Source: Octopus sinensis
Lineage: Eukaryota
Direction of reading: 5' to 3'
DNA: 64,000 nt
Assembly (NCBI RefSeq): GCF_006345805.1
Contig: NW_021836134.1
Span: 186,001-250,000, forward strand
Shown here: in pieces, positions 1 through 64,000 of the stretch
Layout of the letters: every line of letters begins with the position of its first letter
Position numbering within the stretch: the stretch's first letter is position 1
Made by a program: the position numbers and the translations under genes
Notes under the pieces: generated by a model
What the model saw: the letters and a program-made list of their open reading frames with translations, nothing else
What the model was told of the DNA's origin: nothing
Database searches by the model: none

Positions 1-592
1 ACTTCATCATGTAAGTCGAGGACATTGTAGTTGTTCATTTTAACCAAAATGCAGAAAATTTTTTTTAATTTTTTTGGGGGGGAAGGTTTTAAGGACTTCA
101 TCATGTAAGTCGAGGACATTGTAGTTGTTCATTTTAACCAAAATGCAGAAAATTTTTTTTAATTTTTTTGGGGGGGAAGGTTTTAAGGACTTCATCATGT
201 AAGTCGAGGACATTGTAGTTGTTCATTTTAACCAAAATGCAGAAAATTTTTTTTTAATTTTTTTTGGGGGGGAAGGTTTTAAGGACTTCATCATGTAAGT
301 CGAGGACATTGTAGTTGTTCATTTTAACCAAAATGCAGAAAATTTTTTTTTAATTTTTTTTGGGGGGAAGGTTTTAAGGACTTCATCATGTAAGTCGAGG
401 ACATTGTAGTTGTTCATTTAACCAAAATGCAGAAATTTTTTTTTAATTTTTTTTGGGGGGAAGGTTTTAAGGACTTCATCATGTAAGTCGAGGACATTGT
501 AGTTGTTCATTTTAACCAAAATGCAGAAAATTTTTTTTTTATTTTTTTTGGGGGGAAGGTTTTAAGGACCTCATCATGTAAGTCGAGGACAT
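1..592. repeat. Tandem array, ~94-96 bp unit, 6 full copies plus a partial copy (runs off the window start)
   Basis: Unit acttcatcatgtaagtcgaggacattgtag...ggaaggttttaagg starts at 1, 95, 189, 285, 380, 473 and 568. Copies differ almost only in homopolymer length. Confidence 0.97.
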
Positions 593-673
593 CGTATTGC
601 CAATTTGAAGTTGGTGTGCACACACAGACAGACAGACAGACAGACACACACCATACCATTTTATTATTAAGAT
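593..673 (+). mobile_element. Probable end of a non-autonomous Helentron/DINE/Lep1-like element with a (CAGA)n microsatellite
   Basis: (CA)n(CAGA)n at ~619-650 followed by an AT-rich tail ending ttattattaagat, directly after an internal tandem array. This is the usual layout of such elements. Confidence 0.45.
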
Positions 674-699
674 ATTATGCATGCCGCAAAAATAAGTGA

Positions 700-3235
700 C
701 AAAATGAAGATAATATCATCTAACAAAGGAGGGAAAAATTGTTTCGAAGGCTATATAATATACAAAGCACTCGACAACAAAAAATTATATAATTTTTAAT
801 TGTGTCAAAAAGTGTTCAAAAGGATGCAGAGAAAGCTTAAGAACAGATCATAACTTTGAGTTTCCTAAAGAAGAAATCTCTCACAATCACGAATTATACG
901 ACACTCAAATAAAAGTGACAAAGTTATGCAACAAAGCAAAACTTCTTGCAAAAAAGAGCCAAGAGAATCTTTTACAAATCTATTCAAATGTTGTTTCTCA
1001 ATGTGATACAGCATCCAAAATTATTCTCTCTTCTGCAGATTCTTTCAAGCGAACAATAAGGAATCAACGCTTGTTTTTACCGATTTCAAAAATATTCTAG
1101 ATCTCGGAAATATTCAATCATTTTTAACTTTTGGTCCAGATTCAGAAAACTTTTTAATTTATGATAATTAGGGCAATTTAAGTGCTAAAATGCTATTTTT
1201 ATTTTTATATTTTTTTAAAATAAAATTGAATTTGGAATAACTATTTTTTAATTTTGTTAAAAAACATACATTATAAATGCTATAAATGCTATTTTTAATT
1301 TTAAATGCTAATTTTTTTTAAATGCACCATTTCCACTGTCAAAAGAAATCTTAATGTGGGTTTCGGAAAATGCTGAGGTTGTTTGTAGATGCGCTACGTT
1401 CGATTCGTTCGATTCGATAATAAATTAATTTAAATAAAATAATTTAGCACGCTATATAGTATTTTGAGTGATGCCGAAACCCAAGTGTTTGTTGCTTAAG
1501 AAAGCCAAGCGTATAGTCTCAGAATTCAAAGATGAGTTCTGTATTGCTGACGATGGCCTTCTATTTTGTTCTCTTTGTTTATCCAAAGTCAACTGTCCAA
1601 AAAAATTTTCAGTCGATTCTCATCGTTCTTCTTTAAAACATCAGAACAATATGCGTATAAATGTAATACAATTGTAGGTCATTCATGTGATTCAGTTCAA
1701 ACACATTAACTGAATCAATCAAAGTAGATTCGGTTAAAGAAACAATCACGGAAGCTTTTGTACAAGCAAACATCCCGCTATACAAATTAAAAAATGATTC
1801 GATCAAAAAAATGTTTAAAACATTTAACATTAACACTCCGTCCGAATTTTCATGCAGAACTACGGTTAAATTTCTTGCACAAAAAAAGATAAATGAGTTG
1901 ACAAATTATTAACGTATTAAAGTTATTTTTTAACTTTTAGAAACGAAAAGATTTTTATAATAATTGATGAAACAGATATCAGAAGGAAAAGTTTTGTAGT
2001 GATTCTAATTGGAAGCATTCGCTTTCCAACAAAATCCTATTTGGTTGAATGCAAACCACTGGAAAATCATGCCAATGTTGCCAAATAATAGATGACGTCA
2101 TTAGAGAAATGAAGATTATTCGTGACAATTTTTATCTGTTAATCTCAGATGCTGCTCCTTATATGATTTCTGGTGATATAAAAGTATCTAAATAAATAGG
2201 CGGTAAAACTTTAATGGTCATGTATAACAACATGCATCATGTCACTTGTGTTTCTCATTTGTTACACAATACGGTTTTGCGTATAAAGTCTGCATATCCG
2301 GAAATAGATGGCTTAATTGCAAGCATTAAAGCTGCCACAGTAAAAAACCGAAGACGTCATAATTTGTTCAAGGATGTTGGATACCCACCTGATGTCGTAA
2401 TTACTAGGTATTCTTTTTTATAATATATGCAGATGGGGAAGTTGGTTTAAAGCAGCGAGATATTATTTCACGAATTTTGATGAAATTTTAGTATCAAATG
2501 CTAAATATCATGTAAATAATCCCGATATTAAGTTGAAATTAACAGAGATCATATGCAATTATTCACAAATAATAGATATTCTTAAAGTTTCGGAATGTTG
2601 CGACTAGTCAATCAATCGGGCATATTATGACATAGAAGGACTACATTTTTATGATGATAAGGCAAATATTAAAAATTATATGAATAAAAGAATGGAGGAA
2701 AACGGATTTAAACCTATTGTTGAGATGACTGAACAGAAAATTAGCCAAAAAGATTATTTTTTACTTTCACGCTGTCAGGCATCCTCTGCATCCGTTGAAA
2801 GAGCTATTAAAATGCTGAAAAATATTTTAAAAAAGATAGAAACTTCTATCCAGACAATATCAAGCATTACTTCTTATTATATTACAATAAATAAAATTTA
2901 AATGTATTTTTTATTTTGGCGCCTGGGGATCATATCGAACACAGAGAGAGGATGCGTAGTCTGATTGGGAATGTCGGGATCACCTAATTAATCTTGTTTT
3001 CTGGCTTGATTTTAAATGCTAGATTTGATCATTTTAAGTGCTAATTTTTTTAATTATAAATGCTAGATTTTGTGATTTTTTAGCGCTAAAAATTTTTTCA
3101 AGTGCTAGAAACAATTTGCCCAAATGATAATCATAGAAGAAACAATAGAATTTTAATATTTAGTGCCAATACTGATTTAACGTTATTGGCAAATTTCAAA
3201 ACATGTTATATGGATGGAAATTCATTACTTTAAAC
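700..3235 (+). pseudogene. MULE (FLYWCH + DDE) transposase remnant interrupted by a hAT element
   Basis: FLYWCH-like start (IISSNKGGK..FEGY). After removing 1169-3131 the frame reads FLIYDNHRRNNRILIFSANTDLTLLANFKTCYMDG, resembling the MULE region before the first catalytic Asp. Confidence 0.6.
1169..3123 (+). mobile_element. hAT DNA transposon, degenerate transposase
   Basis: Termini tagggcaattt...aatttgcccaa. 8-bp TSD ATGATAAT at 1161-1168 and 3124-3131. BED-like CSLC..H..S..H, IIDETD, CVSHLLHN, and C-terminal ASSASVERA motifs. Confidence 0.9.
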
Positions 3236-3600
3236 AATGAAACTGAATGGAGCATGTAGCTAAATCTCTACACGAATATTCACACGGAGGAGTAAACAAG
3301 ATTGAATATGAGTGTCGACAAAAATACTTCATTGTTAAAAATGACATAATCAGAAAAGTCATTCGAAATTGTGAAGTATGTAAATTTGCCTGTCCATTGA
3401 AAGTTTTAATTCTTTTTAATTTTTAATGTAGGTTGGTGATATAAATCATCATATTTTTGCTTCTTCTCCGAATGAAAGGTTTCAGCTAGATCTTGTAGAT
3501 CTAAAAAAGTTTTCAGTCTTAAATAATAATTACAAATTGATTTTAACAGTCATTGATGTTTATAGTAGGTTAGTAGTAGATCTTTCAATAATTTATTCAG
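3236..3600 (+). mobile_element. Ginger-like integrase fragment (H2C2 + first catalytic D) with an intron
   Basis: LHEYSHGG...CEVC, then intron, then ERFQLDLVDL..ILTVIDVYSR. Near-identical copy at 40590-40990. Confidence 0.7.
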
Positions 3601-3799
3601 ATTTGCATTTGTCAGATCACTTTTTCATAAATCTTCTATTGAAAATTCAAACATTTGTTCAAATTTAGACTCAGTTGTAAATTCAAGTATTTTAACTTTT
3701 AATTTATATTTAGGTGATTCTAATTGTCTAAGTCAAAAAAATTCAAATTTAATTATTCACGAATTCAAATTTAATTATTCACGGCTAAACTGTTACCCT

Positions 3800-4470
3800 T
3801 GTAATACAACTGGCTGCCTTCTTAATGATGAAGCCGTAAGAATTGGAGTTTGTCTGCGCCTCGGTCTACGCGTCTATGAAAAACACCAATGCCGGTGCGG
3901 CGTGTGGACTGACGAGTTTGGATATCACTCCTCTCCTGTCGAAACGGAATTGGACGTTCCTCACGGCATTCCGAACTGAACCAGATCATCTGTCGATCTC
4001 TTCGAACTGCTGGATTCCACACACAATTGGAACCTGTAGGGATTTTCGTAGAGGACGGCAGAAGACCCGATGGGATGACCACATTTCCATTCCAGAGGGG
4101 AAAGTGTCTGGTTTGGGACGTCACGTGTGTGAACTCCTTTTCCAATCAGAACATCAAATTATGCATCGAGAATCCTGGAGCCCGTCTGAACGGGCAGAAA
4201 AGAGAAAAGCTGAGAAATACGCTGGAATTGGGAATGGGAGAGTGTTTGTCCCCCTGGCTGTTGAGACGTCAGGAATACAGGGCCTTCTACTCGGACCCTA
4301 CTCCAGCGCATTGCCTCATTAATCGGAAGGGTTACCGGCGACCCGTGTGAGCACCGGTATTTAATCGAAAGAATATCTATAGCAATAGTCAGAGGCAATA
4401 CTCTGGCTATCTGCCAATGACTATTTCTCTTTGGTTTACATAAATAAAATTTAAATTTAAAAAAAAAAAA
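3800..4470 (+). mobile_element. 5'-truncated CRE-like (RLE-type) non-LTR retrotransposon, degenerate
   Basis: HQCRCG zinc knuckle, EPVG..DGRRPDG, WDVTC, PLAVETSG, RISIAIVRGN; A-rich tail at ~4455-4472. Confidence 0.85.
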
Positions 4471-4689
4471 AAAATTTAATTTAAAATCCAATTGATGGAA
4501 GAAACTCAAATGAATAGGAAAATCAATGTCCACAATAGTAAATACAATTTAGTGTCGGAGATAAATTTTAGATAAAAATTATACATAGGTTCGAATAAAA
4601 AAAAGATGATGGAACAAACCCTTCGTTCGAGTCTTCATTCTATCCGGCCGCTGAAATAATTAACATTTTATCAAATAATTGAGGTAAAC

Positions 4690-5190
4690 TCCTTTGGATT
4701 GCACTTATTATCGTGTCAGAGGAGCTCCGGACGCTTTCCCTGACACGCTGCCCTGAACGACATAGTCAAGGGGACTCTTGAAACTGCCTGATTCCCATCA
4801 CAGTTGAAACCGGTCGGCCTGATTCAGGAGGATGGTAAACGTCCTGACGGCCTAACGACTTTTTCCTTCGAAAATGGCAAGTCGCTCATCTGCGACGCAA
4901 CTTGCACGGACACCTTCTCCGCCGGAAACATCTTTACGCCAGCCGCAGAGCCAGGCTCCGCAGCTAACCAGGCAGAAACGGTAAAAATCAAAAAATACAG
5001 TGCATTATCGCACCGTCATATCTTTGCCCCGATCGCAGTGGAAACGTCGGGAACTAAAAAATTCCTTATTAAATTGGGGGACCTGGCAAGCAGAACGAGA
5101 ACGATCATTGAGAACGGAAATGGCTTTTCCAACGCATATCAATAGCCATCTTGCGAGGAATTGCCACTCCATCTTATCCTCTGCTGCTAA
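4690..5190 (+). mobile_element. 5'-truncated CRE-like non-LTR retrotransposon
   Basis: RHAALND..., PVGL..DGKRPDG, DATCTDT, PIAVETSG, AILRGN. Confidence 0.85.
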
Positions 5191-5639
5191 TTAAATATTT
5201 ATTAACACTTTTTATCATTAATTTTTTAATAATCAATCATCAAAAAAATCGAAGTAAATCAATCATTTTTATTTAATAGATAAAAATGCTAAAGAAGAGA
5301 TATGGACGGTACCAATGGAAAGACTAAAAAAATGATTAATTTTAATATTTTTTGTTAAAATTATTCTTCCAACTTATTCAATGATTAAAATAGTGTAATT
5401 TGTTCAAGGTAAAATGTGACCAGTTCCCCATGCGTATCAGCCGCCCATGTCACAAAATATAGACAACAAAATGCAACGTGCTAATATGTCGATGTGTGCT
5501 CCACCTGGACAAGAACAAAATAACAATATTATTTCTAGAGCAAGATGGACAACCGCATCAAAGAGGCAGACGTCCGATGGAAAGACATAATGAGGTTAGG
5601 TTTGTTGTGTATCTTAGTTTTCCAGAAGTCATTAAAACC

Positions 5640-6625
5640 ATAAAAACTTGGTTTGAAATTGAATTTAGAAAATGGAGATGAAGACACTGGCATTCGCTAT
5701 TCACCAAGAATGCCACTGGAGAATACTAAAGCTTCGTAAGAAGTGCTGTGAATTTTATTTACTGTGCAACACTGCCGGTTGCGCTGGAACACGATCTGAA
5801 ACACGTGGGCAAAACCCTGAAAAAATGCGAGGACTTGGACGAACTGCGAAGGCTTGCACAAAACCGCAGAGGATGGCAAACGATGGTTAAGAAGATTGTA
5901 TCGTGTGTGGCCCGTGTGGGAATATAACTCTTTTCTTTCGTTGTTTATGTTCCTACGGGAAGTGCTAATAATAATAAACGCCATATTATCAAACAAATTA
6001 TAAAAGACTTCGAAATTTGTAAATTTGCTGGGCCGTTAAAAGTATTTTTGATTAAATATACTTAGGTATCCGATTCTAGTTACCATGTAACGGCAAGAAA
6101 TCAAAATGAAAGATTCCAAGCGGATCTTATTGATGTTCGAAGATACAAAGATTTTAACGATGGATATAATTGGATATTAACAATTATTGACATCTACAGC
6201 AAATTCATAGTCTGCAAATCCATTAAAATAAATCTGCCTTTCGGAAAACTTAACATTTACTTCTAGAAGTTGGAAATAAATTTGAAAAAATTTTTGTCAA
6301 ATTGGATATTGTCAAATTTTACAAACGGACAACGGATTGGAATTCAAAAATCAACTGATAGATCAACTATGCAAGAAAATAAAATCAAACATATTTATGG
6401 AAGACCAAACAATCCCCAGTCACAAGTTTATAAATTTGAAATAAATTAGGGTGCAATTGAGCGCTTTAACCAAACATTGACACGGGGTATGATAAAACTG
6501 ATGGATAAAGAAAGAAGTAGAAATTGGAAACAATTTTTAGACAAAGTAACTTTTTCCTATAATACGACACACCACTCGGCGATCAATGAACCCCCCTTCA
6601 AAAAGTTTAGTTTTCAAAATCACCT
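5640..6625 (+). mobile_element. Ginger-like integrase, degenerate
   Basis: ERFQADLIDV, ILTIIDIYSKF, LQTDNGLEFKN, PQSQ|GAIERFNQTL (24-nt intron at 6426-6449), YNTTHHS. The full D-D-E triad is recognisable. Confidence 0.8.
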
Positions 6626-6634
6626 AGACAAATC

Positions 6635-6730
6635 AACCAACACGTAATGAGATTAACCAACAACACGTAATGAGATTAACCAACATCACGTAATGAGATT
6701 AACCAACATCACGTAATGAGATTATCCAAC
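6635..6730 (+). repeat. 4 x 23-bp tandem repeat at the 5' junction of the viral insert
   Basis: cacgtaatgagatta(a/t)c starts at 6641, 6664, 6687 and 6710. The last copy is in frame with the RdRp. Confidence 0.95.
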
Positions 6731-8732
6731 AAACTCGTTGGACCACATGTGAAGGCCACACACAGTCTTTCAACTATGAATATGCGAGGCTCACTGGTTC
6801 ACCTATCACAACCGACATGAATACCGTCATCAACCATTTCAATTTGTGGCTAAGGAAAGCATTTATCGCCCATAATCCACATCTTTCTATCAAAAGTATA
6901 GATCAGTGATTCTCAAGTGCGGCCCCTAGGATTTAATTTGCGCCCCTAGGTTTATAAATGTTTTATTTTTTAATTTAATATTTTAAATTTTATGAATAAA
7001 AAATGTCACGTTTTTTATTTGTTGTTGTGATGTCTGATTCTAAACGTTGTCGAAAACTTTTCCGAGGAAAATAGGATTTTTCAACACATCTGGAAGAAAA
7101 ATATTTCATTATTGAGATCAATGGAAAGGCTCTTTGCCTAATATGCCATTCTATTATTGCAACTCTAAAAACGTATACAATCGAACGGCACTACCGTTTC
7201 CACTCTATTCTTTATGACAAATTCACTGGTGTTTCTCGGACGAAAAAACTAAAACAAATGAAAGAAGATTATTTAAAACGATCATTTACTTTCAAAAGTG
7301 GCACATATTCGTCTAATATTAACCTGGCATCATACAAAATTAGTTACCTATTGGCTAAAAATATGAAGCCTTATTCTGATGGCGAATTATATAAAACGGC
7401 AATCGAAAATATTTGTCGGAATGTTGTTCGCCCGCTGTTTTCGATATTGCAACACAAGTTACCTCTAAGTAACGATACTGTTACTAGAAGAGTCAGTGAT
7501 ATATCTGATAATCTGATTAACGAACTTTTACAGTATGCAAATTGTTTGTAATTTTTAGAATTTGTAAAGATTTTCAATATTATTCTTTTGCGCTTGATTG
7601 TTCCAAAGATATTTCAGATATCGAACAATTAGTAGTGTTTATAAGGGGGAGTAACATGACTTTCGAGTATACGAAGAATTTTTTTCATTGAATTCACTTC
7701 ACGGAGAAACTAAGGAACAATGAAAAATTCAATGAGATTATTTGCATCTCCATTAATTATGAAAAGTGAGGAGGTTTCCGGGATTTACCAACTGGAATTG
7801 ATTGATTTGCAAAATGATGTTGAACTGAAAAGTTTGTTCAACAACATTTCAATAATTGACTTTTATTCGAGAATTCCAGAGAACCGATTTCCGAATTTAG
7901 TCAATAATGCAAAGAAAAATTAGCAATGTTTGGATCAACATATGTCTGCGAATCGACATTTAGTAAACTCGTTCGAATTAAAACAAAGTTTCGCAGCAGA
8001 TTGACTGATACTCATCTGAGTGATTTGTTACGTACTTCAACAAGTAGAATTAAACCTAATTTTGATTATTTGGTTAATAAATAATTCTTAAAAATTATTT
8101 GCGGCCCCTGTAAATTTTTTTTTTAATTTGCGGCCCCTGAGCAAAAAAGCTTGAGAATCACTGGTATAGATTGTTTGTGTTACGGCGATGACTTGCTATG
8201 TGCGGAAATCGAATCTGACCGCCTGTCTTTCTTACAGTGCTCTCTTGGTAAACGTGTTGGTTTAAAGGGTTCTCCTCCTGGAAGTCTCCCCTTTCTCGGT
8301 CGTTATTTCTTCCTCGATAACGTTCCCGATGAAATCAATTCTTTCCAGAATCCACTTCGCACGTTGCCCAAACTTTGTTTAGGCCTTTCCTTCACACAAT
8401 GGCAACAACGTCTTGCGGGCTACTCCATAACTGATTCTTCCACGCCTCTTATCGGTGACTATATTAAAGCAAATTACGATGGCCGCACCAAAGCTTCCTT
8501 CGATACAATGGGCTTTGTTCTTGTTGAAAAGTTCTGTGAGCTCTTTAGCAATTACAACACGCCCCGTTCCCTGGAGGTGATGTGTGATTCTTTATCCATT
8601 TCCATTGGCGAACTCCAGTGCTTTCGCGAGAAAATCCTTCGTAGATGTCCCGTTAATTTAATTCCTAGGGACGACACGCCCAGCTCTGGGACGCCCAGGA
8701 ATTATCCCTCAAAGGCCTCCCTGAGGTCCTAG
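6703..8732 (+). other. Endogenous viral element: nodavirus-like RNA1 RdRp (protein A) C-terminal part, split by a hAT insertion
   Basis: Joining 6703-6903 to 8172-8732 gives 253 aa with no stop: motif B RLTGSPITTDMNTVIN, motif C CYGDD, FLGRYF, SFQNPLRTLPKL, RLAGYSITDSSTPLIGDY. This is collinear with the alphanodavirus pattern FLSRVF...IQDPLRTLRKL...RVEGYLCTDALTPLISDY (recalled, not searched). Confidence 0.88.
6904..8163 (+). mobile_element. Internally deleted hAT (Charlie/Buster-like) element
   Basis: TIRs CAGTGATTCTCAAG...CTTGAGAATCACTG. Perfect 8-bp TSD GTATAGAT at 6896-6903 and 8164-8171. Transposase N-terminal part plus C-terminal dimerisation motif (MFGSTYVCESTFS). Related to 42244-44488. 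Confidence 0.95.
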
Positions 8733-9089
8733 AGAAGATAATGTCTGGGTGGCAGGTAAGTCTTAGTTTGCGGCTGAGAGGTGAGCGTGTGTGCGGGACT
8801 GAAAAGGCAGGAATGCCGAAGGTCTTAATATACCCTCTACTAACAGCCTTTTTAAAATAAAAATTTTTCCTTTCTTTCGGGGAAATCCAATTAATATGAA
8901 CAATTTAATTAAATACAAATTAAATATAAATATAAAAAACGACTAAATAGTGAAAAAAGCACAACATGGTAAACCCACAAGTGCTTAACGTGGCTTAATT
9001 TATTATATTTTTTATTTATAATTAAGATTAATTAAATAATTATTAATAAAAAAACTTTATTTGAATTAAAAAGATTTTAATGATAGGAC

Positions 9090-9730
9090 GCAAATATTGA
9101 CACCCATTTTCAACAATTTTCAATTTGAAGAAGAAAATTTTATTTCCCGAGCATAGAAGAGCTTCTATTGTAATTTTAACAAATTTTTAAACTATGAAAT
9201 TAGATTTTATCAAAAGTTTTCATAAAATGCCTTAAAACGTCAATTCCAGGCACTGTACCCGTCATTAGAATAATTCTGACAAACTGTTGGAATGCTTCAG
9301 TTATCCCTCAAACAAATACAGCAAGTTGAGAAGTATCTCTCTTTTATGCTTGCAGAATTTGTCGAATGCGATAGAAAAATATTCAAAATTTTCAAGTTTG
9401 AATGCGAGATCTAAAGGAAGAACTATAATTTGGATAAATGAGTCAAATTTTAATTTATTTTGTCGTTGTAAAAAAAGACGTTCATAAATTGGATGTCGGT
9501 CTATTGTTCTTGCACTTATTCTTATTTTTATTTAATCAATCCAATAGAACTTGCTTGGAGTTCATTCAAAGATGAAGTAAAGAAAAGAATTTGTGAAAAT
9601 ATGGATATAATTATAAATTATAAAAAACTGCAGAGGGACTGTCAATAACCGAATTCAGAATGAGAATCTTGGAAAGGATTGCAATTGAGGCAAAAGAACT
9701 ATTAACTCCACAAAAGTTAAGGGAATTCTC
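9090..9730 (+). mobile_element. Tc1/IS630-like DDE remnant
   Basis: IIWINESNFNLFCR and a degenerate NPIELAWSSFKDEVKKR. Confidence 0.5.
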
Positions 9731-10249
9731 GAATCATGTGGAGAGATATTACCCCTCAATTATTCGATGTGAAGATTTAACTGACAATTCTTTTTTGTAA
9801 TAAAAATTTCTTGCAAAATGGAATTTCTCACTTGCAAAGTTGGTTTTCATGACCACAAATTTAATTTCTTGATTACAAAATTGATTTTCCCAGTCGCAAA
9901 ATTCATTTACTATTTGCAAAAATGATTTTCCTGACTGTGACAAAATAATTTAATAAAAAATATCAATTTTGAAAATCAAGTCAAAACAATAAATTAAAAT
10001 TATTTATGCGATACCGACAAAGAGATAAAAAACTAAAAAACTAAGAAAAGCTATTTTTTTAAATAACTAATCAACACTGAAGACTGAAGGATTGTCTAAA
10101 ATATAATTTTATTTTTGTCCAAAATACTGTTTTGTCATCTATGTTGAACGAACGAACAGATTTTATTGACTTAGCAACCGAAAGAGAAGAGTTATATGAA
10201 AAGGTTTTATTAAAATCGAGACACCGAAAGCCTCCTCCTTGCTTTCCTT

Positions 10250-10700
10250 TTCACTTCTCATGCCCTTTGCAATGAGCAGAGGACTTGCCGAATGTTTTGA
10301 GTTTGTTCGTCTAGCTCTCTGGGGAGATCCTGATCAAGCCGTAGCTTATACGCCAGTTTAATCGCAAAGCGCCTTGTTTTCTCCATTTGGTGATTATGCG
10401 ATTTCTCTCGTCTGTAGGGTACCAACCTTCATGTCCATAGATAAGGACTGGTTCTACAGTCGCCTTATAGATGAAGAGAAAGGTGTCTGGGGAGAGATGG
10501 AAGCGTATAAGGCTTCTCAGGATCCCGGAACATTTCCTTCTTCTAGATTCCACGAACTTAAGGAACGATCCGTCAGCCCCGATCGTTACCCCAATCTTGA
10601 TCTTTTTCTTGGTCTTGAAGTGCAATTAGTACAATTGATTTTTTTCGTGCTGTTTAAAAAATTCCAAACAACATCTACTGAAAAAAGTCTCGCCATGTAT
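10250..10700 (-). mobile_element. LINE (L2/CR1/Jockey-like) RT C-terminal fragment
   Basis: IGVTIG..., FLFIYKATVEPVLIYGHEGW. Related to 38888-39607. Confidence 0.65.
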
Positions 10701-12443
10701 TTCTTGACGTCCTCAATGTCTAATCACGTTTTTTGATTGGTTCAAGTCTACGTTTTGAGGGGGATCGGGATACGCTTTTATTCGGACCTGGCTTTCCCCT
10801 TTAGTCTTTTTTCCAATTCAATTCCATGAATTCTGTTAGAAATTTCGCAACCTGGCACCCTTCCGATCATTTTTATTAGATTTTTTGTGACTTTTTTGTT
10901 ATAGTATTTGCGTGCTGAACCGGATGGGTGGGGTGTTTGAATGAAAAGTAGCAGATTTGTGGGGTTTTGGCTTTTCGTACATCAAACCATTCATGTACAG
11001 AGAATCTTGCAGATTTTGAAGCTGTTTGATCTGTAGTCAATCGAGGTGATAAATTCAGTACACTTGTAATCTGCATGCAGATTATTGACAGCGGTGATTT
11101 GTTTTATGCTTCTCAGTTCGATATAGGAGTTGCCAGAGTGCCCCGTTATCCGTTTTATTTGTGGCTTATTTTAATGAGGGAATTTATTTCGTAGCTGTAA
11201 CTTTAGTTGAACTTTTTAATTGTTCCTTGAGGAATAAATTTTTTAAAATTGAAAATTTCAAAACTTCATTCAGAGAATTAGAGAATTAGAGCAAGGCGGT
11301 ATTCGTACCAAAAAGCTCTTTTAAAGTAAGGATTGCGTTGTTGGTCACTGTTAGATTTCAGAACATTCTCAATCGGAATAGCTGACGTTTGCGGGAATGC
11401 ACACTTCATCATGCGTGTATCCGCCAGTGCCTTTAAACGTGGCCTTTAATCTTCAATAAAAATTAAAAACATTCTATTAGGTCATAAACGACCTTTAGGA
11501 GGTGCCAGAGGCCAGAATAGAAATACACAGTAAGATATTTTGGGAGAAAAGTGAGTTGCATTTTCATGACATTACGTAAATACACAAAAGGACAGTTGAA
11601 ATAAGTAAGACGAAAAAAGCATTTCTGAATGTCACGAGTGATAATGAGTGATGTTATCAGGCCAAATAGGCTACAAAGGAGTATAATAAGTCCCACCGCA
11701 TATAAGTGATTAACGAGGGTTTGAATAATTTAGCCCAGTTGAAGTGTACTAATCTAATCTGAGAATTTGCAATGTTTATAAAAATCCAACCATGATCTAA
11801 GTTGAATAAAGCCGTTTGAATTAGACAATTATTAGCATTGGATTGAACATGGCGAATACTTTAACGTAGTTGTCCTTGATTATAACAGAGTACAAGATTT
11901 TCAACCTAAACTTTCATAACTTAGTAGAATTTATTGTTTACTACTGTCTATATATCAAAATAATATAAAATTACCTTTACTATACTCTTGCCTGCCTCAT
12001 TCTTCACTCCTATGGTATGGCAGTACCCTGCCTCATTCGACCAGTCATCACTCCTATACTCTTGTGGTCGCCCAGGTTGTTCTCTGAAAATGACTTGTCT
12101 TTATTTGCCACAACATTCGTTCTTCCACTCACCCAGTCCCCTGGCTTGTTTTGATTTATGTGGTTCACTCTTATACTATTTCAGTCCCCCGACTTGTCCT
12201 CATTCTTCACTACTATAGTATTGCTGTCCCCAGGATGACTTATAAAGTAAAAGTAAAACAATTAAATTAATAGAAATCACAAGCCAGCTTTTGCCGACCT
12301 AGGGAATAGATAAAAATTGTCAAAAAATAAGAGTTTTACTAAATATGATTTTTGTATATTTCTAAACGTACATTCAATGATAGAATGGTTTGAAAAAATA
12401 ATAAAATATTAATTCTTGACATAATTATTCAATTTAATTCTTG

Positions 12444-13604
12444 ATGAAGCTAACTATTTTGTGGGTCATTTTTCTAACATATATTTGTGCAACCTTTAAA
12501 ATTCAAATCAAAGTCGGCAAAAAAAGAACAAATTTAACTAGTTTATTTGACACGAAAAGTAATCAGCGATGGGAAGAGTTCACTAAAAAATTTGGTTAGC
12601 ACCTAAAATATACAATTTTAGCGAAAAAATACAATCAGACAGAGGTGTTAAAAAGACGCCGCATTTTTCAAAATAATTTGGTTTTGATTGATAGACACAA
12701 TTTGGAATTGAAAAGAAATGCAACGTCCTTCCAGCTAAAAATAAACTCGTTTGCAGATATGGTTTTTTTGTGCTAAAAATATTCCAAGACTGAGGATGAA
12801 CTTCAAAAGCTAAATTATTTCGACACAAGAACATCTTTTTTCTCAGAAAACGAAAGAGATTTTTCGGAAAAATATGACATTCCAATATCTTTTGACTGGA
12901 GAGATAAAAATGTAGTCACAAATGTTAAAAATCAACTTGATTGTGGATCATGTTATATATTTGGCACAGTTTGTAAATAAATAATTACTCTCCAGATTGC
13001 CAGTTTAGAAAGTATATATGCGATTAAGCATAGAAAGCTGGTTAGTTTTAGTGAACAAAACGTGCTTGATTGTTGTAAGTATTGTGGATGTAAAGGCGGA
13101 AATGGAAGATACGTTTTTAAATATATCATTAAAAATGGGGGAATCAGCACAACTGAGCAGTACCCTTATCTAGGAATGGTTTATGAAACTGTACTTTATA
13201 ATAGAAAAAAGAATGCAAATATAAAAACAATCCAATAGTAGTCACAGATTATGTTAATACTTACTATTCCGAATCAAAGGCATTAAGAACTTTACTGGAA
13301 ATTGGTCCTATTGGGATTACACTTTGTATTCCAAAATATTTGCTTTTTTATTCAGGAGGTATAAGTGTGTAGCATTATAGGAATCTTTGATGATCCTAAA
13401 TGTGAATACTTACATTTAGTGTGTCTCGTTGGATATGAGGTAGATAATGGAAAAGAATACTGGATCATAAAAAACAGGTATTAAAATTAAATATAAAAAT
13501 AGTTGGGGTCGTGCTTGGGGAGAACATGGATACATCAGAATCGTAAGGAACATAATTAGCCAGTCGTGGTTGGAAATTCACCTTTTTATCCGCTTCTTGG
13601 TTAA
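12444..13604 (+). CDS. Cathepsin L-like papain-family cysteine protease (signal peptide + I29 propeptide), at least 6 micro-introns
   Basis: [16 protein letters not shown] signal peptide, ERFNIN-like RRRIFQNN...[23 protein letters not shown] (catalytic Cys), HLVCLVGY (His), WIIKNSWG (Asn). Introns are 22-27 nt (e.g. 13359-13380, 13478-13502). Apparent 1-bp frameshift before the C-terminal GNSPFYPL. Confidence 0.93.
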
Positions 13605-13809
13605 TTAATTAAAAATAAGACATCCTTTGTTATAATTTTAATTCCGAGTTACCTCTCAAGATGCTGGTTTCCTGGTTGTCATTAGTTTTCTTTCAGCTTT
13701 TCAATGACCGGAAGAATCCTTTTCTTTTTTTTTATTTAAGTGATATTGTGATTTTTAAATAGAATTTACTATTATCCATAAATATGATCATCCGCTGACA
13801 TAGTATAGT

Positions 13810-14200
13810 ATGGAGTTATCGGTGGCTAACGGCCATATTTCAGAAGTACAAGACTCTTTGAGAATTGTACGTTTCCTGCTAGCTGATACAAGTCTCGTAG
13901 TGGAAATGAGGAGACACTATTCGGATAAATTTTCCACCAGGATTAATACTCCTTAAGAGGACTCTCTTTTGGCATTTCTCCTTGCAATCTATTTGAAAGC
14001 CGCGTTAAAGAACGTTAGAAAAGAATTGCATCATTTAAATAGTCATTTTGGGTTGACGACATCAATTTAGTATCTAAGGATGTGGAAATTCCGACATTTT
14101 TCCTATGGCTCAACAAACTTGTTTTTGGAGACAAAATCATCTTTTTAGTGGCAGGTTTACAGAAAAGGATCCTTGTTGAACAATTTCTTTTTCCCCTTAC
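13810..14200 (+). mobile_element. Degenerate LINE RT fragment
   Basis: TP*EDSLLAFLLAIYLKAAL resembles the PQGDSLSP motif, followed by VDDINL. Confidence 0.5.
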
Positions 14201-15073
14201 AATTGACGAGCTGAAATAATACAGATTGATGAAATTAAATGTTAATTATTTTATTTTTTAAATGTTTTTAATTTATCGAATTAACTACAATAAATTATTA
14301 CGCACGTTATATTATTTTCTTTTGTTGTGCATGTATGCAGTTAATTTTTATTTTATTTTTTCGTGCTTTTATTTTTTAATTTTATAATTTTTTGTTTTTT
14401 TATTTGTTTGACTATTAATTAAATTGATTACTGGTAAAATATCTTGCATTAAGTATATTTTGCAAGTGAATTTGTATTCATTTTATCAATTAATTAATAT
14501 GCATTCATACAGACTTTTTTAAATTTATTTCTTTCTAGTATTTTATTGTTTATTTTAAATTTTTTATTATTTTAATTCTTTTCTACTATTCTGATTTTTT
14601 TAATACACTCAACCGTTTTAAATTGGGCATTTTTGGTTACTTCAATTTTGTTGGCCAATTAGATTTAAAAATCGATAATCGTATAACCCAAATTTTTTTT
14701 ATTCGAGAAAAATGTAAATTTTTAATTTCTCCATTATCACTATTTAATTTCATGACCTCATAATATGTCGCGAGCGACCGAGCGCTAGACGCGACCAATC
14801 AAAATTTTTTAATGTCAATCAATGTCAAAATAACTTATTTTATTGATAGATCAAGGACAATTATTATTTCTGACTGTTATCTAACTTCTTGAGTCGTTTG
14901 CCATGTACTTTCATTACTGATCCATCACTATTTTCCACATTGACAGAATTGTTAGACAATTTTGCAACAATAGTGAATGGATCCCCGTATGGATGTTCAA
15001 ACCTGGTTAATCTCAAGGAAGGATTCGTCCCATAATCTTTTTGAATGCGAACCTTTTAAGTAATTATAAAAAA

Positions 15074-18000
15074 CTAGCTCGCTTCGCTCACCGCGACCTA
15101 GCTCCTGCGCAGGGCCTGTTTCATCAAACAACTATAAGTTTATGTAGATGTATAAACTACCTGGTTTAATGTAACCCTATTCTATCGCCTGTTGATAAAC
15201 GATGTTTGTCGTCCGTCCTTCCTTGGCATATATGAATAAATTTTCTCTTCTGCCTACCCTCGAGCATCCCACATACAGCTGTTCATGTGAAAAGCACTCA
15301 CTCTCTAAAAATAACCCAACTACCTTTAATGACTGTCCCTGGGCCTTGTTTATTGTCATTGCAAAACTCATCCTCAAAGGAAATTGCAGCCTTTTAAATC
15401 TAAATGGTAATTCATCAGAAATTATCGGAATTCGTGGAATATAAACATCCTCACCTCTATACTTGCCTGTTAATATCGTCGCCTCTATTACGCTAGCCAT
15501 TAAATTTTTGATAACTAACCTCGTTCCGTTGCATAATTTAGGTGGCGCAAGATTTCGTAATAAAACCACTGGAACGCCTATCTTTAATTTTAAAAGATGA
15601 TTTGGCATTCCTGAGGGATCTAAGGAGTTTAAAAATTCAACCGGATATTCGCAGGCTCTTTCATGGTCCATAATAACGTCCACCGATTTATATATTCTTT
15701 CTTCTCCAGGAATTTTGTTTAATAAATCTAAATTTATATTAAGTACCTCATCATTTAGCTCAGCTAATATAGCTCGTTCACGAAGCCAGTCGAAATTCCT
15801 GTAGTGTTCTGATAGTTCAGAATATACTGAACTGAATAATTCTCCTGCTGTATTCACATATATACATAATTCTTCCGGTAGACTGATTTTCTGATCCTGT
15901 ATATCTGAAGTAATTGCCCCATTTCCAATATCTAAAAGGATATTTGGAAATATGCTATTGACGCCTTGTAAATGTGCACGTACATTTACATCTAAGCTTA
16001 CCTTTTTGACGTGTGTCCACAGGTATGACGATTTGAGGCAGGCATTCAATTCATCCGCAGGCGTCCCTCTTTGAATAATTGGCAGAGTTTGTCTAAAATC
16101 ACCTGCCAATACAACTATTGCTCCCCCAAACAACAGTTCCTCACAATTCTTGATATCTCTATATTTTCTGTCGACTGCTTCGAATGCGCCCTTATGAGCC
16201 ATTGTGCATTCATCCCAAACAATTAACCTAGAATTCATAATTCTATAACCCGCAACTGAATTTTTTTTCACATTACAAACCGGTTCAGTATTGTAAGACA
16301 GGTTCAAGGGAATGTTGAATGTGCTGTTCGACCTCCATCTAAAAGAGTTGCAGCAATTCCAGACGATGCAACTGCTAATGCTATTTGATTGTCGCTTCTC
16401 ACCTTTGCTAACAATAAATTTAGAAGATAGGTCTTACCTGTACAAGATGATAGAACCATTTTCTTCTTGGATGACTCGGTTAATTTCTCTGTATATTTCC
16501 AACTGCCCAGGTAATAAGCTTTGTTCTCTTTCTTCCACAATTTTTTGAAGTTCTTCTAAATTATAATGCTCATCTAAAGAATTTATATTATGAAGATCAC
16601 TGATTGTTAAACCAAAATCACTTACACTCTTACCTACGACAGATATTAGCAATCTGTCTATCATGATTAATCCAATGTTGAAAATCTCTTCATCAAAAAT
16701 CGATCTATTCTTCTCTCTTAATATATCTTCGCACATGCTTTATCGATGCCCTTCCCACAGTTGCTTAGGATTTGCTAACCCACAATGGGCTAGCATCAAA
16801 GTATATAAATACCTTAGTCGCGATGGAGAATCTGCAATTGCGGCTTCTGTTAAAGTCTGATTCCAGTGGTTGTCATCCTCTAAAAGACCTAATTTAAAAC
16901 AGGCTTCTCTGTATGTTTCGCAGAGTACACCATTGACAGTCCGCAGATCAGTGAATGATTCTGGCCCTCGAATGTTGTGAAAAAGTAACCTAATACAATA
17001 ACATTCAAAATTATTTGGATGCACGGTATATACTCTATTCAATGCATCCGTACCTACAATACCGTTATGCCCGTTTACTGGCTCTCCTCTTATCCTTCTT
17101 TTAAATTTCTTTCCGGCCACTTCCCACGTATAATATCTAGGAACATCAACATAATAAATTGTCTTCGCAAATTTATCAGTCCGACATAATTCAAAGTAGG
17201 CCATAAGCGTTGAATTTTTTGGATTCATAACTTGATTACAGGCAGTTTCTTCTGTAAAATATATCCTTTGTCCATTTTCCAAGTGCACCGCTAAATGCAT
17301 TACTAATGGATATCTTTCATGAATCGGATATCCGAAAATTCTCCATGCTCCTTCATTACTGCAGATGAATCGTCCATGCTGAAAAAAGCTTGGCTCGTCA
17401 CGCTGCTCAATTGTAAAAATTGCTTGATCCGATTCTTTATTAATGTATTTACATACATATTTAATTGATCTAATAGAATTACAAAATTCAACATTAATAT
17501 GAGCATCAAAAATCTTACATAACAGTGGATTATAAGGCACCACCCACCTGTTGTCAACTGTTATTTCATTTTTTTTCCTTCGTGGAGAGTTGCAGTAAAT
17601 CCTCCTTCAGCTGTGCCCCTTCTTCGGTAAAGCGGAAATCCATTTTCACCTGTTTGCGTATTATATATTAAGTTTTTAGGGTACCCTTTAGAACACTTAC
17701 CATTTCGCATACACGGTGATGATCTGTTATACATGCCACATGGACCATGTATCATATTTCTTTTGATGATCTCGTATAATTCTCTATCTTCACTTGGATT
17801 TGGCAATTCTGCCCGTATGCAATCGTCTATCTCTGTAGCCCTAATTTTAGTGACTAACCATAACAATATGTGTATATGTGGCAAACCTCTTTTTTGCCAC
17901 TCTACTGTATACATGTGGCATCTTGTCTTTCCAAATATCTGTCCCTTTGTGAGAAGATCCATCATCTTATCGACTTTCCGTTTAAAAACTCTCGCAATGA

Positions 18001-19490
18001 TGTCTTGTCTATACTCTGCCTTTTGCCCTATAAATATGTTATCACTAATTTCTGGCCATTTTTGATTACATGTAAAAGTGATAAACAAATCCGGTGTTCC
18101 GTAATTTCTTACGTACGTCATCGCATCTTGTGTGCGTTCATGCATATATCTTGGTCCTCCCGTGAATGACGACGGCAAAATAACCATTAGACCTACATCA
18201 GTTACATTACCATCATTAATTATTGCATCTCTTAGATGTATATACTCCTCAGCTCTTAGTTTTCGCTGATTTAAACGAATGTAGAGAAGTCTCTCTGCTT
18301 CTATCTTTGCATACATATCTACAATAAACAGAAAAAATTTAATATAGTCAGTTAATAAATTCAGAGAAGAGATTGATTTGAGAAATCAATTGAGGAAGCC
18401 CGCTGCCTGTATGGAAAGCGAGTTCCCTCGGAGTATGGCTATTCCGATCCTTTGTCTTAGCCATACTCCTTCACGAGGATCATTTTTCTTTGTGGCGAGC
18501 ATTCTTCCGAGTTCGCGCAAGAACTCGGCAGTCGCTGGGCCAACAGCTCCTGATGACTCAGCCGCAACAGGGGTGAATCTGTAGCGGTCCCCGAGGAAGG
18601 AATATTTTTTGGTTTTAAGGTTTTCCGCGATTGAGGCAGGTGTCGGTCTAAGATCGGCGCTGGAGGTCGCGTACCCGGCATATCTTTCGTCTCTCTCAAG
18701 CTGCAACCATTTGACACGGCAAGTCCTTCGTCACACTATTGGACTTCGCTGGAATGAGTCATTTGATGAAGCTTGCCGGGATTGGAACGGGTCAGGACTC
18801 AAAATCCCCGAAGACACAACGAAACAAAGGAACTGGGATAACATTGTCTGCTCCAAAATTTCAGAAGGGCTTAAAAAAGAAGCAAATCAACATCGCCTTG
18901 CTTGCCTGGTGTCAGCCTCAAGTGGAGGGAGCGGAGCATGGCTTGGTGCAATCCCTTGCCCAAATCTCGGGACTTTTTTGGACGACGATTCTTTGAGGAT
19001 TGGAATCGGACAAAGACTTGGACTAGACGTTTGCCAGGAGCACCGATGCCGCTGCGGGAAAACGGTCGATGCGAAGGGATTGCACCCGCTATCCTGCAGG
19101 AGATCCGCCGGAAGAGGACCACGTCACGCCGCTCTGAACGACGTGATCGTCAGAGCTCTGAAGGCTGCAGGCTTCCCAGCACAGCTTGAACCAGTGGGTC
19201 TCGATCGAGGTGATGGAAAGAGACCTGACGGGATGACTCTTTCCCTTTCAACTCCGGACGATCTTTGGTCTGGGACGCAACTTGCGTCGATACTTACTCA
19301 AGCACGAATCTCCTTAAATCGGTTCAGACACCTGGAGCAGCTGCCTCAATCGCGGAAAACCTTAAAACCAAAAAATATTCCTTCCTCGGGGACCGCTACA
19401 GATTCACCCCTGTTCTACAATAAACTGATTAAATAAATGTCCTGTACGATGAATCATGTTGAAATCTTGCTCTCGTATCATTAACCTATT
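15074..19490 (-). mobile_element. Helitron (Rep + PIF1 helicase), frameshifted, interrupted by a CRE-like insertion, 5' part missing
   Basis: Rep motifs PDLFITFTCN, VEWQKRGLPHIHILLW, KYVCKYINK. Helicase motifs TGKT, WDECTM, GDFRQTLP, FAMTINKAQGQSL. 3' terminus CTAG (15074-15077) with GC-rich subterminal palindromes, followed by T. Confidence 0.95.
18330..19414. mobile_element. CRE-like non-LTR retrotransposon with a 5' inversion, inserted in the Helitron Rep gene
   Basis: TSD CTACAATAAAC at 18319-18329 and 19415-19425. 3' end on the minus strand (18330-18639), upstream part on the plus strand (18640-19414). 74-bp inverted duplication 18566-18639 / 19341-19414. Confidence 0.92.
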
Positions 19491-19710
19491 TTTCTTTTTT
19501 TGGTTTTCAATTATTTATTTTTTTTGTTTTTTTAATTTTTTTTATTTTTTTTGTGTTTTTTATTTTTTTAAATTTTTAATTTCTTTATCTGTATTTTTTT
19601 TATTTTTTTTGTTTTTTTATTTTAATTTTTTTTGTTTTTTTTTATTTTAATTTTTATTTATTTCTTTTTTTATTTTTTACATTTTTTTGTTTTATATGTT
19701 CCCTCTGTTT

Positions 19711-19902
19711 TATATTTAATTGATCTAATAGAATTACAAAATTCAACATTAATATGAGCATCAAAAATCTTACATAACAGTGGATTATAAGGCACCACCC
19801 ACCTGTTGTCAACTGTTATTTCATTTTCTTTTCCTTCTTCTAACTTTAAAAGATGATTCGGCATTCCAGAGGGATCAAAGGAGTTTAAAAATTCAATCCG
19901 GT
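19711..19902 (-). mobile_element. Scrambled Helitron fragment (helicase piece fused upstream of a Rep-linker piece) between low-complexity tracts
   Basis: 19711-19837 matches ~17459-17580, and 19840-19902 matches ~15586-15645 with substitutions. Confidence 0.85.
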
Positions 19903-20530
19903 TGAATTTTTAGAAAATAACAAAAAAAATAAAAAAACAAATAAAAATAAATAATTTAAAAACAAAAAAATAAAAAAAACAAAAAAAAAACTTTAAAAAT
20001 TTGTAAAATAGTATAAACAAAAAAAATCTCTGCCGCCACGGCAACAACCTGTCTAATTTTTTTAACAGCCAATTAAGATAATGCTTAAGAGCCTTTATAG
20101 TCCGGAGATTTAGCTTAGTGACCTTGATTAGACAAACCACTGGCGGAAATGGAGCAGGCAGAAATGGGGCAGGCGGAGTAGCAGCAGCCAAAAAAGCGAC
20201 ACACAAAAAAGATTTAATCTGACCGTTTTTTCTTCAGCTTCGTTTTTCCTCCTTCGGTTATCTATTTAAAAAATTATTTTTGAATAATAAAAAATATTAG
20301 GAAAAAAGAGGCATACAGAAAATAAATTCTATCTTTACGAAAAACTTCTTTTCTTAAGGTCGTCTTCCCTCCTTCGGTTGTCTATTGAAAAAATTATTTT
20401 TGAATAATAAAAAAGTTTAGGAAAAGAGGCATACCGAAAATAAATTCTATCTTTACGAAAAACTTAACTAAATAGTTAATATTTTTACGCAAATTCTTCT
20501 GATTGCGCTGTCAATTGGTGGTAAATTGTG

Positions 20531-21389
20531 TTAATGATCTATGGGCAAATTTGACCGTTTCTGAAGTGTATTTTTTTCATATCTTATTGAAGGTGGTCTT
20601 CTGACATATTGTCTTGAATTGAAGATCTGAATTCGACATTCGTCCGAAAAAATCACAAATTCCCAGGCCATATTAAACATCGACTGACACCAATATTTTC
20701 GAGCCATCATATGTCGACACGTAGGTCGAGGTTTTTTGGCAGCAATCCTCCCGAATAAATTATACCTCCTCAATGTACGCCTAACTCTATCTATACTCAC
20801 GGAATTATCAATATTGATCGATTTTTTGAGTTCAGAAGCTGTTTTTTTGGAATATTTTTTCGATGTCCTGACAAGAATCATTTCATTTCTAGGAGATAAT
20901 TTTTTCTTCGCTCCAGTGTGAATACGGTCAAAATAGCCAAAACCAGATATGTAACGTTGAAATATTTTTTGGATCGCACATCGAGAGATTTTAAGTTCTT
21001 TTGATACTTGTCGCTGACTCATTCCCTTTTTCAAAAAACTAATAACTTTTTGACGATTTTCAAAAGATACACGAGTCATGAAATAGAATTAACACGTTTT
21101 AGTTAGATTTAAATGGATATTTAACAAAAATAATGTAATTAAATCTAAATAAATTTTAAATAAATAAAGTGGCCTCTTTTTATTGCATGGCCTAGAAAAG
21201 GTCAAATTTAATAAATTAAATAAAATTGGCATTATAATGAAAAATAACTTTTATATTTAGTTTTTTATGGATAATTAAGACGAAAAAAAGAGTTTGCTGA
21301 ATTTTTTAGAAAATTTCATACTTTAATTTTCGAGTATTTCTATTTTTAGAAATATTCTTTAGGTGGCCTCTTTTCATTGCACGGGACTG
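20531..21389 (-). mobile_element. Tc1/mariner element, 3'-truncated
   Basis: TA+CAGTCCCGTGCAATGAAAAGAGGCCAC end at 21360-21391. HTH region then VIFSDE (first D). Confidence 0.85.
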
Positions 21390-21899
21390 TATATAGGTTG
21401 GCGACAAAGAGACATAAAAAAAGAGCGAGACAGGAACAATAAAAAAAGCGAATGACAAAGATAAATGAGAAGAAAAAGAAAAGGAACAAAAGAAAAAGAA
21501 TTGAAATGAGAGATAGATGGATAGATAGATGGATAGATTGAAATTAAAAATGCCACAAGAAACGACACAACACGTGTTTTTTTTCTGATTAAAAATTAAA
21601 AAAAATATTAACAGAAAAAAACACAAGTGTAACGCGTCCGGCTCGTGACATAATAGTCGCCATTTATTGAGATGATTTTGTATAAAGATGTGTCGATATC
21701 GTCATACAAAGGTAAATGACGGTGGGCCGGATTGCCATCATTATCATGTCTAACTACACCATGATCGCCAATTGCTAGGAATTCCTCGTCGTTTGCTCAT
21801 TTTCTTTTTTGAGACATTTTTAAAGCTGCTCGAAGAGTATTTATTCTTGCCTCTTCCTGTTCTTTTTGCAGAACATTCATTGGATTAAGACTATCTTCC

Positions 21900-22900
21900 A
21901 TCACATTGTCTATTGTATAATTGTTACTCAAGATCTCGTCCTATTTTTATCAAATTAGAGGTTACAGAATCGTCGTCGAAAGCCAACAAGCCTTGATAAT
22001 CTTCAAGGCAAACTTCATTCGGATATTTGGCTCCCATAAAATTTCGAATGGTATTTTTCTTGTTGTATCGTGAATGGTGTTGTTGTACATGAATACAATT
22101 CGTTTAAGACAGGTTAAATAACTGCCAAATTAATTCTCTGAAGCAGTTGTTGACGAAATCCATTTTTTATTGATTGATTGAATCTTAATGTTAAATTACC
22201 TTGTATCTACCTTTCAACTTGACCTTATATCCAAGGGGCACGAGGTCTACCAAATATCTGTTTAGTGCCGAACTCGAGGCACATCGCATGCATTTTAGAA
22301 TTTTTAAATTCTCTACCATTGTCGGTATGCAGAATTGTTGGTGGTTGATATGCATAAAAAATCTTCCGAAACAATTCAGTAATCTCTTCTCCATTTTTTG
22401 TCTTTGCAATATCAACAATTCCAAATTTGGAGAATGAGTCAATGATCTATTCATTAATTTATTGATTCTTACCCAAGAATAACCATCATTTTTTGAAGAA
22501 TACCGCCTAAGATCTATTAGATCCGCGATATATCTATCGCGCGGATTTTTATACTAAAATTTTAAAATCGAGAAAAATTGTCTTTACCAACTTGTTGTCT
22601 ACGATAAGATCTCTATCCTTGGTACATTTTGAAGGCCTAGGAAATTAATTAGTTAATTTCTTTTTATTGATAAAGTTCATTTGTAAAGTAGAAATAAAAG
22701 TAAAGACAAATGTACTACATCGTGTATTACGTTTGGTGCTAACTTGAAACAACCACCATCAGAATACAGTAAAAATAGATAAGGCCTATATTCGGAGTAC
22801 TGTGATAAAGAAAACCTTGAAAAATATGAGTACTTACCTAACTCGCATTTATTTTTGTTTTTGAACTTTCGTTTACTTAGTTATTTCCGAAAAAAATTTA
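21900..22900 (-). mobile_element. Ginger-like integrase, degenerate
   Basis: Minus-strand ILHTDNGREFKNSKMHAMCLEFGTKQIFGRPRAPW.....VER. Confidence 0.7.
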
Positions 22901-24059
22901 AATTAATTAATTTTAGGATACGGTCTCTAACGGATTGATAGACAATTTCTTTTGAAGACGGCAAAAGAAATCCTTTCGAATTGAAGATATTTAATTTTTA
23001 TAGCATTTTCAATGCATCTTCTGAATTAAATTACTTACTGATTTTTTTAGTTATCTTGTGTGCTTAAAACAGGCTGATTTCATGAGAATTTCTTCAACTT
23101 CATCTATCTCAGTGAAACTATAATCAGTAAATTCCGTTTGCTCTATCGGATTCAGAATTTTAAGCGTCATGATTATTTTATCGTAATTTTCAATCATTAA
23201 ATCTGTTCAATCCTTAAAAGATAATAAAAAAATTAAAATTAAATATCACCGTCCATTCAATAGATTACGCCATTGAACCGACTCAGGCAAAATTGGAATT
23301 TCGATCCTGCTTAAATTTTTTTTCTGTGACATTTGAAATCGTATTCACTCACTGCATTCCTCGTTTCGTTATTAAACTTCAAGTTTCACATTAAGCTGAG
23401 GCATTTCTCAGACGATACTTCTATTCTAAGATTGTGCTTTCCATATTTGAATTACTCTATTACATTCCAATCACTCTTGGGAGCACGCTCTAATCTTGAA
23501 TGGATAGCTATGAGGATTGATACCGCCTACTGTTTTCTATCTTCAAAAGATGGAAACTTCTATTCAGACAAAATCAAGCATTATTTCTTATCATATTAAA
23601 ATAAATCTTAAATGTACTATTTTACTTATTTCAAGTTATATATTTAAATGGTAGATTTGATCATTTTAAGTCCCAATTATAAATGCTAGATTTTGTGATT
23701 TTTTAGCATTAAATTTTAAGTGCTTTCCCGGTTTTTTATAGTTAGTTTGTTCATCACTAATATTTCTCCGTGTTTTTAAATCTTCCAAGAGTAAAATTAG
23801 AAGAAATAATAGTTCAAAAATATATATTAAGCTCATCGGGTTGTACTCAGATCGGAAGATCTTTCAGTATAATTTGAGTAAATATAGTCCATTTTCCCGA
23901 ATAGCAACTTTGAGTTTAAATCCTTTTCAAAGGAAATTGCTTCTTTGTTTGTTTGCAGTTTCACTTTGCTTCTCTTTAATAACTTTAGGTACCATAACTT
24001 TGAATCTTTTTCGAGCAGTTTGTTTAGTTCTTGCCATTAGATTTGTGTAAAAAATAGCA

Positions 24060-25310
24060 ACTCAAACCCCAGCCCCAACGACCCAGCTGTCAAAACCTGC
24101 ATCTGAAGACCCGAACCACCACTTGCCCTTCGGCGGGGACAACCTGTGCATCGGTTTTCACTCTGTCGCTAACCTTATATAAAAGCCTACAGTGCTTGAA
24201 GATATCTGAAGTGACCACCTATCAATGGAGATCAAAATTCACACTAGTATTGTTAAACAAGAACGCATATCCACACTACAGTCTCTCAAGGATAACTGGC
24301 CACACTAAAGGAGCTTCATGCAAGGAACGGTCGTCCTGTTGGCTACGATGAGTAAGTTAAGCAATTTCATGCTTCACTATCTAACATCGTACGGAGCATT
24401 CCCATGTGCTGACTGCGCACAGAGGACCACTCCAAGAGCGAAAGTGAAGAATCTCCTCAACGAGAGAAAGCGGCTGAGAAACAAACTCAAACGCTGTGTT
24501 AACCTTATTGACAAGGGAAGACTTAAGAACATGATCTCGGAAATTGGTTTAAAGTCCATGTTGTGACAAAGCTGGAAGCAGCCAGGAAATGGCAGAAGAT
24601 TTGTCAAATTTCTGGGACTGTTTCCGCAAAGTGGCTAACCTCGAAATCCTCACCCTTGATGGTGTGCAACCAGTCTGGTATGCCCGCCTCGCCACAAGAG
24701 ATCCCAAACATATTCGCAGAACACCTGGCCATTATCCAGGAGGACAATCCGGAAACGTCGCAAAGCCGGGAGTCGGAGCCACTTCCGCGTCCACTGTCGT
24801 CGGAACATCACCTGATTACCACTGCAACGCACCGGGTCATGACAAAATACCGATGCGGCTGTTTAAGGAAGTCTCCGAAGACTTACATGTGTTCCTTGCG
24901 GATCTGTTTACGGCAAGTCTTAAGTGGGGCTACGTCCGGATGATAAAAAGCCTGCGAAGCCGGTGAATCTCGCTACCAGCTACTGTCCCATAAGCCTAAT
25001 CCCAACTATCTCAAGGCTGATGGAAAAAATCATGGCCAAGCGCCTCGACTTCCACGCTGAAGAGATGAAAATACTGCTTCCGCAGCAATGGGGTTTTCTC
25101 TCTGGGTGTAGCTGCAGTGACTGTTTCATAACGGTACAGTCCACCATTTCGAGAGCAATGGAGTTCAAAGAAACTATCTTTTGTATGTCTGGACATCTCG
25201 AAGGCTTTCGACACCGACTGGCACAGAGACCTACTGGGAAGGATCCAACTCTGTGAGCCTACAGTGGAAGTCTATCTCTGGCTGCGCTGCTTCCTCTCAA
25301 ATTGTTACTC
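24060..25310 (+). mobile_element. Jockey/I-like LINE fragment (pre-RT and RT domains 1-3)
   Basis: SYCPISLIPTISRLMEKI, QQWGFLSG, LDISKAFD, across frameshifts. Confidence 0.8.
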
Positions 25311-25479
25311 TTTTATCTCTGAGTCGGGCTTCTCAAGATATATTTTTGAAAATTTCCTGAATAATCATTTGATATCTGAATTTTATACATTTTTTTAATT
25401 ACACATTTAAAGTAAGTGAATTAACTAACTATGGCTAAAAGGTTTTTTCCAAGATATAAAGGGTCTGCACTTTGACGCC

Positions 25480-25620
25480 GCGCTGCGTATTGAATGGCAG
25501 GTTCCGCGAAGCTCACCCACCGAGACTCGTTGAAAAACCCAGCTTGTCTCCCTCCAACCGTTTGTTTTCGATCCCAAAAATTTCGAAGGCGAGAGGAACG
25601 AGCTCGAAGGTGTTAGAAAT
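25480..25620 (-). mobile_element. CRE-like 3' end fragment
   Basis: Minus-strand FELVPLAFE and WVFQRVSVGELRGTCHSI, resembling PxAxE..G and QRISxAxxRGN. Confidence 0.5.
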
Positions 25621-26649
25621 GTGTTTATTTTATTTATTTGTTCCTACGGGGATCTTGCAAGTTACCCATTGTTCCAAATTATTCGTCTAGTAAGTAGATT
25701 ATACTTGTTATTCAGGAACTACGACAGATAAATTGGCGTTTAAAAATTCGATTATTTTTTTCCGGCTCGATAAAACCTACGTTTGAAAATCTTTTTCAGC
25801 TCATGCAAAAATCATTTTCTTGTGACTAAAAAACTACATTTTAGCACATATCGAGCAGGATCGAAATTGGAAATTTCAAATATTGCATTTTTAATTTCAC
25901 AAAAACAAACGATCAAAAAAGATCTAAATGTTTGTATTCCGACAAATTATATATTTCTCGCAATTATATACTGATCAATATTCAATTTAGCATCCACAAA
26001 TATTAAATTCAGACGATTGAATAAATCCGTTGTATCTGTTAAATAATTTAAATGAAATTTCAATATTCAAAAAATTTTTTATTTATTTAAACGAATGGAA
26101 AATTCAATTTGTATTCTTTAAAATCTGTTCACAATATTTTTCGGATTTTTTCCGTAAAGTCTTTTGCATACATAATTCTCAACAGTGTCAAGTCTTGTTT
26201 TTTTTCATATCGAATTTAAACAAATCAAAAATCTTTGTTAAGCGTTAACTGTTTTTCCTAAATATAAGATTTACAAAAATCAATGCTTTCAATGGCAAGC
26301 ATGCTATGTGAACTATTTTTGCACATTTTGATCGCAGCAACAATTTATTCTGTTGTAGTCTTCGCATTATTGATTGGTAAACCTGTAGTGATTCCGCGGA
26401 ATCCTGATTATAGCTTCAACGGTGTCCGATGAGACTAAATTTGCCTTTGGTTAATCGTTGTGGCATCATCGGGCTTCTTTAGAGTCCTCAGTTTGTTCAC
26501 ATCCCTTTAGTTTATGTTTTTGAGTATTTCAATAACACCAGCCACATCTTCGTACAGGTATTAGTAGCATCGACAAGAGAGACCCGCCCAGTGCAAAAAA
26601 TTTAAAGACATCTGCCTATTTTGTGATCAAGATTATTTTGAAGCGTCTC

Positions 26650-27850
26650 TGTTGTAGCTGAACAAAGTGATTATAAAACACCCTTAGGAAGTATCTCAGG
26701 GCTCAGTCCTATCCCTTACTCTTTTCAACATTTACCTAACTGTCATTCATACACCACCTGAAAATGTATCTCTGTTCCTATACGCAATTATATTACGATC
26801 ACGTTATCAAACACAAATCCAACGGCAACATGTCGCCAAGTTCAACCATTCATTGATACCCTGTATAACTGGATCACTCTAAAAGGGTTATCATCAACCA
26901 AATCATCAGCCACTCTTCTAACAAGTAATACACGAGAACACAATTTCACTCCGATAATCAGAATTTACAATGTTCAAATTTCCCACACCAAACAGCCAAA
27001 ATATTCGGGATGACGTAAAATAACTCTTTATCATTTCACCAACATATCGAAAACATGACTCACAAATGCAAATTCATGCCCTCCGCTCACTCGCCGGAAC
27101 AGACTTTGGACAAAACAAGGAATGCTTAATATTTCTATACAAACAATACATTCTTCCAACATTGGACTACGCAAGTCCATCATGGGCTGTCAAAAACACT
27201 CTTTCAGAAGTTATAATCAATCCAAAACCAAGCACTTAAAATCAATAAGGGTTGTATGAAGTCTACTCCGGCCGATCATATGCATCAAGAAACTAACATG
27301 ATAAACTTGCAGACCATTTCGACATCTGTGGAACCAAATTCTTCACCTCCGCGAGTATTATACCCAAGTCACAATCTCACGACAACACCAACCCCTGAGA
27401 GGAACATAAAAATACACAAACACTTCACTAATGCCGTTTTCTAAGCTCATTCCCAAACAAAAAACCATCGGAAATAAAAGAACTAATAACTAAATCCTCC
27501 TTTAAACCACTAACCCCAAACAATATCCTCAACAATCACCGCCCAAAAATAAACTCAGCTGAAGCGGATCTCAGCCATAAAGATCGGGTCGAACTCGCAA
27601 GATTTTGCTGTAGGCATCACCCTTTACTCCTCAACTATTAGAACAAACTGGATAAGGACGTTGATCCGTCCTTTCCAATCTACCATGACGGACGACACAC
27701 AGTAGCGCACGTCGTCCTGGATTGCAAAAATCTCACCGCCATAAGGAGATCTTATAACTCCCTCCTTAACTTATGGTGTGATCCTAAGAGGTCTGTCGGT
27801 TTTCTTCGTGTCGCATTCCTCCCAATTTCAGCGGGGAATGTGATTAAATA
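26650..27850 (+). mobile_element. Degenerate LINE RT domains 4-7 plus C-terminal zinc-knuckle region
   Basis: LLFNIYL, LYKQYILPTLDYASPSW, HTVAHVVLDC. Confidence 0.7.
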
Positions 27851-28099
27851 AATAAAAAAATGCCCTTTTGAGACTGATTATGCTTAGATTTCCGTTCTTT
27901 AACAATGGTAAAAATTACTGACATTTAAAATTGTGCTGTAATTAAAATAAAGTTTATTTTTCATTAATTATTGTTTAATTATCTTAATTTTTAAAAACAA
28001 ATAATAAATTAAACCACGTGTCAGCACACGCTTGATTTACTTTGTGGTGTTCATTCAATTATTTGTCACACTTTATTTATTTAATTGGATTCAGAAGGA

Positions 28100-28900
28100 A
28101 TAATTTGATATGCAGTTTCTTTTAATAATTAAATTATCTGAAATTTCATAATTTTAATGATATTGTCCGATTTTATTCCTTTAATCTGGTTTTTACTTAT
28201 TTTGAAACTTTTGAAAACTATTATTTTTTCTGTCATCTATATTTATTGGATTTCATCCTATTTTTTAATGAAAATTTTTATTTTTTATTATTTATAACTA
28301 AATTTATTTCTTTGTTCCTGTAATTATTTTTTTAATATATCCGATGGTGTACGTTCCTCCTGAGACTGTGAAATGAGGGTAAATTGCATATGCTCCATAT
28401 TGGTCTATTTGATGTACTCAAAATCTTATTTCTCCTAACGATGGCATTTTTGCCAGTATGAGAATCTATTTTGGCTGCGTGTCTGATAGAAATGCAAAAA
28501 ATTTTACTTCGTCGGACGTTTTTATTCTTTAATTTATTTTATTTTTGATCAACTGCAGCGATTGCTGATCCGCTCAGCAATAATTTAAGGACGTAATTAG
28601 TATTACCAAATTTCCTGGATCCACATGATGCTGCAATCTAAATAGCAAATTAATCAGAAAAATATAAATAATCAAAACGACTTGAAATGAACAAATTATC
28701 GAAAACGTGCATGTTCCCTGTGAATCCAATTATTGAGTTGTTGGTTATTTGGAAAATTTTGTTTGAATTGGCGTCATCTAATTTGTTAGTCCAGCAATTT
28801 ATTACAGCATTCATTGAGAGTATTTTGATCAAAGGTTACTCTGGTATCTGCTGCAAGAATAACCCCTAAAAAATAAAGTATGGATATTACAGTTGTCAAA
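28100..28900 (-). CDS. Divergent proteasome beta-subunit-like gene with micro-introns (boundaries approximate)
   Basis: Exons VILAADTRVT, NKIFQITNNSIIGFTG, AKIDSHTG, HQIDQYGAY..FTVSGGTYTIGY follow the order of the Ntn-hydrolase beta-subunit motifs. Confidence 0.6.
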
Positions 28901-30779
28901 CTTATATGATTCTAAGACGAAATTAGAAAATTCAAAGCTATCATTTGAAACATTTTTATCAATTTAACACGTTGGAATATTCATAAATATTTCCTTAATC
29001 GAGCCATAAGTAGGGCAACCACCAAGTTGACCTAAAAAATCAAAAATTGACCTCTAAAAGTCAACTAAATTGACCCAAAAAAAACGAAAGTTAATCAAAA
29101 AGTTGCCCTAAAAAGAGCCAAGAATTTTTTTTAAATCAGGAGCTATAAAGAATCACATAAAATTTAAGGTTCTCCGGTTTAAAATTCCGATCTTTTGCCA
29201 AAATTTTATGGAGAATTGAAAATGAACGCTCCACAGAACATGTAGTTGTCTGACATTCGAGTAGTCGCAACTTTTCCATAGGCGAATAATTTTCTTCTCC
29301 GTTAACAAAAAAGTGCCAGTCTTTTGTCATTGAGTAAGACTTTTGGTTATAGCTACAACTTTTGTTTCTTATGTTTTCGTCAATGTCTACGATTGCCTTT
29401 GTAATATTAACTCGAAAACTAGAAACGTTGTGCATTTCTTTTTGGTATATTTGATACTGTGGCTATTATGAGCTTGCCAGTATTTATATATATTCCGTTT
29501 ACAAAGAAAGTATCCCCTTGACATAAAGGAGTCACATCACCCGATGACATGGTGTCCTGGTTTATACATCAGCTTCCTATGCAGCATTCAGTGTAATCGC
29601 TAAGCTCGTAATCTTTACAGCGATACAAATAAAAAACGGAACAGCCAATTTCTCAATTTCTTTCTATATAATGCTTAATTTCTTTTAATAAAAAATCGAA
29701 TTTCAAGCTATAATCTTAACTTTTGCCTTTTATAAAAATCCAAACGTCAAAGATTTTAATATGTATTTAAACCAAATTTTTTTCAAACAAAATAAAGAGA
29801 ACAATGGTAGTTCAAAATTTAGTATGACCCCCCTGAGCATTAATTGCGTCTAAAATTCTGTTCCGCATTGTTCCAGCAAGGGATGTCGCATATTCTATTG
29901 AAAGATCATTCCAAATATTTTTTAATTCCTCAAATAGGTCACTCTTTTTTTTAAATTTAGTCCTTTTTATTTTATGTTTCATGAAGGCCCACACGTGCTC
30001 GATTGGATCCAAATCGGGACTTTGAGGAGGCCATTGTAATAACTCAATTCGGTGTTCATTAAAAAAATCTTTAGCCACCTTGCATGTGTGCTTTGGATCA
30101 TTATCTTGCTGATAAATTGGAGACCGGATTCCGGTTTTCTCGAAAAAAGGCAACAAATAGTCCGCCAAGATACTTATAAGTTCCCATTCATAATTCCCTT
30201 TATCCAAACAAGTTCCGAAAAACATTCCGATGTAAATGCGCCCCAAACCATTACGTTCCCTTTTCCAAACTTGACTGTTGTAGTAACATTTTCGCTTAAA
30301 AGCCTTTGTCCCCTTTTTCTCCAGACAAATTTTTTTCCATCGGGATTAAATAGATTGAATTTCGATTCATCACTAAAGATAACTCGATTCCAGAACACAT
30401 TCGGCAACATGTTCCATTTAATGCACTGAGAAAGTCTAGTCTTTTTGTGTTTTTTCGACAGATATGGCCTTTTCGTAGGCTGAAACGTCGATATGTTCAG
30501 TCTTTTCAAATAGTTCCTCACTGTCTGTGATGTGACAGCTGTTCCCGTTTCAGAACGTAAAATTTCCGAACATTTTACGGAATTGAAATCAACGTCAGTT
30601 TTTTGTTCACGTCGAATTATTCCGAGATCATCAGAGTTAAGTTTAAATCTTCGTCCTGAGCCTTTTTTTCTCTGGAAGGAATCATTCATGGTGAAGTTTC
30701 GAATGACTCTCGAGATGGCACTCAGAGATCTTCCGGTCAAATTTCTTATTTCCCGATATGACTTTCCGACTTTATAATA

Positions 30780-33700
30780 TGTCACATGGTGATCAGACCC
30801 CTATGGGCAACCTGCCTTTACGTGTTTCCATGGCAACTACATAGCAAATATACTAAAAAGGCCAACAATATAAGGCAAACGATACGAACTAATGATTGAA
30901 CTTAAATTTTCGGAGAAAATGATGTTTTATATTTGAACCATGCTTGCTTTAAAATAGTAAAATTATTTACAACATTAGCAAATTATAATGTGAATTATTT
31001 TATTTTTGATAATATAAATTGCAACATTAGCAAATTATAATTTACATCAAATTTTTAGGCAAATTTGTAACAACTTTAACTCTAACCTTAACCCAAACCC
31101 TAACGTTGGCAAGTGACAACATAAATATTCAAAATCTAACCTAACGTTGGAAGTGACACATAATATTCAAAATCTAACCCTAACGTTGGCAAGTGACAAC
31201 ATAAATATTCAAAATCTAACCCTAACCTTAACCCTAACGTTGGCAAGTGACAACATAAATATTCAAAATCTAACCCTAACCTTAACCCTAACGTTGGCAA
31301 GTGACAACATAAATATTCAAAATCTAACCCTAACGTTGGCAAGTGACAACATAAATATTCAAAATCTAACCCTAACCTTAACCCTAACGTTGGCAAGTGA
31401 CAACATAAATATTCAAATCTAACCCTAACCTTAACCCAAACCCTAACGTTGGCAAGTGACAAAATAAATATTCCAAATCTAAACCCTAACGTTGGCAAGT
31501 GACAACATAAATATATTCAAAATCTAACCCTAACCTTAACCCAAACCCTAACGTTGGCAAGTGACAACATAATATTCAAAATCTAACCCTAACCTTAACC
31601 CTAACGTTGGCAAGTGACAACATAAATATTCAAAATCTAACCCTAACCTTAACCCAAACCCTAACGTTGGCAAGTGACAACATAAATATTCAAAATCTAA
31701 CCCTAACGTTGGCAAGTGACAACATAAATATATTCAAAATCTAACCCTAACCTTAACCCAAACCCTAACGTTGGCAAGTGACAACATAAATATTCAAAAT
31801 CTAACCCTAACGTTGGCAAGTGACAACATAAATATATTCAAAATCTAACCCTAACCTTAACCCAAACCCTAACGTTGGCAAGTGACAACATAAATATTCA
31901 AAAATCTAAACCCTAACGTTGGCAAGTGACAACATAAATATTCAAAATCTAACCCTAACCTTAACCCAAACCCTAACGTTGGCAAGTGACAACATAAATA
32001 TTCAAAATCTAACCCTAACGTTGGCAAGTGAAACATAAATATATTCAAAATCTAACCCTAACCTTAACCCAAACCCTAACGTTGGCAAGTGACAACAAAA
32101 TATTCAAAATCTAACCCTAACGTGGCAAGTGACAACATAAATATTCAAAATCTAACCCTAACCTTAACCCAAACCCTAACGTTGGCAAGTGACAACATAA
32201 ATATTCAAAATCTAACCCTAACCTTAACCCAAACCCTAACGTTGGCAAGTGACAACATAAATATATTCAAAATCTAACCCTAACCTTAACCCAAACCCTA
32301 ACGTTGGCAAGTGACAACATAAATATTCAAAATCTAACCTTAACCCTAACGTTGGCAAGTGACAACATAAATATTCAAAATCTAACCCTAACCTTAACCC
32401 TAACGTTGGCAAGTGACAACATAAATATTCAAAATCTAACCCTAACCTTAACCCTAACGTTGGCAAGTGACAACATAAATATTCAAAATCTAACCCTAAC
32501 CTTAACCCAAACCCTAACGTTGGCAAGTGACAACATAAATATTCAAAATCTAACCCTAACGTTGGCAAGTGACAACATAAATATTCAAAATCTAACCCTA
32601 ACCTTAACCCAAACCCTAACGTTGGCAAGTGACAACATAAATATCAAAATCTAACCCTAACGTGGCAAGTGACAACATAAATATTCAAAATCTAACCCTA
32701 ACCTTAACCCTAACGTTGGCAAGTGACAACATAAATATTCAAAATCTAACCCTAACGTTGGCAAGTGACAACATAAATATATTCAAAATCTAACCCTAAC
32801 CTTAACCCAACCCTAACGTTGGCAAGTGACAACATAAATATTCAAAATCTAACCCTAACCTTAACCCAAACCTAACGTTGGCAAGTGACAACATAAATAT
32901 ATTCAAAATCTAACCAAACCTTAACCCAAACCCTAACGTTGGCAAGTGACAACATAAATATTCAAAATCTAACCCAACGTTGGCAAGTGACAACATAAAT
33001 ATATTCAAAATCTAACCCTAACCTTAACCCTAACGTTGGCAAGTGACAACATAAATATATTCAAAATCTAACCCTAACCTTAACCCTAACGTTGGCAAGT
33101 GACAACATAAATATATTCAAAATCTAACCCTAACCTTAACCCAAACCCTAACGTTGGCAAGTGACAACATAAATATATTCAAAATCTAACCCTAACGTTG
33201 GCAAGTGACAACATAAATATATTCAAAATCTAACCCTAACCTTAACCCAAACCCTAACGTTGGCAAGTGACAACATAAATATTCAAAATCTAACCCTAAC
33301 GTTGGCAAGTGACAACATAAATATATTCAAATCTAACCCTACCTTAACCCAAACCCTAACGTGGCAAGTGACAACATAAATATTCAAAATCTAACCCTAA
33401 CCTTAACCAAACCCTAACGTTGGCAAGTGACAACATAAATATTCAAAATCTAACCCTAACGTAACCCTAACTCGAAATTAAATGATGTTCTGCTGACGAT
33501 TCTTCAGGCATTTGACAAAAATTGGAAGCCTTTTTGGCCAACCGGTGTTTGCTTCGAGCATTCATATCCTCCGGGAATATCCCGATAACGTTTCCTTAAT
33601 TTGATTGTATTCGTTAATATTTCTGACGTAACCCTTAAACCCAGACATCACAAAGTGTGAGTAACCACGCTGTTAAATTAATATACTTTTGGGTAAGCCA

Positions 33701-33865
33701 TTTTTAAAAGATAATTCAAATGTAATTTTTAATTAGAGTAATTGATTAATCTACACTCTTCCAAATATAAATTGCTATATTCAATATTAATACCTTTTCT
33801 GTGGTTTCCATAGAAACACGTAAAAGGACTGGCTGCCCATAGCGACCTAGTCGCCCATGTGGACA
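30780..33865 (+). mobile_element. Non-autonomous TGT..ACA (Ginger-like) MITE with an internal telomere-like satellite
   Basis: ~58-bp imperfect TIRs (TGTCACATGG... / ...CCATGTGGACA). Flanks fit a TAWTA 5-bp TSD with one indel. Second copy at 38145-39728. Confidence 0.85.
31081..33470 (+). repeat. Satellite, roughly 45 units of a 30-bp core plus 2, 4 or 5 telomere-like hexamers (42/54/60-bp units)
   Basis: Core TTGGCAAGTGACAACATAAATATTCAAAAT followed by CTAACC/TTAACC/CAAACC/CTAACG hexamers. Confidence 0.97.
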
Positions 33866-36800
33866 TATACGTAATAATTTCTGCTTTTTTTGTAATGTAA
33901 GTTGTAAAACCATGTAGCAAGAATCAACACGTGTAATAAAATTAAAAATGGTTTAAAAAACTCTGCAAAAATAGAGAATTTTATTTTGTTCTTTTTTTTA
34001 TTTTGTTTGGACAAAACTGGATTTAATTACGGTCCGAAATATAAGTTGTTTTTATTTTTTTAAGGCTAAAGTTATGTTTGTCTTCTACAAATTCTATTTT
34101 TGTTAAAATAAATCATCATTCAATAGAAAAAAATCGAGAAAATGAGTGTTCCGTTTTTTATTTGTATCGCTGTATTCTTTTATTTTGCAGGTATCTTCTT
34201 TCAGATCGAGTATTTTCAAAAAATTAATAGCCTTTTCGATTGAAAAGTTTGTGGACTCAATTTCAGGAAGAACATCTGCAAGTGGAGAATAGTGATTCCA
34301 TATTTCTTTTAAATCATTAACAAGTCCTTCATGGTTTATTGATTCTTTTGCCCTCCGAATCAATAGGGATTCTCCTTTTAACGAATTGCATATTTCCAAC
34401 ACTCTGGGAAAATGTTTCACGTAGTACTTGGTTGCTTGAAGCCAGCTTCCCCATCTAGTAACAATAGGTTCTGGAGGTAGTCCTATTTCAGAAAATAGTT
34501 GCCTTCGACTACTGTTTTTGAGAACAAGTCCTTTAATCGAGGCAATTAAGTTATCCACTGTAGGGTAACTTAGTTTTATCCTTAAAGCACAATTGTGTAT
34601 CAAATGTGCAATGCATGTTACGTCGAATAGATTAGGGTACAAATTTTTCAGAGTGTTTCCTGCTGAATTCATGTACTTTGTCGCGTCGGTTAACAACAAG
34701 TAAAAATTTTCCTTTCAATATTTGCATGTCGGATCGTATCGTCTACAATCTGGCATACAATTGATGCGTTCGGCGAAGAATTTAATACAATTAATAAGAT
34801 AACTGTTTTGGAGATCAGTTATTTTCCCAATAAGAATATTGACAAATTTATCTTTACCGGCATCAGACTCGTCAACAATTAAGAAAATCCTTTAACAATT
34901 GGATAATCTCACTAACACGTCTTTCTGCCAAAATTTTGACATTGTTTCGACATTTTGATTCTGAAGGTAGCTCGAATCCAATAGTATTAAAAAAATTATT
35001 AAGGCAGGATTCCGTAATTTATATAATGGAATATTTGCTGAAACAAATGCTTTAGTTAGATTGAGCGAAAAATCATTAGTAACAACAGTAGTGGGAAAAA
35101 ACCTTTGAATGCTCTTTTTAGGCTCGTTCATATGCGATTTATGTTTTTGCGTCAATCTGTGTTTTTCTACAAACCATTTTTTATGGAATGTTAAACAAAT
35201 ATCGCATATTTTACAATATAATGATCCGTCGGGAGTAATTGAAAATTCATTAACAATTTTAGAGGCTTTTGAATAGGTAGATTTTTTAGATTTAGGCATT
35301 ACAGCAACAATAGAATTATAGTTTGCGTGGTAAAAAATTAATATTTAGATATTTTAAATAAATATTTTAAGCAGAAAATTACAAATTGACAAAAAATACA
35401 AAAATTGACAAAGTTGACCTAAAAATGGAAAAATTGACCAAGTTGACCAAAAGTTGACATTATTGACTTTTGGTTGCCCTAGTTATAAGTTATAGAATGT
35501 TGGGTTTCGTCTCTTACTAAAAATATTTGACTCCCTTTGAAATATTCTTTAAGTTTTTCTACCTGTTTCACAAAAATAGTGGAAACGAGATTTCTGGAAT
35601 GTATCTCACTAGGCAGTTTAAATCCCAAATTTTCAAAAAATTTGAACATTAATTCAATTCTTTAGAATCAGCGCTTTCCATATGCCTTATAGACATTTTC
35701 TTGCCCATATAATTTTCATGATGTGACATCATCATCAATTTCATTGAACCTCAAATATAAATTCCGGAATAATTCTGAAAAACAATTCAGATACATTCCT
35801 TTTGCTCCTAAGGTCGTTTAAGGATCGTCTAGAAATAACACGTTAAAATATTTCGGGAAAGATAGCGGACACACTCGTATGCGAATTGGATTTTGATTGA
35901 TAAATTTTATAATTCCGAGTTTTTAGGATTTTCAATCTTGTACATTATTTCAACAACACAAAGCATCCTCCAAATCCTCATCGGTCTGCCGACTTTCAAA
36001 ATGCACCAAATCATTTCTTGATTTATTTTGGCCCAGCAATTTATTACAGTTTTTTGTTTAAGAATCTTCTACGTGTACAAACTTTGATTAAAACAAGTGA
36101 GACGTTTTTAAGCCAAAAAATGGCACCTAAAATAAGTAAATAATTTACCCAACCTTTACTAGTGTTGTACTTTTTAGCAATTTTTTTCAAATTTTAATAA
36201 TTTTACATTTTTTATCTTTAAAAACTACCAAGTGAAGCTAAGTTTCATCAAAAATAAATAATATAATGCAAAATTGACTGTTTTCAAAAACTGTCTCTAA
36301 AAGCGGGGGTGCCTCAAACCAGGGTCGTACCGTACTTGGAAAGGCAGGCCAAGACCAATCATACTACTAAAATTACTGAAATCTTATCGCTCTGAAAAAA
36401 TTGAAAGCCCCACTACATGGATATATTGGAGTTAGCCAGAGTAAATTTGTCATTGGAAAATCAACTGCCGATGCCTTTTGTAACTACAAATGGATGTAAA
36501 CATCATGTCAAAAATATAAAGAGAAATACCACATAATGGGAATCGGAAGCATTTGACCCAACAAACAGAGTCAAGATGATAAAAATATTGACATCACTAG
36601 ATTGCATTCGAATAATTCATTATTTGCTGTTCTCCACTTAACTATTTATTTAGTTGGGAGAACAGAAATCCAGAGTATTTGGAGAAACCAAAAGCACCCC
36701 CAAAAAGACTCTCCATCCCCGGTTTTCCTTTGGTCAATAAAAAGTGTTTAAAGTGTTTAAAGGCAACCTACGAGGAATTAGGAATAATATCCCCAGCAGA

Positions 36801-37159
36801 AGTCATCAGATACATCCTAAGAATATTCCGCTCAAAGCCCATCGGTCAATTATTCGGTCACATCTTAGGAATGGATACGAACAATAGCGCTAATCTCGCG
36901 ATAAAACACCATTACTCTTTTTGTCCTGGATCGACCTTCAAGGAAAGACCACGGATTACGCTTCCAACCTTTCGGCAGACGATCTTGAGCACCCGAGGGA
37001 ACTATCGAGGTAAAGAGAGAACTTGAAGCGATTAAAAAACGCATCGAAGAAGAAAATGACACAAGCAAGCTAACTTTATTAACTTTGTTTTGCGATATGC
37101 TTATTAATTTCATTTAGAATAAAATTAAAGTCAGAATTAAACTATTTAGAATTAATTGG

Positions 37160-37800
37160 CTGGCTTAATTTATTCTCCTGATTGTGTCGCGTGTCGCCGC
37201 CTTGTTCATGAAATTTTCACCACCAATACATGGTGTGTTCTGTGCACGTCCTACGGAAGACCAAGCTCTCTAATGTTCGGATCTAATATTATCCCCGCAT
37301 GTACGGGAGTTCAACAGGGTGTTTCCCTAGGACCTCTTTGCCTTGGATATCAATAAAATAACCCAGTCGGTCTCTACTGAAAAGAATATTTGGTATCTCA
37401 ACGACACCACCATCAACGGCTCCCCAGATTTAATCTATAAAGACACTTGTTGGCACCTGCACTTCTTAAGATTGGACTAGCTGCGCGAAATCTGAATTAG
37501 TTGGCCTCAACCTTGGTAATGAACGCTTTGGGTATTATCGTCATGCCAGAAACTCGTGGGCACGGTTCTCTTAACTGATTTTGAACATTATGTGCCATCT
37601 GAGTAATCATCGGCGGTTTTGAAATGACACTCGCTGGGATTTGAATTTTGCAAAGGCAATTTGATTGGGACAAAATTCGCCTTTAATCTCGTATTAAGTT
37701 GCTCTTACATCCTTTGATCAACATCGTTTGATCTGCTTTGAGACGGACTGTTGTCCCTACAGCGGCACCTTGTTAAATGCCAGTCTAATGTTTTTTCTTA
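37160..37800 (+). mobile_element. Degenerate CRE-like RT fragment
   Basis: YGRPSSLMFGSNII..CTGVQQG.SLGPL, then WYLNDTTI (~YLDD). Confidence 0.65.
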
Positions 37801-38144
37801 TCTTTTGAAAATACAAATTATCATTATTTTAATTAATGCTATTTACATTATTAATAATTGATTGAGATTTAATTACTTACTAATTAATTAAAAAAATCTT
37901 AAACCCCTAAGGATAGTAAGGCTTTCATCTCCCTTTGTCGTTTCAGGTGTTCCCGCAGAATGATGTGAATTCCATACACAAGCGTGCAGTAAAAAGCACA
38001 TCACGCAAAATATCAACAGAAAATTGCTTCAAGTCCGTTCAGAAAATGTGTTGACTCAAAAGTCCAACACATAGAAAAGCTGAGGACCTTCCTTCGGGTT
38101 GTCGGCATCACATAGTTAATTTATTCAAATAACTGTTGGTAATA

Positions 38145-39728
38145 TGTCACATGGGCGACTATGTCGCTATGGGCAGCCAGTCCTTTTACGTGTTTCTATG
38201 GAAACCGCAGAAAAGGTATTAAATATTGAATATAGCAATTTATATATGGAAGAGTGTAGATTAATCAATTATTCTAATTTAAAATTACATTTGAATTATT
38301 TTTTAAAAATGGCTTACCCAAAAGTATATTAATTTTAACAGCGTGGTTAGTCACACTTTGTGATGTCTGGGTTTAAGCGTTACGTCAGAAATTTTAACGA
38401 ATACAATCAAATTAAGGAAGCGTTAATCGGGATATTCCCGGAGGATATGAATGCTCGAAGCAAACACCGGTTGGCCAAAAAGGCTTCCAATTTTTGTCAA
38501 AAATGTCTGAAGAATCGTCAGCATAAACATCATTTAATTTCGAGTTAGAGTTTGGGTTAAGGTTAGGGTTAGATTTTGAATATTTATGTTGTCACTTGCC
38601 AACGTTAGGGTTTGGGTTAAGGTTAGGGTTAGATTTTGAATATATTTATGTTGTCACTTGCCAACGTTAGGGTTTGGGTTAAGGTTAGAGTTAAAGTTGC
38701 TACAAACTTTGCAAAAAATTTGATGTAAATTATAATTTGCTAATGTTGCAATTTATATTATCAAAAATAAAAATAATTCACATTATAATTTGCTAATGTT
38801 GTAAATAATTTTACTATTTTAAAGCAAGCATGGTTCAAATATAAAACATCATTTTCTCAAAAATTTGAAGTTCAATCATTAGTTCGTGACATTTCATCGA
38901 AACCTGCCTTATCCGAACAAAGGATTATATCATATATGAATACAGTGGAGCAATGGTGCGATGAAAATATGTTCATTATTGCGCGTGAGAAGTCCGCATT
39001 ACTGAGAATCACAGAAAGCAGAAATTTAATAAATTTACCGTGCCTGATCAAGAACATACCTCGACAAAACTCAATTAAATATCTTGGCTTGTTCATCGAT
39101 GAAAAGGGAAACTATCTCGAAAACGCAAAATTAAGTAAAAGGAAAGCAACTAATGCTCTGTTCTGCCTGAGGAAGTTAAATTTGGAGCCTGATACTTTCC
39201 TCTACGTTTTCAATACGGTGATCCTACCGGGACTACTATACGGAAAAGAGGGATGGTACTTCTCTAAAAAGAAGGACACCATCTTAACTAAATTTGAAAA
39301 GTCTCGCAGGCTCGCTTTGAAGCTTGCTTACCACCAAAAAGTTGAAGATCCAATCCCCCTGTGGCTTGAAAGTAAATCCTCCATGGTCGGTGAAACTGTC
39401 GAAAAAGCTATAAGTGGTTATAAATCCAACTCAATTGTCACTGGGACGTACCTGCAGAGGTAGAAAAGAAAAAAAAAAAAATTTACTTGAGGGGGTCTCT
39501 TCTTTTTTCTGGGAAGAAGTCGATAGGGTAGTCCTATTGTTTCATTATACAAACTCCCCCCTTTAACCCTTCTCTGTTTCCAATAAAACTTCCTATTCTA
39601 TTCCTATTCATTAGTTCGTATCGTTTGCCTTTATATTAGTTGGCCTTTTAGTAAATATTTGCTATGCTGTTGCCATGGAAACACGTAAAGGCCAGGCTGC
39701 CCATAGGGGTCTGATCACCCATGTGACA
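38145..39728 (-). mobile_element. Second, inverted copy of the telomere-repeat MITE (2 repeat cores), interrupted by a LINE
   Basis: Reverse-complement match to 30780-33865 along its length. Perfect TSD TAATA at 38140-38144 and 39729-39733. Confidence 0.93.
38888..39607 (+). mobile_element. 5'-truncated L2/CR1-like LINE
   Basis: IKYLGLFID, FNTVILPGLLYG, (CTATT)n-type tail. 12-bp TSD TCATTAGTTCGT at 38876-38887 and 39608-39619. Confidence 0.88.
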
Positions 39729-40369
39729 TAATATTTAGTTAAATAATAAAACGAACTTGAAGAGAGTGTGCACTTAACAGTTTTTAAAAAACACTTAAAT
39801 AGTTATAAGAAAATTAACACAATCGTTAACATAATTTACCATCCAGAAAGCTTAAGAATCACAATATCTTTTTGAATCGGGTTGGACATTTGCCAGCCTC
39901 ATCAATGCCGCTGCGGGGCCCATATAGACCGACAAACCTGCTCTCTTGTCGTGAAAACACCGGGAGAATCACAAGGCACGTGGAGCTTAATATCATCGTA
40001 AAACGTCTACCGGCATCCTCTGCCTGCTCGAGTCCTCTAATCTAAATGATATGCATATTTTCCTAATCTTTTGTGTAAATCTAATGTGTTATTATGTGAC
40101 ATGGCCAACGCGTTACGCATGGGAAACCGGTAACATTTTTTGACCTTGTAGATGTCAAAATTAAATCCTTTGATTATCGCAAATATTATTTTTATCGGCC
40201 AATTATAAAGTTTAACTATTCCTTGTATTGATTTAAATTAGTTTTTGTTCATGTACTTAAATAATTTTAAAAAGTTATTTTTTTTAATGTTGGTAAACCT
40301 AAACTTATTGGAAAATTTTTAGCGTGCTAAATTTGTTTCTTGTAATGGCTTCTTATAGACTCTATAAGA

Positions 40370-41130
40370 AGCCTCTATAATATAGAGGTTATGTCAAAGA
40401 TTCTTCAGAGTATCGAATTTTAAAAGATGCTTTGGAAAATAAATTCCCGAAAGATTTTTCTAGGCAAGCAAAATATAGACTTATAAAGAAATCGAGAATT
40501 TTACAATAATCAATGAAAGGTACTTTAGATTTACAATTAATGCGCAGATTGTATTTCAAATCTGACGATCCAAACCTCGTCATTACTTTGGACAATGAAA
40601 CTGAAATGGAGCATGTAGCTAAATCTTTACACGAATATTCACACGGAGGAATAAACAAGATTGAATATGAGTGTTGACAAAGATACTTCAGTGTTAAAAA
40701 TGACATAATCAGAAAAGGCATTAGAGATTGTGAACTATATGTAAATTTGCCTGTCCATTGAAAGTTTTAATTCTTTTTAATTTTTAATGTAGGTTAGTGA
40801 TATGAATCATCATATTTTTGCTTCTTCTCCGAATGAAAGGTTTCAGCTAGATCTTGTAGATCTAAAAAAGTTTTCAGTTGTAAATAATAATTACAAATGG
40901 ATTTTAACAGTCATCGATGTTTATAGTAGGTTGGTAGTAGGTTTCTCAACAATTTATTCAGATTTGCATTTGTCAGACCACTTTTTCATAAATCTTCAAA
41001 AGAAGTATGCAACAACTTAAGATCACTTTTCTACCTATATGGACCTTGCAAAATTTTGCAATCAGATAATGGTTCAGGATTCAAGAATGTGTCTCTGAGA
41101 GATCTATGCGAAGAGTTCAATGTAGTTAAG
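40370..41130 (+). mobile_element. Ginger-like integrase fragment
   Basis: LHEYSHGG, ERFQLDLVDL, ILTVIDVYSR, ILQSDNGSGFKN. Confidence 0.75.
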
Positions 41131-41319
41131 ATATTCTATCCGACCGCTGAAATAATTAACATTTTATCAAAGTAAATTAAGTTTTTTTTATCAAATAATC
41201 GAGTCGAATCAATCATTTTTATTTAATAGATAAAATATGCTAAAGGAAAGATATGAACGGAACCAATGGCAAGACTAAAAATGATTAATTTTATTTTTTG
41301 TTAAAATGCATTATCAAAG

Positions 41320-42010
41320 GACTACATCCCCTGTCATGCAAAAGGAGTGCTGGCCGTGCTCCCAGACACTCCGCTATCAACGAGACTATTTCGGCTGCGT
41401 TACAAGCAGCTGGATTCCCGACAGAACTGGAACCCGTTGGGCTTGACCGCGGAGACGGTAAACGCCCAGATGGAGTCACCATTTTCCCGTGGAGTAATGG
41501 GAAATGCCTCGCGTGGGACTCCACGTGCACAGACACCTTCTCAAAGACCAATATAGTTGACTCCGCTATCAGTCCAGGCTCAGCCGCTGAGAAGGCTGAG
41601 GTACATAAAGTTCAGAAATATTCCAACCTGTTGGACAACTTCATCTTCTCCCCAATATCCGTAGAAACCTCCGGGGTCATGAGCCAAAAATCGTTCGAAC
41701 TCGTCGGGAAAATCGGGAATCTGATCTCGAGAAGACGGAGAGAGCCTCGGAAGAAGCAATGGTTGTTCCAAAGAATATCCATTGCGATCCTGAGGGGCAA
41801 CGTGAAGAGTTGAAGAAAAAGAAATACTCTTTCCTGGCAGACAGATATCTTTTCCAGCCGATCGCTGTGGAGACTTCCGGAGTCTTTGGATCAGAGAGTT
41901 TTTCGTTCATTCAAAACAATAATTGCTTATGAAAAACAATATTCAACGGTTCTCGATTGCCATCATCCGGGGAAACAGTTTGGCAATCCGCCAGGCTACA
42001 TATCTACCAT
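41320..42010 (+). mobile_element. Two head-to-tail CRE-like 3' fragments
   Basis: LHPLSCKRSAGRAPRH...RPDG...QRISIAILRGN, followed immediately by a second KKYSFLADRYLFQPIAVETSG...IAIIRGN. Confidence 0.85.
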
Positions 42011-42243
42011 ATACATAATACTATTGGAGAATTCATTTTAAAAAATAATTCTTCATTTATAATTGTTTATTACGCACGCAGACGACCTTCCTTGTAGATG
42101 TGAGAAAAAATAAACGAATTTACTTCCTCAAAATAAACGGTTGGAACTGCCAAACCTGGGGAAACATGTATTGGAAGTAATGGAAGAACATGTATTGGAG
42201 GTATTATGTCAGAATCGTTAATGGAGATTTGTATGTTCTAGAA

Positions 42244-44488
42244 CAGGGGTTCTCAAGTGCGGCCCTCGGGGCCGCATGCGGCCCCGAGAATCTTTTTTGC
42301 GGCCCCGACTTCCAAACTTTAAAATAAATTTTGGATATAAAATTAATTGTAAATTAATATTATTAAAGATAATATTTTAACTACACGTGTTTGTAAATAT
42401 ATTTCAGGTTGAGTATTTTTTCATGCCATCAAAGAAATATCGAACATTATCTCAAGAAAATAGAGAATTTCAAATTGAATGGGAAGAAAAGTTTTTTTTC
42501 GTTGAACTGAATGGTAAAGCTGTTTGTTTGATATGCAACTGTGTCATTAATTCATTGAAAAATTATACTATTGAACGTCATTATAAGAAGCACTCCGAAA
42601 TATACAATTTATATCTCGGAGAGTCAAGGAAAAAAAAACTCAATATATTAAAGACGTCATTTAAAAATCAGTCCTCAATATTTAAACCAGTGGAAAATAA
42701 GCATCAGTTATTAACGTCTTATAAAATTAGCCACCTTCTTGCTGTAAATATGAACCTTATTCTGACGGAGAAATTATTAAAACTGCTATTTCCATTTTTT
42801 GTGATGAATGTTGTCCGTCAAATATACAAAATATTGCAAAACGATTACCATTAAGTAATGATACTATTACAAGAAGAATAGAATGTATTTGTGAGGACCT
42901 TGCCCGTCAGCTAATCAAGTTCTTTACTATTAAAAATAATTTTTATAGAACATCGAAAGATTTTTTATATCATTCTTTTGCTGTCGACACGAGTAAAGAT
43001 ATCTCTGATACCGAACAAATGGTCGTATGCATTAGAGGTGTCACTTCGGATTTTAAAATTTCTGAAGAATTTTTTCTCTTCGTTCATTAAAAGGCACTAC
43101 AAAAGGAATGGATGTACTTAACGAATTCCTTGAAAGTATTAAAGAATTTGACATTGATCCTTCCAAAATAATTTCCATATGTACTGATGGGGGGGCGAAT
43201 ATGATTGGTCGTAATAAAGGGTTTCATGGACTTTATTCAGAATGGAGACTTGAAAAAAATCTTGATCCTATATTTTGGCAACATTGTATCATTCATCAGG
43301 AGAATATAATCGCAAAGTCACTTAAAATGCAAAATGTAATAAGTACGGTGTTGTCCATTGTGAATTGGATACGCGGTAAATCTCTCAATCACAGGAGATT
43401 TAAAAAAATGTTAGTGGAAATTGACACAGTGCATAATGATGTGCTTTACCATACCACTGTTCGATGGTTGAGTCGTGCCGCGTGCCTCAAAAGGTATATT
43501 TGCTTGAATAGAAGTTAGATTTTATGAACTACTCCCTCAAATAAGAGAATTTGTTAAAGACCACAAATACCATGATTTGTTGAGCAGTAAAGAGTGGATT
43601 GCCGATTTAGCTTTTTGGGTAGATCTAACCTCTCATTTATCGTCGTTAAATTGTGAATTACAGGGGAAATATAAATTTTGCCATCAACTCTATGGATCTA
43701 TTGCTTCTTTTATATCAAAATTAAAACTTTGGAGGGATCAAATAATGCTCAAAGATACAATTCATTTTACTTGTTTGAGTGAAAATAAAGCTAACGGTTC
43801 ATTTGAAAAATATACTACCATTATCAGTCACCTTATTGTTGAATTTGAAAAACGTTCTAAGGTTTATTAAAATTTAGTTTATTTTAAGAATTTTGATGAA
43901 ATTTTGCCATCAATGAAAATTTTTGCAGCACCATTCAATATAGATCCTAAGAATGCTCCGCCATCACTCCAATTAGAATTGATAGACCTTCAATCAGATG
44001 TGCAATTTACCTCAGTGCAAAAGATTGAAAATTTAATGGAATTTTATAGTTCACTTCCCAAAGAAAAATATCCGAATATACTCATAAATGCTTATAAATA
44101 TGCTTCAATGTTCGGATCCACTTATTTATGTGAGTCAATTTTCAGTAAAATGATTCACATAAAAAATAAATATCGAAATAAATTGACTGATAATCACTTA
44201 TGCCAGCTTTTGCGATCTACATGTGCCTCCTATATTCCGTGTTATGACAAATTAGTTAACAATTAGTTAAAATAGCTAACAATTTTTCGTTTTAGTTAAC
44301 AATTTTTCGTTTTAGTCATTTTCCTTTAATTAATTAAGACTAACTATCTCGGTTTCTGAATAAAAAATGAATCTAAAAAAAAATTAGTTAAAAGTTAATG
44401 AAAGTTTTAATTTAATTTATTCTGCGGCCCCGAAGACAATGGTTAATTATCGATTTGGCCCCGACGTTAAAAAACTTGAGAAACCCTG
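42244..44488 (+). mobile_element. Near full-length hAT (Charlie/Buster-like) transposon, frameshifted
   Basis: TIRs CAGGGGTTCTCAAG / CTTGAGAAACCCTG. Perfect TSD TTCTAGAA at 42236-42243 and 44489-44496. CLIC..RHY..H, ICTDGG, HCIIHQE, VRWLSR, MFGSTYLCESIFS. Confidence 0.96.
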
Positions 44489-44559
44489 TTCTAGAAGACG
44501 ATAAAGAAAACATTGTAACTGACGTACATATTTAAGATTGAAAAAGCTTAGTTGGTCCA

Positions 44560-44790
44560 CTCAACAGCGTGGTCCATTCAGCGAACGGTGACATCAACTA
44601 TTCAATCAACAACAACGTGATTCCGTATTTGGAAACAGAAAAAAAAGCTGTACAAGAACTTGCAAAGAATAATCAGATTGAGAATTCCGCTTTTAAACAT
44701 TGGTATCACAATGCCAAGACTGCAAATATTACCAGTTTTTTGATAAGCCACGAGATTGCAAAAAAGGGAAAACCATTTGATAGACTCAAC
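44560..44790 (+). mobile_element. hAT (ZBED5-like) N-terminal fragment
   Basis: TSFLISHEIAKKGKPF motif. Confidence 0.5.
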
Positions 44791-45939
44791 TAGATTCTAG
44801 TTGATAAATCAATAATAAGATTGTTTGAAGTTTATCGATAAATTGACAGATTAACATTAATTGAAGCTCAGTGTAACGTGCATCGAATAAGTATCATTTG
44901 GCCCATGTCACATATTAAATGACTCACCGTTACAAATGAACAAATGATAACGAAAAAATCGTCAATAGAATAAAAATTTTTAGTACTTAAAAAATGTTAT
45001 GTTTATAAAAATGAAGAAAATTTCAGGCAATTTTACAAAATTGATGCCCCAAATGGAGTTTATACTGTATATAAAAAACTTAGGTGGTCGTGGGAAAACG
45101 ACAAGTATATGAAAAAGTACAAAAAATGATTAAAAATTGAATAAATAAATATTTCAAAAAATATCAGCGTTACAGAAATTTCAAAATGAGTAAAAGAAAC
45201 AAATTATAGGAATAAATTCGAAAAATATCACAAAATGATGAAATTTCAAATAATTTAATCATTAAAAGAAACTGCATCTCGAAATATTCCCACTAAATCA
45301 AATTATATAAAAAATTAAGAAAAGGGTTAACTATATACACAGCAGCACAAGGTGAATCAACTGCGTGCTCACATGTGAAATAATTTATTAGGTTTACCAT
45401 TAAAAATTGAGATAATTAAACAATAATTAATAAAAAATAAACCATATTCTAATTACAACATTGCCACAGTAATTCTTCAAATTACGCAAGGAACTACTGA
45501 GTCGGACATTTGGTTCATGTACCTATTGTATTAACATGGGATTGGCTGGTTACTCAAAAATTCCTACAATCTGCACGTTTTTATCGATCAAGCCTTTTTG
45601 GAATGTTATCACAATCTCAATAAGCAGATTGTGCTCCTCATGTCCGTCTCGTTAGTCTGGACTTTAGTATTTGTATTCACAGAGTAATTCGCACTCTTCG
45701 ACTAAAAAGAATAGATTTTCAACCTTCCAGATTTCGTAATTCCATACTCCCTGCACAACATAGTTTACTTGTCGTCATAAATAGTCACTATTTAGATTCT
45801 CATAATAGTCACTTTTATATATAACAGAATTTATTAAACGAAGATCCAATTTATTAAACGAAGCACTTTTATATATAACACAACTATTCATTCTTCCATA
45901 AACGAAACATTATTTAAAAAACAGGGAACACAGACACAA

Positions 45940-46440
45940 GGCTTTCAATGAAATCGTGAAGGCCGGTCTCAAATCAGCGGGCCATTCCTGTCTCCTCGAA
46001 CCGGTCGAACTCGATCGGTGAGACGGCAAAAGGCCTGACGGGATGACAATATTCCCGTACTCGTCCGGGAAAGCCCTCGTATGGGATGTTACCGTTGTGG
46101 ATACCTTCTCAAAGTCGAGGATCGATTCTTTCGCTGCGAACCCTTGTTCGGCTGCAAACCACGCCGAAAGGATGAAACTACAAAAGTATTCTTCCCTCGC
46201 GAACCGTTGCCGTATTACGCCAATCGCTCTGGAGCCGCGGGAAAGGAGATTGACTTGTTTCTCAGCGAGGTCGGACAGTCCATCGGGAGGAGACTTAAGG
46301 ATCCGAAAGATGGCCTCTGGTTCCGCCAGCGCATCGGTCTGGTCATCGTTCGCGGCAACTCACACTGCGTCCTTGCCGCTGGCACATAATTTTCTATGGG
46401 TGCTGATATTAGCTTTTCCAATAAATGATATTTGAATTTA
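45940..46440 (+). mobile_element. 5'-truncated CRE-like non-LTR retrotransposon
   Basis: RHKAFNEIV, EPVELDR..GKRPDG, WDVTVVDT, QRIGLVIVRGN. Confidence 0.85.
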
Positions 46441-46869
46441 AAAAACCGAGAGGAGTTTCTGGTACAAACACTGTCATTCATGAGTATAAAAGTTTTTTAA
46501 TTTTTTTTAAATGTTACAGAAAGTGAGAGTTTGGATAATTTTTATCCACTATCATCTGAGGATTTAAATGTAGAAAATATTTTGGATGTTTCAGGTAAAT
46601 TTTGTATAAAGTATGCTAGAAAACTTGAATCGTAATGATTTTGTATTGAATCTTTCATCGTATTTTAAACGGAAGAATAGAAAAATGAATGTTCATCAAT
46701 CGAAATACGATTTTTTAATTGGGAATAAAGTATGCTTAGTGAATAATTGATAGGTTCTTCACAAATACGACCTGCTTGCAAACGAACTGTCGGTTTTCTG
46801 TAAAGCAAAAGTAAAGATTATTCCAATTCTCTTAACACGGGATAAAGTTGTCTCAAAGTTCTTTAAAGT

Positions 46870-47550
46870 CATATGGACAATTTATCCATTGAAGAAGGAA
46901 CAAGGACATACATCCAGTCGGTTGTGCTGAAGAGTACGCTAGAGAGTATGGTTATCGAGCACAGACATTGGATGAAAGTAGAGAAGTACGCCTCTGCAGC
47001 CAATCAACTTGCCGAGCTGGCATGTCGTGAGCACACTCAATTGAATAAAATCATTGACGTAGAAATAGAAAATAAAAGGAAGTTCATGGAAAACTCTTCT
47101 TCCAAGCGAAGAAAAGAAATCACTGAAGATCTGGATTACTGAAAAAGCAAAAGCATTTGCATTGAATCTTGGGATTACTGAATTCAAAGGAAGCAAAGGG
47201 TGGCTAGTTAAATTTATAAAGAGAATAGCTTGAAGTTACGTAATATGCATGGAGAATCTGCAACTCCAAATTTTGACCCTAATTTAGTATCAGATTTCAT
47301 TGAATTAATCAAAAATAAAATCAGTCTTTACGGAGCTCAAAATGTTTATAATGCCGATGAAACTGGCTTATTTTACAAAATGATACCGTTTAAAAGTGTT
47401 TGTAAAACCATTAAATCTGGCTATAAAGTCCTAAAAAACAGTTTCAGTCATGTTATGTACAAATGTGGACGGTACAGATAAGCGAACACCCTTACTAATT
47501 AGGTTGTTTGAAAATCTAAGATGTTTCAAGAATTTTGAAATTAAAAAATA
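46870..47550 (+). mobile_element. pogo/Tigger-like transposase remnant
   Basis: EFKGSKGWLVKF (CENP-B HTH), MHGES, YNADETGLFYK. Confidence 0.75.
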
Positions 47551-47557
47551 TGTTATA

Positions 47558-49801
47558 CACCCCTCGACATTAAAATCCGGACAATTAATAAATCGTCATT
47601 TTTATTATTAATTTTGAAAAAAAACCTTTGAGCATAATATTTTTTTCTATATTTTTATATTTAAAAAAATATATGGTACTGTTGGTGATATTCGGGGGAC
47701 AAAATTTGACGATGGCATCTATTAGCTCATCGAAGGAGTTGTCTAAATGGCTCACTTGCCTTCTCCATAAAAATTCTATAAATGTATTAGAAGTATTTAA
47801 TACCTGCAAAATATGCACCCATGAAGTGACGCGGGGTCCCCCTTTGTCTCTTATTGCGCCATTTTGTGCACCCCCACATTCTATATTTTCATAATTATTA
47901 TCTGAACCTCTCAACATTCTGTGTATGTGCACCTGTGCTCGGATCTACAAAATTTCGTCTGCAAATTTATAAACGAATTATGGCCAACTTGTGATTAACT
48001 GTAGGGTGCACATAAGCAAGAGCATTGAGATCTGACGATCTGGCTAATAGAACTGACGATCTGGAAATAAATGTTCGACACCCACTTTAAAAGCACACCC
48101 ATGTTGTATCTTCCTGCTGTTGGAGAAGGGTCATAAAATGTCTGTTTTGACATTTTTTTCTTTGGGAAAGATTCCAACCTCTTGAAGGAAGGCAACTGAC
48201 TCCATTTCAGTACGGGGAAGTTCATAGTCCTTCAGTTTTGCAAATTTTCGCATGACAACTGTATCATTCATCTCCACAAGCCGGTAAAAAATTTAAATTT
48301 TTAAAAAAAAAATTAGAATAAAATTTACAAATTCGGCATAGTTCAATTATTTAAATTTTCGATCTAATATTCATAAAAATTTTCATTAATTCATTTAGAG
48401 GCTATTTTCGTGCAGGATGAAATGCAACAGTACCAAATAGGGAAATGCAACAGTACCAAATATATTTACAAAAGTTTTATAAAACGATATTTAAAAGCAT
48501 AAAACGTGCTTTCAGTAGCGTAAAATTCTGGATACTTTTGTATTATAATTAAAAGAGCTAATTTTTAAAATATTTTAGAAAAAATTAATGGATTCTTTTT
48601 GTAAAGGACAAATTATTTCTTATTACGAGCAAAATTTTTCTTATAGGAGAATTTCTGATATCCTCGGAGTTCCGAAATCGACCGTTTTCGATGTTATTCG
48701 AAAATACATAAACTCAGGAACCATTTATAGAAAAAGTGGGTCTGGAAGACCAACATTACTTAATACAAACGAAATCAAAATATTAGTGGAACTTTCTGAA
48801 GCCAATAGTGAAAAATCTAAAGACCTCGCTCTAGAAATGGAAACCATCACTCAAAAAGTAATTTCCCCGCGAACAATTACCCGCAATTTAAATAAGAATG
48901 GTTTATTTGGAAGAGTAGCAAAGAAAAAACCATTGTTAAGTAAAAAAACATACTCAAAAGATATGAAATATCGAAAATATTCGTTGGTATGTATGATGAA
49001 GGATGGAGATCAGTCATTTTTTCAGACGAATGTACTTTTGAAGTTTATTATGTACCAAAAAGAAAAATAATATGTGACCGAAAAAAGGGAAATGAATTCA
49101 AAAATTCAAATTATCACCCAACTGTTAAGTGTAGTGGCGGCAATATGGTCTGGGGATGCTTTTCATATTTTGGAATGGGTTCGTTATGTTTCATCGATGA
49201 AAAAATAAACTCAGGACAATATATAAACATTCGTGCTAACAATCTGGAAAAATCAGCCATTAAAATGAGATTAAACAGCTTCATATTCCAGCAAGACAAT
49301 GCCCCATGTCATACTTCAAAAGCAACAAAGGAGTATTTTTTTGCAAACAAAATTAATTTACTCCATTGGCCGGCACAATCCCCCAATATGAATCCCATTG
49401 AACACATTTAGTCAAAAATTAAATGTGAATTATCGAGGGATGATACAGAAAATCGACCAAAAAATAAACATCAACAAAAGAATAAAATATTAGAAATTTG
49501 GAATAAAATTCCAATTGATTTTATTCGAAAATTAATAAATTCGATGAAAACTCGTAGTTTAGAGTTATATAAATCGAGAGGAAAGCATATTCCTTACTGA
49601 TATTTTTTGACATTTGTCCGGAATTTTTTGTCTTGAAAAATCGGTTTTTGCTTTATTCTCAATATTTTAAAAAGATTTATGGATAAATATTATAAAATTA
49701 AAAAATATAGATGATATTAGCATGCTTAAGTTTTTAATTTAATAAAATTGATAATAAAAATGACGATTTATTAACTGTCCGGATTTTAATGTCAAGGGGT
49801 G
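47558..49801 (+). mobile_element. Tc1 element with a nested Merlin, frameshifted transposase
   Basis: TIRs CACCCCTCGACATTAAAATCCGGACA.. at both ends with TA flanks. VIFSDE, FQQDNAPCH, SPNMNPIEH. Confidence 0.93.
47675..48457 (-). mobile_element. Internally deleted Merlin (IS1595/ISXO2-like) transposon with three micro-introns
   Basis: TIR GGTACTGTTG / CAACAGTACC (duplicated at one end). 8-bp TSD AAATATAT at 47667-47674 and 48458-48465. Spliced frame TVNHK|RNFVDPSTGAHTQNVER|MWGCTK...AYFA|EFLWRRQ. Confidence 0.9.
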
Positions 49802-50021
49802 TATATTAAAATTCAAAGAGAGCATGAATGGATAGCAGAATTTTTAATCAATTTCAATTAAAATGAGAAATGGAATTGCGAAAACAACATAGAAAAATTA
49901 ATCGTATAAATGTAACTTCAATTCTCTAAAATTTTCTAATATAATTCAAAAAATTAAAGCTGGGACAAACCCCTGCACACAAACAACTAAGCACAAAAGA
50001 TTCAATATTATTCACATATTA

Positions 50022-50534
50022 TGTCACGAGCCCGGCGCGTTACCGAGCCGGACGCGTTACACCTGTGTTTTTTCTGTTAAAATTTTTTTTATCTTTAATT
50101 TGTTAATTTCTTGTCAAATACTATAACTCATTTTAATAAATCAAATAAATTATATTATTTATTTGGCTAGCCTATAATCCAAGAATGAATAAAGAAAATA
50201 AGCGTGTATTTATCTTGTTAATGTCTCGTTCATTCATCAAAAATTCCGAAGAATACGACTTTTTGTGTCATGAAGAGAATGAGCTCTCTTAACGGTATCT
50301 GTTCACTCCCATCGCCGTCGAGACTTCCGGCGTCATCGGCGAATTTTTTTTTTGATTTCGTTATTTTTAAATAAAATTCATCTATTAAAAAATACCAGCT
50401 TCTCTATTTGTCAATTTATAAATTTTTTATTGACAAAATCACCTGAGAAATTAAAGTTGAATTTTATGGTCAATTTTTTTTCTAAGTCCACAGGTGTAAC
50501 GCGTCCGGCTCGGTAGCTTATTCAGCTCGTGACA
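50022..50534. mobile_element. TGT..ACA (Ginger-like) MITE of a second family, containing a ~55-bp CRE fragment
   Basis: TIRs TGTCACGAGC / GCTCGTGACA, 5-bp TSD TATTA. A related solo end lies at 21626-21650. Internal RYLFTPIAVETSGVIGE at ~50292-50345. Confidence 0.85.
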
Positions 50535-51179
50535 TATTATGCTTGGAACAAAATGGAAAGTTCCTTAATTTTAAAGAGAAAGTTGAAAGCTTGACACAAC
50601 CAATAAATAGTTCAGTGTATAATGTAAAAAAGGATAAATAAGAATGAAAAAAATAATAGTTTTTCAGAATAAGAATAATTAAAAGAAACAGATTAAAGGA
50701 TTAAAGGAATAAATAGAAAATTTTAAAAAAAGATAAAATTTCAAATAACTCAATCATTAAAAGAAACTAAATCACAAAAGATTCCTTCTGAACTCAATTA
50801 AATAAAACAAATACAGTTATAAATTAAACTAAGAAAAACCACAAACTAATTTAGGAGCATTCTCACATGTGTGAATTTATTGGGTTTTCCATTAAAAAGT
50901 AAAATTAATTAAATAATCATTAATAAAAAAATTATTGATTATATTCTGAAATTTGCCGCAAAAAATTACTTAACCAAATATGACAATTACGGAGTTTTCA
51001 CTGTATAACTAATATCTATAATCCTAAAGACGATCTAAATTGTGTTGTTTGAAGCGATTTTTTTCGGCAATATTCGAGTATTTTTTCCATCTATCTCCAC
51101 CCAATTATTTAATGTCTTTTAAAGCAATTTTTATAGGTTTCTACTGTGACATGGTTCCAAGTCTTAATAATTAAAGGAG

Positions 51180-51960
51180 AAGCATTCATTAATTTGAATT
51201 TGGTAAGTTCATCTGTATATGAAAATGTTTCTATATGCTCAGATTTCTAGTCATTCCTGTTCGGCTGGGTTAATTTAGTTAACTGACAATTGTTTTGTTT
51301 CTGTGAAAAAAAAATTCCTGTTTTATACAACGATTTAAATGAATACAAAACGGCTTGAATCTTAGATGTTGTCTTTGAAAGAATCAAATACAAATCAATA
51401 TTACTGAATTCACCATCAAAGTAGTGGACTGACGCATTATCTAAAAGAAGCAAAATCGTTCCATTTCCACACTCATTTTGGAATTTAACCCTTCAACACA
51501 GTTTTTAAAAATTAAACTGGTGATCCAAGATTTATTGCTATTTTCATATTGAATCCGAAGATTATTCATATTAATATTCTTAAAGCCATGATAATTTTTG
51601 AATTATCCGATTACCAACGGCGGCTCTTTATATCCTTCCATATTTGTGCATAAAAACAGTGTTATTCGTTCTTTAGAAACTTTTCCTAAAGCCCTTGATT
51701 CGGAGTCAAGAACTAATGTTTTTTTGGAGTACATTTAAAAAAAGCAGTTTTATCGCAGTTGGAAAAAATTATTTTTTCTTCTATGACGCCTTGATCCATA
51801 CAATTGCATTTCTTCAACGTTGAATTGATCACTCCAATAGGCACATTGAACCGCTGAGCCAAATTTTTCTTAGTAACATCAGGATTATTTTTTTGAAATC
51901 AATAGCTTCTAGTTTTTGTTGAACTTGATAAGTTTCTTTTTTTCTAGCGAGGAAAAATTA
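51180..51960 (-). mobile_element. pogo/Tigger-like transposase remnant
   Basis: LLLLDNASVH and PLVIG..DN-like DDE_1 segments on the minus strand. Confidence 0.7.
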
Positions 51961-52245
51961 TTTTAAAATTGTATCAAACATTTTAATTTTCGTTATTTAT
52001 TCGTTAAATATATTTAAACACTAAGACAAACAAAAAAATCATTTTCGAATTTATCTAAAGAAAAACGTAAAAAATATTTTGCCTCAAGTAAAAAAGAATA
52101 TTTGTGTTGAATTTTGTTTCGTTAAATGGATAGTATAGTGTATTAATTTTTATCGTGATATGTGATTAACGAGATTTTTTCAAAAAATATACTAATTTAA
52201 TTCACAAATAACGCTACTAGATTTTATTTGAATATGCATAACATA

Positions 52246-53886
52246 CAGTGGGGCAAATAAGTCATGGCACACCTATCATTTTTTTAATTCAATATATTTT
52301 TACAATGATAACTTTTTCGATTTAGTTCATCATGCTACACAATAAAATCTTGCATTCTTTTGAACCCATTTCGTGCTAATTATATTCATGAATTTCAAAT
52401 AAATATAATTGTTTTTGCTGCATATTTAGAAAAACGTCAAATTTGATGTGTAAAAAAGTGATGACACTATCAAAAAATATGGATTTTTTTGACAATAAGA
52501 TACAAATGATTATCTTTTGGTGCCTTGTTTTTTCTTTGAAATAATTGATTCTTAGTTCTATTAATATAATTGATTAGTAGATTCCGATTAGTATAAATAT
52601 ACTTTTATTTTTCGCCTTTTATTAAAATTATCTCGTCGATGAGGAAAGAGCATTCTTTGGACCTAAAACAACGAGTTGTAACTGCCCACCAAAACGGTAA
52701 AAGTTATGGAGAGATTTCTAAATTGTTGATATTACCAAAAAGTACTGTTCGAAATATTATTACTCGATGGAAGCAACGCGGAACTGTTATTAATAAACCA
52801 AGATCGGGTGCTCCAAAAAAGATATCTCTGCGTTCTTCTTCATTAATGAAAAGATTAGTTACTTCAAACCCAAAAATAACTCGAAAAGAATTGGCCGATA
52901 ATTTAAAAATCACAGGAACGTCAGTGTCCCTTCGTACAATCACTTCTACACTACGCAAAGAAGGTATCAATAAGCGAAGGCCCCGTCGAGTTCCGTTATT
53001 AAAGAAAATACACCTTTCAGCGCGAATCCAATATGCAAAAAATCTTTTGAACAAAGAAAATGAATTCATAAACAATATTTTGTGGTCGGACGAATCAAAA
53101 ATACAACTTTTCGGACTGAACTACACGCTTTCAATTTGGCGCAAATCAAATCAGGCGTATATCCCAAAATGCACCATACCTACCGTAAAGCACGGGGGAG
53201 GTAGTATCATGTTGTGGGGTTGTTTTTCATCAACAGGTGTTGGTGAACTATTTGTAATTGATGGAATGATGAATTCTCTTAAATATTGCGAAATTTTGGA
53301 AAAATGTCTTTTACCTTCGGTCGCGAACTTAAATTTGACACAACATTGGACATTCCAGCATGACAACGATCCTAAGCACAAGTCAAAAGTAACCGTTAAA
53401 TGGTTAGAAAAAAAACAAAATAAATGTTTTGGAATGGCCAAGTCAATCGCCAGACCTGAATCCCATCGAAAACTTAGGGAAAATATTAAAAATAAAAGTT
53501 GGCTTAAGAAAACCAAAAAATATCCAGGAATTAAAAACAATTTGCTACGAAGAATGGAAAAATATTTCTAAAGTAGAATGTCAAAAACTAATTTTTTCTT
53601 ACAAAAAACGATTGGAAGCAGTTCTGCTAGCAAAAGGGAATGCAACTAAATATTAATTGGATTTCGTGCCATTACTTTTTTCCCTCAAAAAATTGACTTT
53701 TAAAAATAAATCGTTAATTAGTGCACTATTAATAATTCCCTTTAAGATAGTTTTTTTAATAATTTATCTAAAAAGTTCTATATTACTAATTTATTTTTTA
53801 AAGTAATGTATTTAATAATTTTTTTGCAAAGAATTGTTAAATTTAGTCAAAATTTGCAAAGGTGCCATGACTTTTTTGCCCCACTG
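52246..53886 (+). mobile_element. Complete Tc1 element; DD34E transposase at 52639-53656 with one frameshift
   Basis: TIRs CAGTGGGGCAAA..AGTCATGGCAC flanked by TA. WSDES, FQHDNDPKH, SPDLNPIEN. The frameshift lies next to a poly-A run near 53415. Confidence 0.96.
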
Positions 53887-54399
53887 TAACTTGATTGATT
53901 TGTCAAAAAATGTATTTCTGATTTAAACTCGTCACATTTTAATTTTAATAGTCTGACGTAAATTCTAAAAATAATAGTTTGACGTAAAGTCGGACGTAAA
54001 TTCTAATTTAAATCAATGAAAAAAAATTCAAATCAATTAATTTTTTGCGGTTATAAAAAATTAATATCAATGGAGGATTATGACAAAGCATGACTAATAT
54101 TTCGTGATTTTAAAATTTTATTAAATCATTTCAAATTTTATAAATGCATAAAGAGAATTTTAGAAAGCATTATAAAACTGAATATAATTTAAAGGGGCTG
54201 GCTTTTTCAATGGATATCGTTTGGAATATTGCATGGAAATTGCCTGTCCATCGGTTCGGCGATTAATTTAGATTAGTTTAATTCGGTTTTGTTTTAAAAC
54301 CAAAATTACAGAGTATTCGATATTCACGTGTTATCGTGTTTTTGCGGTGTTTTCTTTTGATCTATATTAATAAAAGAAGCTTTTTTTGTTAAGTTTGTC

Positions 54400-55440
54400 G
54401 GAAAAACCTAATGAAGGAGTAAGAGACGACGAACCCTCTCAACTCACTCTACCAGTCCACATGCTATCTGCTCCCGGAAGAATTCTCGGAAATTGGAGAC
54501 CTCCCTTTTCATGAAGATCTCCCTTCGGAAACTGCAGTGCATGCGACCAGAGAATTCTTTTAGTAGAAAAAAAACTCAAATGATCTTGGAGTTTTAGCTA
54601 TAAAACTGGACATTCAGAATGCATTCAACAGCCTGAGAATTCTCCAAGCCTCCTTGTATTGACGCAGCCGTACGAAAATCCGATTTTATTTTCAACCTAT
54701 GCTGTATCACTAATGCAACCATCGGGGGGGGGGCTCACTGATACTGTGATTGAGGATATTTTCAACATAATTCCCACCCTTTACGAAATTGGATTGAAAG
54801 TAGACGTCAGCAAGTGTGAGCTTATAAATATATCTTGTTCGCCCAAAAAATTTGGTTTCGTATCTAACAAACTGCAACTTCGTCTTCTGAAGCTAACTCA
54901 TGAAGGCGCTATGCTCAGATTAATCCTTATGCTTCCAAGACTTCTATGCTTGCTGCGAACATCAATAAAATCTGCGTGTTTCTATCGCTCGATACTTTTC
55001 TGAAGTTGCCCGCTGAAAAAATTCTAAACATATGCTCTGATGACGCTGGGTAGACTTGTTGCAAATTACCTCTACGCATGGCCCTCCCTTTCTCTCCTCA
55101 TGCGGATCTTCATCACCCAAATCTTACGTTACTTTTGCGGATTGGAAGAGGAGCGGGTTTTTTCTGGAGTTTGTGAACTTTGAAAGGCATCCGGATTGAT
55201 CATTTCATCCAACATCTAACGCCATTGGGATGACATTTCTAATAAAGCTAAAATTGACGCAATCGGACCTACATTGGATTAACATTGCTTTGCTTTTTCG
55301 GTGCCGCCTCTAGACATGAAAGTGGTGCGTGGCTTAATGCCCTCCCTTCCTCCTAGTCTGGAACTTTTTACGATAATGACTGTGTGAGGATTGGCGTAGC
55401 AATGCGTTTGGGTCTTAATTTTGTTGCTCAGCAGGCACAA
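54400..55440 (+). mobile_element. Degenerate CRE-like RT region
   Basis: KLDIQNAFNSL, GLKVDVSKCE, LPRLLCLLRT, SGAWLNA..S, VRIGVAMRLG. Confidence 0.7.
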
Positions 55441-55899
55441 TAAAGTTTACGTCCATATTCATCTTTATACTATTTTTTTAGTTGCTTCATTCGTTGTCTA
55501 CAGATATAAACTCTGGCAGTCTCTTCATTGATTTCAAATTTCTTTTAAAATTTGGCAGCCGAGTGATAACATTATATTTTTTTTTGAGAAGATAATAATA
55601 TGACTTAATATCTAATTGTCTCATCTTACACTTTGGAGTCTATTTGCTTATCCCTAAAAACTGTCATTGTATTTAAATCTCACTTTAAAAACGTTTTTGG
55701 GAATTTTTTATATTTTCAAATTGGATTAGATACTGTAGTGACAGAAGACTGTATTAATTTTTCAAAGAAGTGAATTTATTTTTTAATAATGGTCTAAGTT
55801 AATTTCTCTAGTTATTAAAGCCGTAATTCCACAAATTTTGAAAGTGAAAGATTGAATTCTGTCAAAAATTAATTTTTTGTGAAGAATTTAAAGAAATCT

Positions 55900-58790
55900 C
55901 TAAATCGTATAAGCCTGATAAAATCTATAATCTGAATGAAACTGGATTATACTACAAGTTTGTTCCACTGTAATTATTTGAGACCTCAGCCGCTTTTCCT
56001 TTTATTTGTGGTTTGTTATACAGCTAGTTTTAGTATTTGAGAAAACAAAATTTTTTTCTAAACTTTGTAAAAAGCAGCCCATTTATGGAATGACCTTATT
56101 TTAAAATATGTCCATCTCCCTCATTTATCTATGCCTTAATATATGTGGTAAAAAGCAATCTAAAATGCTTCCAGATGCACAGCAGTCAGATGATTCAACA
56201 CTTAACGGACATTTCAAATGACACCACTTTATTCCATACTCGTGTTATTATTCTTTAATAAGACAATTTTCAAGTGTATGTTTTAACTGGCTGATGGCAA
56301 ATTGAATACGAGATCCCAAAATCGAGTTATTCCAGTTCAACGACCTTCCTCTACTCGGTAAACTGGATTAGACTACTTCGTGTCGATGCATATATAATGA
56401 GTGAGTTTGCAAAAGCTGTTTTTTCGTTCCAGCAAATAAGCAAAAAACTCGCAGTTGACCACCGCACTTTTTTTGAGATTTAAATCGTTCAGTGACCTTC
56501 CAACGATCACCTGGGTGTCTTCAAGCTGTCTTCGATGACTAATGAATGTCCAAATACGAATCAGACCAGAGCATATGACAGATTCGGTCGATCGCCCACT
56601 TCTCGTCGAAAGTCACAATTTCTGTATCTACGCTCAGTTTATCTGTCATGTGCCAGTGGGCGTGTGCAAACCACCCTAATCTATAACCAATGCTAACTAC
56701 GAGGTTACTTATCTTCGAAAATAGCCTTCACTGCGGTTTCAATGTCGCATTTTACAAACGTGCAACACTTCCACGTTTTCAGAAAACCGTCTCGATTACT
56801 TTTGGAGTAAAGATCTGTATTTTTGTCGATGTTTTTTGCCGTAAAAGACTGTTTTTCCTCCTCAAATTCCTTCGAATTAATGTTCCACACAAGAATTAAA
56901 AATAAACTACCATGGACAACTCGGTCATGAGCTCACTGATAATGTCCGTCGTATTTCCAATATCTACACGTGGGACACTCGAGCGCACATTGCAGATCTA
57001 ATAGACCCGAAATAGACATAACCATTACCTCAAATATATACTCGTAATTGTTGATGATAAGTTCTGTGCATTCAATGGCGAACTTTTTCCACGTTATTTC
57101 TTTATCGAGTTGAAGAGTTGGGCTAAGGGGAAGCGAACGGAAGGACTTGTTTTTTGACTTTCTCGCAAATACGGTCTCGCACATGCAGACAGCCAAATCA
57201 TACGCAGACATCTAAAATTAGAATAATCGTCAAACATGTGTCTTGTCTACATTTCTGGAGATTTTGTTGAGTAGTCTGATCCAGACCACCAACGCCTCTC
57301 GGTTTGAATCGGGAAGTACTGTGACCAGGCTGTGCAACAATACCAGTTTATTTCCCCGGAAGCCTGGAATCGACAGGGCTTAATACCGCTCGTGTAAAAT
57401 ATTGTCGAATATTTTCTTGTAAAAAGACATTCTTTGGTATTGCGGAAGAATTTGCTGACCGCAGTGGCAGTCTCATATACAGTAGACATTTTCAGGTTGA
57501 TCGAGTCTACAATGTGCCAGAAGCGACCAACTGAGATTGACTATGCTTGTGTAAAGATGTTTCACAGTCTTCGAACAGCCCGTTTTCCGAAATATAAAGT
57601 GCAGGTTTGATGCATTTTCGTACAAAAAGTCAATCGCTTCCTTCACCACCAAAGGCAGAGGACTTCCATATGCCACATAGTTTATTACGTAATCGTTTTC
57701 GGTAACGTTGATATTCTGTTTCTTATTAAATCTGTCGACTATATAGCATCGATAACTTTGGGATGTGCATCAGTATTTCTGCTTTGGCGATATTCCGCGA
57801 AATTTCGACTTGATGGACCGAAGAGTTCCAAAGGTTCCAACTAAGTCATGCAATCCTACAGACAAACATGGATGGAGTCCTCAGACTCTTCTTGGAGCGA
57901 TGTCTAATCTTCAGAATACACATAAAGTGCATACTGAGGGGCTTGGACACTCTTCGGGGTTTGAACAGGCGTGTTTTACGAATTCTGAAGAAAGCGAGGT
58001 TTTGCTTGTGGCACTCAGATTCGCAGAAATATTGGTTCCGTTATCTACACTGAGACAGAAATGTTTGCCCTTTATTCTGTGGCTGGGGTACTTTGCTTTT
58101 ATTTTGAATAACTGACTGTATCCGTCCGTTCTGACACAGCCAGGCCTCAGGACGTATTCGTGTGCCATGCTTACAAAAGTTCAATCGATCGTTTTCAAAT
58201 CTTATAAACCCCTAATCGACGGACTAACCAAATACATAGATAGTTGCTATAACGATTAGATTGTGCAGTTTTTTGTATTTCGTTTAAATATTAAAAAATG
58301 CTCTCAAATTGGTCGCCTGTCTTGGAAGAGTAATTGATTAATTCGTCTACTGCGCATTTAAAGTGATATTTCCGTCAGTATGGAATGCAAAACAGGTTCA
58401 ATCATTCTTACAACTCTGACAAAATCAGAAATGATTTCACATTCTTGGAACCCTCCAGACAATGACAAATCACGCTGGGGGTTTATTAGATTAATCATTT
58501 GAGAAAAAAGGATTTTACTGCTACTGTAATGACTGTCAGCGAGTTTGGCGTATGAGATACGACTCCAGACTCAAGCCCCGTGTGTTAGTATGAAGGGTGG
58601 AGAAACGATTCTCAACTTTTTGAAAACTAAAGTCGCACCTTTGATAACATGAAGAAAATCAGGCATGTGTCTGCAACGTGCAATTTCCAATTTCCAAGTA
58701 ACAGGAATTGATTGCCCACGTGCAAAGTACTCACCTTAAATGCGCAGATTACTGAATTGATTCTTTTTATATTTGTTCTCATATTTCCTG
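55900..58790 (-). CDS. DLC/STARD13-like RhoGAP with a C-terminal START-like domain (divergent; boundaries approximate)
   Basis: PLPLVVKEAIDFL...FIFRKTG (arginine finger), MSAYDLAVCM, then RDGFLKTWKCCTFVKCDIETAVKAI resembling the START domain start. Confidence 0.6.
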
Positions 58791-59491
58791 TAATTTTAAA
58801 TTATTTGCTCAAATATCGCTGCTTCTTTCTAACATGATTAGGTGGTATGTAATTAAAAAAAACTTATCTAAATGTAAGTCTATTTTTAGTAGGCATTATC
58901 TTAATTCTTAATTGACTTTTACTCCGAAATTATAAAATTTGCATTTTTCAATCCATTCAATTTCCGACAAACCAGATCCTCTTGCCATTCTCCTTTTTTA
59001 CCGAAAAGAATTGAAATTGGATTGGAAGATGCTGTGAATAACTTCAAAAATTTCAAAACATTTTTTGTTGGGACAAACATTTTTCGAATGATTGCTTAGT
59101 CGTTTTGAAAATTATCGAAGACAAAATAAACAAGGAACGGAGAGAAAGTAAAAAAATTATTAGATTATCGATTACCGCCTTTTTTACTCCTCCCTTTTTG
59201 CCACTATTTTGGTCGGTCCCGTTGGTTGCAATAATTAAATTCTGAACAAATATAATTTTGTGGAATAGCGAGAAGTGCATTGTGTTGGAATAATAAAACA
59301 CTGTTTCCACGATACTCAGAAATCGAACGATTTTGAGTGCAGGATTAGTAAAACTGTAGTGAAATATGCCTATTTCATCGTCTGCCGAACTTATTTCAAA
59401 TGTCAGTCAGGCCTCTCAGTCGAGACACATTGCTCCCGGAAACCCAGCGAAACTGCACTACAATCCAGCCCAGTACAGAAGAGGTGATTAA

Positions 59492-60898
<1,407 letters not shown>

Positions 60899-62762
60899 AA
60901 AGTGACTGCCAGTGACTAACCCTAACTACCCAACATTTAATATTGGCTCATACTAGTTTCAAACAGTGTTTTGTCTCTCGTTGACTCTGCTGAGTCACTG
61001 TTCGAGTAGTTTTTACCAGTCACTTGATGTCAATGTTTGTGACACTATTCAGGGTGTCAACAATTTGTTTTCCTGTCATTGAGTGCTAATTATTGGGCCG
61101 AAATAAATCACACTTAATTCATTTGGTCGATTTTTATACTTTTTTTAGATAACTGAAAGCTAAGTTGCCTCATTTTGGTTATTTTGTGAGTAATTTTAAA
61201 ACATATTTGTACATCGAGTGGACAGTGACGTGTAATTTTGACTTTGACCTATTCAAGTGGGTGGGCGGTTTCAAATGTCACCCGAAAAGTCAGAATTTGA
61301 CATAACACAATGCTAGCTCTAATTAGGAATATTTTTTTATCGAAAATTCTATCAGAAATTGACTAAACTCAGCAGCAGGTTGTAGTCATAGAAACATGAT
61401 GAATAATTTTGATATTTTGCAAATTATATATTCTCTAATGAAAATAATACTTTTAAACATATAATTAGTAGCATTTATTTTCAAATAATGTTCCTTAAAA
61501 AGTTGAGGTACTAAACTACGTGCCTGAATAAAGGCATGTTTGGTTTAAGAATGTAATTTGAGAAATTAAGCCGACTGTTAAAGAATTATAATCTGAAAAA
61601 AGGAAAGAGGCCTCAATTCAATGTTTGCCAAAAGATGTGATCAAAAGTAGAACTTGAAACGCTTTATTCAAAAAGATTTATTTTAAAAATCATAAAATTG
61701 GAAAATATACTGCGATATATTGAAAAATTTTAACGACGTCGGATATCTTATTGGTGAATATACCACAAAGAGCGATATAAATTAAATCAGTATATTACAG
61801 AGCGACAATATAAAAATTTTGCGAATGAACACGACCGTTCGAGATGGACAGTTTCTGGCTTTGGCCAATTTTCGATGCACTTGCAAGCCCCTCCCAACAA
61901 TTGTCCGAAACCATTTTGAAAACCTCCCCGACTTTAAAGGCGATCCAATTCTATGTGCTCCTATCTCTAAAAGCAAAATCAAGCGCTGCGATTATTGTGT
62001 TCGAATGATCCAATTTGCTGCTGCCCTTCGTGAAGATTCGCTCTCTTCATCTTCCAAATTATAACTCCTTTTAAAGCATTCAATCTATTTATTTACTATT
62101 CTTACTTATTTGTTTTTGGATAAACCACTTTGCTTACCTTGGGAGTGTTTCTTATATGTGTAGTGTTTGAGTGGTTAGTAATACTTGATTCAGTTCCTTC
62201 TATTTGCTTTTTAAATAATTGTTGACCTTATGAGTCGAGTGCATGTTGATTAATGAATTGGTCGTTAAGAATATCAACTAATCAGTTTCTTTGTAGGTCA
62301 TACTTAAAAGGCAAGGAATCGACTTGGTCTTAAATCATCATAACTTTAAAGGACCCCAGCAGAAAGCACTTTGTTTTTTTAATTAAAAATATATTGAAAA
62401 ATACTTATCCACTTACAAGTAATAACAACTAATTACAGTATCAGCCTGTATGTTTTGGGATTAAAATTATATTTTAATTGATTCCACTTGACCTATCTTG
62501 TCTATATTGTATTCTCCCCTCATAACACACTGCAACAACCTCCAAAATATGAAATAATATTCAAATTTAACATTTTGTCTGGTAGATTGCTAATCGATCA
62601 GACTACTATTAATCAGTGGATATTATTATTAAAACTTTACATGTGGACAATTTTAGAATCTTGTACTTATTGATTGTCTGTCAAATAAACTATAAACGAC
62701 AATATTGGTTTTAACAAGGTCACACAATCCCTTTTCGTGACTGGAGCACTCGGGTATGGAAA

Positions 62763-64000
62763 TTAGGAACGGGGTACTGCCACGTTAATGTTCTTCCCAG
62801 TCTTCAACACCTTGTACTCACCGGGGGGTCTCTCCAACTCAATTTTTAGGCCTTTCCCCAAACTTTGAAGAAGCTGTTTGTTCTCAGTCGACAACCTGGC
62901 CACGGAATCCCCAAAAACGTTCACTTCCTCGACAGTTCTTCTTTCCTCCTTCACAGAGCGAACCAATCGAAGAACCTCTCGGACAATCTCCACTCGCTCA
63001 CATGCCAATTTATCCTCAATACTCCACCCACTCGGCCACTTTTGATAAGCTAAAGGCACGTGCTGTTCCTTTCCGCCATGATAGAGCAACCACTCGCTCA
63101 AAAAGGGCATAAATGGACTCAGCAAGACGAGACAGCACCGACTACACCTGTAAAGACACTGCTCGACTTCCTGGCACTTTCCAACAGCAAGACGCCCTTT
63201 GGACCCCTCCTGACATTAAATAACATGGAAAACCAAATATATTCCGCACAATTCGTTTTGCCACAAATTGCGGATTTCGGCCACAATCAAATGGAAGTCT
63301 CTGTTCGAAAAATGCTCGTCGTAGCAATTTAAAACTTGGGAAACCCGGGAATAAGCCACATCTCCATGTCCTGCTCTGATCCTGTCAACTGAGACAGTCA
63401 AATTAGTCTCCTAACCAGAGGCATTGGAAGGGGTTCAAAATCAGGTGACAATCTCATGTTAATAAATCGAATTGTCTGCCATATTTTGTTGCAAAAATGA
63501 CGAGAAGGAGTAAACATATCTATTCCCAGCTTTATATGAGTTACTACATTAAAAAATTGAATCAACAAATCAATCATTTGAACATAAACGAAAAAAAAAC
63601 CTTTGATGTCGTGAGAACAAAGAGTGAGACGCAACGCATCAGCACCAATTACGTTTCCATGTGTCGGTTTCTTGTGAAATAACCATTTATAGTACCGAAA
63701 TATAATCAAGTGGATCAACCACATTGCCCAAAGATTTACTCATCTTTCTTCCTTTACTATCGCAGACCAATCCATGTAAGACAACTTGTCTAAAGGGCAT
63801 CGTGTCGAGCAGAAGGAGTGACATGAGCATCATTCTGGCCACCCAAAAAAACACAATATCCCCGCCCGTCTCGAGCACTGCCTGAGGGTAATATTGTTTC
63901 AAATATGGGTTGGTCGGCCACCCAAAAACAGAGAAAGGAATTATAGCTGAAGAAAACCACGTATCCAACACATCTTCGTCCTGTTCCATACATTTCAAAT
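62763..64000 (-). CDS. VARS: Valyl-tRNA synthetase, C-terminal part (5' part outside the window), with micro-introns
   Basis: [62 protein letters not shown]. Confidence 0.93.

What the first reader, a model, noticed from the sequence alone, without database searches (positions are those of the whole stretch)
6703..8850. Endogenous nodavirus-like RdRp with an intact frame, split by a hAT and apparently nested in a Ginger integrase
Removing the hAT and one TSD copy yields 253 stop-free codons with RdRp motifs B, C (YGDD) and E, plus the nodavirus-like PLRTL.KL and GY..TD..TPLI.DY blocks. About 110 nt of GC-richer sequence follows the stop and may be the viral 3' UTR. Nodaviruses have no DNA stage, so this records reverse transcription of a +ssRNA virus and germline integration. 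The lack of stops suggests it is recent. It points to an undescribed nodavirus infecting this small-intron animal. Flanks (..NEPPFK / F..FRGNP..) suggest insertion into a Ginger integrase ORF (inference).
Basis: partly seen in the sequence, partly recalled or inferred. Interest (0 to 1): 0.85.

Follow-up and report, generated by a model that had tools for sequence, protein, structure and literature searches.

The report
Noda-like virus polymerase fossil in transposon
A piece of the polymerase gene of an unknown nodavirus-like RNA virus was copied into DNA, landed inside a decayed transposon integrase gene of an animal with 22-27-base introns, and was later split by a hAT transposon; this kind of viral fossil is known, but this virus lineage is not.

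Summary
Two stop-free pieces (68 and 201 codons, + strand) lie either side of a 1.26-kb hAT-type transposon. Both match the C-terminal third of noda-like virus replicases.

- **Single-sequence search:** the downstream piece finds 12 genuine hits among 1.8 billion proteins, with E from 4e-6 to 9e-4. Named ones are Hubei noda-like virus 10, Flumine nodavirus 10 and Mosinovirus.
- **Profile search:** a profile built from those relatives alone scores the pieces at E=4e-21 and 5e-7. They sit end to end on the profile and keep motif B, GDD and the post-palm blocks.
- **What is missing:** no other part of the replicase is in the window. It is a 5'-truncated, non-functional endogenous viral element.
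- **Divergence and age:** identity to anything public is at most 41%. It has no stops and 41-49% GC against flanks of about 28%, so it is fairly young.
- **Flanks:** they belong to an integrase gene (H2C2 plus rve) with host-type 24-29-nt introns. This is Ginger-like, but TIRs and TSDs were not found.
- **Unknowns:** the source of reverse transcriptase and the exact junctions are unresolved. The host was not identified; it is probably a dicyemid or a myxobolid.

Nodavirus EVEs have been known since 2016, so this is a new member of a known kind.

The parts
5975..6605 (+). Upstream part of a decayed integrase gene, from the end of the H2C2 finger through the DDE core to ...YNTTHHSAINEPPFKK. It has two 24-nt GT-AG introns at 6042-6065 and 6426-6449. 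It is 5'-truncated by a LINE tail and has at least three reading-frame changes.
   Evidence: rve_3 at E=2.1e-4 and weak rve. Homologues P0016-P0019 carry rve, with tblastn E=4e-18. Introns.
6606..6744 (.). Filler of unknown origin between the integrase and the recognisable viral sequence. It includes a 23-nt tandem repeat (4.1 copies) at 6638-6732.
   Evidence: TRF gives period 23 with 95% matches. It is unique in the window. It has no homology to replicases.
6745..8732 (+). Noda-like replicase (RdRp) gene fragment, given as one part from motif B to the stop codon. Breaks: one 5' truncation (about the first 60% of the protein is missing) and one insertion (a 1.26-kb non-autonomous hAT-type transposon with TIRs and an 8-bp TSD). 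There are no in-frame stops and no detectable frameshifts. The frame may extend upstream to 6703.
   Evidence: for the RdRp. for the nested hAT.
8733..8857 (+). GC-rich tail after the stop. It is possibly the viral 3' UTR, or former coding sequence.
   Evidence: GC is 0.49 against 0.27 downstream. It folds as a long hairpin with z=-1.9. It has no homology in any frame and no Rfam match.
8866..8946 (+). Probable continuation of the same integrase reading frame (FPFFRGNPIN... to a stop).
   Evidence: P0016 reads ...TTPFQLFFRRSG and the 22k paralogue reads ...IPFEILWEPN across this point. The window has PFKK upstream and FFRGN downstream. The match is positional and short, so the evidence is weak.
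42244..44488 (+). Larger relative of the nested hAT, with related TIRs. It shows that the family lives in this genome.
   Evidence: 66-70% DNA identity. TIR matches with 2 mismatches at both ends. zf-C2H2_12 domain.
45860..45925 (+). Short paralogous integrase fragment that ends at the same ...FKK codon. Here it is followed by a 5'-truncated LINE.
12570..13604 (+). Host cathepsin L-like gene with six GT-AG introns of 22-27 nt. It is context for identifying the host.
   Evidence: The splice model reads through. Peptidase_C1 relatives are at most 40% identical.

Best explanation
This is a non-retroviral endogenous viral element, a DNA copy of about the last 1 kb of RNA1 of a divergent, undescribed noda-like positive-strand RNA virus. 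That stretch covers the C-terminal ~250 residues of the replicase, from motif B onward, plus a probable 3' UTR.

**Order of events read from the nesting (shown).**
1. An intron-bearing integrase gene of a Ginger-like element decayed in a transposon-rich region.
2. The viral cDNA inserted into its coding sequence just after the DDE core.
3. A non-autonomous hAT then transposed into the viral sequence, between motifs B and C.

**How the RNA became DNA (inferred).** A host retroelement reverse transcriptase copied the viral RNA from or near its 3' end. It stopped or switched template about two thirds of the way up RNA1. The product was then joined into chromosomal DNA in the germ line. LINEs are the likelier source, because LINE fragments abound here and no LTR element is visible.

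**What it does now.** As a protein, nothing. It has no start codon, no motif A, no capping domain, and is interrupted. At most it is a template for small RNAs, which is untested. The open frames and virus-like GC content mean the integration is young in neutral-decay terms.
For: **Viral origin**
- phmmer of the downstream piece against 1.84 billion proteins gives 12 genuine hits, E 3.9e-6 to 8.8e-4.
- Named hits are Hubei noda-like virus 10, Flumine nodavirus 10 and Mosinovirus protein A.
- All ten hits scanned match viral RdRp families, and seven of them also carry Noda_Vmethyltr.
- The best solved-structure match is 8fm9, 'RNA-directed RNA polymerase', at E=0.054 over the post-palm blocks.
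- An independent profile scores the pieces at E=4e-21 and 5e-7, collinear and abutting.
- Motif B, GDD and later invariant columns are kept.

**Truncation**
- No other replicase part is anywhere in the 64 kb.

**Residence in host DNA**
- The nested hAT has TIRs and a TSD, and a relative lies elsewhere in the window.
- Integrase remnants lie on both sides.

**Youth**
- There are no stops in 256 codons. P(no stop) is 0.24 at d=0.05 and 0.06 at d=0.1.
- GC is 0.41-0.49. The nearest relative's contig is 0.49 and the flanks are 0.27-0.30.

**Reverse transcriptase source**
- No LTR pair lies within 20 kb.
- The Pfam census finds one RVT_1 match and no gag or protease.
- LINE tails flank the locus.

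**Precedent**
- eBxnv-1 is a nodavirus-like EVE embedded in a transposable element (PMC5177903).
Against: - Pfam RdRp models do not hit either piece.
- The word-indexed protein search found nothing.
- The predicted fold (pLDDT 68.7) gave no significant structural match.
- The single-sequence E-values are modest, and the top hit (P0001) was a spurious CARDB-repeat protein.
- The junctions are not clean. There is no poly(A) tail and no convincing TSD, and 140 nt of unexplained filler with a 23-nt tandem repeat sit at the 5' side.
- The downstream integrase continuation rests on about 6 residues.
- There is one assembly, and no reads were available to check it.
Confidence: 0.8

Rival explanations
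1. Capture inside a retrotransposon particle. The viral RNA recombined with the RNA of an LTR retrotransposon during reverse transcription (two template switches within its integrase region), and the chimera then integrated. This is what was proposed for eBxnv-1.
For: - The viral piece sits inside an integrase ORF, and both flanks look contiguous in that ORF.
- There is a precedent in Bursaphelenchus (PMC5177903).
- This copy is truncated upstream by a LINE, so RT upstream cannot be excluded here.
Against: - No LTR pair lies within 20 kb.
- No gag, protease or RNase H appears in the window census.
- The integrase gene and its paralogues carry spliceosomal introns at a conserved position. That does not fit a pol gene that replicates through RNA.
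- The 40.3k paralogue has an ATG with AT-rich DNA upstream rather than RT.
Confidence: 0.1
2. The fragment comes from an RNA-virus lineage outside the noda-like viruses, some other branch of the wider group of related polymerases. The nodavirus label would then be an artefact of database sampling.
For: - Identity is only 20-33% over the downstream piece.
- It lies on the longest branch of a neighbour-joining tree.
- The capping domain that defines noda-like replicases is missing from the window.
Against: - Every genuine hit whose domains or name could be read is noda-like.
- The conserved post-palm blocks are shared with the solved 8fm9 chain, deposited as 'RNA-directed RNA polymerase'. From my own knowledge this entry is the Flock House virus replication complex; no tool confirmed that.
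- They are invariant across the 12 relatives.
Confidence: 0.07
3. It is an exapted host gene. The open frame would be kept by selection for a protein-level role of the polymerase remnant.
For: There are no stops in 256 codons.
Against: - It is split by a transposon.
- It has no start codon.
- Stops lie immediately upstream in frame.
- It lacks motif A.
- It sits in a field of dead transposons.
- Having no stops is not unusual for a young insert.
Confidence: 0.03
4. It is an assembly chimera or contamination. Reads from a virus-infected sample would have been joined wrongly to host DNA.
For: Only one assembly was seen, and read support could not be checked.
Against: - A host DNA transposon with a TSD lies inside the viral sequence, and that family recurs in the window.
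- Both outer flanks continue one integrase frame.
Confidence: 0.02

Closest known systems
eBxnv-1, the endogenous nodavirus-like element of Bursaphelenchus xylophilus (PMC5177903)
   Same: Both are RNA1/replicase-derived sequences of a noda-like virus fixed in an animal genome. Both are embedded in a transposable element that encodes an integrase. In both cases the parent virus is otherwise unknown.
   Different: eBxnv-1 lies in a BEL/Pao element with LTRs, a primer-binding site and a polypurine tract, and it is expressed. Here only the last third of the replicase is present and no LTRs are found. The integrase gene has introns, and a hAT has since split the viral sequence. Expression is unknown.
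Replicases (protein A) of noda-like viruses: Hubei noda-like virus 10, Flumine nodavirus 10, Mosinovirus. The PDB chain 8fm9 belongs with them; identifying it as Flock House virus protein A is from my own knowledge, not from a tool.
   Same: Motif B, GDD, the FLGR-type block and the conserved post-palm blocks are shared, in the same order and spacing.
   Different: Identity is at most 41% in the core. About the first 60% is absent, including Noda_Vmethyltr and motif A. The C-terminus is shorter than in all relatives that reach their own C-terminus: about 46 residues shorter than the nearest (P0003) and roughly 100 or more than the full-length ones.
Non-retroviral integrated RNA virus sequences of mosquitoes (PMC5497376)
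   Same: Both are fragments of RNA-virus genes lying among transposon debris.
   Different: The mosquito elements are mostly from flavi-like and rhabdo-like viruses, sit next to LTR retrotransposons and are documented to yield piRNAs. None of that could be tested here.
Ginger DNA transposons (PMC2836005)
   Same: The flanking gene encodes an H2C2 finger plus a DDE integrase core. It contains introns and shows no RT next to it.
   Different: No TIRs with the TGTNR terminus and no 4-bp TSD could be found, because no complete copy is in the window. [quoted passage not shown]

Membership tests
Noda-like virus replicase (RNA1 protein A) | Palm motif C (GDD) in a beta hairpin | tested here: met
   G8, D9 and D10 of the downstream piece are invariant in 12 relatives. 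The model shows strand-turn-strand there.
Noda-like virus replicase (RNA1 protein A) | Palm motif B (GS..T...NT type) | tested here: met
   The upstream piece keeps the residues in the columns that are 82-100% conserved. Profile E=5e-7.
Noda-like virus replicase (RNA1 protein A) | Conserved blocks after the palm that are shared by noda-like replicases | tested here: met
   Invariant G46, R47, F49, P64, R66, K70, G86, Y87, T90, D91, T94 and P95. The same stretch aligns to PDB 8fm9 residues 719-790.
Noda-like virus replicase (RNA1 protein A) | Motif A and the upstream polymerase motifs | tested here: not met
   Profile positions 1-64 have no counterpart, and tblastn of 14 relatives finds nothing else in the window. 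The fragment is truncated.
Noda-like virus replicase (RNA1 protein A) | N-terminal Noda_Vmethyltr capping domain | tested here: not met
   It is present in 7 of 10 hits and absent from the window.
Noda-like virus replicase (RNA1 protein A) | Best database matches are noda-like replicases | tested here: met
   The one exception, P0001, is a spurious repeat protein.
Nodaviridae in the strict sense (alpha/beta genera) | Phylogenetic placement inside the family | tested here: inconclusive
   In a neighbour-joining tree of 13 sequences it is a long branch next to an unnamed contig. Sampling is too thin to decide.
Non-retroviral endogenous viral element | Virus-derived sequence is contiguous with host DNA on both sides and carries a host transposon insertion | tested here: met
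   Integrase remnants on both sides. Nested hAT with a TSD.
Non-retroviral endogenous viral element | Junctions supported by independent DNA reads, or an orthologous or empty site in relatives | not testable with these tools
   The host genome is not in the searchable collections.
hAT transposon (the nested insert) | 8-bp target-site duplication and short TIRs | tested here: met
   (I1).
hAT transposon (the nested insert) | hAT C-terminal dimerisation domain | tested here: met
   PF05699 at E=2.8e-4, 21.1 bits against a cut-off of 21.4, so it is borderline.
hAT transposon (the nested insert) | Intact DDE transposase | tested here: not met
   Only zinc-finger and dimerisation remnants are present, in several frames. 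It is a non-autonomous copy.
Ginger DNA transposon (the flanking gene) | Transposase with an H2C2 finger and a Gypsy-integrase-like DDE core | tested here: met
   Integrase_H2C2 at E=1.1e-6 in the paralogue at 3247-3423. rve and rve_3 are weak in this copy. Homologues carry rve.
Ginger DNA transposon (the flanking gene) | No reverse transcriptase or RNase H beside the integrase | tested here: inconclusive
   None was seen, and the 40.3k copy starts with an ATG after AT-rich DNA. However, every copy in the window is truncated or interrupted.
Ginger DNA transposon (the flanking gene) | TIRs of 40-270 bp with a TGTNR terminus | tested here: inconclusive
   No inverted repeat was found between the candidate 5' and 3' ends. 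No complete copy is available.
Ginger DNA transposon (the flanking gene) | 4-bp target-site duplication | not testable with these tools
   The element ends are not defined.

The most novel reading that the evidence does not exclude
The integration is very recent and the parent lineage still circulates. That lineage would be a deep-branching noda-like virus of an ultra-short-intron parasite: a dicyemid, or less likely a myxobolid myxozoan. As far as my literature searches show, neither group has a described virus or endogenous viral element. The locus could then be polymorphic in populations and feed small-RNA defence against the living virus.
Probability: 0.25. Interest if true: 0.6.

Novelty: new member of a known kind. 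Interest (0 to 1): 0.4.

Why it matters
The fragment is physical evidence that a noda-like RNA virus once replicated in germ-line cells of an animal with 22-27-nt introns. Only myxobolid myxozoans and Dicyema are reported to have such introns (PMC13644364). The nearest public sequence is at most 41% identical, so the fragment samples a virus lineage that metatranscriptomics has not yet reached, and it gives a specific probe for finding it. The three-layer nesting (integrase gene, viral cDNA, hAT) also gives a clean relative chronology for transposon activity in this genome. The phenomenon itself, non-retroviral EVEs including nodavirus-derived ones, is established.

Tried and rejected
- **Pfam on the two pieces:** no RdRp family was detected.
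- **Word-indexed protein search of the downstream piece:** no hit.
- **Exact-protein look-ups of two window ORFs to find the source assembly:** nothing on record.
- **Cathepsin L splice model searched to name the host:** the best hits are at most 40% identical and taxonomically mixed.
- **Structure:** the AlphaFold model of the downstream piece has pLDDT 68.7. Foldseek against the PDB gave nothing below E=0.5. A few viral polymerases appear among the noise.
- **Rfam on 6500-9100:** no match.
- **Tail after the stop, translated in all three frames against the relatives:** no homology. A hidden frameshift or a B2-like ORF can be neither shown nor excluded.
- **LTR search over 20 kb:** none found.
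- **TIR search for the integrase family:** none found.
- **P0001, the top hit of the large search:** rejected. It is a 2569-residue CARDB-repeat protein on a contig with bacterial-type neighbour genes, and its score is the sum of many weak repeats.
- **An intron-like GT-AG 23-mer just after the integrase break (6606-6628):** considered, then dropped, because the downstream reading does not continue the integrase.
- **A degenerate 16-nt A/T-rich duplication at the two outer junctions:** noted by eye at 10-12 of 16 matches. It is too low in complexity to call a TSD.
- **SRA run of the nearest relative:** not found in the literature.
Full report
**What is there**

On the + strand between about 6700 and 8860 the GC content rises to 41-49%. 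The nested transposon is 31.5% GC and the outer flanks are 27-30%. The region holds two stop-free stretches of 68 and 201 codons, separated by a 1.26-kb insert. I give no coordinates for the insert.

**The insert is a hAT-type transposon**

- It ends in perfect 14-nt inverted repeats and is bracketed by a perfect 8-bp duplication (pair I1).
- The terminal motif occurs four times in the window against 0.5 expected, and 0 of 100 shuffles reach four. The other two occurrences bound a 2.2-kb relative at 42244-44488, which shares 66-70% DNA identity internally.
- Its remnants include a Spin-doc type zinc finger and a hAT dimerisation domain at E=2.8e-4, just under Pfam's cut-off.
- No catalytic core is left, so it is a non-autonomous copy.
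- A cut-and-paste DNA transposon with a target-site duplication inside the virus-like sequence is the strongest internal evidence that this sequence was chromosomal DNA of this organism.

**The two pieces are polymerase**

- Pfam did not recognise either piece, and the word-indexed search found nothing.
- The exhaustive phmmer search of 1.84 billion representatives returned 13 proteins at E<=1e-3 and none below 1e-10.
- The top one (P0001) is a false positive. It is a 2569-residue CARDB-repeat protein on a contig with bacterial-type neighbour genes, and its score adds up many weak repeats.
  - Those with names are Hubei noda-like virus 10, Flumine nodavirus 10 and Mosinovirus protein A.
  - All ten that I scanned match viral RdRp families, and seven of them also carry the Noda_Vmethyltr capping domain.
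- The only solved structure within reach is 8fm9, 'RNA-directed RNA polymerase', at E=0.054. It aligns over the conserved stretch after the palm.
- BLAST of each piece against these proteins puts the upstream piece immediately N-terminal of the downstream piece in the same proteins. Examples are 689-724 and 724-828 of P0009, and 90-126 and 125-228 of P0003.
- I built a profile from twelve relatives with no window sequence in it, and ran it against all 1101 six-frame segments of the window. The downstream piece scored E=4e-21 (profile positions 110-277) and the upstream piece E=5e-7 (positions 65-106). Nothing else scored below E=3.
- In 65 columns that are at least 75% conserved among the relatives, the window has the commonest residue in 38. 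These include motif B, GDD, an FLGR-type block where motif E lies, and the later invariant glycine-tyrosine and threonine-proline positions.

**What is missing**

- tblastn with all the relatives finds no other part of the replicase anywhere in the 64 kb.
- A Pfam census of the 116 longest open segments shows no capsid or other viral family.
- The fragment therefore starts between motifs A and B, about 60% of the way into a roughly 1000-residue protein.
- It has no start codon, and stop codons lie just upstream in its frame.
- Counting breaks in the viral gene gives one 5' truncation, one transposon insertion, no in-frame stops and no detectable frameshift. The profile alignment of the downstream piece is a single uninterrupted domain.
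- The reading frame ends about 46 residues earlier than in the nearest relative and roughly 100 or more earlier than in the full-length ones.
- The C-terminal regions are not conserved, so I cannot tell a native stop from a late frameshift. No frame of the tail matches anything.
- The 120-nt tail is 49% GC. It folds into a long hairpin with z=-1.9, and 11 of 200 shuffles fold as well. It matches no Rfam family. A 3' UTR is a fair reading but unproven.

**How far from known viruses, and how old**

- Identity to the relatives is 20-33% over the downstream piece and 31-41% over its first 105 residues. That is below the 34-64% the relatives show to one another.
- In a neighbour-joining tree it is the longest branch, next to P0003.
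- P0003 comes from a 1257-nt contig of uniform 49% GC whose frame runs open from the contig start. This looks like a fragment of an exogenous virus.
- The lineage is therefore noda-like but unsampled. Placement inside Nodaviridae proper is undecided.
- 3.7% of possible single substitutions in the 256 codons would create a stop. The chance of seeing none is 0.24 at 5% divergence and 0.06 at 10%.
- GC content has stayed close to that of the exogenous relative rather than drifting toward the host's 27-30%. Together these argue for a young insertion, though not necessarily a very recent one.

**The flanks**

- Upstream (about 5975-6605) lies an integrase gene remnant. It runs from the end of an H2C2 finger through the DDE core to a motif that matches rve_3 (E=2.1e-4) and metagenomic rve proteins (tblastn E=4e-18).
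- Four other fragments of the family lie in the window, at 3.2k, 22k(-), 40.6k and 45.9k. One gives a clear Integrase_H2C2 match at E=1.1e-6.
- What look like in-frame stops in the remnant are two 24-nt GT-AG introns, at 6042-6065 and 6426-6449. The first sits at the same codon as a 29-nt intron in two paralogues. Apart from these, the remnant has at least three frame changes and is cut at its 5' end by a LINE tail.
- The homologue P0016 reads ...TTPFQLFFRRSG and the 22k paralogue reads ...IPFEILWEPN across the point where the window has ...EPPFKK upstream and FFRGNP... at 8872 downstream. So the viral sequence very probably lies inside one integrase reading frame, though the downstream evidence is only a handful of residues.
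- Introns inside the gene, an ATG preceded by AT-rich DNA rather than RT in the 40.3k copy, no LTR pair within 20 kb, and no gag or protease in the census all fit the Ginger description (PMC2836005).
- No TIRs were found and no complete copy is available, so membership stays open.
- One metagenomic homologue sits beside a helicase. This is a reminder that similar integrases occur in other element types.

**How it got there**

- This part is inference. Between the integrase break and the first recognisable viral residue lie about 140 nt of unexplained filler, including a 23-nt unit repeated 4.1 times and found nowhere else in the window.
- The 3' junction has only a short A-rich run and no convincing duplication.
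- The viral piece reaches to, or close to, the 3' end of RNA1 and stops partway up. That is what a reverse transcriptase starting at the 3' end and falling off or switching template would give.
- LINE fragments are plentiful around the locus, and LTR elements are not seen, so I favour a LINE enzyme. The retrotransposon-capture route shown for eBxnv-1 (PMC5177903) is the main rival.
- A short paralogous integrase fragment at 45860-45925 ends at the very same ...FKK codon and is followed by a 5'-truncated LINE. I have no explanation for this coincidence.

**Host**

- A cathepsin L-like gene at 12570-13604 reads through with six GT-AG introns of 22-27 nt. Its best relatives are at most 40% identical and taxonomically mixed.
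- Exact look-ups of window proteins found nothing.
- Introns this short are reported only from myxobolid myxozoans and Dicyema japonicum (PMC13644364).
- The window also holds a Tektin gene from about 59.5k. Tektins are ciliary proteins, so from general knowledge this leans toward a ciliated dicyemid. That is a lead, not a test.

**Verdict**

The kind of thing is known: nodavirus-derived EVEs have been described since 2016. What is new is the virus lineage, the probable host group and the tidy three-layer nesting.

Noticed in passing
window 6638-6732: A 23-nt unit is repeated 4.1 times (95% matches) directly 5' of the viral sequence. It is unique in the window, and its last unit runs into the viral reading frame. 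Its origin (viral, host or made at integration) is unknown.
   Followed up: partly
window 12570-13604 (+): A host cathepsin L-like gene has six GT-AG introns of 22-27 nt and uses the standard genetic code. Such introns are reported only for myxobolid myxozoans and Dicyema (PMC13644364).
   Followed up: yes
window 6042-6065, 6426-6449, 3403-3431; 22.1-22.2k (-): The integrase gene family carries host-type ultra-short introns. One position is shared by three copies with lengths of 24 and 29 nt. The 22k copy has a 27-nt intron at a different position.
   Followed up: partly
window 45860-45925, then 45926-46430 (+): A short integrase fragment ends at the same ...FKK codon as the copy that holds the viral insert, and a 5'-truncated LINE follows it. 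The shared end point is unexplained.
   Followed up: partly
window 3840-4320, 4792-5142, 18609-19436, 41298-41813, 45930-46430 (+): There are repeated GC-rich LINE 3' parts with a cysteine-rich block followed by ...RPDG...DVT.... From memory this resembles the restriction-enzyme-like endonuclease of R2-type LINEs. The three of these stretches that were scanned (3840-4319, 4792-5142, 18609-19433) match no Pfam family.
   Followed up: no
window 23930-24061 (-): An open segment contains MARTKQTARK, like a histone H3 N-terminal tail. It lies about 1.4 kb upstream of the integrase copy at 22.0-22.55k on the same strand.
   Followed up: no
window 15177-18385 (-): A Helitron with Helitron_like_N (E=7e-54) and PIF1 helicase domains in long open frames. 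It is possibly a young copy.
   Followed up: no
window 1-600: A tandem satellite of about 94 nt with at least six copies runs to the window edge.
   Followed up: no
window 59492-62061 (+) and 62766-63998 (-): Host genes are present. A Tektin match was located at 59492-59806, and the best Tektin E among window segments is 4.6e-31. The extent to about 62.1k is assumed, since the later segments were not located. A class I tRNA synthetase (E=1e-36) runs off the window end.
   Followed up: partly
protein P0001 / locus L002: The top hit of the 1.8-billion-protein search was a CARDB-repeat protein on a contig with bacterial-type neighbour genes. About 20 repeats each weakly resemble residues 58-104 of the downstream piece. 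This is a warning about summed scores on repeat proteins.
   Followed up: yes
window 31139-31516 (-), 32239-32643 (-): Two open segments match the short Sec_GG Pfam motif (E about 1e-8) with no aligned stretch passing on its own. This is probably a low-complexity artefact.
   Followed up: no
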